Assembly: GCA_040880725.1 (NCBI GenBank)
Contig: JBBDHV010000005.1
Coordinates: 56,340-120,339 of the forward strand
Source: Acidimicrobiia bacterium
Lineage (GTDB): Bacteria > Actinomycetota > Acidimicrobiia > Spongiisociales > ZC4RG35
Direction: 5' to 3'
Length of the DNA: 64,000 nucleotides
Shown: piece after piece, positions 1-64,000 of the stretch
Layout of the letters: each line of letters starts with the position of its first letter
Numbering within the stretch: the stretch's first letter is position 1
Program-made: the position numbers and the translations under genes
Notes under the pieces: model-generated
The model's input: only the letters and a program-made list of their open reading frames with translations
Told to the model about the DNA's origin: nothing
Databases searched by the model: none

Positions 1-116
1 ATTGGACCGATGATGTCGGTGTCGGCGGCAATGTCGTGTCATTCGGCGTGGATCACACCGGCGAGGTGTATGTGCTGACGACCGACGCCATCCGGAGGAT
101 CGTCCCGGTCCGGTGA
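1..116 (+). CDS. 3' end of a gene cut by the window edge (beta-propeller-like C-terminal tail, possibly glucose/sorbosone dehydrogenase type)
   Basis: The frame from nt 3 reads WTDDVGVGGNVVSFGVDHTGEVYVLTTDAIRRIVPVR and stops at TGA 114-116. The tail resembles C-termini of soluble sugar dehydrogenase propellers. It is too short to be sure. Confidence 0.3.
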   Translation, partial: WTDDVGVGGNVVSFGVDHTGEVYVLTTDAIRRIVPVR

Positions 117-136
117 GGCGATAGCCTGTCGCCGGC

Positions 137-958
137 ATGACACCTCTCCTCTTTGCGGGCCTGGCCGCGCTCACGTACGGGGCATCGGACTTCTACGGGG
201 GGATGGCCACTCGCAGAGCGGATGCCATCCGAGTCGTCTTGTGGTCCCAGATCGTCGGTCTCGGTCTCGGGCTCGTCGCCGCTCCGCTCTTCGGTGGCGG
301 CATCGGACTCGTCGATGTCGTCTGGGCCGGCGCCGCCGGTCTGGCGGGGGCGCTGGGGCTGGTGTCCTTGTACTCCGGTTTGTCGCGCGGGCGTGCCGCA
401 GTCGTCGCTCCGATGTCAGGCGTGCTCTCCGGCGTGGTGCCCGCCGTCGTCGGTTTCGGGCTGGGCGAACGCCCTTCGGTGATCACTCTGCTGGGTTTCG
501 TGCTGGCGGCGGTCGCCGTTTGGCTGGTCAGCGGGGGACGTCTGGAGAAGGCGTCCGGGTTTTCGCTCGGGGTGCTCGCAGGACTTGGTTTCGGGCTCTT
601 CTTCGTGTTCCTGTCCCCGATTCCGGAGACGGCGGGCTTGTGGCCGTTGATTCCCGCTCGCGCCGCGTCGGTGGCAGTGCTGCTGATGCTGACGCTGCGG
701 CGCAGCACCCCGGCTGCGTCCGTCGACCGGTCCACTGCCCGTCTCATCGGCGCGGTCGGCGTCGGAGACATGCTCGCGAACGTGTTCATCCTGCTGGCAT
801 TGCAGCGTGGGCCGCTGGGCGAAGGAGCGGTGGTGTCTTCGCTGTATCCGGCGGTGACAGTCGTGCTGTCCGCGCTCATTCTGAAAGAAGCAGTCCGCCG
901 CTACCAGTGGGTCGGTCTCGGACTGGCCGTGGTGGCAATGGCGCTCATCGCCGCCTGA
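137..958 (+). CDS. EamA/DMT-family transporter
   Basis: 273-aa ORF with ATG at 137. About 10 hydrophobic Gly/Ala/Leu-rich segments in two repeated halves, typical of drug/metabolite transporters. Confidence 0.8.
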   Translation: MTPLLFAGLAALTYGASDFYGGMATRRADAIRVVLWSQIVGLGLGLVAAPLFGGGIGLVDVVWAGAAGLAGALGLVSLYSGLSRGRAAVVAPMSGVLSGVVPAVVGFGLGERPSVITLLGFVLAAVAVWLVSGGRLEKASGFSLGVLAGLGFGLFFVFLSPIPETAGLWPLIPARAASVAVLLMLTLRRSTPAASVDRSTARLIGAVGVGDMLANVFILLALQRGPLGEGAVVSSLYPAVTVVLSALILKEAVRRYQWVGLGLAVVAMALIAA

Positions 959-961
959 GCT

Positions 962-1396
962 TCAGCGAAGAACGAGCCACGCTCCGACACACAGCAGAGC
1001 GATACCGATGGCAGTTTCGAGGTCGATCGGCTCGGCGGTCCCCTCGAACCAGCCGAAGTGTGCGATCGTCGAACTCGTGACGAACTGGGCGACCGTGACC
1101 GTGGCGAGGGTGGGGACCAGGCCGATCCTGGGCGCTGCGAAACCGATGGTCCCGACGATGACGAGGGCGAGCACTCCCACCAGGTACGCCCACCACGGGG
1201 CGCCTCTCCACACCGACGTGTCGATACCTCCTGCGGTGACTCGCGTCAGGGCGATGACGACGCCACCGGTGACGAAACTCACGGTGACGGCGTCGAGCGT
1301 CCCCATCCGGGTGTCGAGGACGCCGGCGAACTGCGCCTGCAGCGCGATGGCGATCCCTCCGACGAGGGCAATGAACAAGACGAGTGCCGGGTTCAT
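962..1396 (-). CDS. small DMT-superfamily membrane protein (DUF606/YdcZ-like)
   Basis: Start moved to ATG 1396 (MNPALVLFIALVGG...). About 144 aa with 4-5 TM segments. It lies 4 nt downstream of the eutB-like stop, so it is the last gene of the minus-strand operon. Confidence 0.7.
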   Translation of the reverse strand: MNPALVLFIALVGGIAIALQAQFAGVLDTRMGTLDAVTVSFVTGGVVIALTRVTAGGIDTSVWRGAPWWAYLVGVLALVIVGTIGFAAPRIGLVPTLATVTVAQFVTSSTIAHFGWFEGTAEPIDLETAIGIALLCVGAWLVLR

Positions 1397-1400
1397 TCGC

Positions 1401-2396
1401 TCAGTCTGGTCCGTTGTCCCGCCGAGCCGCGGCACTCAACTCGTCGGCCAGTTCCGCCAGGTGACGCGGCTCCACGTTGGACCCGGTGCAGATGACGGCG
1501 GTCGGTCCCGTGGGAACCACCTTTCCTGCCAGCAGGGCGCCGATGCCCACGGCTGCACCACCTTCAAGGACGAGTCGATGGTGCTGGAGGGCGAACAACA
1601 TGGCCTGCCAGATCTCGCGTTCGTCGAGGAGCACGACCTCGTCGATGTGCTGTTGGACGATGCCGAAGGTGTATCGGTTGTCCAACCCGATGCCACCCTG
1701 GAGGCTGTCGGCGAGCGTCGGCCGCTCCGGCATGTCCACCGGCTCACCCGCCGCGAGGCTCGCCGCCATCACTGCGGACCGTTGCATCGAGATCCCGATC
1801 ACCCGGATCGTGGGGTCGGTTTCCTTGATTGCGGTGGCGACTCCTGCGGCGAGTCCTCCTCCGGAGAGTGGCACGAGTACGGTCGTCACGTCGGGGACCT
1901 GGTCGAGGAGTTCGATCCCGATCGTCCCCTGTCCGGCGATCACGTCGGGGTCGTCGAAGGGGTGGATCAGTGTCATCCCCCGGTCCGAAACCAGCCGGTG
2001 GGCGTTGACGAGCGCCTCGCTCTGCGACGCGCCGTCCACCACCAGCTCACATCCGAGGGCTTCGAGTGCGGCGACCTTGCCCGCAGGGACCCCTTCTGAC
2101 ACGCACACGGTGGCTTCGATACCGAGGCTCCGCGCGACGTGTGCCACCGCGCGCCCGTGGTTTCCGGTGGAGGCCGTCACGACTCCCCGTGCCCGATCCG
2201 ACTCCGGGAGCGACCGTATCCGGGAGGCTGCGCCTCTGATCTTGAAGCTGCCGGTGGGCTGAATGGTCTCGAGTTTCAGCGAGACGGCGACCTCGGCAAG
2301 GTCGGGGGAGTCGACGATCGGTGTCCGGGTCGCGATTCCCCGGATTCGCTCGGCGGCGCGACCGATGTCGGCCAGATGCGGGACGTCGGCGGGCAT
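1401..2396 (-). CDS. eutB: PLP-dependent threonine/serine dehydratase family protein (EutB-like, hydroxyectoine utilisation)
   Basis: Contains 'ETIQPTGSFKIRGA' (PLP-lysine motif) and a 'GGGL' loop. ATG 2396 (MPADVPHL) is preferred over the TTG at 2408 used by the track. It sits in the ehu/eut context. Confidence 0.85.
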   Translation of the reverse strand: MPADVPHLADIGRAAERIRGIATRTPIVDSPDLAEVAVSLKLETIQPTGSFKIRGAASRIRSLPESDRARGVVTASTGNHGRAVAHVARSLGIEATVCVSEGVPAGKVAALEALGCELVVDGASQSEALVNAHRLVSDRGMTLIHPFDDPDVIAGQGTIGIELLDQVPDVTTVLVPLSGGGLAAGVATAIKETDPTIRVIGISMQRSAVMAASLAAGEPVDMPERPTLADSLQGGIGLDNRYTFGIVQQHIDEVVLLDEREIWQAMLFALQHHRLVLEGGAAVGIGALLAGKVVPTGPTAVICTGSNVEPRHLAELADELSAAARRDNGPD

Positions 2397-2397
2397 C

Positions 2398-3390
2398 TCA
2401 CGTCCCAATGGTCGTCCCCAAACCCGCCGACTGACAGCGTTGCACCGCCAGACCGGCGATCGCAGTGTCCTGGGCGCCCGTTCCGGTCAGATCGCACACG
2501 GTCACGCTGGATGCGTTCGGCCGGCCGACGACACCGTCGATCACCGCCCCGAGTTCCACCGGGTGCACGTCGATGCCGCCCGCCGTCACCGTGCGCAGTT
2601 CGCCGAGTCGACGACTCTGGGGGATGGAGTCACACACGAAGAGATCTGCGGCGGTGACGAGGGAAACGTCGAGCTCCTGTTTGTGCTCGGCGTCCGAACC
2701 CACCGCGGTCACGTGTGTGCCCGTCTCGATCATCGATGCGTCGAGCAACGGCCTCGTCGATGGCGTGGTGGTGACTACGACGTCTGCTCCCGCCACGGCG
2801 GTCTCGGGCGTGGCGGCCGCGGAGACCTCAATGCCGAGGTCGCGGGCGGCGCGTTCGGCGAAAGCGATCGCCTTGATCGAGTCCCTCGCCCACACGGACG
2901 CCTCGGTGAGGTCACGAACCAGCAGGAGCGCTTCCAACTGCAGACGCGCTTGCATCCCCGCCCCGATGATGGCCGCCCGGGTTGTATCGGGATTCGACAG
3001 ATGCCTTGCCGCGACGGCTCCGGCGAGGGCCGTACGCACATCGGTCAGATATCCGTTGTCGAACAGAGCCGCCCGCGGAACGCCGGTCTCGGCGTCGAGC
3101 ACCACCATCAATCCGCCGAGACTGGGAAGTCCCCGCGACGGGTTGTCGAAGAAGCCCGCGGACATCTTGACGGCGATTCCGGGATGGCCGGGGAGGAACG
3201 CCGATTTGATGTCGATCTCGCCGTTGTGGGAAGGGACGTCGATACGCATGATCGGAGGCATCACCGCGATGCCGGAGGTGATCAACGGGTACACCGATTC
3301 GATGGCGGCCAGCGCCTCTTCATCGAGGCCCATCACGGAGCGGAGGTCGGATTCGGTGAGGACCGAGATCGTTCCCACGCCGTCGCTCAC
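2398..3390 (-). CDS. eutC: ornithine cyclodeaminase/mu-crystallin family protein (EutC-like)
   Basis: This is the C-terminal 330 aa of the 680-aa track ORF. It has 'AAIIGAGMQARLQ' (Rossmann), 'THVTAVGSD' and 'DLTGTGAQD'. The GTG start at 3390 overlaps the upstream stop (GTGA). The N-terminal 350 aa of the track ORF are Arg/Pro junk. Confidence 0.85.
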   Translation of the reverse strand: MSDGVGTISVLTESDLRSVMGLDEEALAAIESVYPLITSGIAVMPPIMRIDVPSHNGEIDIKSAFLPGHPGIAVKMSAGFFDNPSRGLPSLGGLMVVLDAETGVPRAALFDNGYLTDVRTALAGAVAARHLSNPDTTRAAIIGAGMQARLQLEALLLVRDLTEASVWARDSIKAIAFAERAARDLGIEVSAAATPETAVAGADVVVTTTPSTRPLLDASMIETGTHVTAVGSDAEHKQELDVSLVTAADLFVCDSIPQSRRLGELRTVTAGGIDVHPVELGAVIDGVVGRPNASSVTVCDLTGTGAQDTAIAGLAVQRCQSAGLGTTIGT

Positions 3391-4559
3391 ACCTGGCCGA
3401 GGGCCTGGTCGAGATCCTCGAGGAGATCGTCGACATGCTCGATCCCCGTGGAGTAGCGGATCAGCCCCTCCGGGATGCCGAGCGCGGCGCGCTCTTCGGC
3501 CGTGCATTCGACGTGGCTCGTGGTGGCCGGGGGTCCCACGATGGTTTCGACCGAGCCGAGATTGGCGGCGCCGTTCGCCAGGCGAAGCGCCGGAAGGAAC
3601 CGCCGCACCGCATCGAGTTCCCCGTCGAGTCCGAAGCTGAGCATTCCCCCGAACCCTCTCATCTGGCGGGTGGCGATGTCGTGTTGGGGATGCGACCGCA
3701 GGCCCGGATAGTTGACCACCGGCACTTTCGGGTGCCCTTCGAGAAATTCGGCGATGCGCTGGGCGTTCGAACTCTGGCGCTCCACCCGGAGATGCAGCGT
3801 CTTCATCCCTCGGAGCAGCAGGTACGCGGCCATCGGGTGGAGGGTGGCGCCGTTGATCTCGCGGTACTGATAGACGCCGTGCACGAGGGCTTCGGAACCC
3901 GCGACGACGCCTCCGAGCGCATCGGCGTGACCGCCGAGGACTTTGGTGGCGCTGTGCACGACGAGGTCGGCGCCCAGTGCCAGGGGGTTCTGGTTGATGG
4001 GAGTGGCGAAGGTGTTGTCGACGATCACGGTTGCTCCCGCCGCATGACCCGCCGCGGCGAGTCGTTCGAGGTCGAGCACTTTGAGGGTGGGGTTGGTGGG
4101 TGTCTCCAGGTACAGGACGTCGCACCCTTTGGCGACGGCTTCTTCGATCGCGTCGAAGTCGGTGGTGTCCCGGAGGTCGACTTCCACCCCGGCGCGGGGG
4201 AGAAAGTCGGTGAAGATCTTGGCGGTTCCGCCGTAGGTGTCCTTGACGCTGACGACCCGTGAGCCCGGCGTCAGGAGCGAGTGCAGGGTGTTGCTGATGA
4301 CCGCCATCCCCGTGGACGCCGACGTGGCCGCCTCGGCGCCTTCCAGCAAGCGGACCTTTTCCTCGAAGACGTCCACGGTCGGGTTGGTGTTGCGTCCGTA
4401 GATGTGACCGGGCGCTTTTCCCACCGCCACATCGAGCCACTCGTCGAAGTCGTCGTACCCGAACGACACGCTGTGCACGACGGGGACCTGGGTCGCCCGT
4501 TCGAATCGTGGTCCGTTCTCGCCGCCCCAGACGGCCAGTGTTTCGTTGCGATCAGTCAT
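3387..4559 (-). CDS. Cys/Met-metabolism PLP-dependent enzyme (cystathionine gamma-synthase / methionine gamma-lyase family)
   Basis: ATG at 4559 (MTDRNETLAVWGG...). Has 'HSATKVLGGHAD' (S-x-T-K PLP lysine), 'YGRNTNPT' and 'IRYSTGIE'. Its ATG overlaps the GntR stop (ATGA). Confidence 0.85.
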   Translation of the reverse strand: MTDRNETLAVWGGENGPRFERATQVPVVHSVSFGYDDFDEWLDVAVGKAPGHIYGRNTNPTVDVFEEKVRLLEGAEAATSASTGMAVISNTLHSLLTPGSRVVSVKDTYGGTAKIFTDFLPRAGVEVDLRDTTDFDAIEEAVAKGCDVLYLETPTNPTLKVLDLERLAAAGHAAGATVIVDNTFATPINQNPLALGADLVVHSATKVLGGHADALGGVVAGSEALVHGVYQYREINGATLHPMAAYLLLRGMKTLHLRVERQSSNAQRIAEFLEGHPKVPVVNYPGLRSHPQHDIATRQMRGFGGMLSFGLDGELDAVRRFLPALRLANGAANLGSVETIVGPPATTSHVECTAEERAALGIPEGLIRYSTGIEHVDDLLEDLDQALGQV

Positions 4560-5242
4560 CAGAAATTCGGCATCCTCGTGACGTGGTCGTTGAACCGACC
4601 GAGCAACATCCGCATGTGCTTGGTGCGGATCTCGGCCAGCTTTTCTCCAGATTCGCCCTCGAGGGCTTCGAGGGTCTCGTTCACCTCCTCCGCCATGATC
4701 TCGACCTCGGTCTCGAGATCCATTTCGGGGAGGAATTGCATCCACATCCGGGCGGTCTGCACATACAGCAGATCGTGGATGCGGGTGAGGGTCACGTTGT
4801 CGACGATCGACAGCATTGCCTCGTGATAGCGGTTGTACGCCACACCGAGATCCCGGACTGCCGGCCGCGCCTTGATCGCGGCGAGGTCGGATCGTACCGC
4901 CCGTACCTCGGCGATTGCAGCCTCAGAGGCGGGAAGCCGGACGAAGTCGCCGACGAGGGTCCCGATCTTCACCCGGACGGCCCACACGTCCCGGAGCCTC
5001 TTCATGTCGATCGTCGAGACCCGGGAGCCGGCACCTTCGCTGCTCTCGGCGAGACCTTCGAACTCGAGTCGGTCCAGAACCTGCCGAATGGGGGTGCGGC
5101 TGACACCGAACTCCTCGGCGAGGTGCTCTTCGCGCAGCCGTGTGCCCGGTGGGAGATCGAGCAGCGTGATGCGCTCGCGCAACTCGCCGTGGATCTGCTG
5201 TTGGGTGGGTTTCTCCCAGACGTGGGACCCGACCGTCGTCAT
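4559..5242 (-). CDS. GntR-family (FadR/FCD-type) transcriptional regulator, likely EhuR-type
   Basis: N-terminal winged HTH 'LREEHLAEEFGVSRTPIRQVLDRLEFEGL' followed by an all-helical C-domain. Divergent from ehuB. Confidence 0.85.
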   Translation of the reverse strand: MTTVGSHVWEKPTQQQIHGELRERITLLDLPPGTRLREEHLAEEFGVSRTPIRQVLDRLEFEGLAESSEGAGSRVSTIDMKRLRDVWAVRVKIGTLVGDFVRLPASEAAIAEVRAVRSDLAAIKARPAVRDLGVAYNRYHEAMLSIVDNVTLTRIHDLLYVQTARMWMQFLPEMDLETEVEIMAEEVNETLEALEGESGEKLAEIRTKHMRMLLGRFNDHVTRMPNF

Positions 5243-5293
5243 GGTCTGTGCCTCCGGGCGGCAGGCGCGCCGCTTCGTCTTTCATCGGCCGAT

Positions 5294-5323
5294 TGGATAC
5301 AGATCGTACACATAGTGGACACA
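5294..5323. promoter_or_regulatory. candidate operator: direct repeat TGGAYACA (5294-5301, 5316-5323) in the GntR/ehuB divergent region
   Basis: Two 8-mers differing at one base and spaced 22 nt, in the most AT-rich part of the 264-nt intergenic region. A third TACACA lies between them. Function is inferred. Confidence 0.3.
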
Positions 5324-5506
5324 AGGCACCGGATTTCCCTACACTCGGCATCAGCGACGGAAGAGGTCGCTGCTTCGGGCGGACATCGGAAGATGCCGAA
5401 AAACGGCATGGATGGCCGCCCATTGACGCATGTGCTCTTCCGACGCCGTCGGGTCTGGCCGAACGCGAATTGCCGGACCACGCAACGAAACCGGAGGAAA
5501 CATCCG

Positions 5507-6427
5507 ATGACATTCACACACAGATCACGCCTGGCGTGGCTCCTGGCGCTCCTGGCGCTGGTGCTCGCGGCCTGCGGTGGCGGAGACGACGCCGCGGACG
5601 GAGACGACGACACCGCCACGACGGAAGCATCGACGACGACCGAGGCCATGGGCGATGGCCTGCTTGCGGAGTTGCAGGATGCGGGGACGGTGCGGGTCGG
5701 GATCGCGAATGAGGTTCCGTACGGGTATGAGGACGAGAACGGGAATGTGACCGGTGAGGCGCCTGAGGTGGCCAAGGCGGTCTTGGCGAATCTCGGTATC
5801 GACAATGTCGAGGCGGTGGTGGTGGAGTTCGGGACGTTGATTCCGGGTCTGCAGGCCGGTCAGTTCGACATGATCGCGGCGGGGATGTTCATCACTCCTG
5901 ACCGGGCCGAGCAGATCATCTTCTCGGATCCGGACTACTGCGTGTCGAACGCGTTCGCGGTGGCCGAGGGCAACCCGATGGACATCAGTGATTTCGGGTC
6001 GATCATCGATTCGGGTGCGACGTTGGCGGTGCTGTCTGGTGCGGTTGACGAGGGTTATGCGGTCGATTCGGGCGTTCCGGATGATCAGATCAGTCGGTTC
6101 TCGGATGTGAACGCGCAATATGACGCGTTGGATGCAGGCCGGGTGGATGCGGTGTCGGGGACGGCGCTGACGGTGAACACTCAGGCTGACGCGTTGGACG
6201 GTATCGAGGCGACGCCTGGGTTCTTCCCTGTGATCGACGGGGTCGAGCAGGTCGGTTGTGGCGGTTTCGGGTTCTTGGATCAGGGATTCCGGGACGCGTT
6301 CAATGCCGAGTTGAAGAATCTGCAGGCTGACGGGACGGTCGAAGAGATCGTCACCAGCTTCGGGTTCGCCGTCGAGGACGTCGAGAAGGCCGCTGCCCTC
6401 ACGGCAGACGAACTCTCGACACCCTGA
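5507..6427 (+). CDS. ehuB: ectoine/hydroxyectoine ABC transporter substrate-binding lipoprotein
   Basis: ATG 5507 preceded by GGAGGA. Lipobox 'LVLAAC'. The family-3 SBP core 'VRVGIANEVPYGYEDENGNVTGEAPEV...IPGLQAGQFDMIAAGMFITPDR' matches my memory of EhuB. Confidence 0.85.
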   Translation: MTFTHRSRLAWLLALLALVLAACGGGDDAADGDDDTATTEASTTTEAMGDGLLAELQDAGTVRVGIANEVPYGYEDENGNVTGEAPEVAKAVLANLGIDNVEAVVVEFGTLIPGLQAGQFDMIAAGMFITPDRAEQIIFSDPDYCVSNAFAVAEGNPMDISDFGSIIDSGATLAVLSGAVDEGYAVDSGVPDDQISRFSDVNAQYDALDAGRVDAVSGTALTVNTQADALDGIEATPGFFPVIDGVEQVGCGGFGFLDQGFRDAFNAELKNLQADGTVEEIVTSFGFAVEDVEKAAALTADELSTP

Positions 6428-6438
6428 ACAAGCAAGCT

Positions 6439-6474
6439 GGGGGTGGACCCGGTAGGTTTGCCGGGTCCACCCCC
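6439..6474 (+). terminator. 14-bp perfect stem-loop just after ehuB (intra-operon attenuator or mRNA stabiliser)
   Basis: GGGGGTGGACCCGG (6439-6452), an 8-nt loop, then CCGGGTCCACCCCC (6461-6474). No T-tract. It lies between the ehuB stop (6425-6427) and the ehuC ATG (6493). Confidence 0.55.
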
Positions 6475-6492
6475 ATCACGGAGGACCACTGA

Positions 6493-7233
6493 ATGCCAGA
6501 CCTCATCCTCAGCGGGAGCAACTACGCCCGTTTGATGGAGGGCCTGGTCGTGACGCTGCAGGTGCTGGCGGGTTCGGTGATTCTCGGCACCCTGCTGTCA
6601 CTCATCTTCGGCATCGGCCGACTCTCGACGAGAGCGTGGGTTCGACGGGGATCCTCGGTCTACGTCGAGTTCGCCCGCGGCGCGTCGGCGATCATCCTGT
6701 TGTTCTGGATGTTCTACGCCTTGCCGATCCTCTTCGGAATTCGGGGATGGTCCCCGATGCTCGCCGGCATCCTCGCCCTCGGCATGAACATGGGTGCGTA
6801 CGGCGCCGAGATCGTGCGCGGTGCGGTCTTGTCGGTGCCGAAAGGCCAGTCCGAGGCGGCGGTGGCGCTCAATCTCACCAACACCCAACGGCTGCGCCAC
6901 ATCGTGCTTCCGCAGGCCGTACCGGTGATCCTCCCGCCGTACGGCAACCTCGTGATCGAAGTCATGAAGGGCACCGCCCTCGTTTCGTTGATCACGCTGT
7001 CCGACCTGGCGTTCGAGGTCCAGAAGCTGCGGGTGAACTCGGTCGTGCTGTCTGACTCCGCGACCACCCCGGTCCTCTACCTCAACGTCCTCATCATCTA
7101 CTTCATCCTCGCGTTCCTCATCGACCGCGTGTTCAAACTCGCCGAGCGCAAGTCGGCCGCGAGGTTCGGTGTCGCTCCGCAACGGGCCAAGAAGGCCGGT
7201 AAGCCCGCCGCCGGCGTCGGGGTGACAGGATGA
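6493..7233 (+). CDS. ehuC: ectoine/hydroxyectoine (polar amino acid type) ABC transporter permease
   Basis: 246 aa. HisM/Q-type permease with the EAA-like loop 'SEAAVALNLTNTQRLRHIVLPQA'. Confidence 0.85.
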   Translation: MPDLILSGSNYARLMEGLVVTLQVLAGSVILGTLLSLIFGIGRLSTRAWVRRGSSVYVEFARGASAIILLFWMFYALPILFGIRGWSPMLAGILALGMNMGAYGAEIVRGAVLSVPKGQSEAAVALNLTNTQRLRHIVLPQAVPVILPPYGNLVIEVMKGTALVSLITLSDLAFEVQKLRVNSVVLSDSATTPVLYLNVLIIYFILAFLIDRVFKLAERKSAARFGVAPQRAKKAGKPAAGVGVTG

Positions 7234-7910
7234 ACCAGCTCGCCGATCGGCCGGTGTGGAACTGGGACGTCGTCTGGGAGTACCTCCCGGATCTCTGGGG
7301 TGGAATGCTGGTCATCATCCAGGCCACCATCGCCGGCATCACCATCGCCATGATCCTCGGGCTCTTCCTGGCTCTCGGCCGGCGCTCACAACGACGTTGG
7401 ATCGCATGGCCTTTTGCGGCGGTCATCGACTTCATCCGCAGCACCCCGCTGCTGATCCAACTGTTCTTCATCTTCTTCGCCCTGCCCGAGATCGGAATCG
7501 TGCTGGGGGCGAGGACTTCGCTGATTCTCGGACTCGGAGTGCACTACGCCACGTATGCGTCGGAGGCGTACCGGGCGGGCATCAACGCCGTCGAAAAAGG
7601 CCAGTGGGAGGCTGCCACCGCCCTCAACCTCGGCCCTGCGACGACGTGGCAGAAGGTGATCCTGCCGCAGGCGATTCCGAAAGTCATTCCGGCGCTCGGC
7701 AACTTCCTGGTGGCGATGATCAAAGACGCCCCGCTCGGGTCGTCCATCGGCGTCGCCGGCGTCCTGTTCGTGGCCCGGTCCATCGGCTCACAGACGTTCT
7801 TCTACGTCGAGACCATGACGGTGGCCGGGGTGATGTTCCTGGTGGTCAGTGTTCCGGCGGCGTTGTTCGTTCAGTTCTTGGAGAGGAAATATGGTTACGA
7901 AGCAGCCTGA
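7230..7910 (+). CDS. ehuD: ectoine/hydroxyectoine ABC transporter permease
   Basis: 226 aa. Has '[23 protein letters not shown]'. ATGA overlap with ehuC. Confidence 0.85.
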
Positions 7911-8691
7911 AGGACGGACATCCGAGTCGATGGTGCGTATGCGCGACGTCACCAAGGCCTGGGGGGACAACGTCGTGCTCCGGGAGTTGGACATGACTGT
8001 GGCCCCCGGCGAGAAGGTCGTGATCATCGGGCCGAGCGGATCGGGGAAGACCACGATTCTCCGGGTGGCGATGACGCTGGAACGCCCCGACTCGGGAACA
8101 GTCGAGATCGACGGACGGCATCTGTATCACGAGGAGAAGAACGACAAGCTCGTCACCGCCGGCGAGAAGCACATTCGGTCTGTGCGCTCGGATGTCTCGA
8201 TGGTCTTCCAGCACTTCAACCTCTTCCCGCACATGTCGGCGCTCGAGAACGTGACGCTGGCGCCGATCAAGGTGCTGGGGAAGAGCAAGGAGGAAGCCGA
8301 GGAGCAGGCGGTGGCACTGCTCGAGTCGGTGGGACTCGGCGACAAGCTCGGCCACCGCCCGTCCGAACTGTCCGGCGGACAGAAACAGCGGGTGGCGATC
8401 GCCCGGTCCCTTGCCATCGACCCCAAGGTCATGTGCTTCGACGAGGTGACATCGGCCCTGGACCCCGAGTTGGTCGGGGAGGTGCTCGGGGTGCTCCGTG
8501 AACTGGCCGAACAAGGAGAGATGACGATGATGCTCGTCACCCACGAGATGGGCTTCGCCAGCGAAATCGCCGACCGGGTGGTGATGTTCGATCACGGCAA
8601 GATCCTCGAAGACGGTCCGCCCTCCAAGATCTTCAAACAACCCGAACACGACCGCACGAAGTCGTTCCTTCAAGCCGTGCTACAGCATTGA
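7891..8691 (+). CDS. ehuA: ectoine/hydroxyectoine ABC transporter ATP-binding protein
   Basis: Start at ATG 7891 after GGAGAGG. Walker A 'GPSGSGKTT', signature '[13 protein letters not shown]', Walker B '[11 protein letters not shown]'. Confidence 0.9.
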
Positions 8692-9881
8692 TGCCCTCGG
8701 CAACGGCGGTCGAGCTGCCGTTCACGCTGGCCGAATACGACACCCGTCTCTCCAAGGTCCGCGCCGAAATGGATCGCCGCGGCATCGCGTTGATGATTTG
8801 TCCCGACCCGTCAAACATGGCGTGGCTCACCGGCTACGACGGATGGTCCTTCTACACACCCCAGGCAGTGCTCGTCACCCACGATGCCGACCCGGTGTGG
8901 TGGGGCCGGGGGATCGACTCGAACGGGGCGAAGCGCACCGTGTACTTGGACCATCAGCGCATCGTCGGATTCCCCGACGACTACGTGATGTCCCGAGAGC
9001 GCCATGCCTACGAGCATCTCGTGGCCACCCTGCGGGAATTCGGCTGGGATCGGCTTCGTACCGGCGTGGAGATGGACAACTATTACTATTCGGCCAGGTC
9101 ACATCAGGTGCTGGTCGACGGTCTCGCCGAGGCCGAGGTGGTGGACGCCACGGGTCTCGTGAACTGGCAGCGGACGATCAAGTCCGACCAGGAACTCACC
9201 TACATGCGGCGGGCGGCGCGCATCGTCGAGAAGATGCACGAGACGATCTTCGAGATGGTCGAGCCCGGCATCCGCAAGAACGACCTCGTCGCCGAGATCT
9301 ATCGAACCGGGATCCGGGGCACCGACGAGTTCGGAGGCGACTACCCGGCGATCGTGCCGATGGTCCCGACCGGACTGGATGCGTCTGCGCCTCATCTCAC
9401 GTGGAACGACCGTCCGTTCGAAGCCGGGTATGGCACGTTCTTCGAGATCGCCGGATGCCACCGTCGCTATCACGTGCCGCTGTGTCGCACGGTCTTTCTC
9501 GGCAAGCCCAGGCCGGAGATTCGTAACGCCGAGCGGGCGGTGGTCGAGGGTCTCGAAGCAGGCTTGGACAAGGCCAGGGCCGGAAACCGAGCCAGCGATG
9601 TCGCGCACGCGCTCTTCGACGCACTCGATCGCTTCGGAGTGTCGAAGGAGAGCCGCTGCGGGTACCCGATCGGTCTGAGCTATCCCCCCGATTGGGGCGA
9701 GAGAACGATCAGCCTGCGTCGCAGCGACCACACGATTCTCGAACCCGGGATGACGTTCCACTTCATGCCGGGGCTGTGGATGGAATCGTGGGGTATCGAG
9801 ATCACCGAGAGCTTTCTCATCACCGAAGACGGCCCGGCTGAGACCTTCTGCGACGTGCCCAGGCAACTCTTCGTCAAGTGA
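8691..9881 (+). CDS. doeA: ectoine hydrolase (M24 Xaa-Pro-peptidase-fold)
   Basis: 'LPFTLAEYDTRLSKVRAEMDRRGIALMICPDPSNMAWLTGYDGWSFYTPQAVLV...WWGRGIDSNGAKRT' matches the DoeA/EutD N-terminus as I recall it. ATG 8691 overlaps the ehuA stop (TGATG). Confidence 0.85.
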   Translation: MPSATAVELPFTLAEYDTRLSKVRAEMDRRGIALMICPDPSNMAWLTGYDGWSFYTPQAVLVTHDADPVWWGRGIDSNGAKRTVYLDHQRIVGFPDDYVMSRERHAYEHLVATLREFGWDRLRTGVEMDNYYYSARSHQVLVDGLAEAEVVDATGLVNWQRTIKSDQELTYMRRAARIVEKMHETIFEMVEPGIRKNDLVAEIYRTGIRGTDEFGGDYPAIVPMVPTGLDASAPHLTWNDRPFEAGYGTFFEIAGCHRRYHVPLCRTVFLGKPRPEIRNAERAVVEGLEAGLDKARAGNRASDVAHALFDALDRFGVSKESRCGYPIGLSYPPDWGERTISLRRSDHTILEPGMTFHFMPGLWMESWGIEITESFLITEDGPAETFCDVPRQLFVK

Positions 9882-9915
9882 ACGGGCTGCAGAAGCCGGC
9901 CGGGAGCGTGTTCTG

Positions 9916-11073
9916 ATGGATCTCCGCAACGAAACGATGCTGATCCTGGGCGACCTCATCGGATTTCCGACGGTCACATCCGAGTCGAATCTGGATCTCA
10001 TCGAGTACGCGGCGGCTCGACTCGAGGCAGTCGGTGCCCAGGTGGTGCTGACCCACCATCCCGAGGAACCGAAAGCGAACCTCCTCGCCACGATCGGACC
10101 GGCCGTCGACGGTGGCGTCGTGCTCTCCGGTCACACCGATGTGGTTCCCGCCGATGAGGAGGCCTGGACGGGGGCACCGTTTCTCGCCATGCGGAGGGAA
10201 CAGCGCATCTATGGCCGGGGGGCGGTGGACATGAAGGGATTCATCGCGTGCGTGCTTGCGATGGCTCCGACATTCGCGGCGGCGGAGCTGCAACGCCCTG
10301 TCCAGGTCGCCCTCACGTTCGACGAGGAGGTCGGCTGCCGCAGCGCTCCGATCCTCGTCTCCGAGCTACTACGCACCGGCCCCGTGCCTGCCGCGGCGAT
10401 CGTGGGAGAGCCGACCGAGATGGCCATCATCGACGCCCACAAGGGTTGCTACGAGTACACGACGACCATCACCGGGCTCGCTGGGCACGGGTCGGCTCCC
10501 GATCGCGCGGTGAACGCGGTGCAGGCGGGTGCACGCTACGTGTCACGATTGTTGGAGCTGGGCGCACTGCTCGAGGACTTCGCGACCCCAGACAGTCCGT
10601 ACGAGCCTCCCCATACGACGATCAATGTCGGCCGCATGGCCGGCGGCACGGCGCGCAACGTGGTGGCCGGCGAGTGCGTCATCGAGTGGGAGATGCGTCC
10701 GGTGAGCCGGGCCGATGCCGACTTCGTGCTCGCCGGTTTGCAGGCCACCGAACAGGAGATGAAGAGTGCGATGGCCCACGTCCACCCCGATGCCTCCATC
10801 GTGACATACACGGAGGGCGCGGTCGGCGGTCTCGAGAAGGACGCCGGTTCGCCGGCCGTGGCGCTGGGACGGGCGCTGCTCGGCAACGTGCCCACTTCGG
10901 TCGTCTCCTTCGGCACCGAAGCCGGGATCTATCAGGCGGCAGGCATCCCGGCGATCGTCTGCGGTCCCGGTTCGATCGAGTTGGCCCACCGCCCCGACGA
11001 GTACATCGAGATCTCCGAACTCGAACGCTGCCTCACCATGCTCCAAACCCTCACCACCCACCTCTCGACGTAG
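9916..11073 (+). CDS. M20-family deacetylase (ArgE/DapE-like), presumed N-acetyl-diaminobutyrate deacetylase role
   Basis: 385 aa. Has 'LSGHTDVVPA', 'GRGAVDMKG' and 'FDEEVGC', typical of acetylornithine deacetylase. The role in ectoine catabolism is inferred from its position after doeA. Confidence 0.8.
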   Translation: MDLRNETMLILGDLIGFPTVTSESNLDLIEYAAARLEAVGAQVVLTHHPEEPKANLLATIGPAVDGGVVLSGHTDVVPADEEAWTGAPFLAMRREQRIYGRGAVDMKGFIACVLAMAPTFAAAELQRPVQVALTFDEEVGCRSAPILVSELLRTGPVPAAAIVGEPTEMAIIDAHKGCYEYTTTITGLAGHGSAPDRAVNAVQAGARYVSRLLELGALLEDFATPDSPYEPPHTTINVGRMAGGTARNVVAGECVIEWEMRPVSRADADFVLAGLQATEQEMKSAMAHVHPDASIVTYTEGAVGGLEKDAGSPAVALGRALLGNVPTSVVSFGTEAGIYQAAGIPAIVCGPGSIELAHRPDEYIEISELERCLTMLQTLTTHLST

Positions 11074-11077
11074 TCCC

Positions 11078-11093
11078 AAACCCTGGGTTCCAG
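11078..11093 (+). repeat. copy A of the ACCCTGGGTTC repeat family, bracketed by a 9-nt direct repeat
   Basis: AAACCCTGGGTTCCAG lies directly after the stop of the M20 gene. GACGTAGTC occurs at 11067-11075 and again at 11103-11111. Confidence 0.6.
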
Positions 11094-11160
11094 ACCACAC
11101 TGGACGTAGTCACGGGCCCGCAGTTCGGGTTCGGGGGCTGAGAGTTCTGCTTCTTTGCGC

Positions 11161-11186
11161 TAGATCGGACGCCGGCGTCCGATCTA
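11161..11186. repeat. 26-nt perfect palindrome between convergent genes (probable bidirectional terminator)
   Basis: TAGATCGGACGCC|GGCGTCCGATCTA. Its right end contains the MFS stop codon (11184-11186). Confidence 0.6.
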
Positions 11187-12350
11187 ACCCTGGGTTCGAT
11201 TGGACTCCAGGGTGGGGAGGCGGAGTAGGAGGGCGGCGCCGGCGAGCGCGGATCCCGCGGCGACGAAGGACGTGACACGGATTCCACCGACTCCGAACAT
11301 CCACGGACCGGCGAGATCGCCGGCGATCCGTCCCACCCCGGTCGCAACTGCGAACCACGCCAGATAGCCGGTCCGGTTTCCCGGGTGGATCTCGGTCGCA
11401 ACGGACATGCCCGAGACGATCGTGTACTCGATGAGTGCGATGCCCACCGCCAGGACGCCGACCCCCACCACCAGGGAGTCGGCGACCATCGCGAGGACCA
11501 CGAACACGACGGCGGCCAGGGCCAGGGCGAGGGCGAGCGCGTTCCTCTTGTTGACCTTGTCGGTGATCGCCACGACACCGCCCTCGCCGATGAGTTCGGC
11601 GACGCCGATGACGGTGCCGACCCCGCCCAGTGCCAGTAGTGCCAGCCCGAAGCTGTTCTCCAGCCAGGTGCCGAGGTTCACCAGCAGTATTTCGAGGGCA
11701 AACCCGACGATGCCGCCGACGACCAGAAACCACAGCGCCGGTCCGCGCACCTTTGGCTTCTCGCCGATGTCGATGACCGCCTCGGTCTCGACCCGATCCA
11801 TCCTCGCCACCGCCACCATGCCGACGGCCGACAGGATGCCGAGGATGAGAAACGGGGTGTTCCATGCGCCGCGCTCGATGAGCCAGCCCGCCATCGGGGC
11901 GCCGATGAGGAGGCCACCTGCCCAGGCGACTTCGAGCAGACCGATGTGACGGCTGCGACGGTGCCACGGGACACGCTCGGCGACGTGTGCCTGCGCTCCG
12001 ACATCGAAGAGAGGCTTGGCGAAACCGATGAGCGCGAACCCGATGAGCGCCCCGGCGAAGACTCCGAGCAGAGCGGTGACCAGTGATCCGATCGCGAACA
12101 CTGCCAGCCCGACGAGGAGGAGGGCGCGGCTGGTGGCTCTCGTCCCTGCCAGCCCGATCGCCACGGGCGAGGCGAACCCGGCCACCCAGCGCATCGACAC
12201 CAGGGCGCCCGCCTGCCCGATGCTGATGCCCAGTCCGCGGGCGATCGCAGGGAGAAACGGGTACACCAGACGAATCCCCGTGTTGAGGACGAGCTTCAGG
12301 GCCACCAGTCGGACCGTCCCGATCTGGCGACTTTCGGAACGGAAGGTCAT
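11184..12350 (-). CDS. MFS transporter
   Basis: Start at ATG 12350 (MTFRSESRQIGTV...). About 388 aa with about 12 TM segments. The upstream 190 codons of the track ORF are Arg/Pro-rich. ATGA overlap with the upstream gene. Confidence 0.8.
   Translation of the reverse strand: MTFRSESRQIGTVRLVALKLVLNTGIRLVYPFLPAIARGLGISIGQAGALVSMRWVAGFASPVAIGLAGTRATSRALLLVGLAVFAIGSLVTALLGVFAGALIGFALIGFAKPLFDVGAQAHVAERVPWHRRSRHIGLLEVAWAGGLLIGAPMAGWLIERGAWNTPFLILGILSAVGMVAVARMDRVETEAVIDIGEKPKVRGPALWFLVVGGIVGFALEILLVNLGTWLENSFGLALLALGGVGTVIGVAELIGEGGVVAITDKVNKRNALALALALAAVVFVVLAMVADSLVVGVGVLAVGIALIEYTIVSGMSVATEIHPGNRTGYLAWFAVATGVGRIAGDLAGPWMFGVGGIRVTSFVAAGSALAGAALLLRLPTLESNRTQG
11187..11213 (+). repeat. copy B of the ACCCTGGGTTC repeat family (inside the last codons of the MFS gene)
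   Basis: ACCCTGG-GTTCGATTGGACT-CCAGGGT forms a 7-bp perfect stem. It shares the core and the 'ACTCCAGG' tail with copy C. Confidence 0.6.
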
Positions 12351-13387
12351 CCGGTGAGCCGTTCCGCAAGCGCGACGACCGCAAGGTGTGGTTCCCGCAG
12401 GCTTCCGACGTACAGGAGCCGTCCGTGCGAGATCGCCGAGGTGGTGAACCCCACGCGTCCCGTGGAATCCTGGAGGTTGGCAATCACGGTGCCGGTCTCG
12501 TCGAAGGCGGCGACGAAACCATGGCGGGAGACTTTTGGATGCAACCCCGCGGGAAGCCGATGGATGAGCGCGCGAGAGTGCGGCAGATTCGCGGTGGCGT
12601 CGAGCTTCCGGTCGCGGGGGCGGGGGAAGCCGCACCAGAACAGCCCGTCGCTCAGGTTGAGGTTGTCGGGCAAGCCGGGAAGGTTCTCGCAGAACATGTC
12701 GTGGCTTCCGGCGTCCGGTCCTTTGAGCCACACCCGGTGGATGCGGTAACTGCCGAGTTCGGCAACGAGCACGAAGCGCTCTGCCGTTGCAAGCGCCACC
12801 CCGTTGGCGAAGACCAACCCGTCGAGTACGACGTCGAGGTCGCCGTTCGTGTCGCGCCGGTACAACGCTCCGGTCGCCGAGCGTTCCAGGAGGTCGGTGT
12901 TGTACCGGGACAGCGGCCACCGGTGCGATGACACCGAGAAGAAGATCGTGCCGTCCCCAGCGACTGCGGCGTTGTTGGTGAGCAAGAACGGGACCCCTCG
13001 ATACCCGTGGGCGAGCACCTCGACGGAGCCGTCGGGGGAAAGCCGCTGCAGGCCTATGTCGGCATTGCAGATGATGAACGACTCGCCGTCGGCGTCGAGT
13101 TCGACTCCGAGGGGGCGACCCCCGACATCGCCGATCGTTTCAGGAGGCCCGCCGTCGGGCGAGAAGCGCACGATCCTTCCGTCACGGAGTCCGCTCACCG
13201 GGCGTCCGCGACCGTCGATCGCCACATCTTCGGGGCCGGTGCCCGTCGTGTCCCACAGGGCGGCGGCGCGAAGGTGGTCGTTGACGGCGAACGGACCGAC
13301 GAGGCCGTGATCGCGGGGCGGCTGCCACTTCCTGGGTTGGAACACCACCGGGCGATTGTGGTCGAACGAAGCGGCAGACGCTAACAC
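12347..13387 (-). CDS. strictosidine synthase-like / SMP-30-gluconolactonase-LRE family beta-propeller protein
   Basis: Has 'GPEDVAIDGRGR', 'GRPLGVELDADG', 'NNAAVAGDGTIFFS', 'FANGVALA' and 'GLPDNL'. The start is ambiguous: GTG 13387 or ATG 13426. The latter would overlap herA. Confidence 0.75.
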   Translation of the reverse strand: MLASAASFDHNRPVVFQPRKWQPPRDHGLVGPFAVNDHLRAAALWDTTGTGPEDVAIDGRGRPVSGLRDGRIVRFSPDGGPPETIGDVGGRPLGVELDADGESFIICNADIGLQRLSPDGSVEVLAHGYRGVPFLLTNNAAVAGDGTIFFSVSSHRWPLSRYNTDLLERSATGALYRRDTNGDLDVVLDGLVFANGVALATAERFVLVAELGSYRIHRVWLKGPDAGSHDMFCENLPGLPDNLNLSDGLFWCGFPRPRDRKLDATANLPHSRALIHRLPAGLHPKVSRHGFVAAFDETGTVIANLQDSTGRVGFTTSAISHGRLLYVGSLREPHLAVVALAERLTG

Positions 13388-13411
13388 TGCCCACTGATAC
13401 CCTCGCCGGAG

Positions 13412-15103
13412 ATGAGCGAGCACCATTCGGACCAGCCCACCGTGGGGCGGGTCATCGGCACCGAGGACGCCACGCCCCTGGAATTCTGGGTCGCGGTCGC
13501 CGAAGGCCAGTACCTGCAACTCGACGACGTCGTGGCACTCGAGCGGGTCCTGCCCGGTGGGGAGTTGGTCTCCATGTTCGGGATGGTGTCACAAGTCCGG
13601 GCGCGCCACGAGGGGGCACGTTTCGACTCCGATGTGTTCCTCATCGAGGACGGTGTGCTTCCCGCAGAGGTCGCCGAGTCGGCGAAGATCGCAGCCACTC
13701 GTTTCGAGCCTGAGACGTTCGTCCCACCCCGGCCGGGACAGGCCGTGCGCCGAGCGGTGGGAGACGAGCGGGAGAAGGCCCTGTTCTTCGACCGGATGGA
13801 CGAGCGCCTCCCGATCGGCCTGTCACGATCCGGTGAGCCGCTGTTCGTCAACCTCGAGTTCCTCGACGGCCGGCGTGGAGCCCACGTCAACATCTCGGGG
13901 ATCTCGGGAGTCGCCACGAAGACCACCTATGCCACGTTCTTGCTGCACTCGATCTTCACGAGCGGGGTGCTCGGGGCGCGAGCGGTCAACACCAAAGCCC
14001 TGATCTTCAACGTCAAGGGCGAGGACCTGCTGTTCTTGGATCGTCCGAACTCGGCTCTCGATCCGGACCAGGCCGCCCGCTACGGAACCCTGGGGCTTCC
14101 CGCCGAGGCGTTCGCGTCGCTTTCGGTGTACGCCCCACCGAGGCCGGGGGGATCCGTGGCGGCCCCCGATGTCTACTCGCGCACCGATGGCGTCGTGACG
14201 AGCTTCTTCTGGACTCTCGAACAGTTCTGTCACGACGATCTGCTCCCGTTTCTGTTCGCCGACGCCGAGGACGACAGGGCGCAGTACACGATGGTGATCC
14301 ACAACGTCATGGCGCGGCTGCACAAGGCGGTGGCCCTCGACGATGGGGCGGTGATGTTGGATGGCGAGACGGTGCGGACCTTCACGGACCTCACCCAACT
14401 CATCCAACGGCGCGTCACCGACGACGACTGGGCCGGGCCGGCGATTGGAATGGGGACCGTCAATGCCTTTGTTCGTCGCCTGCTGGGTTCGGTGCGACAC
14501 GTCGAGCGCCTGATCCGCGGCGATGTCGTGAACGCCGCCAAGCACCAGATCAGCCTGGACAGTCAGGTGACGGTGGTCGACATCCACAATCTCAACGATC
14601 GCGCCAAACGGTTCGTCGTCGGCGTCACCATTCGGCGTCAGTTCGAGTTCAAGGAACGCGCCGGTCAGTCCGACGAGCTCTTGTTCCTGGTCCTCGACGA
14701 ATTGAACAAGTACGCCCCTCGGGACGGCTCCAGTCCGATCAAGGAGATCCTGCTGGATGTCGCCGAGCGGGGGAGGAGCCTGGGTGTCATCCTCGTCGGT
14801 GCCCAACAGACGGCCTCGGAGATCGAACGCCGCATCATCGCCAACTCGTCGATCCGAGTAGTCGGACGTCTCGACTCTGCCGAGGCCGCACGGGAGGAAT
14901 ACGGCTTCCTCCCGACGGTACAGCGGCAACGGTCCACGATCCTGAAACCCGGGACGATGATCGTCTCCCAACCGGAACTCCCGGTGCCGCTCGTGCTCGA
15001 GTTCCCGTTCCCGGCGTGGGCGACGCGGGCATCCGAGGCCTCAACAGCGGTTCCCTCCGGCGGACCGGAGGACCCGTTCGCGGGGCTCGACGTCGGCCGC
15101 TGA
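13412..15103 (+). CDS. herA: HerA-like (FtsK/HerA superfamily, DUF87) ATPase/helicase
   Basis: N-terminal HAS-barrel-like 'VGRVIGTEDATPLEFWVAVAEGQYLQLDDVV'. Walker B 'LFLVLDELNKYAP'. 'ERGRSLGVILVGAQQTASEIERRIIANSSIRVVGRL' is typical of HerA. The P-loop is deviant (GISGVATKT). Confidence 0.8.
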   Translation: MSEHHSDQPTVGRVIGTEDATPLEFWVAVAEGQYLQLDDVVALERVLPGGELVSMFGMVSQVRARHEGARFDSDVFLIEDGVLPAEVAESAKIAATRFEPETFVPPRPGQAVRRAVGDEREKALFFDRMDERLPIGLSRSGEPLFVNLEFLDGRRGAHVNISGISGVATKTTYATFLLHSIFTSGVLGARAVNTKALIFNVKGEDLLFLDRPNSALDPDQAARYGTLGLPAEAFASLSVYAPPRPGGSVAAPDVYSRTDGVVTSFFWTLEQFCHDDLLPFLFADAEDDRAQYTMVIHNVMARLHKAVALDDGAVMLDGETVRTFTDLTQLIQRRVTDDDWAGPAIGMGTVNAFVRRLLGSVRHVERLIRGDVVNAAKHQISLDSQVTVVDIHNLNDRAKRFVVGVTIRRQFEFKERAGQSDELLFLVLDELNKYAPRDGSSPIKEILLDVAERGRSLGVILVGAQQTASEIERRIIANSSIRVVGRLDSAEAAREEYGFLPTVQRQRSTILKPGTMIVSQPELPVPLVLEFPFPAWATRASEASTAVPSGGPEDPFAGLDVGR

Positions 15104-15312
15104 CCGACGCTCGCAGACCCACGGGGGTGGCCACCCGCGACCACACCCCGTCATGGGCCATGGGGTGACAACGAGGGCTTCGACATGCCGGCTTCCAGTT
15201 GTGAGATGAGGCTGGCGGACTCTGGCAGACTCCGGGACTCGAGGATGTACCTCCATGAGACATGGTGCGCAGTGTGACTGAGCAGCAGGGGAAGAGGGAT
15301 GTGAACGGCGGG

Positions 15313-16515
15313 ATGACATTCGACGTGTGTGTGGTGGGTGCGGGACTCGTCGGATTGGCGACCGCTCGTGCTCTGACGGAGTTGCGGCCCGGTCTCGCGG
15401 TGCTGGTATTGGACAAAGAGGACGGCGTGGCCCGCCACCAGAGCAGCCACAACAGCGGAGTCGTCCACTCGGGGCTTTATTACAAGCCCGGCTCGTTGAA
15501 GGCCCGGTTGTGTGTCGAAGGCCGGGAAGCGATGTACGCCCTATGCGACGAGGCGCATATCGCCGCCGATCGGTCGGGCAAGCTCGTGATCGCGACCGAT
15601 CCGTCCGAAATCACCGCCCTCGACGAACTGGAGCGTCGGGGTCGGGCGAACGGTCTCGAAGGACTGAAGCGGCTGTCCGCCGACGAGATCGCTGCATTCG
15701 AGCCGCATGCGGTCGGTCTGGCCGCGCTGCTCGTTCCCGAGGCCGGCGTGGCGGACTTTCCCGCCGTCGCCGAACACGTCGCAGCCCTGCTCGCCCGTTC
15801 CGGGGCCGAGATCCGCACCTCCCATGCAGTGGAGAGCATCGCGCACAGGGCCGACGGAGTCGAGGTGCGCGCCGGAGGTGAACGATTCATGGCGCGATCC
15901 CTGGTCAACTGTTCGGGCCTCCACTCCGACAGGGTGGCGGCGATGGCAGGGGTCACGCCTCGTGTCCGCATCGTCCCGTTTCGGGGCGAGTACTACAAGC
16001 TCGCGGCGCCCGCAGCCGACCTCGTACGCGCGCTGATCTACCCCGTCCCCGACCCGCGCTTTCCATTTCTCGGAGTCCACTTCACGCGACGGATCGACGG
16101 CGCGGTGGAAGTGGGACCGAATGCGCTGCTCGCGCTCGGACGGGAGCACTATCGGGGAACTTCTCCCGACTGGTCGGACCTCGCCGAGACGGTGCGACAT
16201 GCCGGCTTTCGCCGGCTCGCGGCCCGACATTGGCGGTCCGGCGCCAAGGAGTTGATGAATTCACGGTCGCGCCGGCTATACGCCCGTCTGGCGGGGCGTC
16301 TCGTCCCGGGGATGACCGCTTCCGACCTGCTGGCGGGCGGCTCGGGTGTCCGCGCACAGGCGGTCGCGTCCGACGGGTCGCTCGTCGATGACTTCGTGTT
16401 CGAAGAGGCAGGTTCGACCATCCACGTGCTCAATGCACCGTCCCCGGGTGCCACTGCCAGTCTTGCCATCGGACGCCACATTGCCGAACGGACACTTCCC
16501 CTGATCCGACGGTGA
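15313..16515 (+). CDS. lhgO: L-2-hydroxyglutarate oxidase/dehydrogenase (FAD-dependent)
   Basis: ATG 15313 (MTFDVCVVGAGLVGLA, a dinucleotide fold). 'HQSSHNSGVVHSGLYYKPGSLKA' is characteristic of LhgO. Confidence 0.85.
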   Translation: MTFDVCVVGAGLVGLATARALTELRPGLAVLVLDKEDGVARHQSSHNSGVVHSGLYYKPGSLKARLCVEGREAMYALCDEAHIAADRSGKLVIATDPSEITALDELERRGRANGLEGLKRLSADEIAAFEPHAVGLAALLVPEAGVADFPAVAEHVAALLARSGAEIRTSHAVESIAHRADGVEVRAGGERFMARSLVNCSGLHSDRVAAMAGVTPRVRIVPFRGEYYKLAAPAADLVRALIYPVPDPRFPFLGVHFTRRIDGAVEVGPNALLALGREHYRGTSPDWSDLAETVRHAGFRRLAARHWRSGAKELMNSRSRRLYARLAGRLVPGMTASDLLAGGSGVRAQAVASDGSLVDDFVFEEAGSTIHVLNAPSPGATASLAIGRHIAERTLPLIRR

Positions 16516-16769
16516 CGTGGGCGCCGAAGTGTGTACTGGCACTGATGCTTCGGACCGACCGCCTCAACGTCACCCCGCTGGACGATCCGGCGACTGCCAT
16601 CGTCGTGGGCGTGGACACCAGCAACGTCGACACGGTGCTGATCGCCGGCCGGGTGATGAATCGGGCTGGCAGGCTCTCGCACGTCGACTGGGCTGCAGTT
16701 CGCAGGATGACCGGGGAATCCCGCGATCGGGTGATCGAGAAGTCGGGATTCAAGCCGCCTCGGATCTGA
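16512..16769 (+). pseudogene. C-terminal relic of an amidohydrolase (metal-dependent deaminase/chlorohydrolase family)
   Basis: The 85-codon ORF reads '..LMLRTDRLNVTPLDDPATAIVVGVDTSNVDTVLIAGRVMNRAGRL..'. That is the last ~80 residues of ~450-aa amidohydrolases. There is no catalytic barrel upstream. Its GTG overlaps the lhgO stop. Confidence 0.6.
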
Positions 16770-16788
16770 GTGGCTGTCCCAGTCGGCG

Positions 16789-17991
16789 TCAGCGCCGGAG
16801 GATCGATCCTGTCGAGGGAAACTCCACTGCGCTGTCCGCTTTGCGGAGGTGTTCGGCGAACGCGCCCAGATCGGCGCGTTCCCAGGGTTGGTAGATGTGT
16901 GGTGTGCCGGGCGGGTGGGCGGAGCCGGTTTCGGTGCGGAGAAAGTCGAGGATCTCTGCCCGCACCGGCTCGGGACACAGCGGAGACGACATGACCGATT
17001 CGATCGACTCCGTTCGCATCCCGGAGACATGTGCGTCGCCCTTGTCCTCGTGAAAGTGTGGGTTGCGAGTCTCCACCTGAAAGACGTCCACCGAGGACAC
17101 CTCTGGGTGCGGCGATGGTCCGACGCCGCCGAACTGCTCGAATAACTCGACAAACTCGTAGGGCTCCACCGCGAAGCCGCCGGCGAAACGAAGTCTCTTG
17201 GCCAGTTCCATCGTCATCGCGTGCTCACCTGCGTTCCCAGTCCGGATCACCTCTGTGCCAAAGCCGTTGTAATGGGAGAGCACCAGATTGAGGAACCGAT
17301 TGGTGACGTGGGTGGTCCGGCCCCACCGGTTGAAGACGAGCCGCCCCTCTTCGACCTTCGGCTTGGACTGCCATGAGATCCGCACCATCGCGTACGGGGT
17401 GGGCGCGAGGTGGAGGCCCGCCGCGAACACCTTCACATACTCGTGGACCGCCCCCGGAACGTAGTTGTCGGCATCGATGAAGCCCACGTGCGCTTTCTGA
17501 GCGAGCGCGGCCATGAGCATGCCGATCACCATCGCTTCTCCCTTCCCGCGCCGCACGAGATGGCCGTCGATCAGGTCGCCCATCCCCGAGCTGCCGAGCG
17601 CATCGGCCAGGCCCGGATCGTCCTGATGGACGGCCACTGCCGGACGATCTGCCACACGACAGAACCGATCCAGTAGTTCGAGTTCGAGGCCGAACCGGTC
17701 GACGGGGGCCCGTTCGGATGCGGAGACCAGCACGATCAGGCAGTCATGGGGAATTCCCGACAGCACGCCTTCGATGACCTTGCGGCGTTCGTTCTTGGTG
17801 GGCACGACGATGGCCATGTGCTGTTCGACGGCATGAATCGCAGCAGGCGGAACGAGGTTGACGAGTCTGCCGTCCACGGTGGTCGCGTCGGGGTCGCCAT
17901 CGAGGCCGGAGTCGAGTTCGATGACTTGGGTGGTCTCGTGGATGCGGACAGCGCCGAACCGCTCGTGGCGGTGGGGGTACTCGATCCGCAT
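16789..17991 (-). CDS. mpgS: mannosyl-3-phosphoglycerate synthase (GT55)
   Basis: ATG 17991 (MRIEYPHRHERFGAVRIHETTQVIELDSG). 'IVVPTKNE', 'HQDDPGLADAL', 'RRGKGEAM', 'GFIDADNYVPGAVHEYVK', 'TGNAGEHAMTMELA' and 'FQVETRNPHFHEDKGDAHV' align block by block with Pyrococcus MpgS as I recall it. Confidence 0.9.
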   Translation of the reverse strand: MRIEYPHRHERFGAVRIHETTQVIELDSGLDGDPDATTVDGRLVNLVPPAAIHAVEQHMAIVVPTKNERRKVIEGVLSGIPHDCLIVLVSASERAPVDRFGLELELLDRFCRVADRPAVAVHQDDPGLADALGSSGMGDLIDGHLVRRGKGEAMVIGMLMAALAQKAHVGFIDADNYVPGAVHEYVKVFAAGLHLAPTPYAMVRISWQSKPKVEEGRLVFNRWGRTTHVTNRFLNLVLSHYNGFGTEVIRTGNAGEHAMTMELAKRLRFAGGFAVEPYEFVELFEQFGGVGPSPHPEVSSVDVFQVETRNPHFHEDKGDAHVSGMRTESIESVMSSPLCPEPVRAEILDFLRTETGSAHPPGTPHIYQPWERADLGAFAEHLRKADSAVEFPSTGSILRR

Positions 17992-18044
17992 CGTCGGGCG
18001 AGGGTATCGGAGAAGTGTCGGTACCGGGCGATACAGTCGGCGAC

Positions 18045-19175
18045 GTGAAGGCGCTGCACACTTCGGACTGGCACGTGGGGCGAGCGATACGGGGCCGCAG
18101 CCGGGCTGGGGAGCATCGTGAGGTGCTCGCCGAGATCGTCGAGCAGGCGTCCTCGCAGTCGGTGGATCTGGTGTTGGTGGCGGGTGACCTGTTCGACTCC
18201 GCGGCACCGCCGCCGGAGTCCGAGAGCATCGTCTTCCGGGCGCTTCTCGATCTCGCGGACGTCGCGCCGGTGGTCGTCGTGGCAGGCAACCACGACAATC
18301 CACGGCGATTCGAGGCTTTGCAGCCGCTGCTGGCACTGGGCAGGGTGACGGCGATCTCTGCCCTCCGCCCACCTGACGACGGGGGAGTGCTCGACTTCGC
18401 ATCCATCGGCACGCGGGTCGTGCCGATTCCCTGGACGAGCCAGCGGGCCATCGTTTCCGCCGACGATCTCATCGGACGGGACCGAGACGACAACGTGGTG
18501 GCGTACATCGACAGGATGCGACGGGTGATCGAGTCGCTGACCGCCGACCTCACCACCGGCACCGTGAATCTCGTGGTCGCCCACCTGATGATGCATGTGG
18601 AACCGAAGATGACCGCAGGCAGCGAACGTGTGGCGCACACCGTCTTCGAATACTCGCTCCCGGCCCAGGCGTTTCCGGGGTCCCTCAGCTATGTGGCGCT
18701 CGGCCATCTCCATCGTCCGCAACGGGTTCCCACGGCCGCACCGGTCCGCTACTCGGGGTCCCCGCTGCAACTCGACTTCGGCGAGGCCGGGGAGCAGAAG
18801 TCGACGGTGTTGGTGGAGGCCGAGCCGGGTCGGCCGGCGAAGCTCACCGAACTGCCCCTGATCGGTGGCACTCGGCTCGCGGTGCTGCGCGGGACGTTGC
18901 CACAGGTCTTCGAACAGGCCGAGGCGATGGGGGAGGCACACATCCGCGTCGTGCTCGAAGAAACCCCTCGCGTCGGGCTCGCCGAAGAGGTGCGGCAACG
19001 GATACCGGGAGCGGTCGATGTGGTCCTCGAGCGGACACAGGATTCGGCAACGCCTCCCGAACGGGCGCGCCTCGGTCGCCCGCCCCGGGAGCTCTTTGTC
19101 GAATACCTCGAACACCAGCAGGCCGACGTCGGGCTGGTGACGATCTTCGACGAGTTGTTCGACGAGGTGTCATGA
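18045..19175 (+). CDS. sbcD: Mre11/SbcD-family DNA repair nuclease
   Basis: Phosphoesterase motifs 'HTSDWHVG', 'VAGDLFD', 'AGNHD' and 'ALGHLHRPQ'. GTG 18045 (VKALHTSDWH) is preferred. The track start is GTG 18015. Confidence 0.9.
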   Translation: MKALHTSDWHVGRAIRGRSRAGEHREVLAEIVEQASSQSVDLVLVAGDLFDSAAPPPESESIVFRALLDLADVAPVVVVAGNHDNPRRFEALQPLLALGRVTAISALRPPDDGGVLDFASIGTRVVPIPWTSQRAIVSADDLIGRDRDDNVVAYIDRMRRVIESLTADLTTGTVNLVVAHLMMHVEPKMTAGSERVAHTVFEYSLPAQAFPGSLSYVALGHLHRPQRVPTAAPVRYSGSPLQLDFGEAGEQKSTVLVEAEPGRPAKLTELPLIGGTRLAVLRGTLPQVFEQAEAMGEAHIRVVLEETPRVGLAEEVRQRIPGAVDVVLERTQDSATPPERARLGRPPRELFVEYLEHQQADVGLVTIFDELFDEVS

Positions 19176-21535
19176 GACCGGTCGCTCTTCACCTTGCCGG
19201 GTTCACTGCCTATCGAGCACCGACGGACATCGACTTCCAGGGCGCGGACCTCTTTGCGTTGACCGGCCCGACCGGATCGGGAAAATCGAGCATCATCGAC
19301 GCCATCTGCTTCGCGCTGTACGGCTCGATACCCCGGCTGACCGGCGTCGCTCCTGTCGTGTCGCTCGGAAAGCCCGAAGCGCGGATTCGGCTGGTGTTCG
19401 AGGTCGAGGGTGAGACGTGGACGGTGAGTCGACTCATCGTGCGACATGGGGAGGGCGCCTCCCAGCGGGATGTCCGCCTGGAAGGCCCGGGCGTGGCGCT
19501 GGAGGGCGTGCGCGAGGTCGATGCCCGCATCGTGCGGTTGCTCGGCCTCGGATTTGATCACTTCACGCGGACCGTCGTGTTGCCGCAGGGTCGGTTCGCG
19601 GCATTCCTCGAAGACGGTCCCGCCGCCCGGGAGAAGCTGCTCAAGCAGTTGCTGGACCTCGGTGTGTACGAGGAAATGCGCAAGCGCGGCGCGTCCCACG
19701 CGACCCGGCTGGAAGGTGAGATCGCCGTCATCGACGCGCAGTGCCACGACCTCCTGGTCGACGAGGACCAGGTCATCCAAGCCCAGCATCGGCTCGATCG
19801 ACTCGTGTCACTCCGGGACTTCGTCGCCGAGGCTGCGGCCACGCAGGAGAAGGCGGCCACGGCATTGCGAGAGGCTCGGGAGGCGAGAGAACGGGTCGTC
19901 GTGGACCTGGGACGGTTGGCGGCGGTCAAGGCGCCCGTGGGTCTTGACGACATGAGCGCGGCGTTGGCTGCAGCTCGGTCAGGGGTCGACGACGCTCGGG
20001 AGAAGCTGGCAGTAGCACAGGCTGCGGCAGTCGAGATCGACGCACGGCGGGCCGAGCTCGGTGAGCTGTCCGCGCTGGACGGGGCGATCGCGATCCACAC
20101 TCGCATCGCCGAACTGACCGAGCGTCTCGCCCGCGGCAGCAAGCTGGTCGAAGAGGCCAAAGCGGTCACCCAGAAGACCCTCGACGAATTCGAGGCGGCC
20201 GTGGCGCGGGTGGACGACTCCGCGGCCTCGCTGGGAGTCCTCGAGCAGGCCCACGCAGCCCACGCGATTCGGGCGCACCTCCAGGACGGCGACGAATGTC
20301 CCGTCTGTCAGCGTTTGATCAATGCAGTGCCTGGATCCGAACCTCCGGCGGATCTCGAGGCGGCCAGGGACACCTTGGCCAAGGCGACCGCTGCCCGCGA
20401 CGCCGTGAATCTCCGGCTCGCGGAGTCCCGGGCGGAGCTCGCCCGGCTCGAAGGACACCTCGAACAGCGCACCGAGGAGCTGGCGGATGCTCGGAGTGCC
20501 GCCGGCGGCCAACTCTCGCTCGACGACGCACGACAACGTCGGGAGGCAGCCGGGGCGCTCGACACAGAGGTTGGGTCTGCCCGGGCGGCGCTGACGGAGG
20601 CGGGAGCCCGGCACGACCGCGCGGTCGCCGCCCTGGAGGCCGCAGAGAAGGCTGGGGCGGCGGCTTCCGAGACGCTCGACCGGGCGCGTGACACCCTCGC
20701 GGGGCTCGAACCCCCGGTTGCACAGCGCGCTCATCCCGCAGCGGACTGGGCGACGCTGCTGGAGTGGTGCAAGGAGCGGCAAGCCGCCTTCGATGCCCGC
20801 CGGGTCGAACTCGACGAGGAAGCGAACCGTCGTGAGTCGGAGGTCGGCGAGGCGCGCGCCGCGATCGAAGCGGCCGCGGCAGAGGCCGGGCTTTCCGAGG
20901 TTGGTGACGATGTGAAGGTCTCGGTGGCCGCCGCCATCGCCAAGACGGAGGCGACCCTCCAGAGGTTGCAGGCAGACCTCGAAAAGCGTCGGGATCTCGA
21001 GAGCCGACGCAAGACACTCGATGGAGAGCGACTGCGGTATGACGAGACGGCCAAGCTCCTGCGCTCGAACCGGTTCCAGCAGTGGATGATCGAAGAAGCG
21101 CTCGTCGGTCTCGTCGACTTCGCAAACGCCGAGTTGACCAAGCTCGCGGGTGGGGCGTATTCGCTGGCCGTCGTGAGCGGGGACTTCGAGGTGATCGATC
21201 ACCGAAACGCCGAGGCGAGACGGTCGGTGAAGACACTGTCGGGTGGGGAGACGTTTCTCGTCTCGTTGGCGCTCGCGTTGGCCCTCGCCGAACGGGTGGT
21301 CGCGACGTCGGCGATCGGCACCGCCCGCATCGAGTCCATGTTCCTCGACGAGGGCTTCGGCACGCTGGACTCCGAGACACTCGACGTTGTCGCGTCGGTC
21401 GTCACCGAACTCGGTTCACGTGACCGGATGATCGGACTCGTCACACACGTTCGGGAACTGGCCGACCAGATTCCCACTCGATTCGAGGTGCGCAAGTTGC
21501 CCGACGGGGCCACGGTCACACGGGTGGACGCGTGA
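19172..21535 (+). CDS. sbcC: Rad50/SbcC-family SMC-like ATPase
   Basis: Walker A 'GPTGSGKSS'. Long Ala/Glu/Arg coiled coil with a central zinc hook 'CPVC' (nt 20297-20308). Signature 'LSGGETFLVSLAL', Walker B 'MFLDEGFGTLD', H-loop 'LVTHV'. ATGA overlap with sbcD. Confidence 0.9.
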   Translation: MRPVALHLAGFTAYRAPTDIDFQGADLFALTGPTGSGKSSIIDAICFALYGSIPRLTGVAPVVSLGKPEARIRLVFEVEGETWTVSRLIVRHGEGASQRDVRLEGPGVALEGVREVDARIVRLLGLGFDHFTRTVVLPQGRFAAFLEDGPAAREKLLKQLLDLGVYEEMRKRGASHATRLEGEIAVIDAQCHDLLVDEDQVIQAQHRLDRLVSLRDFVAEAAATQEKAATALREAREARERVVVDLGRLAAVKAPVGLDDMSAALAAARSGVDDAREKLAVAQAAAVEIDARRAELGELSALDGAIAIHTRIAELTERLARGSKLVEEAKAVTQKTLDEFEAAVARVDDSAASLGVLEQAHAAHAIRAHLQDGDECPVCQRLINAVPGSEPPADLEAARDTLAKATAARDAVNLRLAESRAELARLEGHLEQRTEELADARSAAGGQLSLDDARQRREAAGALDTEVGSARAALTEAGARHDRAVAALEAAEKAGAAASETLDRARDTLAGLEPPVAQRAHPAADWATLLEWCKERQAAFDARRVELDEEANRRESEVGEARAAIEAAAAEAGLSEVGDDVKVSVAAAIAKTEATLQRLQADLEKRRDLESRRKTLDGERLRYDETAKLLRSNRFQQWMIEEALVGLVDFANAELTKLAGGAYSLAVVSGDFEVIDHRNAEARRSVKTLSGGETFLVSLALALALAERVVATSAIGTARIESMFLDEGFGTLDSETLDVVASVVTELGSRDRMIGLVTHVRELADQIPTRFEVRKLPDGATVTRVDA

Positions 21536-22437
21536 GGTTCTCGGTCGAGACATGGGCGCCGGAGTACGGGTCGCCCATGGAGGCCGAGATGGAAGAGTCG
21601 ACGGTCACGGTCGACGTCGCGGTCGAAGTCCCGAAGGACGCGTGGCGGCCTCTCGAAGTCGACGCTGCGCCGTCGCCCGACGTCGTGTTCGTGGATGGAG
21701 TGCGCCGGATCGACGCCAACGTGTGGATCGACGACGGGAGCGATCCGCCCACGTATGGAGTGTGCGCCACCTACGCCGCGGGGGCGGTGCGGTGCAATGG
21801 GTCCGCAGACGTCGCGGCAGTAATGGTGGAACGCAGCCTGTTCACGGCGGCGCGGTCGGCGGAATCGATCGACACCCGGCACGGCAGCTACGGCGTGGTG
21901 TCAACCGTGGGCTCGTCCCCCGAGGATTTGTGGATCGGCATCCAGAAGCGCATGGGAATCCTCGAAGGACGCGTGTCGGCCGGTCTCGAGGGAACCGGGA
22001 TGATCGTCGTCGACGGGCCACTGTCCCATCATCAACAGGTCGAGGGTGCGGTGGGCTACGTGAAGAGTCAGCATGTCCATCACCTCCCACCCGAGGTGCG
22101 GGGAATCCTCCGGGAGATTCCGGTGGGTCGGCGGACCCCGGTGTTCATGGTCGGGGGAGCCAGGCAGGTCTTCTCGTGGTATCTGCGTTTGTCCGCGCTG
22201 GGCGGCAGCATGTCGGGGGTGGTGCGCTGTGAGGTCGAGGCGGCAGGAACCGCCGCAGAGGCAGTGCACATCGCCGATCGGGTGACCGCCACGCTGCCCC
22301 GATTCGCGTCCCACGAGCACAAGGACCCGCGCGCTCCCCAAAACCTCTACCCCATCGGCGGACTCGAACGCGAACTGCGCCGCAGGCTCGGTGACCCGAT
22401 GCTGATGTACCGCGCCCTCCGCCGCGCCGCCGCCTGA
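21532..22437 (+). CDS. NurA-like nuclease candidate (RNase-H-fold), third gene of the mre11-rad50 operon
   Basis: GTGA overlap with sbcC. Has 'VVFVDGVRRID', 'MIVVDGPL', 'VGYVKSQH', 'FSWYLRL' and C-terminal 'LYPIGGLERELRR' in the order of NurA motifs (DGS.., DG.L, vsK.., fY.r.., YP..L). Assigned from motif pattern only. Confidence 0.45.
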   Translation: MRFSVETWAPEYGSPMEAEMEESTVTVDVAVEVPKDAWRPLEVDAAPSPDVVFVDGVRRIDANVWIDDGSDPPTYGVCATYAAGAVRCNGSADVAAVMVERSLFTAARSAESIDTRHGSYGVVSTVGSSPEDLWIGIQKRMGILEGRVSAGLEGTGMIVVDGPLSHHQQVEGAVGYVKSQHVHHLPPEVRGILREIPVGRRTPVFMVGGARQVFSWYLRLSALGGSMSGVVRCEVEAAGTAAEAVHIADRVTATLPRFASHEHKDPRAPQNLYPIGGLERELRRRLGDPMLMYRALRRAAA

Positions 22438-22449
22438 CCCCACCGCCCC

Positions 22450-22497
22450 GCGTACCCTGGGTTCGCAGGGACACTCCAGGTCCCTGGGAGCCCACGG
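22450..22497 (+). repeat. copy C of the ACCCTGGGTTC repeat family (left inverted repeat flanking alkB)
   Basis: GCGTACCCTGGGTTCGCAGGGACACTCCAGGTCCCTGGGAGCCCACGG lies 13 nt after the nurA-like stop. 36 of 48 positions, and 20 of the first 21, match the reverse complement of 23283-23330. Confidence 0.7.
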
Positions 22498-22575
22498 TTG
22501 GCCGCCCTTTCGACGCATGGGTACGCGACGACGCTCGGGAATGGAGATCACCCGTGCAGGCGCCGATCGTTCGGT

Positions 22576-23193
22576 TCAGTCGTATGCGTGACGAAACATC
22601 ACGGCGATGCGCGGTCCCGCGTGCGCGACCTTGGGAACGCTGTGGTCGTACGTGCGCTGACACGAACCACCCATCACGATGAGGTCTCCCCGGCCGGCTG
22701 CCCAGCCGATGCTGTTGCCCCCTCCCTTGGGTCGCACCCGAAACGGTCTCGGCTCTCCGAGGGACACGATTGCCACGGTGGCGCTTGGCCGCTCGCGTGC
22801 GATCCGGTCGCCATGCCAGGCGACACTGTCCTGTCCATCCCTGTACAGGTTGCAGGTGATCCGATCGAGCATCGCTCCGTAGCGGTGGCTGAGCGCCGCA
22901 GACATGTCCCGCAGCACGGTGAGGCCGGCGGGGACACCTTCGGAGCCGAACGATGCGACCTGGCGGGGACGGGGAACTTCTTCTCCTCGTATCTTCTCGG
23001 TGCCGTCGTGCCAGTCGACGCCGTCGAGCATGGCGAGGAAGAGGCCGTCGGGCCGCGCTACCCAACCCGGTTGGCGATCGATCCACGCACCATGGTCGAG
23101 TTCGGTGCGTGTCATGTGCTCGAAACCGGTGTCGAACGGGTCGGCCGATGCGGCGAGATCGAGGGTTCCCTGGAAGGTCAAATCCGCTGCCAT
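22576..23193 (-). CDS. alkB: alpha-ketoglutarate/Fe(II)-dependent dioxygenase AlkB (alkylation repair)
   Basis: Has 'NLYRDGQDSVAWHGDRIA' (HxD), 'GDLIVMGG', 'YDHSVPK' and 'RIAVMFR'. ATG 23193 (MAADLTF) is preferred. The upstream ATG 23286 lies inside repeat copy D. Confidence 0.85.
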   Translation of the reverse strand: MAADLTFQGTLDLAASADPFDTGFEHMTRTELDHGAWIDRQPGWVARPDGLFLAMLDGVDWHDGTEKIRGEEVPRPRQVASFGSEGVPAGLTVLRDMSAALSHRYGAMLDRITCNLYRDGQDSVAWHGDRIARERPSATVAIVSLGEPRPFRVRPKGGGNSIGWAAGRGDLIVMGGSCQRTYDHSVPKVAHAGPRIAVMFRHAYD

Positions 23194-23282
23194 GATCGCA
23201 GAGTAGTCGAACACACGTTCTGCATGGCAGAGCGCGCTCGCCCGGGCGACTCTCGCCCACTCCCACCGGTGTCCCGGGTGAA

Positions 23283-23330
23283 CCATGGGCTCTCAGGGCC
23301 ATCCCAGAGCCCTGGGAACCCAGGGTACGC
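23283..23330 (-). repeat. copy D of the ACCCTGGGTTC repeat family (right inverted repeat flanking alkB)
   Basis: The reverse complement reads GCGTACCCTGGGTTCCCAGGGCTCTGGGATGGCCCTGAGAGCCCATGG. It lies 20 nt downstream of the EamA stop (23350) in sense orientation. Confidence 0.7.
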
Positions 23331-23349
23331 CAGGGTGTCGGTCGGTCGG

Positions 23350-24243
23350 TCAGGACTCGCGGCGGGAGGCGAGGAAGGCGCCGGCGATGACGAGCAGCGC
23401 GCCGACGATCGCCAGGGCGCTGACGCGGTCGCTGCGGAAGCCGACTCCGAGACCGAGGGAGACGACCGGGATCAGGTAGGTGATGAACGAGGCGCGCGGA
23501 CCCCCCACGCGGCCGACGAGGGTCGCCATGAGGACGAAGGCCAGGCCGGTGCCTGCCACCCCCAGCACGGCGTTTGCCGCGGCTGCCGCCACCGTGAAAG
23601 TGGAGTCGGCGAGGCCCACGACGCCGAACGGCGTGGTCCAGACCGTGGCGAGGAGGAGCATCCGCGCCATCACCGGGACGGATCCGTACTTCTGCTGGAC
23701 CGGTCCGGCGATGTTGGTGGCCACTCCGTACGAGAGAGTTGCGAACAGGACCATCGTGACGCCGATGAATGCACTCGGCTCACCGGCTCCCGACGACAGG
23801 CTCACAGCGGCGATGCCGAGGAAGCCCACGGCGAGCCCGATCCGCTGCGGTCCCCGGCTGGGGCGACCGAAGAACAGGCCGCCGATGATCGCCGTGAAGA
23901 TCGGCATCGCCCCGTTCAGCATCCCTGTGACCGACGAGTTGATGTACTGCTGGGCGAGGGGAAACAACGTGAACGGAAGCGCCACCCAGACAATCGAGAG
24001 CACGAGCACCTTTCTGCTGTCGGCCGGCTCGAACCGCACCCGGGCGGACGGCAATGCGATGAGTGCGAGCGCGCCGAGTCCGACCCGCAGCCAGGTGATC
24101 AGTCCCGGGTGGAACGAGTCGAGGGCGATGTCGATGAACAGGAACGATGCGCCCCAGATGAACGAGACCGCCAGGAACAGTCCCCAGTCCTTGGGCTCGA
24201 ATGCTTCGCGGTCGTTGTGGACCGCGGTCGCCGGAAGGCTCAT
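23350..24243 (-). CDS. EamA/DMT-family transporter
   Basis: ATG 24243 (MSLPATAVHND..). 297 aa with 10 TM-like segments. Has 'FIWGASFLFI' and a duplicated EamA architecture. ATGA overlap with the upstream PNPOx gene. Confidence 0.85.
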   Translation of the reverse strand: MSLPATAVHNDREAFEPKDWGLFLAVSFIWGASFLFIDIALDSFHPGLITWLRVGLGALALIALPSARVRFEPADSRKVLVLSIVWVALPFTLFPLAQQYINSSVTGMLNGAMPIFTAIIGGLFFGRPSRGPQRIGLAVGFLGIAAVSLSSGAGEPSAFIGVTMVLFATLSYGVATNIAGPVQQKYGSVPVMARMLLLATVWTTPFGVVGLADSTFTVAAAAANAVLGVAGTGLAFVLMATLVGRVGGPRASFITYLIPVVSLGLGVGFRSDRVSALAIVGALLVIAGAFLASRRES

Positions 24244-24893
24244 CGGGTCATCTCTGTCACATGCCGAGGAACGTCGAGGCCCGGCGAGTTCTTCGGGTCG
24301 GCAAGGGGATCGGAGTATCCGGTGCGGGTGGGGAGTACGCCCGCCCAGATGTCGAGGGCGTAGTCCTCGGGTTCGTCGTTGGGCCCGCCGGTCCGTACTT
24401 TCACCGACGCCTCGTCGATCGGGATCGAGAACATCGCCGTGCCGCGGACTTCCTTGTCCGTCATCGGACGGAGATGCGGTCGTCGGCCCGGCACCACCTT
24501 GTCCACATATGCGTCGAGGATGCGCCGTCGCTCGTCGACCGACGTCATGACCTCGGTGTCGCCGAACACGACCACCGACCGGTAGTTGGCCGAGTGGTGG
24601 AACGCCGAGCGTGCCAGCACCAGTCCGTCGATGAGAGTGATCGTGACGCACACGGGAACTCCTCGTTTCGCGGTGCGGAAGAGGCGCGTTGCGGGAGAGC
24701 CGTGGAGGTAGAGACGGTCATCGATGCGGGCGTGGAGTATCGGTATGACGACGGGGCGGTCGTTGTCCACCAGACCGACATGGGCGACTGTCGCCTCGTC
24801 GATGATCGAGTACGCCAGGTCCCGATCGTACGAACCGCGCGCGGCGTAGCGGACGGTGGTGTGGTCGGTCCGGGAGAGTGGCGGGGGCGTCAT
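24240..24893 (-). CDS. pyridoxamine 5'-phosphate oxidase-fold (FMN-binding split barrel) family protein
   Basis: ATG 24893 (MTPPPLSRTDHTTVRYAARGSYDR..). Has 'VAHVGLVDNDRPVVIPILHARIDDRLYLHGS' and 'SVVVFG', typical of the PNPOx-like family. Confidence 0.75.
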   Translation of the reverse strand: MTPPPLSRTDHTTVRYAARGSYDRDLAYSIIDEATVAHVGLVDNDRPVVIPILHARIDDRLYLHGSPATRLFRTAKRGVPVCVTITLIDGLVLARSAFHHSANYRSVVVFGDTEVMTSVDERRRILDAYVDKVVPGRRPHLRPMTDKEVRGTAMFSIPIDEASVKVRTGGPNDEPEDYALDIWAGVLPTRTGYSDPLADPKNSPGLDVPRHVTEMTR

Positions 24894-24920
24894 GAGTGAG
24901 TATGATGTATCAGTACAACA

Positions 24921-26255
24921 ATGATGCTGTACCACGACAAAGACAGTGACCGGAAAGATAGCACCGTACGGCCGGAGTCGGCCGCCGGCGTGGCGGAACT
25001 GATCGAAGCTGAGATCGCCGCCGGCCGTCTGGCCGGAGGCGACCGACTCCCCTCCATCCGGGAGACAGCCGACTCGTTCTCCCTTGCGCCGAACACCGTG
25101 GCGGCCGCGTATCGGCGACTGGCTGATCGCGGAGTGGTCATGAGTCGAGGGCGTGCCGGCACCTTCGTGTTGGATCGACCACCCCTTGGCGTGCATCGGT
25201 CGCCCGCGGTGCCCGCCGGATCGGTCGACCTCGCATCCGGGGGTCCCGATCCGAGGCTGCTGCCCGACCTCGGGCGGTTCGTCGTCCACACGGGGCCGTC
25301 CTCGTCCTACATCGATCCGCCGATCCTCCCCGAACTCGTCGACGCGGGGACCCGCTGGCTGTCCGGGCAGGGGTACGAAGCACGCCGCCTGATTGTCACG
25401 TCGGGTGGTCTCGATGCGATCGAGCGCGTCCTCGTCGCCCATCTCCGTCCCGGCGATGCAGTCGCGGTCGAGCGTCCCGGATGGTCTGCAGTCACGGATC
25501 TCGTCGCGGCGCTCGGCATGCGAAGCATGGGTGTGGAAATCGACGATCGGGGGATGCGTCCCGCCGATCTCGCCGAGCGACTCGGGGCCGTGGACGCGGT
25601 CGTCGTGACCCCCCGAGCCCAGAATCCGACGGGTGCGGCCCTCGATGCCGCTCGCCGCGATGCGCTCTTAGACGTGCTGAAGGCGAAACCTGACGTTCTC
25701 GTGATCGAAGACGACCACGCCGGGCCGGTCGCCGGGACTCCACTTCATGCGCTGAGCCCCGGACTCCGGCGCTGGGCGTTCGTCCAGTCCGTCGCCAAGG
25801 CCCTGGGACCGGACCTCCGCCTTGCCCTCGTTGCCGGAGACGACCTCACTCTCGATCGGGTGAGCGGCCGCTTCGGCGTCGGACCAGGCTGGGTGAGCCG
25901 AATACTCCAAGGGGCCGTCGCTGCGATGATGTCCGATCCCGAGGTCGGTCGCCGCCTCACGGGTGCCGCGAGCGAATACACCCTGCGGCGCGACACGCTC
26001 ATGTCCGCACTCGCCGAGGGAGGGCTGAACGCCGTGACCGGACGCTCCGGACTCAACGTCTGGGCCCAAGTCGGTTCCGAGGACGGAGCCGTCACCGCAG
26101 CGGCAGATGAAGGGTTCGTGGTGCGCGGCGGCGGTGCGTTCTTCGCCGACCAGCCCGCGATTCGAATCACCGTGTCGAATTTGACGATGGAGGACATCCC
26201 CAGGCTCGTCGCCGCCGTCACCGATCGGGGCGACCCTGGTCGGCGGCTCGTGTAG
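24921..26255 (+). CDS. MocR/PdxR-type regulator (GntR HTH fused to an aminotransferase-like domain)
   Basis: HTH 'LPSIRETADSFSLAPNTVAAAYRRLADRGVVMSRGRAGTFV' followed by a ~350-aa fold-type-I aminotransferase-like domain. Divergent from the PNPOx-EamA pair. Confidence 0.85.
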   Translation: MMLYHDKDSDRKDSTVRPESAAGVAELIEAEIAAGRLAGGDRLPSIRETADSFSLAPNTVAAAYRRLADRGVVMSRGRAGTFVLDRPPLGVHRSPAVPAGSVDLASGGPDPRLLPDLGRFVVHTGPSSSYIDPPILPELVDAGTRWLSGQGYEARRLIVTSGGLDAIERVLVAHLRPGDAVAVERPGWSAVTDLVAALGMRSMGVEIDDRGMRPADLAERLGAVDAVVVTPRAQNPTGAALDAARRDALLDVLKAKPDVLVIEDDHAGPVAGTPLHALSPGLRRWAFVQSVAKALGPDLRLALVAGDDLTLDRVSGRFGVGPGWVSRILQGAVAAMMSDPEVGRRLTGAASEYTLRRDTLMSALAEGGLNAVTGRSGLNVWAQVGSEDGAVTAAADEGFVVRGGGAFFADQPAIRITVSNLTMEDIPRLVAAVTDRGDPGRRLV

Positions 26256-26265
26256 CGTCGCGTCG

Positions 26266-26724
26266 ATGGCTGTCACCACTTTCCACTCTGTCGACGACCT
26301 TCGTTCCGCGGTGGGATCACACCTCGGGTATTCGGAATGGTGGGAGATCACCCAGGACCGGGTGAACCGGTTCGCCGATGCGACCGACGATCACCAGTTC
26401 ATCCATGTCGATCCCGAAAAGGCGGCCCAGTCGCCGTTCGGCACCACCATTGCCCACGGATATCTGACGCTTTCCCTCGCCGTTCCGCTCACCCAGGAGA
26501 TCGTGGAGGTGAAGGGTTTGCGCATGGCGGTGAACTACGGCACGAACAGGGTCCGGTTCCCCGCCCCTGTGCCGATCGGATCGAAGCTCCGGGTGGGTGC
26601 GGTCCTCGACTCGGTCGAGGACGTGACCGGCGGGGTCCAGGTCGTCTACACCCTCACCTACGAGGTCGAGGGCGGCACCAAGCCCGTCTGTGTCGCCGAG
26701 ACGGTCAGCCGCTACTACTTCTGA
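26266..26724 (+). CDS. MaoC-like (R)-specific enoyl-CoA hydratase / hot-dog dehydratase
   Basis: 152 aa. Has 'FADATDDHQFIHVDPEKAAQSPFGTTIAHGYLTLSL', the MaoC hydratase motif. Confidence 0.85.
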   Translation: MAVTTFHSVDDLRSAVGSHLGYSEWWEITQDRVNRFADATDDHQFIHVDPEKAAQSPFGTTIAHGYLTLSLAVPLTQEIVEVKGLRMAVNYGTNRVRFPAPVPIGSKLRVGAVLDSVEDVTGGVQVVYTLTYEVEGGTKPVCVAETVSRYYF

Positions 26725-26793
26725 CGCCCTCTCCGATGAGGTGAACGTGGAATTCTCGTCGCTGACCCGGTGAAGCGGATCAGTTTTGGACGG

Positions 26794-27786
26794 CTACTCC
26801 GACCGGGCCTCACGCGTCATGAGGGCGAGGACCGCCTCCCGGGGGTGGGCGCCTTCGTAGAGGACGCGGGCGACCTGGGTGGCGATCGGCATCTCGATGC
26901 GGTGCTTGGTGGCGAGTCCGAGGACCGGGCGAGCGGTTTTGACGCCCTCGGCGACCATCTGCATCTCGGAAACGATGTCGTCGAGCTTCCGGCCGGATGC
27001 CAGCGCCATTCCGACGCGGTTGTTGCGACTGTCGTCGGACTCACAGGTGGCGATGAGATCGCCCATTCCCGCGAGGCCGGCGAACGTCTCGGATCGACCG
27101 CCCATGGCCACGCCCAGACGGGTGATCTCGGCGAGGGCGCGAGTGATGAGTGCCGCCAGGGTGTTCTGTCCGAATCCGAGCCCCCTGGCCATGCCGGCGG
27201 CGATCGCCATGACGTTCTTCAGCGAGCCCGCCAGCTCGCACCCGGTCAGGTCGGTGTTGGTGTAGACGCGGAAGGTGGGGTCCATGAGCGCGCCTTGCAG
27301 CAGGGCTGCGGTGGCGGTGTCCACCATCCCGATCACGGCCGCGGCCGGTGCTCCGGCGATCACTTCCCGAGCGAGGTTGGGTCCGGTCATCACCCCGCTC
27401 CTGGTCGGATCATGGCGGGGGAGAACCGACGCCGTGACTTCGGTCATCCGCATCAACGAGTCCTGCTCGATGCCCTTGGTGAGGCTCAGAATGGGCAGGT
27501 CGTCACCCACCGCGGGGGCGAGGGCGGTGAGCACGTCCCGAAACCCGTGTGAGGGGACGGCCATGACGACCGCGTCCGCCCCATCGGCCGCCTCACCCGG
27601 ATCCGAGGTCGCCCTGAGACCGTGGGGAAGGCGGTGGCCGGCGAGATAGTCCGGGTTCTCGCCCGTCGAGTTGATCGCCTCCGCGAGTTCGGGGCGACGC
27701 GCCCAAAGGACCACTGGGTTGGTGCGTGCCGCGAGGGACGCCACCGTTGTTCCCCAGGATCCGGCTCCAATCACAGCGATGCGCAT
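26794..27786 (-). CDS. gpsA: NAD(P)H-dependent glycerol-3-phosphate dehydrogenase
   Basis: ATG 27786 (MRIAVIGAGSWGTT). Has 'LTKGIE', 'GPNLAREV', 'GSLKNVMAIAAG' and 'GDLIATC'. Confidence 0.9.
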   Translation of the reverse strand: MRIAVIGAGSWGTTVASLAARTNPVVLWARRPELAEAINSTGENPDYLAGHRLPHGLRATSDPGEAADGADAVVMAVPSHGFRDVLTALAPAVGDDLPILSLTKGIEQDSLMRMTEVTASVLPRHDPTRSGVMTGPNLAREVIAGAPAAAVIGMVDTATAALLQGALMDPTFRVYTNTDLTGCELAGSLKNVMAIAAGMARGLGFGQNTLAALITRALAEITRLGVAMGGRSETFAGLAGMGDLIATCESDDSRNNRVGMALASGRKLDDIVSEMQMVAEGVKTARPVLGLATKHRIEMPIATQVARVLYEGAHPREAVLALMTREARSE

Positions 27787-27867
27787 GCGAGCGGACCCTA
27801 CCGGTCGACTTGGACGGTGCGATGCCGCCGCTACCTTTTCGGACTTCCCCTCTCCGGAGTTGTTCAC

Positions 27868-28956
27868 ATGGCGTTGCAAGTCGGCATCGTCGGTCTTCCC
27901 AACGTTGGCAAGTCGACACTCTTCAACGCGCTGACCGCGGCGGGGGCAGAGGCCGCGAACTATCCGTTCGCCACCATCGAGCCGAACGTCGGCGTGGTGG
28001 CTGTTCCCAACGAACGACTTGGCCAGATCAACACGGTGATCGAAACCAAGCGCGTCATCCCCACTTCCGTCGAGATCCTCGACATCGCCGGACTCGTCAA
28101 GGGCGCTTCGCAAGGCGAGGGTCTCGGCAATCAGTTCCTCGGGCACATTCGCTCGGTCGACGCGGTGATCCATCTCGTGCGCTGTTTCGAAGGCGACGTG
28201 ACCCACGTCGAAGGCTCAGTCGACCCGGCGCGGGACATCGACACGATCGACCTCGAGCTGATCCTCGCCGACCTGGCGCTGGTCGACCGCCGTCTCGATC
28301 GTCTCCGCCGCGCCGTGAAGACGGGCGACAAGGGGCTCGCGTTGGCACTGGATGTCACTGAACGACTTCACCTCTGGCTGGCGGACGGCAACCCGGCGCG
28401 GTCGATGTCCATGACCGCCGATGAGCGCGAAACCCTGCGGGACTCCCAGCTGATCACCTCCAAGCCGGTTCTCTTCGTGTGCAATGTCGACGAATCCGGC
28501 CTGTCTCCGAACTCACATGTCGACACCGTCCGCCGGATTGCCGATGAGTCGGAATCGGGACTCGTTGTCATCTGCGCCCAAGCCGAGGCGGACATCGCAG
28601 AGCTGGCCGGGGACGATCGTGACGCTTTTCTCGACGACCTCGGGTTGTCCGAACCGGGACTCGCGTCGTTGTCCCGCGAGGCCTACGGACTTCTCGACCT
28701 CGACACCTTCTTCACGGCGGGTCCCCAGGAGATCCGGGCATGGACGATCAGGCGGGGGACGAGGGCGCCGCAGGCCGCAGGGGTCATTCACACCGATTTC
28801 GAGAAGGGCTTCATCCGCGCCGAGGTGTACACGATCCCCGACCTCCTGCAACACGGTTCCGAGGCGGCGTTGCGCGCGGCCGGAAAGCTCCGGGTGGAGG
28901 GTAAGGACTACGTCGTGGCGGACGGCGACGTCGTCTTCTTCCGTTTCAACGTGTGA
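27868..28956 (+). CDS. ychF: redox-regulated ribosome-binding ATPase YchF
   Basis: ATG 27868 ([23 protein letters not shown]). Has '[13 protein letters not shown]' and the C-terminal TGS-like '[14 protein letters not shown]'. Confidence 0.95.
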
Positions 28957-28960
28957 ACGT

Positions 28961-28995
28961 GATGAGGCCCCGGTAAGGGGGACCGGGGCCTCATC
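28961..28995 (+). terminator. stem-loop terminator after ychF
   Basis: GATGAGGCCCCGGT, a 7-nt loop, then ACCGGGGCCTCATC: a perfect 14-bp stem starting 5 nt after the stop. No U-tract, as is common in high-GC actinobacteria. Confidence 0.6.
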
Positions 28996-29225
28996 AGCTC
29001 TCCCTCCAAGGGAGGACCGCACGGAGTTCAACGGGCGTGCCAGGGGTGGTGCCCAACTCCAGTGCGATATCAAGCGGGGATGTGGGGGAACACCTCCCGC
29101 CCGCCCGCTGCACACTAGAGCCACGGGTTTGCTCCGTGCAACCATCGCTTTGTGGGTCGAAATAACCCCGAGAACGGTCGGCTGGGACCGACCGCGCGAC
29201 CGGTAGGCTGCGACTGCCGACGAAC

Positions 29226-29310
29226 CTGGCGGGAGAGACCCTCTCCGGAGGGCGCCGAAGGGGCAATCCATCCCCGGAAACTCTCAGGCATCAGGACCGC
29301 ACAGGGAAGG
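29226..29310 (+). promoter_or_regulatory. glycine riboswitch aptamer (single copy) in the gcvP leader
   Basis: CTGGCGGGAGAGACC...GGGCGCCGAAGGGGCAATCC...GGAAACTCTCAGGCATCAGGACCGCACAGGG contains the conserved GGAGAG, CGCCGAAGGGGCAA, CUCUCAGGC and GGAC blocks. It lies about 60 nt upstream of the gcvP ATG. Confidence 0.8.
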
Positions 29311-29367
29311 CAGCGCTGTGTCGGGGTGTCCGGCCGAGGCGGGGGAACGACGACTCCAGGAGACGTG

Positions 29368-32175
<2,808 letters not shown>

Positions 32176-32289
32176 ACGAATTCCTTCACCAGGCGGACGA
32201 ACGTGCCGATTCGAGTGGGGCTGTGATCGAGGGCCCCCTCGCAGCGGGCGGGCGTCCCAGACACGATTTCGCAACGGAGACACAAACAG

Positions 32290-33663
32290 GTGGATTTCAG
32301 GGGTCATCTTCGGCTTCCGGAGGATGCCGGTACCGGCATCCCTGTCCTGTTGCGTCTCGACGACATTTTCGTGGTCATCTCCTCCGGCGTCGACGAGCTG
32401 GGTACTTGGCGTGCCGACGACGTCGCCATCGAGCGGATCTTCTCGAACCAGTTCGCGATCGAGCTCGATGGCGAGTCGATGGTGTTCCTTGCCCACGACG
32501 CGCTGGGATTCGCCTACGACGGAATCAGCGCGATCGAGGATCTGCAGGAGCGGCTGACCAAACGGCGCGTCTTCAAGCGCACCAAGAAGAAGCTGAAACC
32601 GGTCGAGACGCCTGCGGAAAGCCAGCCTGCGGATAGCGAGCCTGCGGCAGCGGTGACGCCACAGCCGGTGTCGGCCGGTCGCGCTGCTGTCGAGACCCCG
32701 GATGCACCTGCCGCGCCGTCGGAAGAGGAGTTGGTGGACGAACCGGTGCTCGCCGGAGAGACGAAGGCGATCTGGACACCTCCGTCCGCCTCCCAACCTG
32801 CGTCCCAGCCACACGCCGCGACCGAACCCGACATCGAAGTTGCGGTCCCCGACCCCGTTCAGCGTCGCGTCGGAGCCGAGCCGCCGGTGCCGCCCGCCGC
32901 CGATCTGCGCGTGTCGTATCCCCAGCCTTCCACCCCTCCGCCGCCGGCAGCGGAGTCATTCGTCCCGCCGGCGGAGGACGACGTGAGCGTGTCTCCGCCC
33001 GTCGAGGAATCGCCGATCGAGGTTCCGCTTCCTTCCCCCGTGGTGGATGCTCCCACCGGCGACGAGCCCGAATTCGAAATCGAGGAAGTGAGCGCCGCGT
33101 CGACCGGCGGGACATGGGCCGACGATGCGACCGTCGAAATCGAATCCGATGAACCCGAGATCGAGATCGAGATCGAAGAGTACGTGCTGCCGTCGGCGGG
33201 AGCGGTGGACATCTTCACTGCCCCGGCACCGGACGCCGATGATGACGTCGAACCGGCGCCCGCGGAGATCCCTGAGCAGCAGACAGAAGCCGCACGCGAC
33301 GGGTCGTCACCGGAGTCGCCGCGCCCGGGTCTCGAAGAGTACGCAGCCGAAGGCGAGGATCTCGTCGAAGGGAGACATCTCGCCGAGGACGCGGAGGAGC
33401 CCGCGACCGACGCGCCTGCCGAAGAGGCACGGGCGTCCAATGGGCACACCAAATCCCCCGTGTCTCCCAAGTCCGACGACTCGCAAGATTCGAACAGGCG
33501 GGAGCGCCGGCATTCGCTCTTCGGCCGATCTCGTGACAAGAAGGCACCTCCTCACGAGCACCAATACGGTGAGCCGAAGACGATCGGTGGCCTGAAGCGC
33601 CAGGTGTGTGATATCTGCGCACATGTCACGTTCAGTGGTGAGGACGTGTACCAGGGCTGGTGA
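32290..33663 (+). CDS. hypothetical protein: ~95-aa folded N-domain, ~300-aa acidic Pro/Glu/Ala-rich low-complexity region, short basic Cys-containing tail
   Basis: 457-aa ORF with a GTG start. GC3-rich codon usage consistent with coding. Its stop overlaps the next gene's GTG. No recognisable family. Confidence 0.6.
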   Translation: MDFRGHLRLPEDAGTGIPVLLRLDDIFVVISSGVDELGTWRADDVAIERIFSNQFAIELDGESMVFLAHDALGFAYDGISAIEDLQERLTKRRVFKRTKKKLKPVETPAESQPADSEPAAAVTPQPVSAGRAAVETPDAPAAPSEEELVDEPVLAGETKAIWTPPSASQPASQPHAATEPDIEVAVPDPVQRRVGAEPPVPPAADLRVSYPQPSTPPPPAAESFVPPAEDDVSVSPPVEESPIEVPLPSPVVDAPTGDEPEFEIEEVSAASTGGTWADDATVEIESDEPEIEIEIEEYVLPSAGAVDIFTAPAPDADDDVEPAPAEIPEQQTEAARDGSSPESPRPGLEEYAAEGEDLVEGRHLAEDAEEPATDAPAEEARASNGHTKSPVSPKSDDSQDSNRRERRHSLFGRSRDKKAPPHEHQYGEPKTIGGLKRQVCDICAHVTFSGEDVYQGW

Positions 33664-34157
33664 AGGAACCAACGATTCACCCAGGGGCGTTCGTCGCTCC
33701 CGACGCCCAGATCCACGGAGATGTACAGATCGACGACGCGGCAGTCGTGCTCTTCGGCGTCGTGATGCGCGCCGAGTTCGATCAGATCCGGGTCGGGAGC
33801 CAGACCAACATCCAGGATGGCGTCGTCGTCCACTGCGACGCAGGTGTCCCCGCGACCGTCGGTGAGCGCGTGACTGTGGGACACGCAGCCGTGATCCATG
33901 GGTCGACCATCGGCAACGACTGTCTCGTCGGTATCGGGAGTCGGACTCTCAATCGGTCGGTGCTTGGCGAGGGTGCGTGGCTCGGGGCCGGCGCCGTCCT
34001 CACCGAAGGCAGCGACATTCCTCCGTGGACTCTCGCGCTTGGGATCCCGGCCCGACCGGTCCGCGAGTTGACGTCCGAGGAGGTCGAGCGACAACGCCGC
34101 GGAGTTGAGAGCTACCAGGAGATCGCCGCGCGCTATCGCGCGCGCTTCACGACCTGA
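33660..34157 (+). CDS. gamma-carbonic-anhydrase-like / hexapeptide-repeat (LbH) protein
   Basis: 165 aa. Has 'IHPGAFVAPDAQIHGDVQIDD', 'NIQDGVVVH' and 'VGHAAVIHGSTIG', typical of the YrdA/PaaY family. Confidence 0.85.
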   Translation: MKEPTIHPGAFVAPDAQIHGDVQIDDAAVVLFGVVMRAEFDQIRVGSQTNIQDGVVVHCDAGVPATVGERVTVGHAAVIHGSTIGNDCLVGIGSRTLNRSVLGEGAWLGAGAVLTEGSDIPPWTLALGIPARPVRELTSEEVERQRRGVESYQEIAARYRARFTT

Positions 34158-34920
34158 GCCGAGTTCCCGGCTCCCACTGGAACCTTCGGGCGGTGATCCA
34201 GGCGCCGACGAGTCCCCAGGCGAACAGCGCGGCGAGTTCGGTGAGGGGGAAGTCAGGGTCGATCAGTGGGTTCCACTGCTCGGAGAAGGCCGCGACGAAC
34301 GGACGCAACGGGAACACGGCGGCGACGGTCGCGAGCCACTCGGGACCCGACTCGACCGGGAAGAAGATTCCCGAGATGAAGGCCAGGGGGAGAATCGTTG
34401 CGTTGGCGATCGCCGGAGCAGCCTGACCGTTGGTGGCCAGACTGGAGACCGCCAGCGCCAGTGCGGACCAGCAGGCCGCTCCGACGACGAGGACCAGCAA
34501 CGCCAACGGGAGCCGTGCCCAGAGCACCTGAACGTCGAATGCGATCACGCCGACAACCAGCATGATCACGACACTCGTCAGCCCGACGCCGGTTGCCGCA
34601 AGCACCCGACCGGCGATGTAGATCCGCGGCGGGAGGGGGGTGCCCAGCACTCGCTTCAGGATCCCCTCGTCCCGGTCCATCGACGTCGTGATCACCAAAT
34701 TCGTGTAGCAGGCGGTGACGATCGAGAAGACCGCGATCGCCGGTGTGAAGAACTGAGAGAACTCCAGGCCGCCGAGGGCGTCGATGCTCGCATCACCGTT
34801 CAGGAGGTTCAGCATGAGAAGGAACATGAGCGGGAATGCGACCGTGAAGAACGCCGCAATCGGGACTCGCCAGAAGACCCGTGTGTGGTGGGTGAATTCC
34901 CACCAGAGCATCCGGTTCAC
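34147..34920 (-). CDS. ABC-2 type exporter permease
   Basis: The GTG 34920 overlaps the ATPase stop (GTGA). The alternative start is ATG 34911 (MLWWEF..). Six TM segments and 'ILKRVLGTPLP', typical of the ABC-2 family. Confidence 0.8.
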   Translation of the reverse strand: MNRMLWWEFTHHTRVFWRVPIAAFFTVAFPLMFLLMLNLLNGDASIDALGGLEFSQFFTPAIAVFSIVTACYTNLVITTSMDRDEGILKRVLGTPLPPRIYIAGRVLAATGVGLTSVVIMLVVGVIAFDVQVLWARLPLALLVLVVGAACWSALALAVSSLATNGQAAPAIANATILPLAFISGIFFPVESGPEWLATVAAVFPLRPFVAAFSEQWNPLIDPDFPLTELAALFAWGLVGAWITARRFQWEPGTRLRS

Positions 34921-35813
34921 GAGGATTCGCCCACGAGGTCGAGATAGACGTCTTCGAGCGTCGGTCGAACCACTTCGAGGCCGTCGAGAGCGACGTCGTG
35001 TTCGAGCGCCCATCCCGTGAGCTCGTGCAGGGCCGCCACCGGGTTGGCGTCGGCGATCTCGACCCAGCCGTTGTCTGCAGTCGAAGACTCTGCGGCGAGT
35101 CCCTTCGGCAGCGGGAGGCCGGGGGATCGAAATCGGATCCGGGCGACCTTCTGCTGGCGGCCCCCGAGCGTCGACGGGTCGCCCTCGGCCACGATCCGGC
35201 CGTGTGCGATCACCGCCACGCGGTCCGCCAGTTGCTGGGCCTCGTCGAGGTAGTGAGTCGTCAAGATCACCGTGGTCCCACCGGCGGTGAGTTCGGCGAC
35301 GAGACGCCACGCTTCGCGACGAGCGGCGGGGTCGAACCCCGTCGTGGGTTCGTCGAGGAAGATCAGCTGCGGCTGTCCGACGATGGCGGCTGCCATGTCG
35401 ACGCGGCGACGCTGTCCCCCGGAGAGTGACTTGATCCGGGCGTCGGCCTTCTCGGTGAGCCCGACCCGCCCGATCGTGTGATCGACATCGGCCGGATTGC
35501 GGTACAGGCGGGCGAGACGGGTGAGCGCCTCCCGCACCGTCAGCTCCTTTTCGATCCCCGACTGTTGCAGCACGATGCCGATCCGGTCACGCCATGAGGG
35601 AGGTGCTCGCCGCGGATCCTCCTCGAGCACCGTCACCGAGCCGGAGTCCCGGGACCGGTACCCCTCGAGGATTTCGACGGTGGTGGTCTTGCCCGCCCCG
35701 TTCGGGCCCAGGAGGGCAAAGACTTCGCCCGCCTCGACGCGGAAGCTGACACCGTCGAGCGCGACGACATCGCCGTAGCGCTTTCGGAGATTGGTCGCTT
35801 CGATGACAGCCAT
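34917..35813 (-). CDS. ABC transporter ATP-binding protein (DrrA/ABC-2 type)
   Basis: ATG 35813 (MAVIEATNLRKRYG). Has 'GPNGAGKTT', 'LSGGQRRRVDMA' and 'IFLDEPTTGFD'. Confidence 0.9.
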   Translation of the reverse strand: MAVIEATNLRKRYGDVVALDGVSFRVEAGEVFALLGPNGAGKTTTVEILEGYRSRDSGSVTVLEEDPRRAPPSWRDRIGIVLQQSGIEKELTVREALTRLARLYRNPADVDHTIGRVGLTEKADARIKSLSGGQRRRVDMAAAIVGQPQLIFLDEPTTGFDPAARREAWRLVAELTAGGTTVILTTHYLDEAQQLADRVAVIAHGRIVAEGDPSTLGGRQQKVARIRFRSPGLPLPKGLAAESSTADNGWVEIADANPVAALHELTGWALEHDVALDGLEVVRPTLEDVYLDLVGESS

Positions 35814-35853
35814 CAGGTCGTCACCGGTGGCTGAGGAACGTCCTGAGGACGAC

Positions 35854-36303
35854 TCAGAGCCCCCACTTCCAGACCATCGCCGCGAGAGTGACCAGGAGGA
35901 TCGTGATGTCGAGCAGTTCGATCGGGCGCGTCTTTTTGGCGATGGCATCGGCGCCGGCGGCGTCGCCGTCCTCCAGCTTGGCGGCAGCAGCCTCGCCGCG
36001 CTTGCCGAACACGGCGGGTCCGACGGTCGCACCGAAGATCACGGCGGCAAAGCCGATGGACACGAACGGAGTCCCGAATCCCACTGCCTCGTTGTCCACG
36101 ACCAGGAGGATCCCTGACACCAGCACGATCACGGCCGCCGGGGCGAACAGGCGTGTACCCATGGCGACGCTGCTCCGGTACCAAAGAGCCCTGGCCGCGG
36201 GCGCTCCCGCCTGTACGACGGGGGCTTCGACGAGTTGGCGGATGGCGGCGCCGATCCACGCGGCCGCGGCGGCGATGTGCAGGAACAGCCAGAACTCGTA
36301 CAT
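35854..36303 (-). CDS. small integral membrane protein (4 TM), unknown function
   Basis: ATG 36303 (MYEFWLFLHIAAAAAWIGAA). 149 aa. It lies upstream of the ABC-2 pair on the same strand. Confidence 0.6.
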   Translation of the reverse strand: MYEFWLFLHIAAAAAWIGAAIRQLVEAPVVQAGAPAARALWYRSSVAMGTRLFAPAAVIVLVSGILLVVDNEAVGFGTPFVSIGFAAVIFGATVGPAVFGKRGEAAAAKLEDGDAAGADAIAKKTRPIELLDITILLVTLAAMVWKWGL

Positions 36304-36373
36304 GGTGACCCTTCTCGTGTGGCGCAACGACGTTAACGCCTGGCTCGATGTGTGGTCGGTAGCCTGAGATTCG

Positions 36374-37423
36374 ATGTCCCCCTCCGTCACTCCCGTCCTG
36401 ATGTCCGGCGGTCGTGGTACCCGGCTCTGGCCGCTGTCGCGTACGGACCATCCCAAACAGCTGCAACCCCTCCTCGGTACCGGAACGATGCTGCAGGCGA
36501 CGGCGATGCGGTTGGAGGGCGTTCCCGGTGTGACGTCACCCATCGTCGTGTGTGGGTCCGCACAGCTTCAGGTGGTGCGGGCTCAACTGGCGGAGGTCGG
36601 GTGCGAACCGATGCTGACCGTGGCCGAGCCGGTCGGCCGCAACACCGCTCCCGCCATCGCGGCTGCCGCCCTCGTCGCCCCGTCCGACTCGATCCTCGTC
36701 GTGTTGCCCGCGGACCACGTCGTGGCCGACCTGGGCTCGTTCCGGGAGGCGGTGGCGGTGGCGGTCGAAGCCGCAACCGATGGAGACATCGTCACCTTCG
36801 GGGTGGTCCCCACCCGGGCGGAAACGGGGTATGGGTACATCGAGGCAAGTGGTGAGGGCCCGGTTCGACGGATCACCGAGTTCTTGGAGAAGCCGGACGC
36901 CGACACCGCCGCTCGCTTCGTCGATGGGGGCCGGCACTTCTGGAACTCCGGCATGTTCGTGTTCCGAACCGAGGCGGTGCTCGCAGAGCTCCGCCGGCAT
37001 GCGGGGGGAATCGTCGAGGCGGTCGAGCGGTCGCTCCCGTCCACCGATGCCGACGTCATCCATCCCGGTCCCGAGTTCGCTCGTGTGCTTTCGGTGCCGT
37101 TCGACGTGGCGGTGATGGAGAAGACCGAGCACGGGCTCATGGTCCCGCTGGACGCGGGTTGGGACGATGTGGGGTCGTGGCGTGCACTCTGGGAAGTGCG
37201 CGAGCGTGACCGGAGCGAGAACGTCGCCGTGGGCGACGTCGTGCTCCGCGAGGTCCAGCGGTCGTACGTCCGGGCGGACGATCGACCCGTTGTGGTGATG
37301 GGCCTTTCCGACGTGGCCGTCGTCGATGCCGGTGACGTCGTGTTCGTCGCCTCGATGAAGCACGCCCAGGACGTCCGTGACCTCGTCGACTACCTCGATC
37401 GCGAACGCCCGGAACTCACCTGA
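36374..37423 (+). CDS. manC: mannose-1-phosphate guanylyltransferase (GDP-mannose pyrophosphorylase)
   Basis: Has 'PVLMSGGRGTRLWPLSR...KQL' and 'EPVGRNTAPAI', plus 'GYGYIE' and 'FLEKPD'. 349 aa, so it lacks a C-terminal isomerase domain. Confidence 0.85.
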   Translation: MSPSVTPVLMSGGRGTRLWPLSRTDHPKQLQPLLGTGTMLQATAMRLEGVPGVTSPIVVCGSAQLQVVRAQLAEVGCEPMLTVAEPVGRNTAPAIAAAALVAPSDSILVVLPADHVVADLGSFREAVAVAVEAATDGDIVTFGVVPTRAETGYGYIEASGEGPVRRITEFLEKPDADTAARFVDGGRHFWNSGMFVFRTEAVLAELRRHAGGIVEAVERSLPSTDADVIHPGPEFARVLSVPFDVAVMEKTEHGLMVPLDAGWDDVGSWRALWEVRERDRSENVAVGDVVLREVQRSYVRADDRPVVVMGLSDVAVVDAGDVVFVASMKHAQDVRDLVDYLDRERPELT

Positions 37424-37492
37424 GCGATGAGGCGGGCTCTGCTTCGGGGTGGGAGAACGGGGAGCGCCGGGGCCGCTCCTACCATCAATCGC

Positions 37493-37801
37493 ATGTGGCG
37501 TCGCCTGCTCGTCTTGGGACTCGTCGTCGTGTTGGCGGCATGCTCGGGCGCTCCAGCCGAGGATGCGACCGGCGAGGAGATCTTCTCCCAATCCTGTGCG
37601 AGCTGTCACTCCCGAGACCTCTCCGGAGGAATTGGGCCGGCGCTGGGCCCGGGGTCCGGCGCGGCGGAGCTCGGAGACGATGTGATGACCCAGATCATCA
37701 GTCAGGGCCGGGGGAGCCGTATGCCGGCGTTCTCGCGAACGTTGTCCGAGGACCAGATCCGGCGCGTTGTCGAATTCCTGCGACAGCGGCAGTCGGGATG
37801 A
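37493..37801 (+). CDS. small monohaem c-type cytochrome, lipoprotein
   Basis: ATG 37493 (MWRRLLVLGLVVVLAAC, a lipobox). Haem motif 'CASCH' with a distal 'RMP' Met. Its stop overlaps the menC ATG (ATGA). Confidence 0.75.
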   Translation: MWRRLLVLGLVVVLAACSGAPAEDATGEEIFSQSCASCHSRDLSGGIGPALGPGSGAAELGDDVMTQIISQGRGSRMPAFSRTLSEDQIRRVVEFLRQRQSG

Positions 37802-38751
37802 ATCTCGCCGATGTCGCGCTGCACCCGGTCCGCATTCCCATGCGGGTCCGCTTCCGACGGGTGACATGGCGCGAGGCGGTGCTTCTCGAGGGAGCTGCCG
37901 GCTGGGGCGAGTTCAGTCCGTTTCCCGAGTACCCCCCGACGACCACCGCACGCTGGCTGGCGGCCGGGCTGGAGGCGGCGGTGCGCGAGTGGCCCGATCC
38001 GGTGCGTACCCGGATTCCCGTCAACGTGACGATTCCTGCAGTCGATCCCGAGGTTGCCTATCACACGGTGATCGAGTCGGGTTGTCGCACCGCCAAGGTG
38101 AAGGTCGCCGAACCCGGCGAAGATCAGGGACTCGACGACGCGCGGGTCGCCGCCGTTCGCGATGCTCTCGGCCCGGATGGCCGGGTTCGTATCGACGTGA
38201 ACGGTCAGTGGACCGTCGACGAGGCGGTTGCCCGGATCGAGGCGCTCTCGGTCCACGGCCTCGAGTACGTCGAACAGCCCGTCGCGACGATCGACGAGCT
38301 GATTGAGCTTCGTCGGCGCATCGACGTGCCGATCGCGGCGGACGAGGCAGTGCGCACCGTCGATGACCCGATGGAGGTCGTCGAGCGCGGGGGAGCGGAC
38401 CTGTTGGCGCTCAAGGTCCAGCCACTGGGAGGGGTGCATCGCACCCTCGATCTCGCCCGTCGCTCGGGGCTGCCGGTGGTGATCTCCTCTGCCCTGGAGA
38501 CATCCGTGGGATTGGCCGCCGGTCTGGCGGCAGCGGCCGCCCTCCCCGAGCTCCCGTATGCCTGCGGTCTCGCAACGGGGGCACTTCTCGAGGGAGACGT
38601 GACAAGCGATCCACTTCGTCCGGTGGACGGTGAAATCACGTTGCGGCGCCCCGTTCCCGAGCCAGACCTCTTGGACCGATGGCGAGCGGATCGGGAGACC
38701 GAGCGTCGCCTTCTGCGGCGGCTCCGGGATGCCGCGGAATTGCTCACGTGA
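37798..38751 (+). CDS. menC: o-succinylbenzoate synthase (enolase superfamily)
   Basis: ATG 37798. Has 'AKVKV', 'RIDVNGQW', 'YVEQP' and 'ADE' metal ligands. Sits in the men context. Confidence 0.85.
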   Translation: MNLADVALHPVRIPMRVRFRRVTWREAVLLEGAAGWGEFSPFPEYPPTTTARWLAAGLEAAVREWPDPVRTRIPVNVTIPAVDPEVAYHTVIESGCRTAKVKVAEPGEDQGLDDARVAAVRDALGPDGRVRIDVNGQWTVDEAVARIEALSVHGLEYVEQPVATIDELIELRRRIDVPIAADEAVRTVDDPMEVVERGGADLLALKVQPLGGVHRTLDLARRSGLPVVISSALETSVGLAAGLAAAAALPELPYACGLATGALLEGDVTSDPLRPVDGEITLRRPVPEPDLLDRWRADRETERRLLRRLRDAAELLT

Positions 38752-40421
38752 CCCATCCGAACGCATCCACCGCCTTCGCCGAGGTCGTCGTCGACGAGTT
38801 GGTGAGAGGCGGGGTGCGCGACTTCGTGGTCGCTCCGGGATCGCGGTCTGCCGCGCTGGCGATCGCCGCCGCCCGTCACGAGGACGTCGCTCTCACAGTC
38901 CTCATCGACGAGCGGTCCGCCGCCTTCTTCGCCCTTGGAATCGGGAAGGAAACCGGTCGTCCCGCCGCGGTCCTGACGACGTCCGGATCTGCCGTCGCTC
39001 ACCTGTACCCCGCGGTCGTCGAGGCCGACACGGGTCGAGTGCCACTGCTGTTGCTGACCGCCGACCGACCGCCGGAACTCCACGGGGTGGGCGCGAATCA
39101 GACAATCGAACAATCGGGGCTGTTCGGGACTTCGGTGCGGGACACGATCCTGCTCGGTCCGGGTGAGCACGATCCGTCCGCCCACGCATCCTGGCGAGCG
39201 GGGGTGTGTCGTGGGATCGATGCCGCAGTGGACGGACCGGTCCATCTCAACCTGGCGTTTCGCGAGCCCCTCGTACCGGAGTCCGACGACGGACGTACCC
39301 GCGATCGGCCCTTCGAGTTCGATACGAGCGGCAGGCCAGACGGTGCCCGCTGGCTCGAAGTCCCACCGCAGGTGACTGAGACGGCGGTGCTGGGCGATCG
39401 TTGGACGGAGCCTGAGAGGGGAGTCGTCGTGGCGGGCGACGCCCCGCACATCCCGCTCGAGGCGATCAACCGTCTCGCCGCGGCGCTCGGCTGGCCGTTG
39501 ATCATCGAGCCGACCGCTGGTAGCCGACCCGCCCAGGCCATCAGCACGGCACACCACCTGCTGTCGGATCCGGAGCTCGCCGAGTGGCTCCGCCCCGACG
39601 TCGCGCTCGTGATCGGAAGAGTCAACCTCTCGCGACCGGTCACGGCCTGGCTGGCCGGTGTCCGGCGCCTCGTAGTGGACTCACGAATCACCCGTCCGCC
39701 CGACGCCAATGCCGAACTGGCGTCGGGGTGGCCCGTGATCGAACGCCTCGGCCCGCGAGACGGCGCGTGGCGGCGGCGCTGGCTGGAGTCCGAGACCGTT
39801 GCCCGAGGGGCGCTCGATGCATGGCTCGATGGCGCGGGCTTGGTCGAGCCACGCATCGCCCGCGATGTGGCGGCGGCGGTACCTCCGGGCGGCGTGTTGC
39901 TCGCAGGATCCAGCATGCCGATCCGGGACCTCGATCTGGCGATGCGGCCGGGAAGCGTCAAAGTGCTTTCGAATCGGGGCGCGAGCGGGATCGACGGGGT
40001 CGTGTCGACCGCGTTCGGAGTGGCCTCGGTGCTGGACGGTCCGGTCGTCGTGCTGACCGGCGACCTCGCCTTGCTCCACGACTCGAACGGCTTCCTCGTC
40101 GAACCGCGGCCCGACGTGGTCTTCGTCGTGGTCAACAACGACGGGGGCGGCATCTTTTCGTTTCTTCCTCAGGTGCGGCAGACGGACGTCTTCGAGCAGG
40201 TGTTCGGCACACCACACGGTCGGTCGTTCGAGATGCTGGCGGCCTTCCACGGCGTGCACCATCGCCGACTGGTCGAGATCGGACCACAGATCGAGGCAGC
40301 GCTTGGGACGGGTGGCACCTGGATCCTGGAAGCGGTGACCGACCGCAGCTCGAACCCCGAAGTCCACAGGGAACTCACTCGCGCCGTCGTGACGACGGTG
40401 AAGGGTTCAGTCGAACGCTGA
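38748..40421 (+). CDS. menD: 2-succinyl-5-enolpyruvyl-6-hydroxy-3-cyclohexene-1-carboxylate (SEPHCHC) synthase
   Basis: GTG 38748 (GTGA overlap with menC). Has 'APGSRS', 'DERSAAFFALG', 'TSGSAVAHLYPAVVEA' and 'LTADRPPEL', and the ThDP motif 'GDLALLHD...NNDGGGIF'. Confidence 0.9.
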   Translation: MTHPNASTAFAEVVVDELVRGGVRDFVVAPGSRSAALAIAAARHEDVALTVLIDERSAAFFALGIGKETGRPAAVLTTSGSAVAHLYPAVVEADTGRVPLLLLTADRPPELHGVGANQTIEQSGLFGTSVRDTILLGPGEHDPSAHASWRAGVCRGIDAAVDGPVHLNLAFREPLVPESDDGRTRDRPFEFDTSGRPDGARWLEVPPQVTETAVLGDRWTEPERGVVVAGDAPHIPLEAINRLAAALGWPLIIEPTAGSRPAQAISTAHHLLSDPELAEWLRPDVALVIGRVNLSRPVTAWLAGVRRLVVDSRITRPPDANAELASGWPVIERLGPRDGAWRRRWLESETVARGALDAWLDGAGLVEPRIARDVAAAVPPGGVLLAGSSMPIRDLDLAMRPGSVKVLSNRGASGIDGVVSTAFGVASVLDGPVVVLTGDLALLHDSNGFLVEPRPDVVFVVVNNDGGGIFSFLPQVRQTDVFEQVFGTPHGRSFEMLAAFHGVHHRRLVEIGPQIEAALGTGGTWILEAVTDRSSNPEVHRELTRAVVTTVKGSVER

Positions 40422-41600
40422 CTGCATGGCTCCCAGCTTGATGCGCGTCTCCTCCAGCTCGGCTTCGGGGAGGGAGCCCTGCACGATTCCGGCGCCTGCG
40501 AACAGGCGGGCGCGGGCGCCGGAAAGCTCCGCGCACCGCAGAGCGATGGCGAACTCACCATCACCCTCGCGGTCCACCCACCCCACCGGGCCCGCGTACC
40601 GGCCCCGATCCATGTGCTCGAGCTGCCGGATCATCTCGATCGCCTTCGGCGTCGGAGTCCCCCCGACAGCGGCCGTCGGATGGAGCCGACCCGCGACCTC
40701 CATCGCCGACATCGGATGCGCCAGTCGCCCTTCGAAGCGGGTGGCGAGGTGCTGGACGTTGGCGAGTCGGAGTAGCGAGGGCTCCGCCTCCCGTTCCAGC
40801 CGCTCGCAGATCTCGCCCAGCACCCGACCGACGGAAGCGGCGGCGCTGGCGTGCTCACGAAGGTCCTTGTCCGACGACAGGAGCTGTTTTCCGAGCTGTT
40901 CGTCCTCGGCGGGGTCGTCGGCGCGTGCCGCCGACCCGGCGAGCGTATGGGACGCGACATCTCTTCCGGCTCGTCGTACGAGAAGCTCGGGCGAGGCTCC
41001 GACGAGTCCGTCGACGAGGAAGACATGACAGTCGGGAAACCGTGCCTCGAGGCGGCTCAGCAGACGAATGGGATCGAACGGCGTCTTCGACCACAGGGCG
41101 TAGTCCCGGGCGAGCACTACCTTCTCGGCCCGCCCCGCGTCGATCATGTCGATCGCTTTCGCCACCGACTCGAGCCACTGCACGTCGGGAATCGAGGCTC
41201 CCGCGTACCGCGGGCGGTCCGTCGCTTCTGTCGTCTCGGACGGGGGGATCACCGACTCGAAGGTGGCGTCGTCGACGGTGACGAGGAACCAGCGGTCGTT
41301 CCGGCGGACGATCGTGACTGCCGCCACGATGAGCACCGAACCGGCGGAGCGCTCGTCGAAGGTGAACGAGGAGAACGCCACCGGGCCTGCCGGGTCGTCG
41401 GAGGCGATCTCCGCGGCCGCAACCCACTCGACAAAGCCGCGCTCGGCCCTGACGAACCGGTCGGGTCCGAAGCCGGCTGCCAGTCGCAATGCCTCACCCC
41501 AGCCGAAGACTGATGTCTTCGGCGACATCCACACCAGCTCCGGCCGATGGGCCAGAGGGTCGGACGGCGCATCGATCTCCACCGTGCGGATCGTCGTCAT
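40407..41600 (-). CDS. menF: isochorismate synthase
   Basis: 397 aa. Chorismate-binding C-domain with 'HPTAAVGGTP', 'GRYAGPVGW' and 'IALRCA'. Its 3' end overlaps the menD 3' end by 15 nt. Confidence 0.85.
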   Translation of the reverse strand: MTTIRTVEIDAPSDPLAHRPELVWMSPKTSVFGWGEALRLAAGFGPDRFVRAERGFVEWVAAAEIASDDPAGPVAFSSFTFDERSAGSVLIVAAVTIVRRNDRWFLVTVDDATFESVIPPSETTEATDRPRYAGASIPDVQWLESVAKAIDMIDAGRAEKVVLARDYALWSKTPFDPIRLLSRLEARFPDCHVFLVDGLVGASPELLVRRAGRDVASHTLAGSAARADDPAEDEQLGKQLLSSDKDLREHASAAASVGRVLGEICERLEREAEPSLLRLANVQHLATRFEGRLAHPMSAMEVAGRLHPTAAVGGTPTPKAIEMIRQLEHMDRGRYAGPVGWVDREGDGEFAIALRCAELSGARARLFAGAGIVQGSLPEAELEETRIKLGAMQSAFD

Positions 41601-42100
41601 CGCGACTCGGTCATCCGGGTCCGGGCCTGGGCGAGAAGCAGACCGCGGAAATGGTGGCCGACGAGCCGACTGGTGGCCGGCAGCATCGTCCGGAACGCCT
41701 CCACCAGTCGCGCGGCGGCATCGACGTCGGATTCGGCGGTCGCTTCGACAGAGTCGCGTACGTACGTGGCGAACACATCGACGGCCTTGGCTGCAATCGG
41801 ACGCATCGCTTCGTCCATCTCTCTCGCCAGGTTCATCAGTTCCGCGAGCGGGAGTCCCGCCTCGACCAGCTGCAGGCCGGCGGCGACTGCTTCGGCCTCG
41901 GCGGCGTCGAAGCGATCGGGATCGGTCGCCTTGGGCATGAGGAGACCACCTCGCACGAGGGCTTCGAGGAGGGGGAGCGAGACGTCTGCTGCGGCGGCCA
42001 ACTCTTCGAGGGATGCGAGCGAGTTGGTGCCGTCCAATGCGTCGAAGAGGGCCTGATCCCAGGGATCGAGTTCTCGGGGTGCGTTCGGTTCAGGTGCCAC
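41597..42100 (-). CDS. hypothetical all-helical protein (167 aa) between murI and menF
   Basis: GTG 42100. Its start overlaps murI's 3' end by 11 nt, and the menF ATG overlaps its stop (ATGA at 41597-41600). Ala/Leu/Glu-rich helices. No family recognised with confidence. Confidence 0.55.
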   Translation of the reverse strand: MAPEPNAPRELDPWDQALFDALDGTNSLASLEELAAAADVSLPLLEALVRGGLLMPKATDPDRFDAAEAEAVAAGLQLVEAGLPLAELMNLAREMDEAMRPIAAKAVDVFATYVRDSVEATAESDVDAAARLVEAFRTMLPATSRLVGHHFRGLLLAQARTRMTESR

Positions 42101-42863
42101 TGGCGGAGAAGGTTACGGACTCCACGGCCACGTCCAACCCGGTGAGCCGGCGAATCCGTTCCGAAACCCCGCGCTCGGAACCCGTCACCTGGATGTGCAG
42201 GCCGCGTCGCGTATCGGCGACTGCGGTGCGGATCACCTGGCGGGCGACCGCCCTGCCGGGATCGACGATGGCGACGTTCGGCCCGGCGACGGCCTCGATG
42301 TGATCCCGGAGGAACGGGTAATGCGTACATCCCAGGACGAGCACGTCGGCACCTTCGCCGAGAAGCGGCCGCAGATCCCGTTCGATCACGGCCCTGATGG
42401 TCCCGTCATCGGGAGGGTCTTCGACGAGTTCCATCCATCCGGGACAGGGCGCGTCGATCACCCTGGTGTCGGCGGCGAAGCGGTCGACAACCGACGCGTA
42501 GAGCGCGCCTTGGAACGTCGCAGGTGTTGCGAGAACGCCGATCGTTCCTGTTCTCGTCAGGGCGACCGCCGGTTTCACGGCGGGCTCCATTCCGACGAAC
42601 ACACTTCGGGGATGTCTGGCACGTACATGGGCCAACGCCGCCGCGGACGCCGTGTTGCACGCGATGGCGACCGTATCCGCTCCCGAATCGAGCAGGTGAG
42701 CGGTGACCGTCTCGGAGCGGGCGGCCACGTCGTCGAGCGTGCGTTCGCCGTAGGGGGCCCAGGCGCGATCGCCGAGGTAGAGGAGGTGCGCGGACGGATC
42801 GAGGCGAAGCACCTCGCGAACCACCGAGAGGCCTCCGAGGCCCGAGTCGAAGACTCCGATCAC
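42090..42863 (-). CDS. murI: glutamate racemase
   Basis: GTG 42863 (VIGVFDSGLGGLSV). Has 'IACNTAS' and 'VLGCTHYP', which carry the two catalytic Cys. The alternative ATG 42926 would overlap the divergent SDR gene. Confidence 0.9.
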   Translation of the reverse strand: MIGVFDSGLGGLSVVREVLRLDPSAHLLYLGDRAWAPYGERTLDDVAARSETVTAHLLDSGADTVAIACNTASAAALAHVRARHPRSVFVGMEPAVKPAVALTRTGTIGVLATPATFQGALYASVVDRFAADTRVIDAPCPGWMELVEDPPDDGTIRAVIERDLRPLLGEGADVLVLGCTHYPFLRDHIEAVAGPNVAIVDPGRAVARQVIRTAVADTRRGLHIQVTGSERGVSERIRRLTGLDVAVESVTFSASGT

Positions 42864-42907
42864 GGCCCAGGACGGTAGCGTCGTCTCGCTCGTGAACGGG
42901 AGGACCG

Positions 42908-43672
42908 ATGAGACTCGAGAACACATCCGCCATCGTGACCGGTGCTGCGTCGGGGTTGGGAGCGGCCACTGCCCGTCGTCTCGCCGCTGCGGGCGCCCGG
43001 GTCGTGGTCGCGGACCTGAACGAAGACGCGGGCGAGGCGATGGCATCGGAGATCGATGGGGCGTTCGTCGCCACCGACGTCACGAAGGAGGGCGACGTCT
43101 CCGCCGCGGTCACCGTCGCGTCCGAGATGGCCGAGCTTCGGGCACTCGTGAACTGTGCCGGGATCGGATCGGTCGGACGGACGATCAATCGCGACGGAAC
43201 TCCCCACGACCTGGGGTACTTCGCCGGCGTGCTGGCAGTGAATCTCACCGGGACGTTCAACTGCATCCGACTCGCGGCCGCCGCCATGGCCGCACTCGAG
43301 CCCGTCGATGAGCAGGGGAGTCGGGGTGCCATCGTCAACACCGCGTCGGTGGCCGCGTTCGACGGCCAGATCGGCCAGGCCGCCTATTCGGCGTCCAAGG
43401 GCGGCGTGGCAGGAATGACGCTTCCGATCGCCCGCGACCTGTCGTCGGTGGGTGTCCGCGTGAACACCATTGCCCCCGGGATCATCGACACGGCGATGCT
43501 GGCTGCGCTTCCGGACGACGCGAAGGCGTCACTCGGTCAACAGGTTCTCTTTCCGAAGCGACTGGGCCTGCCCGAGGAGTATGCGGCACTTGCCGAGTTC
43601 CTACTCACCCACGATTACATGAACGCCGAGACGGTGCGCATGGACGGCGGGATCCGCATGGCGCCCAAGTGA
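42908..43672 (+). CDS. short-chain dehydrogenase, 3-hydroxyacyl-CoA dehydrogenase type-2-like
   Basis: Has 'IVTGAASGLGAA', 'NCAGI' and 'YSASKGGVAGMTLPIARDL', with the tail 'NAETVRMDGGIRM'. Confidence 0.85.
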   Translation: MRLENTSAIVTGAASGLGAATARRLAAAGARVVVADLNEDAGEAMASEIDGAFVATDVTKEGDVSAAVTVASEMAELRALVNCAGIGSVGRTINRDGTPHDLGYFAGVLAVNLTGTFNCIRLAAAAMAALEPVDEQGSRGAIVNTASVAAFDGQIGQAAYSASKGGVAGMTLPIARDLSSVGVRVNTIAPGIIDTAMLAALPDDAKASLGQQVLFPKRLGLPEEYAALAEFLLTHDYMNAETVRMDGGIRMAPK

Positions 43673-43675
43673 TCG

Positions 43676-44098
43676 TCAGGCGGTTGCTTCACGGAGCTGA
43701 CGTTTGATGCGCCCCAGGATCGCCCGCATGCCGTTCAGCCGCTGGGGAGTGACCACCTCTTCGAGACCCATCGCGTAGAAGAAGTCATCCGGCACCGACA
43801 GGATCGCGTCAGCCGATTCGCCTTCCAGTCCGTCGCGAAGAAGGCCGGCGAAGCCTCGGACGGTCGGTGACTCCGGCGGCGCCTCGAAGTGCAGGTGCAC
43901 CGCCCCGTCTCCGTCGACCTCGGTGACCAGGAAAAACGGTGTCTGGCACTCATGGACCTGCTCGAGACTGTCGTGCTGGATGTGGTCGGGAAGCGGGGGG
44001 ATCCGCCGCGAATAGTCCAGCAGCGCCTCGATCTTGATGTCCTTGGGCGAGGAGGCCATCAGCCGAACGATCTGGTCGAGCTTGGGAGGAAGAGCCAT
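43676..44098 (-). CDS. sufE: SufE-like cysteine desulfuration (sulfur acceptor) protein
   Basis: ATG 44098 (MALPPKLDQIV). Has 'VHECQTPFFL' (the active Cys in the C-Q-S/T context) and 'RLNGMRAIL'. Confidence 0.8.
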   Translation of the reverse strand: MALPPKLDQIVRLMASSPKDIKIEALLDYSRRIPPLPDHIQHDSLEQVHECQTPFFLVTEVDGDGAVHLHFEAPPESPTVRGFAGLLRDGLEGESADAILSVPDDFFYAMGLEEVVTPQRLNGMRAILGRIKRQLREATA

Positions 44099-44221
44099 GA
44101 CCCGAACCGTAGGCGCGCGGTTCCGGTAGCCGAAACATGTCCCGGGTGATCGCGGCGGGGAACATTCGGATCCCTGTCCCCGGCGTCTCCTATGCTCGGG
44201 GTACGACCACGAGGAGAGCTC

Positions 44222-45097
44222 ATGCCCGTTCCCACCGACTCGTCGCCCGACTTCCAAGCGTTCGCACACCCGGAGAAGCTCGTCTCGACCGACTGGGTCG
44301 CGGAACATCTCGATGATCCGAATGTCGTTGTGGTGGAATCCGACGAAGACGTGCTGCTCTACGAGACGGGCCACATCCCCGGCGCCATCAAGATCGACTG
44401 GCACGCCGATCTGAACGACGCCACCGTCCGGGACTATCTCGACGGCGAGGCGTTCGCCGAGCTCATGGCACGCCACGGTGTGTCCCGGGACACCACCGTC
44501 GTGTTCTACGGCGACAACTTCAACTGGTGGGCGGCGTACGCCCTCTGGGTGTTCAGCCTCTTCGGGCATCCGGACACGCGACTGATGGACGGGGGGCGGC
44601 AGAAGTGGGTCGCCGAAGGACGTCCGATGACGACGGACAAGCCGGACCGCACTCGCCGCGACTACCCCGTTGTCGAACGCAACGACGGCCCGATCCGAGC
44701 CTTCATCCAGGATGCCGTGTCGCAGTCGGAGTCGAAGCGTCCGCTCATCGACGTTCGTTCACCCGAGGAGTTCCGGGGCGAACGCATGCACATGCCCGAC
44801 TACCCGAACGAAGGTGCGCTTCGCGGAGGGCACATCCCCGGAGCCGCCAGCGTGCCCTGGAAACGTGCGGCCAATGACGACGGCACGTTCAAATCGGTGG
44901 ATGAATTGAAGGCCATCTACGAGTCCGAGGTCGGCCTGAGCGCCGACGACGACGTCGTGGTGTATTGCCGGATCGGCGAGCGGTCGAGTCATACGTGGTT
45001 CGTGCTCACCCATCTGCTCGGGTATGACCAGGTCCGCAACTATGACGGGTCGTGGACCGAGTACGGGAACGCCGTCCGGGTTCCCATCGAGAAGTGA
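44222..45097 (+). CDS. two-domain rhodanese: thiosulfate/3-mercaptopyruvate sulfurtransferase
   Basis: ATG 44222 after AGGAGA. Has '[11 protein letters not shown]' and '[10 protein letters not shown]', and the active-site loop 'CRIGERSS'. Confidence 0.9.
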
Positions 45098-45098
45098 G

Positions 45099-45863
45099 TC
45101 AGGGTCGCCGGGCGACGATGAACAGGCGGCGGAAGGCGAGCATGGTGACGCCGTCGGCGTCGCGCGGATACGCCGACCGGTAGCGGCGGTCGCATTCCTC
45201 GACGAACGCCGCCCCGCGCTGGTCGTCGAGGGTGTCGAGAACCGGTCGCAGGACGGTTCCTTTCACCCACTCGAGCACGGGACTCGTGCCGCGCAGGACC
45301 TGGTGGTAGGTCGTCGACCACATGTCGATCTCCAGGCCGGCGCCGAGCCAACGGCGGTACTCGGAGGGTGACGCCACCCGGTCGGTGATCAGCGCGGCCC
45401 GGGCGGCATCGCTGAAGTCGCCTTCGGCCAGCACTGCGGCAGGAATGCGATGACTCGGCGCCGCCCAGTTGTCTGGCATCTGCACCGCCAGCACGCCTCG
45501 AGGCGCCAGTGAACCGGCCAACCGGCGGAAGAGCGCCTCGTGGTCGTCGAGCCAGTGCAGGGCGGCGTTCGAGAAGATGAGGTCACATGGTTCATCCGCC
45601 CGCCAAGCACCGATGTCGCCGAGCTGCCACAGGACGTTCTCAATACCGTTCGGAACACGCTCCAGCATTTCCCGGGATGCGTCGAGACCGACGATGTGTG
45701 CGTTCGGCCAACGACGTGCGAGGACTGCGGTCAGCGTGCCGGTCCCGCATCCGAGATCGACGACGCGGCGCGGTTCGGTGGCGGGGATGCGGGCGATCAG
45801 GTCGAGGCCCGGCCGGAGTCGATGATCGTCGAACCGGTCATACTGATCGGGGTCCCAGGTCAT
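45099..45863 (-). CDS. tam: trans-aconitate 2-methyltransferase-like SAM-dependent methyltransferase
   Basis: ATG 45863 (MTWDPDQYDRFDDHRLRPGLDL). Has the SAM motif 'VVDLGCGTG' and 'SNAALHWL'. Confidence 0.8.
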   Translation of the reverse strand: MTWDPDQYDRFDDHRLRPGLDLIARIPATEPRRVVDLGCGTGTLTAVLARRWPNAHIVGLDASREMLERVPNGIENVLWQLGDIGAWRADEPCDLIFSNAALHWLDDHEALFRRLAGSLAPRGVLAVQMPDNWAAPSHRIPAAVLAEGDFSDAARAALITDRVASPSEYRRWLGAGLEIDMWSTTYHQVLRGTSPVLEWVKGTVLRPVLDTLDDQRGAAFVEECDRRYRSAYPRDADGVTMLAFRRLFIVARRP

Positions 45864-46426
45864 CGCGTGGCAGCCTTGAGCGCGTCGACTTCCGCCGCTG
45901 GGAGATGCGTCCACGACGTCGGCGACAGCCCGGCGAGGGTGATCGGACCCACCGACCACCGAACCAGCCGCAGGGTCGGATGCCCGACGGCCGCCGTCAT
46001 CCGTCGAACCTGCCGGTTTCTTCCCTCGGTGAGGGTGAGTTCGATCCACGTGTCGGGGATGACAGCCCGATACCTGATCGGGGGATCGCGCGGGGGCATC
46101 CACTCGGGGGCGTCGATGATCCGGGCGTGCGCCGGCGATGTGCGCTTGCCCTGCACGACCACTCCGCGCTCCAGTTCGGCTCGCGCGGCTTCGGTCACCG
46201 TTCCCTCCACCTGCGCCAGATACGTCCGTGGATGGCGACCGGAGGTCAGGCTGCCGCGTAGCGCAGGGTCAGAACTCAGGATGAGTAGTCCTTCCGAGTC
46301 ACGATCGAGTCTCCCTGCCGGGTACACGTCCGGAAGGTCGATCCAGTCGGCCAGCGTCGCTCTGCCCTCGTGGTCGGTGAATTTGGTGAGAGTTCCGTAC
46401 GGCTTCCAAAAGGCGATTGTGGTCAT
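45860..46426 (-). CDS. pseudouridine synthase (RsuA/RluE family, no S4 domain)
   Basis: ATG 46426 (MTTIAFWKPYG). Has the catalytic 'AGRLDRDSEGLLIL' and 'GRNRQVRRM'. ATGA overlaps at both ends. Confidence 0.85.
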   Translation of the reverse strand: MTTIAFWKPYGTLTKFTDHEGRATLADWIDLPDVYPAGRLDRDSEGLLILSSDPALRGSLTSGRHPRTYLAQVEGTVTEAARAELERGVVVQGKRTSPAHARIIDAPEWMPPRDPPIRYRAVIPDTWIELTLTEGRNRQVRRMTAAVGHPTLRLVRWSVGPITLAGLSPTSWTHLPAAEVDALKAATR

Positions 46427-47913
46427 GCGCGGTGGGTCTGGCGAACGAGTTCGGCTACTCGGGCGACGAGATCGTCGCTCAGCATCTCCCAGGCGAATCG
46501 CCAGCGCCAGTTCCCGGCCTCGGAGCCGGGAGTGTTCATGCGTGACTCGCTGCCGAGTGAGAGGACGTCCTGGAGAGGCACGATCGCCACGGAGGCGACG
46601 GAACCGAACAGGGCGGCGATGAGATCCCACGCGAAGTCGGAACCGTCGGTGTCGAGCACGGTCATCGCGGTGTGTCGTTCGGGCTCACGATCGGGATCGT
46701 CGCTCTCGAACCAACCGCGGCTGGTGTCGTTGTCATGTGTTCCGGTGTATGCGACGACACGTTCGGTGAACGCGTCGAGCGAGTGGGCGCTCTCCGTTCC
46801 GAAGCCGAACTGGAGGACCTTCATTCCCGGGAGGTCGAACGTGTCGCGGAGGTTCTCGACGTCCGGCGTGATGACGCCGAGGTCCTCTGCGATCACGGGG
46901 AGATCCTCGAACTCCGACCGGAGACGCGTGAACAGCTCCTCGCCCGGGGCCGGGACCCATTTCCCCCGCACAGCGGTGGGTTCGAAGGCAGGGATGTGCC
47001 ACGAGGCGACGAAACCGCGGAAGTGGTCGATCCTCACCTGGTCGAAGAGTCCGATGCTTCGGCGCAGCCGTTCGGTCCACCAGGTGAAGTCGGTGATCTC
47101 GTGCCGGCTCCAGTCGTAGAGCGGATTGCCCCAGCGTTGGCCAGTGGGCGAGAAGTAGTCCGGCGGCACACCTGCCACGACGGTCGGCCGTTGTTCGGCG
47201 TCGAGGAGGTACAGCTCCGGGTGTGCCCACACGTCGACCGAATCGTGAGCCACGAAGATGGGGATGTCACCGATGAGGCGGATGCCGTTGGCCTGGCAGT
47301 GGCCGCGCAGTCTTCGGAATTGTCGGTCGAACAGGTATTGCTCGATACGAACAGCCTCGATCGCGTCGGCCAGCCGATCCCGGGCGTGACGAAGGGCGTC
47401 AGGTTGGCGCTGGCGGAGGGAGCGGTACCACTCCCACCACGGCTGCATGCCGTGGGCGCGCTTGAGGGCCATGAATACCGAGAATTCGTCCAGCCATGTG
47501 GCGAGGTTCGTGTCGAGGAAAGCCTCGTAGCTCTCGGTCGGTGGACGGGATGCGAATCGTGCGGTGGCCCGACCGAGCAGGTCGTGCTTCCACGGAATCA
47601 CCGTTTCGAAGTCGACGGACGCGTCATCGAAGTCTGCGGCGATGTCAGCGGGGGAGAGAAGATCGTCCTCGACCAGATCCTCGAGCGAGATCAGCAGCGG
47701 ATTGCCGGCGAAAGTCGAGGGCGACTGGTACGGCGAGTCGCCGTAACCGGTGGGGTTGACGGGGAGCATCTGCCACCACTGCAGTTCCATCTCTCCCAAC
47801 AGGTCGGCAAAACGGCGCGCGGACGGTCCGACATCGCCGATTCCGCCTCCGGGGAGGCTCGTCGGATGGAGGAGGATGCCCGCCGAGCGGGCGAGCGAGG
47901 AGGGTCCTGACAC
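46423..47913 (-). CDS. malQ: 4-alpha-glucanotransferase (amylomaltase, GH77)
   Basis: Has 'SAGILLHPTSLPG', 'GDSPYQSPS', 'LIGDIPIFV', 'GVPPDYFS..GQRWGNP', 'VRIDHFRGF' and 'IAEDLG'. GTG 47913 is preferred over TTG 47925. Confidence 0.9.
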   Translation of the reverse strand: MSGPSSLARSAGILLHPTSLPGGGIGDVGPSARRFADLLGEMELQWWQMLPVNPTGYGDSPYQSPSTFAGNPLLISLEDLVEDDLLSPADIAADFDDASVDFETVIPWKHDLLGRATARFASRPPTESYEAFLDTNLATWLDEFSVFMALKRAHGMQPWWEWYRSLRQRQPDALRHARDRLADAIEAVRIEQYLFDRQFRRLRGHCQANGIRLIGDIPIFVAHDSVDVWAHPELYLLDAEQRPTVVAGVPPDYFSPTGQRWGNPLYDWSRHEITDFTWWTERLRRSIGLFDQVRIDHFRGFVASWHIPAFEPTAVRGKWVPAPGEELFTRLRSEFEDLPVIAEDLGVITPDVENLRDTFDLPGMKVLQFGFGTESAHSLDAFTERVVAYTGTHDNDTSRGWFESDDPDREPERHTAMTVLDTDGSDFAWDLIAALFGSVASVAIVPLQDVLSLGSESRMNTPGSEAGNWRWRFAWEMLSDDLVARVAELVRQTHRA

Positions 47914-47996
47914 GAGACCTGGCAATCTGGAAGGCGAACGCGAAGTATATGAAGCCGCCGCTGGCCGAATGGCGGACGAACGGCCTACCCCTTGGC

Positions 47997-48323
47997 TCAG
48001 TGGCGCAGTCGCGCGCGTTGCCGTGATGCTCCTCGAATCGGGAGTGCGCCGCGCAGGGTGTCCAGTGTGTCGTCCGCGGCCCGCCTCGACACAGTGAGCC
48101 GCCCGAACACCGATTGTCCTTCGTCACGGGCCGTGCGGATGACGTCGACGGGGACCTCCCAGGGCGCCGGGGCATCGGCAAGGGTGGTGACGATGCGAGC
48201 GTTCAGCGCCCCGACCTCGGAGTATTCCTCCATTCTGCGGATCGTAGGTAGCGTGGCCTCGCGCGCGAAGTACTGAAGGTTTCGGGTCTTTCGGCCGACA
48301 GGGAAACGGTGTTCAACAGTCAT
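47997..48323 (-). pseudogene. possible N-terminal relic of an alpha/beta-hydrolase (esterase) gene
   Basis: 108 codons from ATG 48323. '..MEEYSEVGALNARIVTTLADAPAPWEVPVDVIRTARDEGQSVFG..' resembles the cap/N-terminus of fold-3 esterases. No nucleophile elbow follows. Weak call. Confidence 0.3.
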
Positions 48324-48350
48324 GGGGGAGCTTTGAGTTTCAGGAACCGT

Positions 48351-50033
48351 GTGGGTCTCGTCGCAGTCGTGGTGGTGCTCACGATTCCATCCGTCGCCGC
48401 AGCAGCGGTCGACCCGTACGGAGCCGACGATCTCGATCTCGTTTCGTACGCCGAGCAGGTGCGCGCGTATACGTGGGGTCTCGACACCTGGCAGGTCTGG
48501 GTATGCGACACCTCCAACGGTGGACTCGCCCTCGATCCTGTGAACGTGTCCAATCTGCTCAACAACGAGTTGGATCCGTACTTCATCTGGCTCTCGGACT
48601 CGAAGTACCGCCCCGTGTTCGAAGTCGGGGGAACGGTGTCGGCAGGCGAGACCACCTGGCCCGATGACCCCTTCGACATGCAGGCCGAGTGTCGGTCTGC
48701 GGTCTCCGCGGCCGCCAGCGGCACGTCGCGCGGAGCGTTGATCGTGGTCGACGCGGCATACGCCGGAGGCTTTGCCACTGCAGGTGTCTGGTGCGAGGTG
48801 GTCGCCGACTGCCCGACCACGTATCCGCAGAATGGTCGGTTCGCGGTGGTAGGCGGAGCAGCAGTGACGTCGGTGGGCGGCAATCCACCGGCACTCAGGA
48901 CGGTTGCCCACGAGATCGGACATGCAATCTCCTTGCCGCACTCGTTCGGCGGCGAAGTCACGTTTCTCGGCGGTCTCGTCTACGAGTACGACAACGCCAT
49001 GGATTTGATGAGCGGCGGTGACCGCAACAGCCTCGACATCGGCACGATCGGTCTCAACCGCTACGCCGCGGGGTGGATGGAGGAGGCACAGGTCCGCTTC
49101 CACCGGGGTGGGACGCTCACCTATCGGATCTCTCCGCAGGCACTCGCCGGCGACACGGAACTCCTGGTGCTTCCGACCGACGGTCCGGTTGGCGTCTACG
49201 ACGTACTCGGCGCTCGCGTGCGGTCGTCGTTCGACGGTGGCGTTCCCCATGAGGGCATCGAGGTCTACCGCATCGACCAGACCGGCCAAGCCTGCGGGCA
49301 GCCGACTGCCGGGACGTGCTGGGGGGTGGAACGGCGCACTTCTCCGGTGCCCGTGCCATCCGAGCCCTGGGTCGATGGCCACGTCTTCGGTGTCGGGGAG
49401 ACCTTTCAGGTTCGCGGTGTGACGGTCGAGGTCGTCGATTTCGACGGGTCCGCCTTCACGGTGTCGGTGTCCGGTGACGCGGTCTCGGAACGGTTCGTCG
49501 ACGACAACGGCAACATCCACGAGGCGGCGATCAAGGCGATCGCCAATGTGGGCGTGACCGCCGGGTGCAACGCCACCCTGGACCGCTACTGCCCGTCCCG
49601 AGGAGTCTCGCGGGCCGAGATGGCTGCGTTCCTCCTCCGAGCCCTCGGAGACTCGACGTCTCCGACTGCCACCGGCACGTTCACAGACGTGCCGGCGGGC
49701 GCCTGGTACACCGCGTCGGTCGAACGACTGGCGGAGCTCGGTATCTCCGTGGGATATGGGGACGGCACCTTCCGACCGACTGCACAGGTCAGCAGGGCCG
49801 AGATGGCGGTGTTTCTCACTCGTGCCTTCGATTCTCTTCCCGAGGCCCAACCCGCCGGTGTCTTCGGTGACGTCCCGAATGACGCCTGGTACGCCTCCGC
49901 AGTGGAGGGAATCCGGACGGCGGGCGTGACCGAGGGCTGTTCCACCGAGCCGCTCAACTACTGCCCCGGTGCTGCAGTTGCCCGAGATGCGATGGCGTCA
50001 TTTCTCGCCAGAACGCTCGGATCGACCGGCTGA
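48351..50033 (+). CDS. secreted zinc metalloprotease-like protein with three C-terminal SLH-type repeats
   Basis: Signal-like 'VGLVAVVVVLTIPSVAAAAV' (GTG 48351; the track start is GTG 48309). 'HEIGHAISLPH' at nt 48909-48941. One classical SLH repeat 'FTDVPAGAWYTASVERLAELGISVGYGDGTFRP..VSRAEMAVFL' and two 'GVT.GC...YCP' variants. Confidence 0.75.
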   Translation: MGLVAVVVVLTIPSVAAAAVDPYGADDLDLVSYAEQVRAYTWGLDTWQVWVCDTSNGGLALDPVNVSNLLNNELDPYFIWLSDSKYRPVFEVGGTVSAGETTWPDDPFDMQAECRSAVSAAASGTSRGALIVVDAAYAGGFATAGVWCEVVADCPTTYPQNGRFAVVGGAAVTSVGGNPPALRTVAHEIGHAISLPHSFGGEVTFLGGLVYEYDNAMDLMSGGDRNSLDIGTIGLNRYAAGWMEEAQVRFHRGGTLTYRISPQALAGDTELLVLPTDGPVGVYDVLGARVRSSFDGGVPHEGIEVYRIDQTGQACGQPTAGTCWGVERRTSPVPVPSEPWVDGHVFGVGETFQVRGVTVEVVDFDGSAFTVSVSGDAVSERFVDDNGNIHEAAIKAIANVGVTAGCNATLDRYCPSRGVSRAEMAAFLLRALGDSTSPTATGTFTDVPAGAWYTASVERLAELGISVGYGDGTFRPTAQVSRAEMAVFLTRAFDSLPEAQPAGVFGDVPNDAWYASAVEGIRTAGVTEGCSTEPLNYCPGAAVARDAMASFLARTLGSTG

Positions 50034-50098
50034 CCCACCCAGTTACGGACCGACCGTTCGGTTTGTCGCCCAGAACCGCTGTCGGTACGGTTCGCGTC

Positions 50099-50704
50099 GT
50101 GACCGTCCCGCTGCGAAGAACCCAGGAATCGCGGTCCATCGAAACTCGCACGCGGGTCCTCGACGCCACCGTCGACTGCCTCGTCGGACTCGGCTACGCA
50201 GGAACGACGACGGCCGCAGTCCAGGCCCGGGCCGGCGTCAGCCGGGGGGCGCTGATGCACCACTTCGGCTCCAAGACCGAGCTCCTGGTCGCGGCGGTTC
50301 GCCACCTCGCGGAACAACGGGGCGCGAATCTCGTCCGCGAGGCCGCCGCCCTCCCCGAAGGCGAGGACCGGACTTCCCAAGCGATCGATCTTCTCTGGGA
50401 GACCTTCACGGGGCCGCTCTTCACTGCCACCCTCGAGCTGTGGGCGGCAGCACGGACCGACGACGAACTCCGGGTCGCGGTGCTCGAGTTCGAACGGCCG
50501 CTGCGTCTGCATCTCAACACGGCGATGAAGACACTCTTCGGCGATATCGTCGCGGCGCGACCGGCTTTCGCCGAGGCGACAGAACTGACATTGCAGTTCA
50601 TGCGGGGCGCAGCCCTCACCGCCATTCTCAGATCCGATGCAACCGGGCAATTGATCGAACGGTGGAAGGCGGTGTTCACCGCACTGATCGAGGAGGTGGT
50701 GTGA
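50099..50704 (+). CDS. TetR-family transcriptional regulator
   Basis: HTH 'TRTRVLDATVDCLVGLGYAGTTTAAVQARAGVSRGALMHHFGSK'. GTG 50099 is preferred over the track's TTG 50063. Confidence 0.85.
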   Translation: MTVPLRRTQESRSIETRTRVLDATVDCLVGLGYAGTTTAAVQARAGVSRGALMHHFGSKTELLVAAVRHLAEQRGANLVREAAALPEGEDRTSQAIDLLWETFTGPLFTATLELWAAARTDDELRVAVLEFERPLRLHLNTAMKTLFGDIVAARPAFAEATELTLQFMRGAALTAILRSDATGQLIERWKAVFTALIEEVV

Positions 50705-50904
50705 TGCGGCGCGATCTGTACGAACCCGAGCATGAGCTCTTTCGCGAGTCGGTCGCAGGGTTCCTCACGACCGAGGTGGTCCCACACCGCGACCGCTGGG
50801 AGGCGGCAGGCAAGGTGGACACGTCGATGTTCCGCAAGGCCGGCCGGCAGGGGAAATCATCGGCAAGGTCCTCGGCCTCTGACCGATCCAGGAGGAACGA
50901 ATGA
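50704..50904 (+). pseudogene. 5' relic of an acyl-CoA dehydrogenase gene (66-codon ORF)
   Basis: 'MRRDLYEPEHELFRESVAGFLTTEVVPHRDRWEAAGKVDTSMFRKAG' is a typical ACAD N-terminus. It then degenerates to 'RQGKSSARSSASDRSRRNE*'. The ATG overlaps the tetR stop (TGATG) and the stop overlaps the SDR ATG (ATGA). Confidence 0.6.
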
Positions 50905-51812
50905 CAGATCCCATCAGTTTCGACGGGCGCACCGCGATCGTGACCGGCGCGGGAGGCGGTCTGGGGCGCTCCTATGCCATCGAACTCGCCAGGCGCGGGG
51001 CGCAGGTGGTCGTCAACGACCTCGGCGGTTCAGTGGACGGCACGGGCGGTGGGACCCGGGCCGCCGACCTGGTGGTGGCCACGATCGTTGCCGCGGGCGG
51101 AGACGCCGTCGCGAACTACGACTCGGTTGCCACACCAGAATCGGGTTCGGCCATCGTCCAGGCTGCACTGGACGCCTACGGATCGATCGACATCGTCGTC
51201 AACAACGCCGGGATTCTGCGCGATCGAAGCTTCGCGAACATGGAGCAATCCGAGATCGATGCGGTGCTCGATGTGCACCTCCGCGGCGCCTTCAATGTGT
51301 CACAGCCCGCCTTCCGGCACATGAAGGACGCCGGTTACGGCAGGTTCGTGTTCGCCGCTTCCAACGCAGGGATCCTCGGCAACTTCGGCCAGGCGAATTA
51401 CGGGGCCGCCAAGATGGGACTCGTCGGACTGTCCAACGTGCTGGCCATCGAAGGGATGAAGTACGGGATCACGTCGAATGTCATCGCGCCGGTGGCGAGG
51501 ACTCGCATGACCGAGGATCTCCTGGGCCCTCTCGCCGATCTCGTCGATCCCGATCAGGTGATGCCCATGGTCGTGTATCTGTGTTCGGAGGCGAACGAGT
51601 TCAGCCACGAGATCTTCTCGGCGGGTGGAGGGAGATACGCCCGCTTCTTCATCGGCGTGAACCGTGGCTGGTTCGCCGGGAAGGCGGCGATTCCCTCGGT
51701 CGAAGAGGTTGCTGATCACATCGATGCCATCCGGGATATCGCCGACTATCAGGTGCTCGGCAGTGCCACGGACGAACTCACCCTCCTCGGCACGATCCTG
51801 GCCGAGACCTGA
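50901..51812 (+). CDS. short-chain dehydrogenase, MFE-2/hydroxysteroid-17-beta-dehydrogenase-4-like (3R-hydroxyacyl-CoA dehydrogenase type)
   Basis: ATG 50901 after AGGAGG. Has 'AIVTGAGGGLGRSYA', 'VVNDLGG', 'VNNAGILRD' and 'YGAAKMGLVGLSN'. Confidence 0.85.
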   Translation: MTDPISFDGRTAIVTGAGGGLGRSYAIELARRGAQVVVNDLGGSVDGTGGGTRAADLVVATIVAAGGDAVANYDSVATPESGSAIVQAALDAYGSIDIVVNNAGILRDRSFANMEQSEIDAVLDVHLRGAFNVSQPAFRHMKDAGYGRFVFAASNAGILGNFGQANYGAAKMGLVGLSNVLAIEGMKYGITSNVIAPVARTRMTEDLLGPLADLVDPDQVMPMVVYLCSEANEFSHEIFSAGGGRYARFFIGVNRGWFAGKAAIPSVEEVADHIDAIRDIADYQVLGSATDELTLLGTILAET

Positions 51813-51832
51813 TGCGCGTCCAGCTTGATTGT

Positions 51833-51863
51833 GCGGGGGGTCGAACCCCCCTGCGCCCCCCGC
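51833..51863 (+). terminator. G/C-run hairpin after the SDR gene
   Basis: TGCGGGGGG-TCGAACCCCCCTGCG-CCCCCCGCA forms a 9-bp stem, or alternatively GGGGGG-TCGAA-CCCCCC. It lies 20 nt after the stop at 51810-51812. Confidence 0.4.
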
Positions 51864-52110
51864 ATGGCGCGGCCGTCGCCGACGAGTTCGTCTCCGGTCT
51901 CACCCGAGGGCCCATGACGGGACTTTGGTCGAGGAGGCTTGGGACGCGGGCGGGGGCCGGGGGTCGAGCCCATGCGCCTTTCGGACGCCCGTGGCGCGAT
52001 TCTCCGCAGGCCTGGGCAGCGACCCACCGCATAGCGACGTGGCCCACCAGGGCCTGGCGGAGATCGAAATGTTGGGGTTGGGATTGAGTTCGTAGGGGAA
52101 GTCGACGAAC

Positions 52111-53193
52111 TCAGGGTCCGGCGCGGACGGGACGTGCCCGCAGGAACGTGCGCCGTTGCGGCGGCGAGGCAGCGTCGATCTGCCTGCCCTGTTGGTGGAT
52201 GACCACATGATGGTGATACCAACAGACCGTGATCAGATTGTTCGGGTCGTGTGTCCCGCCCTCGGAGTAGGGGATGAGATGGTGTGGTTGGAGTCGGGTG
52301 CGGGAGTTGCAGCCGGCGATGACACAGCGGTGTCCGTCCCGTTGCAGCACCCGGTTGCGGATCGCCCCCGGTATCGCCCGTGACGTCGGGCTGGTGCTCA
52401 CCCTGCCGGTGTTGTCGATGAGGTTGATGCGGGTGGTACCCGAACAGAGGATCTCGCCCAGCGTGTTGGGTCCGATACGCGGTCCGGAGACGACACTGGC
52501 TCCCGCCTCCCCGTTGGTGACAGTGGCGAGGTGGGAGTCGATGAAGATCTCCGCCGCCAGGTCATGTCCGCCGATCTCGCCTGACAGCCATTCGGATGCG
52601 ACCGAGACAAGTCCGTCGGCCCGGTCCTGGGAGGTGGTGGTGTCGGGGTTGTCGGGGAGGGTGTCGACCGCGGTCTGGATGGCCTTGTCCACGATCCGTC
52701 CGTCCACACCGGAGAGCTGTCCCCACACTTTCCACGATGACTCGTCCAACGACGGCTGCAGATGCAGGTACCGGTCCGAGAAGCTGTCGGATTCGTCCTG
52801 GCTGCTGATCCGCCGATGTTGGGAGACCATCTGGCGGACCCCTGCGAGGTCTCGTCCCCAACTGTGCGCAATGGTGTTCTCGTCGGCCCCGGCAGTCCGC
52901 AGGCCGGTGACCGCGGCGGCCCGGTCGGTGGTGATCTGTCCGTCTTCGAGGGCGGTTTCCACATCGGGGTCTTCGGCCCGGGCCAAGGCGACCAGCGTCC
53001 TTGCGGTGGAAGTTTCGAGGTCGAAACGGCCTGCCACCCACTCCACCAGGGTGCGGGCCCCGTCCACAGTGGCGGCCTGGGCGACGTCCAACTCCCGCAG
53101 GATCTGCAAGCAGAGGGCATCCAGGCGGGAGCCTGCTGCGATCAACTCGGCGAAGTCCCGTTCCAGGGCATCGATGGTCCTCGTTTCATCCAT
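52111..53193 (-). CDS. HNH endonuclease with N-terminal DUF222 (13E12-repeat-type, multicopy in actinobacteria)
   Basis: 360 aa. Has 'RDGHRCVIAGCNSRTRLQPHHLIPYSEGGTHDPNNLITVCWYHHHVVIH' (HNH) and a DUF222-like helical N-region. Confidence 0.85.
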   Translation of the reverse strand: MDETRTIDALERDFAELIAAGSRLDALCLQILRELDVAQAATVDGARTLVEWVAGRFDLETSTARTLVALARAEDPDVETALEDGQITTDRAAAVTGLRTAGADENTIAHSWGRDLAGVRQMVSQHRRISSQDESDSFSDRYLHLQPSLDESSWKVWGQLSGVDGRIVDKAIQTAVDTLPDNPDTTTSQDRADGLVSVASEWLSGEIGGHDLAAEIFIDSHLATVTNGEAGASVVSGPRIGPNTLGEILCSGTTRINLIDNTGRVSTSPTSRAIPGAIRNRVLQRDGHRCVIAGCNSRTRLQPHHLIPYSEGGTHDPNNLITVCWYHHHVVIHQQGRQIDAASPPQRRTFLRARPVRAGP

Positions 53194-53300
53194 GCGACCA
53201 ACGTACAGAAGGGGTGTGACATTTTCTGAGACGACGTCGGCGGGTGAATCGGCCCCTTGACTGCCGGCGTCTCTCGCCGACAGGAGAGGCGAGAGTCACT

Positions 53301-53978
53301 GTGCCCTACACCCATCACTTTGCCCGCCAACCGATCGTTGACCGTTCCGGGCGCGTCCTCGCGTATGAGGTCCTGTTTCGAGCTGACGGTGGCGCGTCCG
53401 ATGCGGTGTTTCTCGACGGTGTCGCTGCAACCCAGGACGTGCTCACGGCGCTCGACCATCAGGGTCCCGACCTGTTTGGCGGGGTCCCGGCGTTCGTCAA
53501 TCTTCCCCGGTCGCTGATCCTGGGTGGGGCACTCGGCTGGTGTGATCCGAGGCGCGTCGGAGCCGAAGTCCTGGAGGATGTGGTGGCGGACCCCGAGGTC
53601 ATCGATGCGCTCGCCGACCTTCGCCGCCGCGGTTTCACGATCGCACTCGACGACTTCCGTCCGGATCGCGCCCGTATGCCGCTCGTGGAACACGCCGACA
53701 TCGTCAAGATCGATGTGCAGGACCTCGGCTTCGACCTGACCCGACTCGTACGGGAACTCCACCGGTCCGGTGCACTGGTTCTCGCCGAGAAGGTCGAGAC
53801 CGACACGGAGTTGGAGGCATGTCTCGATGCCGGTTTCGACCTGTTCCAGGGCTACGCCGTCGGTGTACCGCATACCGTGGCGGTATCGCCGGATTCGCCC
53901 GCAGTCGTCACCAGGGCCCCGAAGTGGCTGAATACCCGAATCTCCCGCCGTGGAATGGTCGAACCACTCAGGACGTGA
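53301..53978 (+). CDS. stand-alone EAL-domain protein (putative c-di-GMP phosphodiesterase)
   Basis: GTG 53301 lies 11 nt after GGAGAGG. Has 'ARQPIVD', 'YEVLFR' (EVL variant), 'FVNL', 'AEVLED', 'ALDDFR', 'IVKID', 'LAEKVET' and 'FQGY'. All catalytic positions appear present. Confidence 0.8.
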   Translation: MPYTHHFARQPIVDRSGRVLAYEVLFRADGGASDAVFLDGVAATQDVLTALDHQGPDLFGGVPAFVNLPRSLILGGALGWCDPRRVGAEVLEDVVADPEVIDALADLRRRGFTIALDDFRPDRARMPLVEHADIVKIDVQDLGFDLTRLVRELHRSGALVLAEKVETDTELEACLDAGFDLFQGYAVGVPHTVAVSPDSPAVVTRAPKWLNTRISRRGMVEPLRT

Positions 53979-54780
53979 TCGTGACCGGACTGCCGACCGA
54001 GAGCAGTTCGGACAACTCCATCATCACATCGTTCGGGAGTCGGACACAGCCGAGAGACTGGGCTTCGCCGATCGACGTCAGCCGGTTGGTGCCATGGACT
54101 CCGATGATTCCGTCGCCGCCGTTGAACTCGGTCACCGAGTCCGACCGCGCAGACAACCCGAACGCGTAGGGACCCCACGGTCCGGTCGGATTCGTGATTC
54201 GGACGGCGTCGGTCACGAAGAACGCGCCGACCGGGGTGGGCGACGACGGGGACCCGATGCCGACCGATGTCTCGAAGATGACCTCGTCGTTTTCGAGGAC
54301 TTGGAGTGTTCGGGTCGTCAGGTTGACGACGGCCTGGCGCCCCACGGTGTATCGCTCGACATCGATGGCTCGAATCCAGCCGGTCTCACCGTTCGGTCGA
54401 CCGGGCAGAAGGACCTCGAGCCAGGCGTCACTGCCTCCGAGCACCAGGGCAACGGTCTCTGTTCCGAGAATCGTGCGCTCATCGAGCACCCGGAAAGCGG
54501 TCGCGTCTCCCGGCGCTCGGAACACTTCCACCGGACCCTCAGCCTTGGCGGCGGTCCACGTCACGGGCTCGGGTTCAGTGGAGGTCGTCGGTGGAGAGCT
54601 CGGAGGATTCGACGTCGTCGGCGTGGTCTCGAGGGTCGTAGGCGGCGCCGTGGTCATCGAGACGCGTGTGGTGGCAACGGACGCGACCGTTTCTGCGGAT
54701 GCCGAATCGGGGCCCCCGCAGCCAGACACCAGCAGAAGTCCGCATGCGAGCAAGGCGAGCCGAAGGCGTTTCACCTGCAT
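53968..54780 (-). CDS. L,D-transpeptidase (YkuD) lipoprotein
   Basis: ATG 54780 (MQVKRLRLALLACGLLLVSGC, a lipobox). Thr/Pro linker. Catalytic 'IGVHGTN....GEAQSLGCVRL'. Confidence 0.85.
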   Translation of the reverse strand: MQVKRLRLALLACGLLLVSGCGGPDSASAETVASVATTRVSMTTAPPTTLETTPTTSNPPSSPPTTSTEPEPVTWTAAKAEGPVEVFRAPGDATAFRVLDERTILGTETVALVLGGSDAWLEVLLPGRPNGETGWIRAIDVERYTVGRQAVVNLTTRTLQVLENDEVIFETSVGIGSPSSPTPVGAFFVTDAVRITNPTGPWGPYAFGLSARSDSVTEFNGGDGIIGVHGTNRLTSIGEAQSLGCVRLPNDVMMELSELLSVGSPVTITS

Positions 54781-54822
54781 CACCGTACCGTTCGATGCGA
54801 ATTGATCGGATAACCTGCTCAC

Positions 54823-55785
54823 GTGTCTCGTATCGTCGTGACTCGCCGTATGCCTGAGGAGTTCGCCGATCTCCTCGGGGGAATCCCTGCGTGGATATGG
54901 GACGGCGACGGCCCGATGACCGACGAGCAGCTTCGCGAACAGCTTCTCGATGCCGACGGCGCGCTCACGATGATTCCTGACCGGGTGGACTCCGAAGTGA
55001 TCGGACCGCGGCTGAAAGTCATTTCCCAGATGGCGGTGGGAACGGACAACATCGACCTCACGGCTGCCACCGAGCGCGGCATCCCGGTCGGCCACACGCC
55101 CGGTGTGTTGACCGAGACCACTGCGGACACTGCCTGGGCGCTGCTCGCTGCCGCAGTGCGCCGCATTCCTGAAGGGGCGGAACACGTGGAGGCCGGGCGG
55201 TGGGGACCGTGGGATTCCGGTTTCCTGCTGGGAGGCGACCTCCATGACACCACCCTCGGGATCGTGGGTCTCGGGCGCATCGGGGCGGCCGTCGCGCGAC
55301 GTGCCGGGGGCTTCGGCATGCGTCTGCTCTACAGCGGCCCGTCTCGCAAGCCGCTGCTCGAATCCCGGTTGGGAGTTGCATATCGCGGCTTCGTCGAATT
55401 GCTCGAAGAGGCCGACCACGTCGTCATCACCGCACCCCTCGATGATTCGACCCGGCATATGTTCGACGCAGACGCCCTGCGGAGGATGCGTGATGGTTCG
55501 GTGCTCGTGAACGTGTCGCGCGGGGAGCTCATCGACACCGATGCGCTCGTCGAAGCGCTTCGACATGGTCCGCTCGCTGCCGCAGCGCTCGATGTCACTG
55601 ACCCCGAGCCGATCCCGGGCGACCACCCTCTGGTGGGTCTGCCCAACTGCCTGATCGTGCCTCACATCGGATCGGCCAGCCATCGAACACGGCGGGCGAT
55701 GGCCGAGATCGCCGTCGCGAACCTCGTCGCGGGGCTGGAGGATCGACGGTTGCCCTTCTGCGCCAATCCCGAGGTCTACGACTGA
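54823..55785 (+). CDS. D-isomer-specific 2-hydroxyacid dehydrogenase (glyoxylate/hydroxypyruvate reductase type)
   Basis: GTG 54823. Has 'GIVGLGRIGAAVARRA', 'VNVSRG' and 'AALDVTDPEP', plus 'PHIGSAS'. Confidence 0.85.
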   Translation: MSRIVVTRRMPEEFADLLGGIPAWIWDGDGPMTDEQLREQLLDADGALTMIPDRVDSEVIGPRLKVISQMAVGTDNIDLTAATERGIPVGHTPGVLTETTADTAWALLAAAVRRIPEGAEHVEAGRWGPWDSGFLLGGDLHDTTLGIVGLGRIGAAVARRAGGFGMRLLYSGPSRKPLLESRLGVAYRGFVELLEEADHVVITAPLDDSTRHMFDADALRRMRDGSVLVNVSRGELIDTDALVEALRHGPLAAAALDVTDPEPIPGDHPLVGLPNCLIVPHIGSASHRTRRAMAEIAVANLVAGLEDRRLPFCANPEVYD

Positions 55786-56402
55786 CCGGGCACGATCACG
55801 AGGAGCGTGCCCGAGCCCACCTCGACACTAGCGGATGGGCGCGCGAACTCGTTGCTCACGCCAAGTGTGCTCCCGGACGTCAGTGACGCGTCGGAGAGGG
55901 GCCAACGGAGACCTTCCGTCGAGACACCCGAGACGTCTCCGCCGACCGGAACGAGGGAGACCTTGTCACCTTTTTCTCCGATGAGATCGATCACCGTGCG
56001 TACGACATGGATCGTGGCCGATCCTGCCCGCCACTCCACCACGATGCCCGGAGGCACGGTCGTGAGGACCAGCGCGTTGGCGAGAAAGTGATCCAACCTG
56101 CCGCCGTGCCCCCCAAGAACCACGATGCGGTCCGGCCCCACTTCGACGGCTCTCTGCAGCGCGAGTTCCAGGTCGGTGGCGTCCTTGGCCACCGGATGAC
56201 GCTCGACCGGTCCATCGAAGCGCGCGAGCGCGTCCACGCTGACACTGTCGAAGTCACCGACGACGACATCGGGCTTGATCCCGAGGCCCTCCGCGTGGTC
56301 GAGTCCGGAGTCCGCTGCCACGACCAGGTCGACGTCCGACAGCCCGTCCAGCGCGCTCGCCGGCACCGGGTCTCCGCCGGTGATGACGAGAACCGTCGTC
56401 AT
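55776..56402 (-). CDS. thiamine pyrophosphokinase
   Basis: ATG 56402 (MTTVLVITGG). Has 'VVGDFDS', 'KDATDLELAL' and 'LGGHGGRLDH'. ATGA overlap with the upstream peptidase stop. Confidence 0.8.
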   Translation of the reverse strand: MTTVLVITGGDPVPASALDGLSDVDLVVAADSGLDHAEGLGIKPDVVVGDFDSVSVDALARFDGPVERHPVAKDATDLELALQRAVEVGPDRIVVLGGHGGRLDHFLANALVLTTVPPGIVVEWRAGSATIHVVRTVIDLIGEKGDKVSLVPVGGDVSGVSTEGLRWPLSDASLTSGSTLGVSNEFARPSASVEVGSGTLLVIVPGQS

Positions 56403-58339
56403 CCGAGGAATCGGGTCAGCCACGAGTCGACCTCGTCGTACCAGTGGAGCGAGTTTCCCTGCGACAGGATCCAGTGGTTCTCATCCGGGTAGTACACCAG
56501 GCGGGACTCGACGCCTTTCGCCTGGAGGACACCGTAGAACTCGAGGCCCTGGGTGACCGGGACCCGGTAGTCCCGTTCGCCGTGGATGACGAGAGTCGGA
56601 GTGGCGTATCCGTCCGCATGAGCCGCAGGCGACCAGCGGTTGACACGATCGAGGTCCTTCCACACCTCGGCTCCGTACGCGTACTCCCGGCCCGAGGTGA
56701 TGTCGCTGGCGTACATGCCGGGGAGATCGGTGACGGCGGCGTGGGCGACGGCGCATCGGTACCGATCCGTTTGTGATGTCAGCCAGGCGACCATGTATCC
56801 GCCGTAGGAGCCGCCGGTGATCGCCAGGCGCTCCGGGTCGGCGACACCCTCGGCGACCAGATGGTCCGTTGCGAGCTCGATGTCGATGGTGGGCATGTCA
56901 CCCCATTCGCCACGGATGCCTTCGGCGAACTCCTGGCCGAATCCTGTCGAGCCGTGAAAGTTCACGAGGGCGGCCACCCGCGCCGCCCCGCAGAAGGCGG
57001 CAGCGTTCCAACGCCAATGCCACGTGTCGCCGAACGAACCGTGCGGTCCGCCATGAATCATGTGGACGAGCGGTGCGGGGGCGGTCGCCGCGGCCGGTTT
57101 CACGAGCCACCCTTGGACACGGTCGCCGCGTGCTCCCGCGAAGTGGAACTCCTCGACGGCCGGGAGAGCGATGTCGGCGAGCGCGTCGTTGGTGAAGTGC
57201 GTGAGTCGGTCGGTGCGGTCTCCATCGATGACGACCAGTTCCGGTGGGAAGTCAAGCGCGTTCCGGGTGGCCACGATCCGGCCGTCCGCGAGCGACGCGG
57301 GGCCGGAGAGGGTTCCTGCATCGCCGAACGGGGTGGGCCGGCTGCCGTCGATGGCGAGGCGCCACAGTGGCTGTCGTCCGTCCGACTCCGCGACGAGTAC
57401 GACGGATTCATCGGTGACCTCCCATCCCGATGGGCTCCGATCCCACCCCGCGGTCAGTTCGACGGTCGTCTGCGACGAGCGATCGCGACGCATCATTCGG
57501 ACGCGGTCTGCATAGAAGTGCCGGTCTTCGGTCATCCCATACAGGAGATATGTCCCGTCGGGTGTGTAGCGAGGCGCGGATGCATGTCCGGTCGACTCCG
57601 GTGTGATCTCGTGTTCGGAACCGCTGCGAGCGTCGACCGTGAACAGCGACCAGCGCAGTTCTCGGTGCGGAGGCTCGGAGGTCTCGAAGCACACGGCGAC
57701 CTCGCTGCCGTCGGGCGAGATCGCGAGATCATCGGCGGGATCGCTCGTGTTGTCCCAGCGCATCCACCTCGTCGACAGCGGCGTCAGATCGATCGGGTCA
57801 CGTTCGGGCTCGATGATGAACAGATGCGGGAATCTGCCTTCGGTCAGCCACCGGTCCCAGTAGCGGAACACCGATACCTCGGTGGTGCGGGCCGAGTGGG
57901 TGGCAGCGTCCCTCTCCTCCCGCAGGCGGGCGGTGTCCGAAATCGTCGGACCCTCGGCAAACAGATCCGCCAGTGCGAGCACCCTCTTCGAATCAGGAAA
58001 CCAGCGGAACCCGATCACCCCGAGCGGTAAATCGGAGAATGCTTCCGCCTCCCCGCCGTGCAGGGACATCACGTGTACCTGCTGACGTCCGTCGACGCTG
58101 CGGAGAAACGCCAGGCGCATCCCGTCGGGGCTGAGACGCGGCTTTGTCGATGAGATCTCGGGTGTGGTGAGCGGCACGGGGTCGGCACCGTCGAGCGGGA
58201 TCTTCCAGATTCGAGTGGTTCCTATCCCGGGCTCGGCGGGATGGGTGGTGACGGTCGTGACGACCGTGTCTCCGGCGACTTCGGGGGACCCGACCCGGGG
58301 GATGGACCAGAGCGATTCGGCAGTGAGGTGACTGGGCAT
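56399..58339 (-). CDS. S9-family serine peptidase (acylaminoacyl-peptidase / prolyl oligopeptidase type)
   Basis: ATG 58339 (MPSHLTAESLW). N-terminal beta-propeller. C-terminal 'GGSYGGYM' (Ser), 'HGERDYRV' (Asp) and 'DENHW' (His). The upstream 500 codons of the 1152-aa track ORF are junk antisense to pfkA. Confidence 0.9.
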   Translation of the reverse strand: MPSHLTAESLWSIPRVGSPEVAGDTVVTTVTTHPAEPGIGTTRIWKIPLDGADPVPLTTPEISSTKPRLSPDGMRLAFLRSVDGRQQVHVMSLHGGEAEAFSDLPLGVIGFRWFPDSKRVLALADLFAEGPTISDTARLREERDAATHSARTTEVSVFRYWDRWLTEGRFPHLFIIEPERDPIDLTPLSTRWMRWDNTSDPADDLAISPDGSEVAVCFETSEPPHRELRWSLFTVDARSGSEHEITPESTGHASAPRYTPDGTYLLYGMTEDRHFYADRVRMMRRDRSSQTTVELTAGWDRSPSGWEVTDESVVLVAESDGRQPLWRLAIDGSRPTPFGDAGTLSGPASLADGRIVATRNALDFPPELVVIDGDRTDRLTHFTNDALADIALPAVEEFHFAGARGDRVQGWLVKPAAATAPAPLVHMIHGGPHGSFGDTWHWRWNAAAFCGAARVAALVNFHGSTGFGQEFAEGIRGEWGDMPTIDIELATDHLVAEGVADPERLAITGGSYGGYMVAWLTSQTDRYRCAVAHAAVTDLPGMYASDITSGREYAYGAEVWKDLDRVNRWSPAAHADGYATPTLVIHGERDYRVPVTQGLEFYGVLQAKGVESRLVYYPDENHWILSQGNSLHWYDEVDSWLTRFLG

Positions 58340-58399
58340 GCGGCCGAATGTACTGCCGGGGTTCGGGGTGAGTCCGAGCCCACCGCTATCTTCGATCCG

Positions 58400-59479
58400 G
58401 TGCGATCGCTCACCGTGCTCACCTCGGGCGGGGATGCGCCTGGCATGAACGCCGCGATCCAGGCGGTGGTCAAGATCGGCGCGACCCGCGGCCTCGACGT
58501 TCTCGGGGTCGAGCGCGGCTTCGACGGTTTGATCGACGGTCACACCCGCCTGCTCACCCGCCATCTGGGGACCGGAGTCATCCCCGAGCCCACGGTGGAT
58601 GGCGTCGGGGCGCTCGGCGGAACGGTTCTCGGATCGAGCAGGTCCACCCGCTTCCTCGAGTCCGAGCACCGCGCGATTGCCGCGGCGAATCTCCGTGCCT
58701 GGGGGAGCGAAGGCTTGATCGTGATCGGTGGCAACGGTTCGATTGCCGGCGCCCACGCGCTCGCCTCGGAGTGCGAGATTCCCGTCGTGGCGATCCCGGC
58801 TTCGATCGACAACGACATCGGCTTGACTCGCGAATCCATCGGAGTCGACACCGCCCTCAACACGATCGTGGAGGCGTGCGATCGGATCTCTGACACGGCG
58901 CGCTCGCACCATCGGGCTTTCGTCGTCGAGGTGATGGGACGTGACTCCGGATACCTCGCCATGGCCTCCGCCGTTGCCACGGCCGCAGACGCCGTGCTGC
59001 TTCCCGAACAGTCGCGGTCCTACGACGAGGTCATTGACAGTGTTTCCGCCTGCATCAGGCACAGCTTCTCCGAGGTCCGCGGGAAGAACCGTGTCCTCAT
59101 CATCAAGGCGGAAGGCGTCGACATCCCGACCCATCTCCTGGTCGATGCAGTTTCCGCCGAGGTCGAGGACATGGACGTGGACGTGCGGGGCACGGTGCTC
59201 GGCCATCTCGTCCGGGGTGGCAACAGTTCGTTTCGGGACCGTCTCATAGCGGGTCGCTTCGGGCTTGTTGCCGTCGACACGGTGCTCGCCGGCAAGACCG
59301 ATCTCATGGTGGGGTGGAACCTGACCGATGTGGGAGAGCCGACGACGGACAGTTTCGTGCGGGTGTTTCGAATCGCCGACGTCCTCGTTGAGACCCAGGC
59401 ACTTCGCGACGGGTCCAGCAGTCTTGCCCAGGACCGCGTGGTCCGGATGGAGAGGATTCAGGGAGTGCTGTCGCTCTGA
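58400..59479 (+). CDS. pfkA: 6-phosphofructokinase
   Basis: GTG 58400 (VRSLTVLTSGGDAPGMNAAI). Has 'IGGNGS', 'IPASIDND', 'VEVMGRDSGYLA' and 'LGHLVRGG'. Confidence 0.9.
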   Translation: MRSLTVLTSGGDAPGMNAAIQAVVKIGATRGLDVLGVERGFDGLIDGHTRLLTRHLGTGVIPEPTVDGVGALGGTVLGSSRSTRFLESEHRAIAAANLRAWGSEGLIVIGGNGSIAGAHALASECEIPVVAIPASIDNDIGLTRESIGVDTALNTIVEACDRISDTARSHHRAFVVEVMGRDSGYLAMASAVATAADAVLLPEQSRSYDEVIDSVSACIRHSFSEVRGKNRVLIIKAEGVDIPTHLLVDAVSAEVEDMDVDVRGTVLGHLVRGGNSSFRDRLIAGRFGLVAVDTVLAGKTDLMVGWNLTDVGEPTTDSFVRVFRIADVLVETQALRDGSSSLAQDRVVRMERIQGVLSL

Positions 59480-60717
59480 ATCGCGAGCTCGCGCGGGTGG
59501 GTCTGGACCACTTCGACTTCGATGATCTCCATCGCGCGGCGCAGGCTGGTCTCCACCGACCCGGGTTCGGCGGCGCGTGCGAACACGAAGCCAAGGTATC
59601 GGTCGCCATCGGGTGGGGGAGCGACCTGTGACCCAAACGGGGCCGTGATCTCGACGGCGGTGACCTCGGGCAACGAGCGAACGGCGTCGAGTCCTTGTAT
59701 GACACCCAGTGTGCCTCGACGAGGTATGGGGATCATCAGCACCCCTGCGGCAGTGTGCTCGCGGCGGAGGGATCGCTTGCGCATGCCGAGAGCGTGACGC
59801 AGCACCATGGTCTCGAGCGGTGCACCGAGCAGTCCGAAGCGCAGCGCCCGGCCACACAAACCTCCGATCGTTCGTCCGGCCACCTCGATGATCACGGCGC
59901 GGTCGCCTTCGATACGAAGCTCGGCATGGATCGGGCCTTCGGTGAGTCCCAGCGCATGGACGGCGGCAGTCGTCACTCGTTCGATGTCGGCCAGCACACC
60001 TTCGGAGTGGCGGGAGGGAGTCACGAAAATCGTCTCTTCGAACGCCGGACCCGTCATCGGGACGGGCTTGTCGAACACCGCCAGGATCTCGACCTCACCG
60101 TCCCAGATGATGCCTTCGACCGATACCTCCGGCCCGTCGACGTATCGCTCGATGAGCAGGTCGGCTGTCGGGTCATGCCCGGAAGCCCCGAGGATGTCGC
60201 GGATCCGCTGTGTCGTCGCGACCGCGTCTTCGGGGTCGTCCACCCGGAGCACGCCTCTCCCTGCGCTGAGCTTGGTGGGTTTGATGACGACCGGACCGCC
60301 GAATTCGGCGACCGCAGCTGCCGGGTCGTCGCTCGACGCGAGCAGTCGGAACTCGGGCTGGGGCACTTCTGCGGCTCGCAGCGCCTGGCGGGCTGCGGCT
60401 TTGTCGAGGGTGGCGTGGGCGGCGGCAGGCGGATTGGCCGGGAGCCCGAGGGATTCGGCCGCCAACGCCGCGATCTCCACGCCTGTGTCGTCTGCAGCCA
60501 CGATCGCGTCGATCGGCGTGTGGGACGCGAGGTCCGCGACCGCCTCGGCCGAGCCCTCCGGGTCGGCGCAGTCGATCTGCACGAAGCGGTCGTCGGCCCG
60601 GAGGGGAGGGCGCTCTTCGGAGGCGATCGACAGGTCGACGCCGAGCGCCTCGGCTGCGGCGACGAAGTCGGCCGCGCGGTACGAGTCGTTGGGGACGATC
60701 ACCAGCACTCTGGGCAT
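59458..60717 (-). CDS. orphan ATP-grasp domain protein (amino-acid/carboxylate ligase-like)
   Basis: 419 aa. Pre-ATP-grasp N-domain. Has 'VVIKPTKLSAGRGV', 'LLIERYVDGPEVSVEG' and 'GPIHAELRIEGDRAVIIEVAGR'. Its 3' end overlaps the pfkA 3' end by 22 nt. Confidence 0.75.
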   Translation of the reverse strand: MPRVLVIVPNDSYRAADFVAAAEALGVDLSIASEERPPLRADDRFVQIDCADPEGSAEAVADLASHTPIDAIVAADDTGVEIAALAAESLGLPANPPAAAHATLDKAAARQALRAAEVPQPEFRLLASSDDPAAAVAEFGGPVVIKPTKLSAGRGVLRVDDPEDAVATTQRIRDILGASGHDPTADLLIERYVDGPEVSVEGIIWDGEVEILAVFDKPVPMTGPAFEETIFVTPSRHSEGVLADIERVTTAAVHALGLTEGPIHAELRIEGDRAVIIEVAGRTIGGLCGRALRFGLLGAPLETMVLRHALGMRKRSLRREHTAAGVLMIPIPRRGTLGVIQGLDAVRSLPEVTAVEITAPFGSQVAPPPDGDRYLGFVFARAAEPGSVETSLRRAMEIIEVEVVQTHPRELAIQSDSTP

Positions 60718-60984
60718 CGGGGAACGCTAGTGGCTAGTGGTGGGTCGCCGAAATAGGTGCGCGGTGTCTCCGAGCACATGGCGTCATCTGGCAAGGACTT
60801 CCGACGCAGTCGCACTTGGCCCGTTCGGCGAGGAGGAGGACGCCGCCAGGGGCGTCATGGGCCGGAGAGACCGCCTCATTATTTCGGCGGCGGACCGCTA
60901 GATGCCGGCCCGCCCAATCGCGGCGGCTGGCCGCCCCACCATCAGTGTGTGTCGTTCGCCGACTCACCGGGTACCATCAGGACC

Positions 60985-61602
60985 ATGTCCGAATCCACCA
61001 TCCTCCGGGTCGCTGACGACGCTCTCGAGATGATCCTGACGCTGCGTGAGCAGGAACCCGGCGACGAAGAGTACGGACTCCTCGTCGAGGTGACCGGTAT
61101 CCGCGGCGGGCAGTTCCAGTACGAGTTGAGCTTCAGTCCCGTTTCCGATGCCGGCGATGCCAAGCGCGTCGAGCGGCACGGAGATCTCGCCATCATCGTC
61201 TCCGAATCCGACGTGGAGAAGCTCGAAGGCTCGTCGCTGTCGATGACAGACGAAGGCTTGGCGATGAACAACCCCAACTCGCCGGCGTCACCCGTGCTCG
61301 GTGCACCGCCACCCGGCGAGCTGTCAGGACCTCTCGCCGACCAGATCCAGCAGGTCCTCACCGAGCAGGTCAATCCTGCGATCGCCGGGCATGGCGGCCA
61401 GGCCGAACTGGTGTCGGTCGACGGATCGGTGGCGTACATGCGTCTCGGTGGCGGCTGTCAGGGATGTGGAATGGCCTCGGTGACGCTCAAGCAGGGAATC
61501 GAGCGGATTCTCAAGGAGGCGATTCCCGAGGTCACCGAAGTCGTCGACGTGACCGATCACGCCAGCGGCGACAACCCGTACTACGAGGCTGCCAAGAAGT
61601 AG
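60985..61602 (+). CDS. Fe-S cluster biogenesis protein, NfuA-like (HesB-like N-domain without Cys plus NifU C-domain)
   Basis: ATG 60985 (MSESTILRV). C-terminal 'VNPAIAGHGGQAELVSVDGSVAYMRLGGGCQGCGMA' (CxxC). Confidence 0.8.
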   Translation: MSESTILRVADDALEMILTLREQEPGDEEYGLLVEVTGIRGGQFQYELSFSPVSDAGDAKRVERHGDLAIIVSESDVEKLEGSSLSMTDEGLAMNNPNSPASPVLGAPPPGELSGPLADQIQQVLTEQVNPAIAGHGGQAELVSVDGSVAYMRLGGGCQGCGMASVTLKQGIERILKEAIPEVTEVVDVTDHASGDNPYYEAAKK

Positions 61603-61607
61603 GCCGC

Positions 61608-62174
61608 GTGGGCTTCACCCGCGCAGAACTCGAGTCGTACCGCGACGCCACGGTCGACGATCTCGTCGGCGAGGCACCGAAGTTGGTGTTCGTCGGGATC
61701 AATCCGGGTCTGTGGACCGCCGCCACCGGCACGCATTTCGCCCATCCGGGCAATCGGTTCTACCCGGCACTTCTGACTGCGGGGATCATCGAGCGGGAGA
61801 TCGATCGCCGCACCGGGTTCACGGCCGAGGACCGTCGGCATCTGACCGAACGGGGTATCGCAATCACGAATCTGGTCATGCGCGCCACCGTCCGGGCCTC
61901 CGAACTCGACCGCGACGAGTTGCAGGCAGGGGGAGTGGCGGTACGCGACAAAATCATCCGATGGCGTCCGAACGTCGTCGCATTCGCAGGCGTGACCGCG
62001 TACCGGGAGGCCTACGGCGACCGGTCCGCCCGGGTGGGCCGCCAGGAGGTGCGATGGGGCACGACGTCGGTGTGGGTGGTCCCGAATCCGAGCGGCCTCA
62101 ACGCCCACGAGACGATCGACTCCCTCGCGGCGACATACCTGGAAGCTGCCCGAGACGCCGGTGTCGTCCGATGA
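61608..62174 (+). CDS. mug: G/U mismatch-specific uracil-DNA glycosylase (Mug/TDG family)
   Basis: GTG 61608. Has 'LVFVGINPGLWTAATGTHFAHPGNRFY', 'ITNLV' and 'VPNPSGLN'. Confidence 0.85.
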   Translation: MGFTRAELESYRDATVDDLVGEAPKLVFVGINPGLWTAATGTHFAHPGNRFYPALLTAGIIEREIDRRTGFTAEDRRHLTERGIAITNLVMRATVRASELDRDELQAGGVAVRDKIIRWRPNVVAFAGVTAYREAYGDRSARVGRQEVRWGTTSVWVVPNPSGLNAHETIDSLAATYLEAARDAGVVR

Positions 62175-62422
62175 GCGAGCCAACCGAGCGCCAGGTCCTG
62201 TACGCACTCGTTGCGGCCGCGTGGTTCGTCGTCGTCGCGGTGCTGGCCGTTGTCGCCGCGGTCGTCGGGTTGTCCCCGACCGCCTGGACCATCACTTTTG
62301 CCGGCATCTGGTTCGTTGCCGCGACGCTTGGAGCCGTGCAATGGCGACGGACGGCACGACTGCTCCTCCTCTCGGTGGCGGTCTTCGTGCTCTGGGCCGC
62401 GGGCACCCTGGTCACGCGTTGA
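62171..62422 (+). CDS. small membrane protein (83 aa, 3 TM)
   Basis: ATG 62171 overlaps the mug stop (ATGA). Reads 'VLYALVAAAWFVVVAVLAVVAAVVGL...ITFAGIWFVAATLGAV...LLLLSVAVFVLWAAG'. Confidence 0.55.
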   Translation: MSEPTERQVLYALVAAAWFVVVAVLAVVAAVVGLSPTAWTITFAGIWFVAATLGAVQWRRTARLLLLSVAVFVLWAAGTLVTR

Positions 62423-62546
62423 GTCCGGGTCGGTCCGATCGCGACCGGTTGGTGGGGCGATGCCGGGTGGCTCTCGCATTCCCTGTGTCCGAGCCGGCGG
62501 CGAGGCTCACCTTGACGGCGCCGCTGGAAGCGTTTTCACTTGCCGC

Positions 62547-63563
62547 ATGCCCCGGGTGACCATCGAGAAGGTGGCCGAGCGCGCCGGCGTGTCGGTTGCC
62601 ACCGTCTCGCGAGCGTTGCGCGGTCTTCCCAATGTCTCGCCGAAGACCCGTGAGAGGGTCGTGTCGGTGGCGGCGATGCTGAACTATCGACCCGACCCGA
62701 ACGCTGCTCGGCTCGCGGCGGGCCGCACGCGCACGATCGCGGTCGGAGTCGTGGCGATCCCGATTTGGTACACCGGTCAGGTCGTCTCCGGCATCGAAGC
62801 GGTGTTGACGAGCCAGGGATACGACCTCACGCTGCTCTTGATTGCAGATGAGTTCGTGCGCAGTCGGGCGTTCGGCGACGTCGGGGGTGGGGTGTCGAAG
62901 AGAGCCGACGGGGCGATCATCGTCGACCTGGTGCCCACTACTCCGGAGCGCACGCTGCTCGAGGGACACCAACTGCCCTGGGTGATGGTCGGAGCCGACT
63001 GCCCGACCATCGACTCGGTCATGATCGACAATGCGGAGGGTGCAGCTTCGGCGACGCGTCACCTCCTCGATCTCGGCCACACCAAGATCGGGCTCATCTC
63101 GGGCGGACCTTCTGCCTTTCCGGCATCGAGTCCTCCGCAGCGCCGCATGGGTTTTCTCCGCGCCTTGCAGGAGGCCGGCGTCCGGTTCGATCCGAAGGCA
63201 GAACGGGTGGGGGACTTCTCGGCGCTCGGTGGGTACGAAGCGATGCAGGCCATCCTCGCTCTCGATGATCGTCCTACCGCCGTCTTCGCGATGTCCGACG
63301 AGATGGCGATGGGGGCAATGCGGGCTTGTGAGGAAGCGGGCCTCGATGTCCCCGGCGACGTCTCGGTGGTCGGTTTCGACGACGTCGACTGGGCCTTCAC
63401 CGTCGGTCTGACGACGGTCCGCCAGGACGCGACGGAACTCGGAGCGATCGCCGCACGTTTGATGATCCGGCGCCTGGAAGGGGAGAGCTGCGATCGGCAG
63501 GTGGTGATGGTCCCGACCCGGCTGGTGGAGCGCGACTCCACCGCACCGCCGGCTCAGAGTTGA
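62547..63563 (+). CDS. LacI-family transcriptional regulator
   Basis: ATG 62547 (MPRVTIEKVAERAGVSVATVSRALRG). Periplasmic-binding-fold C-domain with 'VVGFDD'. Confidence 0.9.
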   Translation: MPRVTIEKVAERAGVSVATVSRALRGLPNVSPKTRERVVSVAAMLNYRPDPNAARLAAGRTRTIAVGVVAIPIWYTGQVVSGIEAVLTSQGYDLTLLLIADEFVRSRAFGDVGGGVSKRADGAIIVDLVPTTPERTLLEGHQLPWVMVGADCPTIDSVMIDNAEGAASATRHLLDLGHTKIGLISGGPSAFPASSPPQRRMGFLRALQEAGVRFDPKAERVGDFSALGGYEAMQAILALDDRPTAVFAMSDEMAMGAMRACEEAGLDVPGDVSVVGFDDVDWAFTVGLTTVRQDATELGAIAARLMIRRLEGESCDRQVVMVPTRLVERDSTAPPAQS

Positions 63564-63605
63564 GGTCACGGATCAGTTGCCGTCCGCGAACTCCCTTTCC
63601 TAGGA

Positions 63606-63619
63606 TGAAAACGCTTACA
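63606..63619. promoter_or_regulatory. candidate LacI-type operator TGAAAACGCTTACA
   Basis: 14-mer with a central CG. Half-sites TGAAAAC and TGTAAGC (reverse complement) match at 5 of 7 positions. It lies between the LacI gene and the sugar SBP gene and is followed by the hairpin CAGGGC-N7-GCCCTG. Confidence 0.45.
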
Positions 63620-63696
63620 GGGCGAGAGAGGCCCTGTGGGCATCCGTCGGATCCGACAAGGGCTTCCGACGTGAACCACGATGACGGGAGGAACAG

Positions 63697-64000
63697 ATGA
63701 TGCGACGGAAGCGAGGGCTTCTTGCCCTGCTGACTGCATTGATGCTGGTGCTCGCGGCGTGTTCCGGTGATACCGGAACCACGGACGACACCACAGGCCC
63801 TGATGACACGACTACGACCGCGGCGGGGTCGGACACGACCGCGGCGTCGGACACGACCACGACGACCGCCGGTGAAGAAGAACCGATGGACGACTTGGCC
63901 GGGACGCGGGTGACACTGTTCGGTCCGGAGACCGACGCCGAGGGCGAGGCCATTCAGACCGCGCTCGACACGTTCGCCGAGGAGACCGGAATCGAGATCG
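63697..64000 (+). CDS. sugar ABC transporter substrate-binding lipoprotein, 5' part (runs off the window)
   Basis: ATG 63697 after GGGAGGA. Reads 'MMRRKRGLLALLTALMLVLAAC' (lipobox), then a Thr/Asp-rich linker, then '..TRVTLFGPETDAEGEAIQTALDTFAEETGIEI'. There is no stop before the window end, so it is absent from the ORF track. Confidence 0.75.
   Translation, partial: MMRRKRGLLALLTALMLVLAACSGDTGTTDDTTGPDDTTTTAAGSDTTAASDTTTTTAGEEEPMDDLAGTRVTLFGPETDAEGEAIQTALDTFAEETGIEI

What the first reader, a model, noticed from the sequence alone, without database searches (positions are those of the whole stretch)
11067..11213. A short hairpin-forming repeat family (core ACCCTGGGTTC) placed just downstream of operon ends
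- **Copies:** the 11-mer ACCCTGGGTTC occurs four times in the window: 11080-11090, 11187-11197, 22454-22464 and reverse-complemented at 23316-23326. By base-composition expectation an 11-mer should occur far less than once in 64 kb on both strands.
- **Extended similarity:** copies share flanking sequence. B and C share ACTCCAGG, and A has ACACTGG where C has ACACTCCAGG. C and D share about 48 nt. Each copy can fold into one or two short G/C hairpins around the quasi-palindrome ACCC-N-GGGT.
- **Placement:** three copies (A, C, D) start within 20 nt after a stop codon, in the sense orientation of that gene. These genes are the M20 gene, the nurA-like gene and EamA. Copy B supplies the last 12 codons and the stop region of the MFS gene on the opposite strand.
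- **Interpretation:** this looks like a REP/terminator-type or MITE-like element family rather than a transcription-factor site.
Basis: seen in the sequence. Interest (0 to 1): 0.6.

Follow-up and report, generated by a model that had tools for sequence, protein, structure and literature searches.

The report
Hairpin repeat family with partner nucleases
The four motif copies belong to a family of about 100 sixty-base hairpin repeats sitting mostly just behind genes in this uncultured Acidimicrobiia genome, and each of its subtypes also frames one gene for a DNA-binding nuclease, which makes it look like the REP/RAYT repeat-and-enzyme partnership of other bacteria but with an unrelated enzyme.

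Summary
ACCCTGGGTTC occurs 4 times in the window and 90 times in the 2.48-Mb draft genome. It marks about 103 full units at 82 sites.

**The unit.** It is about 60 nt: a half-stem, box P1 (AACCCWGGGTT), a variable 8-10 bp hairpin, and box P2 (GCCCRCRGTTC). There are four subtypes. A is A3, B is a separate subtype on the opposite strand, and C and D are A1.

**Placement.** Units are almost all intergenic. They lie 32-fold more often than expected 5-25 nt after a co-oriented stop codon. They lack a U tract, and two copies are read in frame inside genes.

**Gain and loss.** Orthologous sites in the genus are empty, single or double, and are filled by each genome's own subtype.

**New point.** All five AbiEi-wHTH/DUF559 (Vsr-like) nuclease paralogues of this genome are framed by inverted copies of their own subtype. 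The same holds for 16 genes in the genus and 23 of 30 loci across the family. No RAYT was found in 8 genomes.

**Limits.** That the nuclease spreads or maintains the repeats is inferred, at roughly one in three. No two copies are identical, and two assemblies carry orphan subtypes.

This scan has noted the same gene-plus-repeat layout before on other DNA (105 notes in at least 99 genomes). I found no published description.

The parts
11066..11126 (+). Copy A, subtype A3. Half-stem CGACGTAGTC (it holds the M20 stop TAG at 11071-11073), P1 box ACCCTGGGTTC at 11080-11090, inner hairpin GACCACAC/CGTAGTC, P2 box GGGCCCGCAGTTC at 11114-11126.
   Evidence: cluster 11. It is absent at the orthologous site of G004 and G005.
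11150..11207 (-). Copy B, subtype B, read on the minus strand. Half-stem GAGTCCAATCG, P1 AACCCAGGGTT (11186-11196), hairpin GATCGGACG-CCGG-CGTCCGATC (11162-11185), diverged P2 AGCGCAAAGAAG (11150-11161). The MFS gene reads through the half-stem and P1 and stops at the TAG at 11184-11186.
   Evidence: cluster 1. It is present in G004 and G005. It is absent in G001, where the MFS C-terminus differs.
22443..22500 (+). Copy C, subtype A1. Half-stem CCGCCCCGCGT, P1 at 22454-22464, hairpin CAGGGAC/GTCCCTG, P2 GAGCCCACGGTTG at 22488-22500. It starts 5 nt after the nurA-like stop (22435-22437).
   Evidence: The site is empty in G001, G004 and G005.
23280..23337 (-). Copy D, subtype A1, inverted relative to C. 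P2 (reverse complement) at 23280-23292, hairpin at 23293-23315, P1 (reverse complement) at 23316-23326, half-stem at 23327-23337. It follows the EamA stop (23350-23352).
22576..23194 (-). AlkB-like 2OG-Fe(II) oxygenase gene lying between C and D. This is context, not part of the repeat. The longest ORF runs to 23286, inside D. The likely start is about 23194, behind an SOS-type box.
   Evidence: Pfam PF13532, E = 9.8e-15. The whole C-AlkB-D segment is missing at the orthologous site of G001, G004 and G005. AlkB lies elsewhere, without repeats, in G006 and G007.
9916..11073 (+). M20 peptidase gene whose stop lies inside copy A's half-stem (context).
11184..12483 (-). MFS-type gene whose last codons and stop are supplied by copy B (context). 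Its start is uncertain: the ORF in this frame extends to 12920, and the 12483 given here is the end of a neighbouring ORF in the list, not a start in this frame.

Best explanation
The four copies are members of a genome-wide, REP/BIME-like family of modular palindromic repeats.

**Unit.** [subtype-specific half-stem X] - [box P1, AACCCWGGGTT] - [X'-loop-X hairpin] - [box P2, GCCCRCRGTTC]. It is about 60 nt, with a 36-bp box period.

**Subtypes and partner genes (shown).** The family has four abundant subtypes in this genome, plus a fifth, unrelated low-copy repeat. Each frames, as inverted repeats with P1 outward, one paralogous gene for a roughly 300-aa protein. That protein has an N-terminal AbiEi-type winged helix and a C-terminal Vsr-like (DUF559/REase_MTES_1575) nuclease domain.

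**Most likely mechanism (inferred).** The repeats are the cognate DNA sites of these proteins. X plus a box would form the recognition module, present twice per unit. The nuclease, by cutting at or near them and triggering copy-repair, would keep the copies alike and occasionally seed new ones. This would work like REPIN/RAYT but with an unrelated enzyme.

**Why copies sit behind genes (inferred).** Copies persist mainly in the few bases after stop codons, because insertions there are tolerated or targeted. There the transcribed hairpin may also shape mRNA 3' ends, as proposed for mycobacterial TRIT.

**Shown versus inferred.** Shown: the family, its architecture, its placement, gain and loss between species, and the one-to-one gene-subtype pairing. 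Inferred: binding, cutting and spreading by the protein. My odds are about 0.95 for a REP-like family, about 0.9 for a real gene-repeat partnership, and about 0.35 for the enzyme being the agent of spread or maintenance.
For: **Family and architecture.**
- 90 core copies, 110 nhmmer hits, 103 full units at 82 sites.
- Subtype counts are A1 33, A3 32, A2 19 and B 19. The half-stem, boxes and stems are conserved and the loops are free.

**Gene-repeat pairing in this genome.**
- All 4 close paralogues (C15, C54, C43, C21; 51-62% identical) have an element on both sides. On one side it lies 31-34 nt away; on the other it overlaps the stop or lies 7 nt from it. Each gene is framed by a different subtype.
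- The fifth paralogue (C7, 28% identical) is framed by its own 45-bp inverted repeat, 44 of 45 positions identical, with 4 further copies in the genome.

**Domains.** AbiEi_4, DUF559 and MTES_1575 hits. The D...ExD..H motif is invariant.

**Genus.**
- 16 more genes sit at three conserved chromosomal positions.
- Both flanks always carry the same hairpin class, while each position holds 3-5 classes across species.
- Every multi-member hairpin class is a well-supported protein clade.
- Dispersed subtypes match the resident genes in G004 (3 of 3), G007 (2 of 2) and G002 (3 of 3).

**Family.**
- 23 of 30 loci from 30 genomes have flanking inverted repeats stronger than all 26 displaced-flank controls. 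Box sequences drift with lineage.
- Pre-set test: 14 of 15 gene-less genomes have 4 or fewer boxes, and 21 of 22 genomes with 20 or more boxes carry the gene.

**Turnover.**
- The nurA|EamA site is empty in three species, holds one element in one species, two in two species, and two plus AlkB here. Each time the genome's own subtype is used.
- The M20|MFS site varies likewise.

**No other candidate enzyme.** No RAYT was found in 8 genus genomes.
Against: - No two copies at different loci are identical. Within-subtype identity is only 70-80%. There is therefore no sign of recent bursts of the kind REPIN populations show.
- Orphan subtypes without a detected cognate gene exist: two abundant ones in G003, two low-copy ones in G005, and the box family in G075. 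All three are fragmented MAGs. Genes framed by repeats sit at contig ends and can be lost from bins.
- The co-occurrence test is not corrected for phylogeny. Within-genus contrasts are 2 for and 1 against.
- The AU test does not reject plain vertical descent at each locus (p = 0.15 and 0.05).
- No target-site duplication, transposition intermediate or cleavage site is known.
- The structure model is poor (pLDDT 59), and no solved relative was found by sequence.
- A later check of the same idea on another genome in this scan priced the bold mechanism at 18/100.
Confidence: 0.6

Rival explanations
1. RNA-level element only. The units are selected as mRNA 3'-end hairpins: non-canonical terminators, stabilisers or RNase III substrates, like mycobacterial TRIT. 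Their link to the nuclease genes is then secondary. For example, the gene cassettes may simply land in, or be insulated by, such hairpins.
For: - P1 lies 5-25 nt after a co-oriented stop 32-fold more often than expected.
- The units form stable extended hairpins with compensatory inner-stem changes.
- TRIT sets a precedent: 147 palindromic copies, narrowly placed at stops, without U tracts (PMC3152330; PMC13714241).
Against: - No U tract: 1 of 102.
- Two copies are read in frame inside an E2 acyltransferase gene and a CcmH-like gene.
- Conserved non-pairing positions in the P1:P2 stem (C.C in 63 of 101 units, T.G in 80 of 101) point to sequence constraint rather than pairing constraint.
- About 18 sites lie upstream of genes.
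- This reading does not explain why both flanks of every nuclease gene carry the subtype that tracks the protein clade.
Confidence: 0.15
2. The repeat is the target, not the product. The nuclease genes are selfish, homing-type inserts that recognise a pre-existing repeat doublet and sit in its spacer. The repeats spread by some other route, such as replication slippage or recombination.
For: - Tail-to-tail doublets with 12-56 nt spacers, plus one of 218 nt, exist without a gene. They look like empty versions of the gene frame.
- An unrelated gene (AlkB) also lies inside such a doublet.
- The maximum-likelihood tree places locus I and locus II proteins in more than one lineage.
Against: - Each subtype has only one gene copy per genome despite 20-30 potential targets.
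- The genes stay at three conserved chromosomal positions across the genus.
- The AU test does not reject vertical descent.
- No alternative mechanism for repeat spread is in evidence.
Confidence: 0.15
3. Binding-site arrays without mobility. The wHTH-nuclease proteins bind the units for a host function, such as autoregulation of AbiEi type, chromosome organisation or repair marking. Copies arise slowly by ordinary duplication and selection.
For: - Copies are old (70-80% identity), with conserved boxes and free loops.
- AbiEi-type winged helices are known, from my own knowledge of the AbiE system, to bind inverted repeats for autoregulation.
Against: - Species-specific filling of the same intergenic site with each genome's own subtype needs an active trans-acting process.
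- About 100 sites just after stop codons fit no known regulatory logic.
- The nuclease motif is invariant.
Confidence: 0.08
4. Classical MITE of a DDE transposon, RAYT-driven REP, or a compositional artefact.
For: Small size, inverted symmetry and many copies.
Against: - No RAYT in 8 genomes.
- No target-site duplication at three filled-versus-empty comparisons.
- The only gene sharing the ends is the AbiEi/DUF559 gene.
- The 11-mer ranks ninth of 803,728.
Confidence: 0.02

Closest known systems
REP/BIME elements and REPIN-RAYT systems (REPtrons) of proteobacteria (Bertels and Rainey 2011, PMC3116915)
   Same: - Short extragenic palindromes in tens to hundreds of copies.
- Several sequence groups per genome.
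- Each group lies next to, and frames in inverted orientation, its own single-copy enzyme gene.
- Inverted doublets are common: 24 of 82 sites are doublets. Of the 22 inverted doublets and dimers, 18 are same-subtype by my reading of the lists (not a computed count).
- The enzyme gene stays at fixed chromosomal positions.
   Different: - The enzyme is a winged-helix plus Vsr-like PD-(D/E)XK nuclease, not an HUH Y1 transposase. No PF01797 match was found in 8 genomes.
- The unit has two boxes plus an inner hairpin with a 36-bp period.
- There are no identical copies and no master sequence.
- The bias to the bases just after stop codons is strong.
TRIT, the 'Tuberculosis Rho-independent terminator' motif of Mycobacterium (Gardner et al. 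2011, PMC3152330; PMC13714241)
   Same: - An actinobacterial, highly conserved palindromic hairpin of about 50 nt.
- About 150 copies.
- Very narrow placement at stop codons, often overlapping the coding end.
- No classical U tract.
- Its function is still debated.
   Different: - TRIT is reported as restricted to Mycobacterium.
- I could not align it here, because there is no model in Rfam.
- The papers read describe no partner gene for it.
MITE-type small repeats (Correia/NEMIS, ERIC, MIRU)
   Same: - Small non-coding dispersed repeats at gene boundaries.
- Copy number varies between relatives.
- They may be co-transcribed.
   Different: Those have terminal inverted repeats with target-site duplications, or are tandem minisatellites. 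Here there is no duplication, and each unit is itself a nested palindrome.
Rickettsia palindromic elements (RPE), from my own knowledge
   Same: Palindromic repeats that can sit in frame inside protein-coding genes. Here these are an E2 linker and a CcmH tail, both read as EPRVPD...
   Different: Here only 2 of 82 sites are coding. The sequence and host are unrelated.
AbiEi antitoxins (type IV toxin-antitoxin) and Vsr/DUF559 endonucleases
   Same: - N-terminal AbiEi_4 winged helix (PF13338, E down to 1.5e-11).
- C-terminal DUF559/REase_MTES_1575 fold with the D...ExD..H motif.
   Different: - There is no room for an AbiEii toxin gene inside the repeat-bounded frame.
- No methylase partner or mismatch-repair context was seen.

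Membership tests
REP / REPIN-RAYT system | Short extragenic palindromic repeat present in tens to hundreds of copies | tested here: met
   103 full units at 82 sites. 76 sites are intergenic, 2 lie at contig edges, 2 are in-frame coding insertions and 2 fall in spurious over-extended ORFs.
REP / REPIN-RAYT system | A RAYT (HUH Y1 transposase, PF01797) gene flanked by the repeats | tested here: not met
   No PF01797 match in the own genome or in the 7 other genomes of the genus. The control genomes do match. The framed gene is AbiEi_4/DUF559 instead.
REP / REPIN-RAYT system | Each repeat group is associated with its own enzyme gene, which it frames in inverted orientation | tested here: met
   5 of 5 paralogues are framed by their own subtype. 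The same holds in the genus and family.
REP / REPIN-RAYT system | Inverted doublets (REPINs) as the replicative unit, with many identical copies | tested here: inconclusive
   24 doublets and 2 triplets. Of the 22 inverted doublets and dimers, 18 are same-subtype by my reading. No identical copies exist at different loci; the maximum is 0.92-0.97 and the mean 0.70-0.80.
Canonical intrinsic (Rho-independent) terminator | G+C-rich hairpin directly followed by a U tract | tested here: not met
   The hairpin is present. A T run of 4 or more in the 12 nt after P2 occurs in 1 of 102 units, and the mean T content is below the genome average.
MITE of a DDE transposon | Terminal inverted repeats plus a target-site duplication, and a related autonomous element with a transposase | tested here: not met
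   Filled-versus-empty comparisons at two loci in up to 7 genomes show no duplication. The only gene bounded by the same ends is the nuclease gene.
TRIT (mycobacterial stop-codon hairpin) | Match to the TRIT covariance model or consensus | not testable with these tools
   No TRIT model is in Rfam 15, and no Rfam hit was found at any threshold. Only the positional and structural analogy could be assessed.
AbiEi_4 + DUF559 (Vsr-like) protein family | N-terminal AbiEi_4 winged helix and C-terminal DUF559/MTES_1575 nuclease domain with catalytic residues | tested here: met
   AbiEi_4 matches 3 of 4 paralogues (best E = 1.5e-11; the one scored hit shown is above the cut-off). MTES_1575 matches 4 of 4, but below the cut-off. 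DUF559 matches 3 of 4, at about the cut-off (genome search). D234, E245, D247 and H252 are invariant. The fold model is too poor to add support.
Type IV toxin-antitoxin AbiE | An adjacent AbiEii nucleotidyltransferase toxin gene | tested here: not met
   The repeats abut the gene at 7-34 nt on both sides, leaving no room for a partner ORF inside the frame. The neighbouring genes were not scanned for AbiEii.

The most novel reading that the evidence does not exclude
Winged-helix/Vsr-like (AbiEi_4-DUF559) nucleases are the enzymes that recognise, maintain and spread the REP/TRIT-like hairpin repeats of Actinomycetota. Each paralogue would be specific for its own hairpin subtype. This would be a second, RAYT-independent solution to the repeat-plus-domesticated-enzyme partnership. 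This genome offers four or five matched pairs as a natural specificity panel.
Probability: 0.3. Interest if true: 0.85.

Novelty: new variant of a known kind. Interest (0 to 1): 0.65.

Why it matters
How short palindromic repeats arise and spread is understood only where a RAYT transposase is present. Actinobacterial stop-codon hairpins such as TRIT have had no known origin or partner since 2011.

A conserved one-to-one pairing of repeat subtypes with nuclease paralogues gives a concrete, testable candidate enzyme and a specificity code of half-stem plus box.

It also matters for annotation:
- These units supply stop codons and C-terminal residues (M20 and MFS here).
- They sit in frame in linkers (E2, CcmH).
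- They break MAG assemblies at exactly the genes that would explain them.
- They mark hotspots where genes such as AlkB are inserted.

Tried and rejected
- **Rfam.** At gathering and at E <= 1 on the copies, only the unrelated glycine riboswitch and noise were found.
- **RAYT search.** None in the own genome or the genus.
- **tRNA-like or riboswitch reading of copy B.** Dropped once G007 showed the same GGACG hairpin in the ordinary P1-hairpin-P2 layout. B is simply a fourth subtype on the other strand.
- **LexA box reading of GAAC-N5-GTTC.** The spacing is wrong (N5, not N4). A true SOS box lies elsewhere in the window.
- **Dcm/Vsr CCWGG context of P1.** The box centre is not conserved across the family (CCTCAGG, CCTTAGG and CCCGGG variants).
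- **Cassette replacement at conserved loci.** The maximum-likelihood tree suggests it, but the AU test does not reject locus monophyly.
- **AlkB as a mobile cassette.** Its orthologues in G006 and G007 have no repeat flanks.
- **Structure.** The model from 4 sequences was too poor (pLDDT 59) for a fold search. A PDB profile search found nothing. NCBIfam gave no hit.
- **Literature.** Nothing links AbiEi with DUF559, or REPIN/RAYT with Actinobacteria. The only trace is a table row listing DUF559 genes as enriched among predicted inversion targets (PMC9881135).
Full report
**Observation.** The 11-mer ACCCTGGGTTC is at 11080, 11187 and 22454 on the plus strand and at 23316-23326 on the minus strand. 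With one mismatch allowed there are 5 matches, against 1.22 expected. None of 100 dinucleotide shuffles reached 5.

The window is contig C5:56340-120339 of a 2.48-Mb, 60-contig, 65.6% G+C draft genome, 86% complete. Earlier notes of this scan, and the record titles of related MAGs, place it in uncultured Acidimicrobiia. In the whole genome the core occurs 90 times. That is ninth of 803,728 distinct 11-mers.

**Anatomy.** Profile searches give 110 non-overlapping hits, 103 of them full length, at 82 sites: 56 singles, 24 doublets and 2 triplets.

Anchoring on the box shows one architecture for all units:
- a subtype-specific half-stem X of 7-10 nt;
- box P1 (AACCCWGGGTT, a palindrome around one base);
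- a hairpin X'-loop-X of 8-10 bp with a free 4-nt loop;
- box P2 (GCCCRCRGTTC), 36 nt after P1.

There are four subtypes:
- A1: CAGGGNC/GNCCCTG, 33 units.
- A2: GGACCACCG/CGGTGGTCC, 19 units.
- A3: GACCACAC/GTGTAGTC, 32 units.
- B: GGACG-YRYR-CGTCC, 19 units, with a diverged P2 (GCGCAAAGAAG).

I first took copy B for a different kind of element. A relative (G007) has the same GGACG hairpin in the ordinary P1-hairpin-P2 layout. B is therefore simply a fourth subtype, lying on the minus strand.

In window coordinates the copies are:
- A: 11066-11126 (+, A3).
- B: 11150-11207 (-, B).
- C: 22443-22500 (+, A1).
- D: 23280-23337 (-, A1).

**Structure.** The 52-nt core folds as one long imperfect rod, with P1 pairing with P2 around the inner hairpin. 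Mean energy is -25.2 kcal/mol, mean z is -3.2, and 65% of units are below z = -2.

In the ungapped alignment, 70% of cells pair in register, against 27-49% when the partner is slid by 1-3 columns. Inner-stem columns carry two to four pair types (for example A-T 49 / G-C 22, and C-G 46 / G-C 32). Pairing is thus kept through compensatory change between subtypes.

The outer stem keeps two non-Watson-Crick positions: C.C in 63 of 101 units and T.G in 80 of 101. This points to constraint on sequence rather than on pairing. Within subtypes the half-stem, boxes and stems are at least 75-90% conserved and the loops are free.

**Placement.**
- With a simple codon-usage gene caller (1,940 genes, 84% coverage), 76 of 82 sites are intergenic: 25 convergent, 33 tandem and 18 apparently divergent. 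Genome-wide intergenic regions are 18%, 63% and 19% of these kinds.
- P1 starts 5-25 nt after a co-oriented stop codon in 24 of 103 units, against 0.7% expected.
- Stops often lie inside the unit. The TAG of the A3 half-stem GTAGTC ends three genes, including the M20 gene here. The TAG after P1 in subtype B ends three genes, including the MFS gene here.
- The units are not canonical terminators. Only 1 of 102 has a T run of 4 or more after P2.
- Two sites are real in-frame coding insertions. One is in the linker of a 2-oxoacid dehydrogenase E2 gene. The other is in the tail of a CcmH-like gene. Both are read as EPRVPD....

**Gain and loss.**
- At the nurA-like|EamA junction, three congeners (G001, G004, G005) have the two stop codons 2-3 nt apart. 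G007 has one unit of its own GGACG subtype. G003 and G006 have two inverted units of their own subtypes. This genome has C and D with an AlkB-like gene between them. AlkB lies elsewhere, without repeats, in G006 and G007.
- At the M20|MFS junction, copy A is missing in G004 and G005. Copy B is missing in G001, where the MFS protein ends differently.
- No target-site duplication is visible. The half-stem X is part of the inserted DNA.

**The partner gene.** Several pairs of inverted units lie about 930 bp apart. Each pair encloses a paralogue of a roughly 300-aa protein. All four close paralogues (51-62% identical) are framed this way, with P1 outward:
- Upstream, the unit ends 31-34 nt before the start codon.
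- Downstream, the unit overlaps the stop (the TGA of T-GAAC in P2) or begins 7 nt after it.

Each paralogue has a different subtype: C15 has A3, C54 has A2, C43 has A1 and C21 has B. A fifth, distant paralogue (C7, 28% identical) is framed by its own unrelated 45-bp inverted repeat. Its arms match at 44 of 45 positions, and four more copies lie elsewhere in the genome.

The proteins match AbiEi_4 at the N-terminus and DUF559/REase_MTES_1575 at the C-terminus. The D...ExD..H motif is invariant. NCBIfam and PDB sequence searches find nothing, and the four-sequence structure model is poor. No RAYT is present in any of the 8 genomes of the genus.

**Beyond this genome.**
- *Conserved positions.* In the genus, 16 further genes sit at three conserved chromosomal positions. 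Both flanks always share one hairpin class, although each position carries three to five classes across species.
- *Protein tree.* Every hairpin class with more than one member is a well-supported clade (support 97/95 to 100/100). The tree also splits the proteins of positions I and II into more than one lineage. The AU test does not reject single origins (p = 0.15 and 0.05), so I make no claim of cassette replacement.
- *Dispersed subtypes.* They match the resident genes in G004 (3 genes, 3 subtypes), G007 (2 and 2) and G002 (3 and 3). G005 has two extra low-copy subtypes. G003 has two abundant subtypes without a detected gene.
- *Wider family.* Across the taxonomic family, the gene is present in 46 of 61 genomes. 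In 23 of 30 loci examined, the flanks hold an inverted repeat stronger than any of 26 displaced-flank controls. Box sequences drift by lineage (AACCCCGGGTT, AACCTCAGGT, AACCTTAGGTT).
- *Pre-set test.* I wrote the test down before running it. It asked whether gene-less genomes lack the AACCCWGGGTT box. 14 of 15 have 4 or fewer copies. The exception, G075, has 26. Its only homologue is framed by a different hairpin repeat. 21 of 22 genomes with 20 or more boxes carry the gene (Fisher p = 0.006, not phylogeny-corrected).
- *Distribution.* The exact family pattern occurs almost only in Acidimicrobiia MAGs among 185,579 species genomes.

**Interpretation.** The family, its architecture, its placement, its turnover and the one-to-one pairing with nuclease paralogues are shown.

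That the protein binds the half-stem+box module and, by cutting, maintains or spreads the copies is inference by analogy with REPIN/RAYT. There too, three REP groups each sit next to their own RAYT (PMC3116915).

Against an active system:
- No two copies at different loci are identical, and mean identity within subtypes is 70-80%.
- Orphan subtypes exist.
- All relatives are fragmented MAGs, in which repeat-framed genes lie at contig ends.

The transcribed hairpin may still matter at RNA level. The nearest published parallel is mycobacterial TRIT. It has 147 palindromic copies, narrowly placed at stops. It was first called a terminator and was later suggested to be an RNase III substrate (PMC3152330 and PMC13714241).

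**Novelty and prior notes.** I found no paper linking AbiEi/DUF559 proteins to dispersed repeats. The only trace is DUF559 genes being enriched among predicted inversion targets (PMC9881135), which is what flanking inverted repeats would produce.

The scan itself has noted this gene-plus-repeat layout before on other DNA: 105 notes in at least 99 genomes. A later check of one of them priced the mechanistic claim at 18/100. My tests here are independent of those notes. They add a four-to-five-pair specificity panel within one genome and a pre-registered co-occurrence test.

I class the finding as a new variant of a known kind: a REP-like system with a non-RAYT partner.

Noticed in passing
own genome, contig C20:34043-34127 and contig C30:38143-38230 (outside the window): Repeat units are inserted in frame in coding sequence. 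Three boxes with a 36-nt (12-codon) period lie in the linker between the subunit-binding and catalytic domains of a 2-oxoacid dehydrogenase E2 gene. A head-to-head dimer lies in the C-terminal tail of a CcmH-like gene. Both use the same frame (EPRVPD...).
   Followed up: partly
window 23203-23223: A mycobacterial-type SOS (LexA) box, TCGAACACACGTTC, lies just upstream of the likely start of the AlkB-like gene. The same box precedes the AlkB orthologue in G006 and G007.
   Followed up: partly
window 22501-23279: The AlkB-like gene with its SOS box sits between repeat copies C and D. At this site three congeners have two abutting stop codons, and two congeners have a gene-less repeat doublet. 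The doublet spacer may be a landing place for genes.
   Followed up: partly
own genome, contig C7:38263-39341 (outside the window): A fifth, distant AbiEi/DUF559 paralogue is framed by its own 45-bp inverted repeat, TTCTTAGCGAAnCAGCGCGTCAnnnnTGACGCGTTTCGCGTGGCA, with 44 of 45 positions matching. Four further copies lie on C16, C23, C32 and C58.
   Followed up: yes
L077 (G075:C64) 1300-2600: The only family member of genome G075 is framed by yet another hairpin repeat (GGTGAGATGGCAG-ATTT-CTGCCATCTCACC). Meanwhile the genome holds 26 AACCCWGGGTT boxes with no detected cognate gene.
   Followed up: partly
upstream of the nuclease genes, e.g. L007 1440-1500 and most loci L008-L036: Between the left repeat and the start codon there is a recurrent TGTCAC(A) motif. 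A TANNNT-like hexamer lies a few bases before the start codon. This suggests an own promoter and a leaderless mRNA. It was seen by eye and was not scored.
   Followed up: no
window 29220-29309: Glycine riboswitch aptamer, Rfam RF00504, 67.8 bits.
   Followed up: no
own genome, several contigs: Contigs C32 and C56 begin inside repeat units. In relatives, several nuclease genes lie at contig ends (G004:C40, G001:C181, G005:C15). The family therefore breaks assemblies and can hide its partner genes from MAG bins.
   Followed up: partly
own genome: Runs of 11 or more G or C are counted 92 times among 11-mers. They belong to another hairpin repeat family already noted by this scan.
   Followed up: no

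What the first reader, a model, noticed from the sequence alone, without database searches (positions are those of the whole stretch)
13412..22437. Archaeal-order herA ... mre11-rad50-nurA-like DNA-end-resection module in a bacterium, split by unrelated genes
- **Seen:** the module has four parts. A HerA-type FtsK-superfamily ATPase (13412-15103). An Mre11/SbcD nuclease (18045-19175). A short Rad50/SbcC of 787 aa with a CPVC zinc hook (19172-21535). A third, translationally coupled gene whose motif order resembles NurA (21532-22437).
- **Established:** in archaea, herA-mre11-rad50-nurA form one operon for 5' end resection. In bacteria, HerA/NurA pairs such as those in Deinococcus-Thermus are normally not linked to sbcCD, and sbcCD normally has no third gene.
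- **What differs here:** the archaeal gene order is kept, but herA is separated from mre11 by 2.9 kb. That gap carries lhgO, an amidohydrolase relic and mpgS on the opposite strand.
- **Inference:** this is either a laterally acquired archaeal-type resection machine that later suffered an insertion or rearrangement, or an undescribed bacterial four-component end-processing or anti-invader system.
Basis: partly seen in the sequence, partly recalled or inferred. Interest (0 to 1): 0.75.

Follow-up and report, generated by a model that had tools for sequence, protein, structure and literature searches.

The report
Bacterial HerA, SbcCD, NurA repair cluster
This Acidimicrobiia bacterium carries a real four-gene DNA-break-processing set (HerA motor, SbcD/SbcC end nuclease, NurA nuclease) made of bacterial-type proteins, and the same set turns out to be widespread in bacteria but poorly annotated; it is not a recent import from archaea.

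Summary
All four genes exist at the stated coordinates, and each identity was verified.
- **HerA:** the 563-aa protein matches Deinococcus HerA (PDB 7F6D_B) at E=7e-148.
- **NurA:** the 301-aa protein is a bacterial-type NurA by sequence (7F6D_H, profile E=2e-32) and by predicted fold (Foldseek E=2e-18).
- **SbcD and SbcC:** both match E. coli SbcCD better than archaeal Mre11/Rad50.

**Linkage.** sbcC sits directly upstream of nurA in 79 of 79 assessable related Acidimicrobiia loci. herA lies upstream on the same strand in 65 loci and is contiguous in 41. The window is therefore a derived form, split by insertion of lhgO and mpgS.

**Wider distribution.** The four genes are also clustered in Streptomyces, Nonomuraea, Nostocales and Chlorohelix records. 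In a second metagenomic clade the order is nurA-herA-sbcD-sbcC. That order was noted in print for Oceanithermus.

**Regulation.** In Acidimicrobiia, herA and sbcD each usually carry a leaderless promoter that matches the actinobacterial RecA-independent DNA-damage motif. This points to damage-induced end resection.

**Verdict.** The archaeal-transfer reading is not supported. This is a new member of a known kind, of moderate interest.

The parts
13382..13403 (+). Degenerate copy of the herA promoter motif, TAACACTGCCCACTGATACCCT, ending 8 nt before the herA ATG. The -10 element TACCCT is kept, but the upstream TGTC reads TAAC.
   Evidence: Sequence. The closest relatives L001 and L002 have TGTCGGTCCCCACTGATACTCT at the same place. 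42 of 58 related loci carry TGTC-N12-TAnnnT before herA.
13412..15103 (+). herA: bacterial-type HerA hexameric dsDNA translocase/ATPase, 563 aa. Walker A GVATKT at 166-171, catalytic-Glu region KGEDL at 202-206, Walker B LDELNKY at 428-434.
   Evidence: PDB 7F6D_B (D. radiodurans HerA) E=7.3e-148 in two stretches that cover nearly the whole protein. Motifs, and their roles in DrHerA in PMC9960219. No Pfam hit. Only weak C-terminal HerA hits in PADLOC.
15262..16515 (+). lhgO (L-2-hydroxyglutarate oxidase). Inserted cargo, not part of the module.
   Evidence: NF008726 E=7e-155. No LhgO match in any of the 80 related loci.
16789..17991 (-). mpgS (mannosyl-3-phosphoglycerate synthase). Inserted cargo, transcribed divergently from sbcD.
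   Evidence: PF09488 E=2e-142. Start MRIEYPHRHERFGA read at 17991. Present next to sbcD in 15 of the 80 related loci, including all six with NurA at least 72% identical to the window's.
18016..18037 (+). RecA-NDp-like (PafBC-type) promoter motif TGTCGGTA-CCGGGCGA-TACAGT, ending 7 nt before the sbcD GTG. This implies a leaderless sbcD-sbcC-nurA mRNA.
   Evidence: It is the only hit to the strict pattern in the 64-kb window on either strand. The relaxed motif precedes sbcD in 54 of 71 related loci, against a background of 0.005 per 126 nt. The start codon lies 7-8 nt after the -10 element in most cases. The consensus tTGTCRgtg-8nt-TAnnnT is quoted in PMC5656591.
18045..19175 (+). sbcD: Mre11-family nuclease subunit, 376 aa, with all phosphoesterase motifs (DWHVG, GDLFD, GNHD, AHL, GHLH).
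   Evidence: TIGR00619 E=6e-49. E. coli SbcD 4LTY/6S6V E~1e-32, against Pyrococcus Mre11 at 7e-11. Sequence.
19172..21535 (+). sbcC: Rad50-family ABC ATPase, 787 aa. Walker A at 32-39, CPVC zinc hook at residues 376-379 (nt 20297-20308), signature LSGGE, Walker B FLDEGFG, H-loop THV. The start overlaps the sbcD stop (ATGA).
   Evidence: TIGR00618 E=3e-75. E. coli SbcC 6S6V_C E=2e-43; that chain is 1048 aa, so the coiled coil here is shorter. Motifs and junction.
21532..22437 (+). nurA: bacterial-type NurA nuclease, 301 aa, RNase-H-like fold. D55, E145, D161 and H263/D265 are invariant in the family alignment. The GTG start overlaps the sbcC stop (GTGA).
   Evidence: 7F6D_H E=4e-18 and 1ZUP E=8e-6. 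Profile search E=2e-32. AF2 pLDDT 86. Foldseek 7F6D_G E=2e-18, TM 0.69. Invariant residues. An identical protein in NCBI is labelled 'hypothetical protein [Acidimicrobiia bacterium]', while some homologues are named NurA.

Best explanation
This is a chromosomal, vertically inherited bacterial module for processing DNA double-strand breaks and collapsed forks. It combines SbcCD with a bacterial-type HerA-NurA complex.

**Proposed mechanism**
1. SbcC (a Rad50-like ABC ATPase dimerised through its CPVC zinc hook) and SbcD (an Mre11-like nuclease) recognise DNA ends and clean them, including blocked or hairpin ends.
2. A HerA hexamer then threads the duplex through its pore into a NurA dimer.
3. 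The NurA dimer separates the strands and degrades the 5' strand, leaving a 3' tail for RecA.

**Organisation.** In Acidimicrobiia the module is two neighbouring transcription units: herA, and sbcD-sbcC-nurA. Each is normally driven by its own leaderless promoter of the actinobacterial RecA-independent DNA-damage type (RecA-NDp, PafBC-type). Because each unit has its own promoter, the herA/sbcD junction tolerates insertions. In this genome lhgO and mpgS have landed there.

**Shown here**
- The identity of the genes and the integrity of their motifs.
- The NurA fold.
- Conservation of the linkage.
- The two gene orders.
- The placement and specificity of the promoter motif.

**Inferred**
- Physical and functional cooperation of SbcCD with HerA-NurA.
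- Induction by DNA damage.
- PafBC as the regulator.
- The stoichiometries, which are taken from the Deinococcus and archaeal complexes.
For: **Identity**
- HerA, NurA, SbcD and SbcC were each matched to characterised proteins or family models.
- Their catalytic motifs are intact.

**Linkage in Acidimicrobiia**
- sbcC lies directly upstream of nurA in 79 of 79 assessable loci.
- herA lies upstream on the same strand in 65 loci, and is contiguous in 41.

**Linkage elsewhere**
- All six plasmid-database records that carry this HerA also have sbcD-sbcC beside it. They are Streptomyces, Nonomuraea, Sphaerospermopsis, Nostoc, Aulosira and Chlorohelix.
- In a second metagenomic clade, herA follows nurA in 54 of 55 loci, sbcD follows herA in 35 of 38, and sbcC follows sbcD in 32 of 32.

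**Stable locus**
- EamA and PNPox flank nurA downstream in most loci.
- G+C is uniform.

**Promoter**
- 96 of the 109 TGTC-N12-TAnnnT instances in 2.83 Mb of related loci lie just upstream of herA or sbcD.
- The start codon follows the -10 element by 7-8 nt.
- The consensus for the motif is quoted in PMC5656591.
- sbcD belongs to the PafBC regulon in Mycolicibacterium smegmatis (PMC11348249).
- A third motif copy in the window precedes a DUF222/HNH endonuclease gene.

**Biochemical precedent**
- The Deinococcus NurA-HerA complex resects ends in a translocation-coupled way (PMC9960219).
- In Sulfolobus, herA, mre11, rad50 and nurA sit in one operon and all four are essential (PMC4351679).
Against: - No expression, interaction or activity data exist for this organism or for any member of this clade.
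- In Deinococcus and Thermus, nurA and herA mutants have mild or even improved damage resistance, and the function of the bacterial complex is described as controversial (PMC9960219, PMC4663267).
- In this window the herA promoter has lost the TGTC element. Co-regulation of herA with sbcD-sbcC-nurA is therefore uncertain in this particular genome.
- The motif was not found in the Streptomyces or Nonomuraea loci.
- Presence of pafBC in this genome was not checked.
- A few copies lie on plasmids next to defence-like genes.
Confidence: 0.7

Rival explanations
1. The module is an anti-invader (defence) system. HerA-NurA and SbcCD together would recognise and destroy the free ends of incoming linear phage or plasmid DNA, rather than repair the chromosome.
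For: - HerA-family ATPases and NurA-like nucleases occur in defence systems. The fourth Foldseek hit of the NurA model is TdpAB chain 8WFD_G, E=2e-3.
- The HerA C-terminus hits PADLOC HerA models weakly, and SbcC hits LmuB and mad3.
- The Chlorohelix plasmid copy lies beside TIR, HEPN and ImmA/IrrE genes. The Streptomyces plasmid copy lies near ImmA/IrrE and a restriction endonuclease.
Against: - No PADLOC model matches at full length, and the PADLOC hits are to generic P-loop or SMC-head regions.
- The locus is fixed in the chromosome, with conserved flanks, across NurA identities from 53% to 82%. Defence islands are normally variable.
- This HerA occurs in only 6 of 72,556 plasmid records, and the NurA query found no match in any of 50,697 phage records.
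- The promoter is of the DNA-damage type.
Confidence: 0.1
2. The module is an archaeal herA-mre11-rad50-nurA operon acquired by lateral transfer and later disrupted.
For: - The ancestral Acidimicrobiia order herA-sbcD-sbcC-nurA is the order in which the Sulfolobus mre11-operon genes are listed (PMC4351679).
- Published work regards the HerA of Thermus and Deinococcus as being of ancient archaeal origin (PMC5448004).
Against: - HerA and NurA retrieve only bacterial solved structures of the repair type (Deinococcus, Thermotoga). No archaeal HerA or NurA chain was retrieved.
- Bacterial and archaeal NurA-HerA share less than 20% identity (PMC9960219).
- SbcD and SbcC match bacterial SbcCD models and E. 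coli structures much better than archaeal ones.
- Composition is native.
- Most other bacteria sampled carry the same proteins in the order nurA-herA-sbcD-sbcC. The archaeal-like order is therefore most simply a cyclic permutation that arose within bacteria.
Confidence: 0.04
3. HerA-NurA and SbcCD act in separate pathways and are merely co-regulated neighbours. For example, HerA-NurA could modulate RecJ as proposed for Deinococcus, while SbcCD handles hairpins and convergent forks.
For: - Each unit has its own promoter, even when the genes are contiguous: 36 of 41 contiguous loci carry a motif before sbcD.
- Insertions between herA and sbcD are tolerated repeatedly.
- In Deinococcus and Thermus the nurA-herA pair functions without linked sbcCD (PMC5448004, PMC4663267).
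Against: - nurA is translationally coupled to sbcC and not to its known partner herA.
- The four-gene linkage persists in two different gene orders and in four phyla. That is hard to explain without functional dependence.
- Archaeal Mre11 binds HerA, as stated in the title of PMC2288612.
Confidence: 0.15

Closest known systems
Deinococcus radiodurans NurA-HerA complex (PDB 7F6D; PMC9960219) and Thermus thermophilus NurA-HepA (PMC5448004)
   Same: - The protein families are the same.
- HerA aligns over its full length at E=7e-148, with identical Walker A, catalytic-Glu and Walker B segments.
- NurA shares sequence and fold, including the Asp of the VDG motif.
   Different: - In Deinococcus and Thermus, nurA and herA are adjacent with overlapping genes, and they are not linked to sbcCD.
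- Here nurA is coupled to sbcC, and herA lies upstream of sbcD. In this genome herA and nurA are 6.4 kb apart.
- This NurA is shorter (301 aa, against a 369-aa chain in 7F6D).
Oceanithermus profundus nurA-hepA-sbcD-sbcC cluster (noted in PMC5448004), and the same order found here in Nostocales, Chlorohelix and many metagenomic contigs
   Same: The same four bacterial-type genes lie in one cluster, which implies a combined SbcCD plus HerA-NurA function.
   Different: - The gene order is cyclically permuted. In Actinomycetota (Acidimicrobiia, Streptomyces, Nonomuraea) nurA is last and follows sbcC.
- In Acidimicrobiia there are two promoters.
- In this window the module is further split by lhgO and mpgS.
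Archaeal herA-mre11-rad50-nurA operon (Sulfolobus, Pyrococcus; PMC4351679, PMC2288612)
   Same: - The four functional roles are the same.
- In the unsplit Acidimicrobiia form the gene order is the same.
- The proposed division of labour is the same: end recognition by Mre11-Rad50, then long-range 5' resection by HerA-NurA.
   Different: - The proteins here are bacterial lineages and not archaeal ones.
- Regulation uses an actinobacterial-type damage promoter.
- Essentiality and physical interactions are unknown here.
E. coli SbcCD (PDB 6S6V)
   Same: It is the best solved-structure match for both subunits. All nuclease and ABC-ATPase motifs and the CxxC hook are present.
   Different: - SbcC here is 787 aa against 1048 aa, so the coiled coil is shorter.
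- A third gene (nurA) overlaps the sbcC stop codon, and a HerA gene is associated upstream.
Actinobacterial RecA-NDp / PafBC DNA-damage regulon (PMC5656591, PMC6789036, PMC11348249)
   Same: - The promoter architecture is TGTC-N12-TAnnnT, with the start codon 7-8 nt after the -10 element.
- sbcD is a reported PafBC-regulon member in M. smegmatis.
   Different: - Outside the TGTC core the Acidimicrobiia consensus (TGTCcc/TGTCac) departs from the mycobacterial gtg.
- The regulator and the induction itself were not tested.

Membership tests
Bacterial-type HerA (DrHerA-like, FtsK-HerA superfamily) | Full-length sequence homology to a characterised bacterial HerA, including the N-terminal (HAS-barrel) region | tested here: met
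   7F6D_B E=7.3e-148. Query residues 10-312 align with chain residues 14-337, and 337-544 with 392-602.
Bacterial-type HerA (DrHerA-like, FtsK-HerA superfamily) | Walker A Lys/Thr, ASCE catalytic acidic residue and Walker B Asp-Glu | tested here: met
   GVATKT at 166-171, KGEDL at 202-206 and LDELNKY at 428-434 are identical to the DrHerA segments in the alignment. Residue roles are given in PMC9960219.
Bacterial-type HerA (DrHerA-like, FtsK-HerA superfamily) | Hexameric ring, DNA-stimulated ATPase and dsDNA translocation | not testable with these tools
   Needs purified protein.
NurA nuclease (bacterial type: DrNurA, TM1739) | Sequence homology to characterised or solved NurA proteins | tested here: met
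   7F6D_H E=4e-18 and 1ZUP E=8e-6. Profile search E=2.4e-32 and 6.7e-13. PF09376 is recorded for several close homologues, and NCBI names some of them NurA. The window protein itself gets no Pfam or NCBIfam hit.
NurA nuclease (bacterial type: DrNurA, TM1739) | RNase-H-like catalytic fold | tested here: met
   AF2 model pLDDT 86.3, pTM 0.84. Foldseek 7F6D_G E=2e-18 (TM 0.69) and 1ZUP E=2e-14 to 7e-14 (TM up to 0.73). Weaker hits are Argonaute PIWI and RNase H domains.
NurA nuclease (bacterial type: DrNurA, TM1739) | Conserved acidic catalytic residues | tested here: met
   D55, E145 and D161 are invariant in the 27-sequence alignment and in the 14-sequence cross-phylum alignment. D55 aligns with the Asp of VVDG in DrNurA. 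That Asp is probably the D53 whose D53A mutant is inactive (PMC4663267). The numbering offset is my inference.
NurA nuclease (bacterial type: DrNurA, TM1739) | Genetic pairing with herA and a 2:6 complex with HerA | tested here: inconclusive
   herA is in the same cluster in 65 of 80 related loci but is never adjacent to nurA in Acidimicrobiia. It is adjacent in the other clade, 54 of 55. Complex formation cannot be tested here.
SbcCD (bacterial Mre11-Rad50) | SbcD phosphoesterase motifs; SbcC Walker A and B, signature motif and CxxC zinc hook; overlapping sbcD-sbcC genes | tested here: met
   TIGR00619 6e-49 and TIGR00618 3e-75. E. coli SbcD and SbcC structures are the top PDB hits.
Archaeal-type herA-mre11-rad50-nurA operon | Proteins belong to the archaeal HerA, NurA, Mre11 and Rad50 lineages | tested here: not met
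   No archaeal HerA or NurA chain was retrieved. Archaeal Mre11 and Rad50 models and structures score far below the bacterial ones.
Archaeal-type herA-mre11-rad50-nurA operon | Four genes contiguous in the order herA, mre11, rad50, nurA | tested here: inconclusive
   Not met in the window, which has a 2.9-kb insert carrying an opposite-strand gene. Met in 41 related loci, although sbcD usually has its own promoter there.
Known anti-phage defence systems (PADLOC-DB v2) | Full-length match of the components to a defence-system model set | tested here: not met
   There are only partial P-loop or SMC-head matches. The best HerA hit is 5.5e-9 over about 110 residues, and NurA has none.
RecA-NDp / PafBC-type DNA-damage regulon | Promoter motif tTGTCRgtg-8nt-TAnnnT immediately upstream of the gene | tested here: met
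   For sbcD: TGTCGGTA-N8-TACAGT at 18016-18037, the only strict-pattern hit in the window. For herA in this window the motif is degenerate (TAAC for TGTC). It is intact in L001 and L002, and present in 42 of 58 loci.
RecA-NDp / PafBC-type DNA-damage regulon | PafBC present in the genome, and PafBC-dependent induction by DNA damage | not tested
   The window was not searched for pafBC. Induction needs an experiment.

The most novel reading that the evidence does not exclude
In Actinomycetota, SbcCD, NurA and HerA assemble into one damage-induced 'resectosome'. Translational coupling of nurA to sbcC would reflect a direct SbcC/SbcD-NurA contact that hands cleaned ends straight to HerA-NurA. This would be a bacterial long-range resection pathway parallel to AdnAB/RecBCD and RecJ, controlled by the PafBC-type response. 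It would also settle the disputed role of bacterial NurA-HerA.
Probability: 0.3. Interest if true: 0.6.

Novelty: new member of a known kind. Interest (0 to 1): 0.4.

Why it matters
Bacterial NurA-HerA has been studied only in Deinococcus and Thermus. There it is unlinked to SbcCD, its mutants have weak phenotypes, and its role is called controversial (PMC9960219). Whether it connects to SbcCD was left open (PMC4663267).

**What the comparative data here add**
- Those model organisms are the exception. In Acidimicrobiia, other Actinomycetota, Nostocales, a Chloroflexota plasmid and many uncultured lineages, the bacterial-type nurA and herA sit in a four-gene cluster with sbcD and sbcC.
- In Acidimicrobiia, and in part of the nurA-first metagenomic clade, the cluster carries DNA-damage-type promoters.
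- Together these give a concrete, testable case that bacteria have an Mre11-Rad50 plus HerA-NurA resection pathway like that of archaea.

**Annotation gap.** Pfam and NCBIfam miss these proteins, so genomes label them 'ATP-binding protein' and 'hypothetical protein'.

For this particular window, the split arrangement is an ordinary insertion event.

Tried and rejected
- **Pfam and NCBIfam on HerA and NurA.** No hits. These are false negatives, resolved by searching PDB sequences.
- **PADLOC.** Only generic partial hits. Membership of a known defence system is rejected.
- **'Amidohydrolase relic' between lhgO and mpgS.** No family hit for ORFs in 16512-16894 or for 16149-17153. Not confirmed.
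- **Consensus sigma-70 promoter and intrinsic terminator scan of 13000-23000.** Nothing above shuffled expectation.
- **Hairpins after herA and after nurA.** Energies no better than shuffles, z = +0.55 and -0.65. No terminator is claimed.
- **Rfam on 13000-24000.** No match.
- **The 621-aa ORF at 22498-24363 (+).** Low-complexity translation, lying antisense to the alkB-like and EamA genes. Treated as spurious.
- **Phage records.** No NurA match.
- **RecA-NDp-like motif in the Streptomyces and Nonomuraea loci.** Absent. Among the annotated Actinomycetota records examined, the promoter claim is therefore limited to Acidimicrobiia. It also holds for 12 unclassified contigs of the nurA-first clade.
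- **First metagenome scan, with the 14-sequence alignment.** Repeated successfully with 11 sequences.
- **Papers not held.** Iyer 2004, Constantinesco 2004 and Cheng 2015 could not be read. I cannot exclude that one of them already describes bacterial four-gene clusters.
- **Small ORFs in the short herA-sbcD gaps of other loci.** They looked like high-G+C noise. Only three clear cargo genes were confirmed.

Full report
**1. What is in the window**

- herA, 13412-15103 (+), 563 aa.
- sbcD, 18045-19175 (+). The longest ORF starts at 18015, but the homologue alignments and the promoter fit the GTG at 18045.
- sbcC, 19172-21535 (+), 787 aa.
- nurA, 21532-22437 (+), 301 aa, GTG start.

The sbcD stop overlaps the sbcC start (ATGA), and the sbcC stop overlaps the nurA start (GTGA).

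The gap between herA and sbcD holds two confirmed genes:
- lhgO, 15262-16515 (+): NF008726, 7e-155.
- mpgS on the minus strand: PF09488, 2e-142. Its real start is at 17991, which leaves a 53-bp divergent spacer to sbcD.

No amidohydrolase remnant was detectable between these two genes. G+C is even, at 0.64-0.71, across the region.

**2. Identity of the proteins**

Pfam and NCBIfam recognise neither the 563-aa nor the 301-aa protein. Comparison with solved structures settles both.

HerA:
- It matches Deinococcus radiodurans HerA (7F6D_B) at E=7.3e-148 over almost its whole length.
- Its Walker A (GVATKT), catalytic-Glu (KGEDL) and Walker B (LDELNKY) segments are identical to those of DrHerA (residue roles in PMC9960219).

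NurA:
- It matches D. radiodurans NurA (7F6D_H) at E=4e-18 and Thermotoga TM1739 at 8e-6.
- A 27-sequence profile raises these to 2.4e-32 and 6.7e-13.
- An AlphaFold2 model (pLDDT 86) superposes on DrNurA at E=2e-18 and on TM1739 at E=2e-14. Argonaute PIWI and RNase H folds follow as weak hits.
- D55, E145 and D161 are invariant, even across phyla.

SbcD and SbcC:
- Both carry all expected motifs, and SbcC has a CPVC hook.
- They match bacterial SbcD and SbcC models (6e-49, 3e-75) and the E. coli structures (1e-32, 2e-43) far better than archaeal Mre11 and Rad50 (7e-11, 9e-11).

No archaeal HerA or NurA structure was retrieved at all. All four proteins are therefore bacterial-type.

**3. Is the linkage real?**

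A scan of one genome per species found 405 loci that encode a relative of this NurA. The best 80 are nearly all Acidimicrobiia MAGs. Mapping the window's proteins onto them gave:
- sbcC directly upstream of nurA in all 79 loci that have sequence upstream of nurA.
- herA upstream on the same strand in 65 loci.
- herA contiguous with sbcD (gap under 400 bp, typically about 70 bp) in 41 of those.
- herA separated by 0.5-6 kb in the other 24.

The closest relatives of the window (L001, L002, L004-L006 and others) share mpgS on the opposite strand next to sbcD. None of the 80 loci has lhgO.

In other lineages the gap carries unrelated genes: a Na/Pi cotransporter, a PLP-dependent decarboxylase and a DUF952 protein.

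Downstream of nurA, the EamA transporter and a PNP-oxidase-like gene are conserved in most loci. The module therefore occupies a stable chromosomal position, and the window shows a derived, insertion-split form of it.

**4. Beyond Acidimicrobiia**

tblastn against annotated plasmid and replicon records found this HerA in only six of 72,556 records, and each of them has sbcD-sbcC next to it:
- Streptomyces sp. BB1-1-1 and Nonomuraea gerenzanensis: herA-sbcD-sbcC-nurA.
- Sphaerospermopsis, Nostoc, Aulosira and Candidatus Chlorohelix: nurA-herA-sbcD-sbcC.

In those records the genes are annotated 'ATP-binding protein' and 'hypothetical protein'. No phage record has the NurA.

A metagenome scan with a broader NurA alignment returned 80 contigs from a second clade. 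In that clade:
- herA directly follows nurA in 54 of 55 loci.
- sbcD follows herA in 35 of 38.
- sbcC follows sbcD in 32 of 32.
- sbcC is never upstream of nurA (0 of 43).

The NurA family is large: 1,798 clusters at 50% identity with E<=1e-3.

In the literature I could search:
- The bacterial linkage is mentioned once, for Oceanithermus profundus (nurA-hepA-sbcD-sbcC; PMC5448004).
- For Deinococcus the connection to SbcCD was explicitly left open (PMC4663267).
- The function of bacterial NurA-HerA is called controversial (PMC9960219).
- Three older key papers were not available to me.

**5. Regulation**

Upstream of sbcD the window has TGTCGGTA-CCGGGCGA-TACAGT, which ends 7 nt before the GTG. 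This matches the actinobacterial RecA-independent damage promoter tTGTCRgtg-8nt-TAnnnT (PMC5656591). It is the only strict-pattern hit in the 64-kb window.

The relaxed form TGTC-N12-TAnnnT occurs 109 times in 2.83 Mb (both strands) of the 80 loci. Of these, 96 lie just upstream of herA or sbcD:
- before herA in 42 of 58 loci;
- before sbcD in 36 of 41 contiguous loci;
- before sbcD in 18 of 30 split loci.

The start codon lies 7-8 nt after the -10 element in most cases, which implies leaderless mRNAs. The module is therefore two co-regulated units, and that explains why the herA/sbcD junction accepts insertions.

Further observations on the motif:
- In this window the herA copy keeps the -10 element but reads TAAC instead of TGTC. 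The closest relatives keep TGTC.
- Twelve loci of the nurA-first clade carry the motif right before nurA.
- The Streptomyces and Nonomuraea loci do not carry it.
- sbcD is a reported PafBC-regulon gene in M. smegmatis (PMC11348249).
- Another motif copy in the window precedes a DUF222/HNH endonuclease gene.

That PafBC is the regulator here, and that DNA damage induces these genes, are inferences.

**6. Mechanism and rivals**

The best-supported reading (confidence about 0.7) is a damage-responsive end-processing pathway:
1. SbcCD recognises and opens or cleans DNA ends.
2. A HerA hexamer feeds the duplex into a NurA dimer.
3. NurA removes the 5' strand and leaves a 3' tail for RecA.

This follows what is shown for the Deinococcus complex (PMC9960219) and for the archaeal four-gene system (PMC4351679, PMC2288612).

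The rivals are:
- **A defence role (about 0.1).** It is suggested by plasmid copies beside TIR, HEPN, ImmA/IrrE and restriction genes and by the TdpAB structural hit. Against it stand the fixed locus, the rarity on mobile elements and the type of promoter.
- **Independent but co-regulated pathways (about 0.15).**
- **Recent archaeal transfer (about 0.04).** The protein affinities contradict it.

The agreement with the archaeal gene order is most simply a cyclic permutation of the common bacterial order nurA-herA-sbcD-sbcC. That is an inference.

**7. Verdict**

The module and the insertion history are real. The archaeal origin is not supported, and 'undescribed' is overstated.
- This is a new member, in a permuted and locally split arrangement, of a known kind of system.
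- The wider pattern is of moderate interest to DNA-repair specialists because it makes the disputed role of bacterial NurA-HerA directly testable. That pattern is the near-universal linkage of bacterial NurA-HerA with SbcCD, the damage-type promoters and the systematic mis-annotation.

Noticed in passing
window 22576-23286 (-): An AlkB-like 2OG-Fe(II) oxygenase gene (PF13532, E=1e-14) lies convergent to nurA. It fills a roughly 900-bp space between nurA and the EamA gene. In the closest relatives (L001-L006) that space is only about 10-180 bp. This looks like a genome-specific insertion of another DNA-repair-type gene.
   Followed up: partly
window 53200-53221 (-) and 52111-53193 (-): A second RecA-NDp-like motif (TGTCACACCCCTTCTGTACGTT) ends 6 nt before the ATG of a DUF222 + HNH endonuclease gene. 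This suggests a wider damage regulon in this genome.
   Followed up: partly
window 44175-44196 (+) and 44192/44222-45097 (+): A third relaxed motif hit lies upstream of a rhodanese-domain gene. It sits 25 nt from the in-frame ATG at 44222 and overlaps the longest-ORF ATG at 44192. It may be a chance match.
   Followed up: no
window 15262-16515 (+): lhgO has no counterpart in any of the 80 related loci. It is therefore a window-specific addition on top of the older mpgS insertion.
   Followed up: partly
L018, L061, L027 (herA-sbcD gaps): The herA/sbcD junction is a recurrent insertion site that carries different cargo in different lineages: a Na/Pi cotransporter with a PhoU domain, a PLP-dependent decarboxylase and a DUF952 protein.
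   Followed up: partly
L081 702-1874 and L085 7596-8330: An ImmA/IrrE-family metallopeptidase gene lies next to the four-gene cluster on both the Streptomyces plasmid and the Chlorohelix plasmid. This may be an alternative damage-responsive control. In L081 an SF2 helicase with 'helicase associated' domains follows nurA.
   Followed up: no
L023 (OZ253564.1, Candidatus Spongiisociaceae): herA lies on the opposite strand just downstream of nurA, and a further partial SbcC-like match lies upstream on the minus strand. This is a locally rearranged version of the module.
   Followed up: no
L098, L104, L113, L120, L127, L133, L142, L148, L149, L151, L152, L157: In the nurA-first clade, 12 contigs carry TGTC-N12-TAnnnT immediately before nurA. 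The same promoter type therefore drives the other gene order in some lineages.
   Followed up: partly
window 13412-15103 and 21532-22437; L081, L084, L085: Current Pfam and NCBIfam models give no hit for these bacterial HerA and NurA proteins. RefSeq and GenBank records call them 'ATP-binding protein' and 'hypothetical protein'. This gap probably hides the cluster from routine annotation.
   Followed up: yes
window 22498-24363 (+): A 621-aa ORF with a low-complexity, Arg/Asp/Glu/Gly-rich translation runs antisense to the alkB-like and EamA genes. It has no family hit and is most likely a high-G+C artefact.
   Followed up: partly
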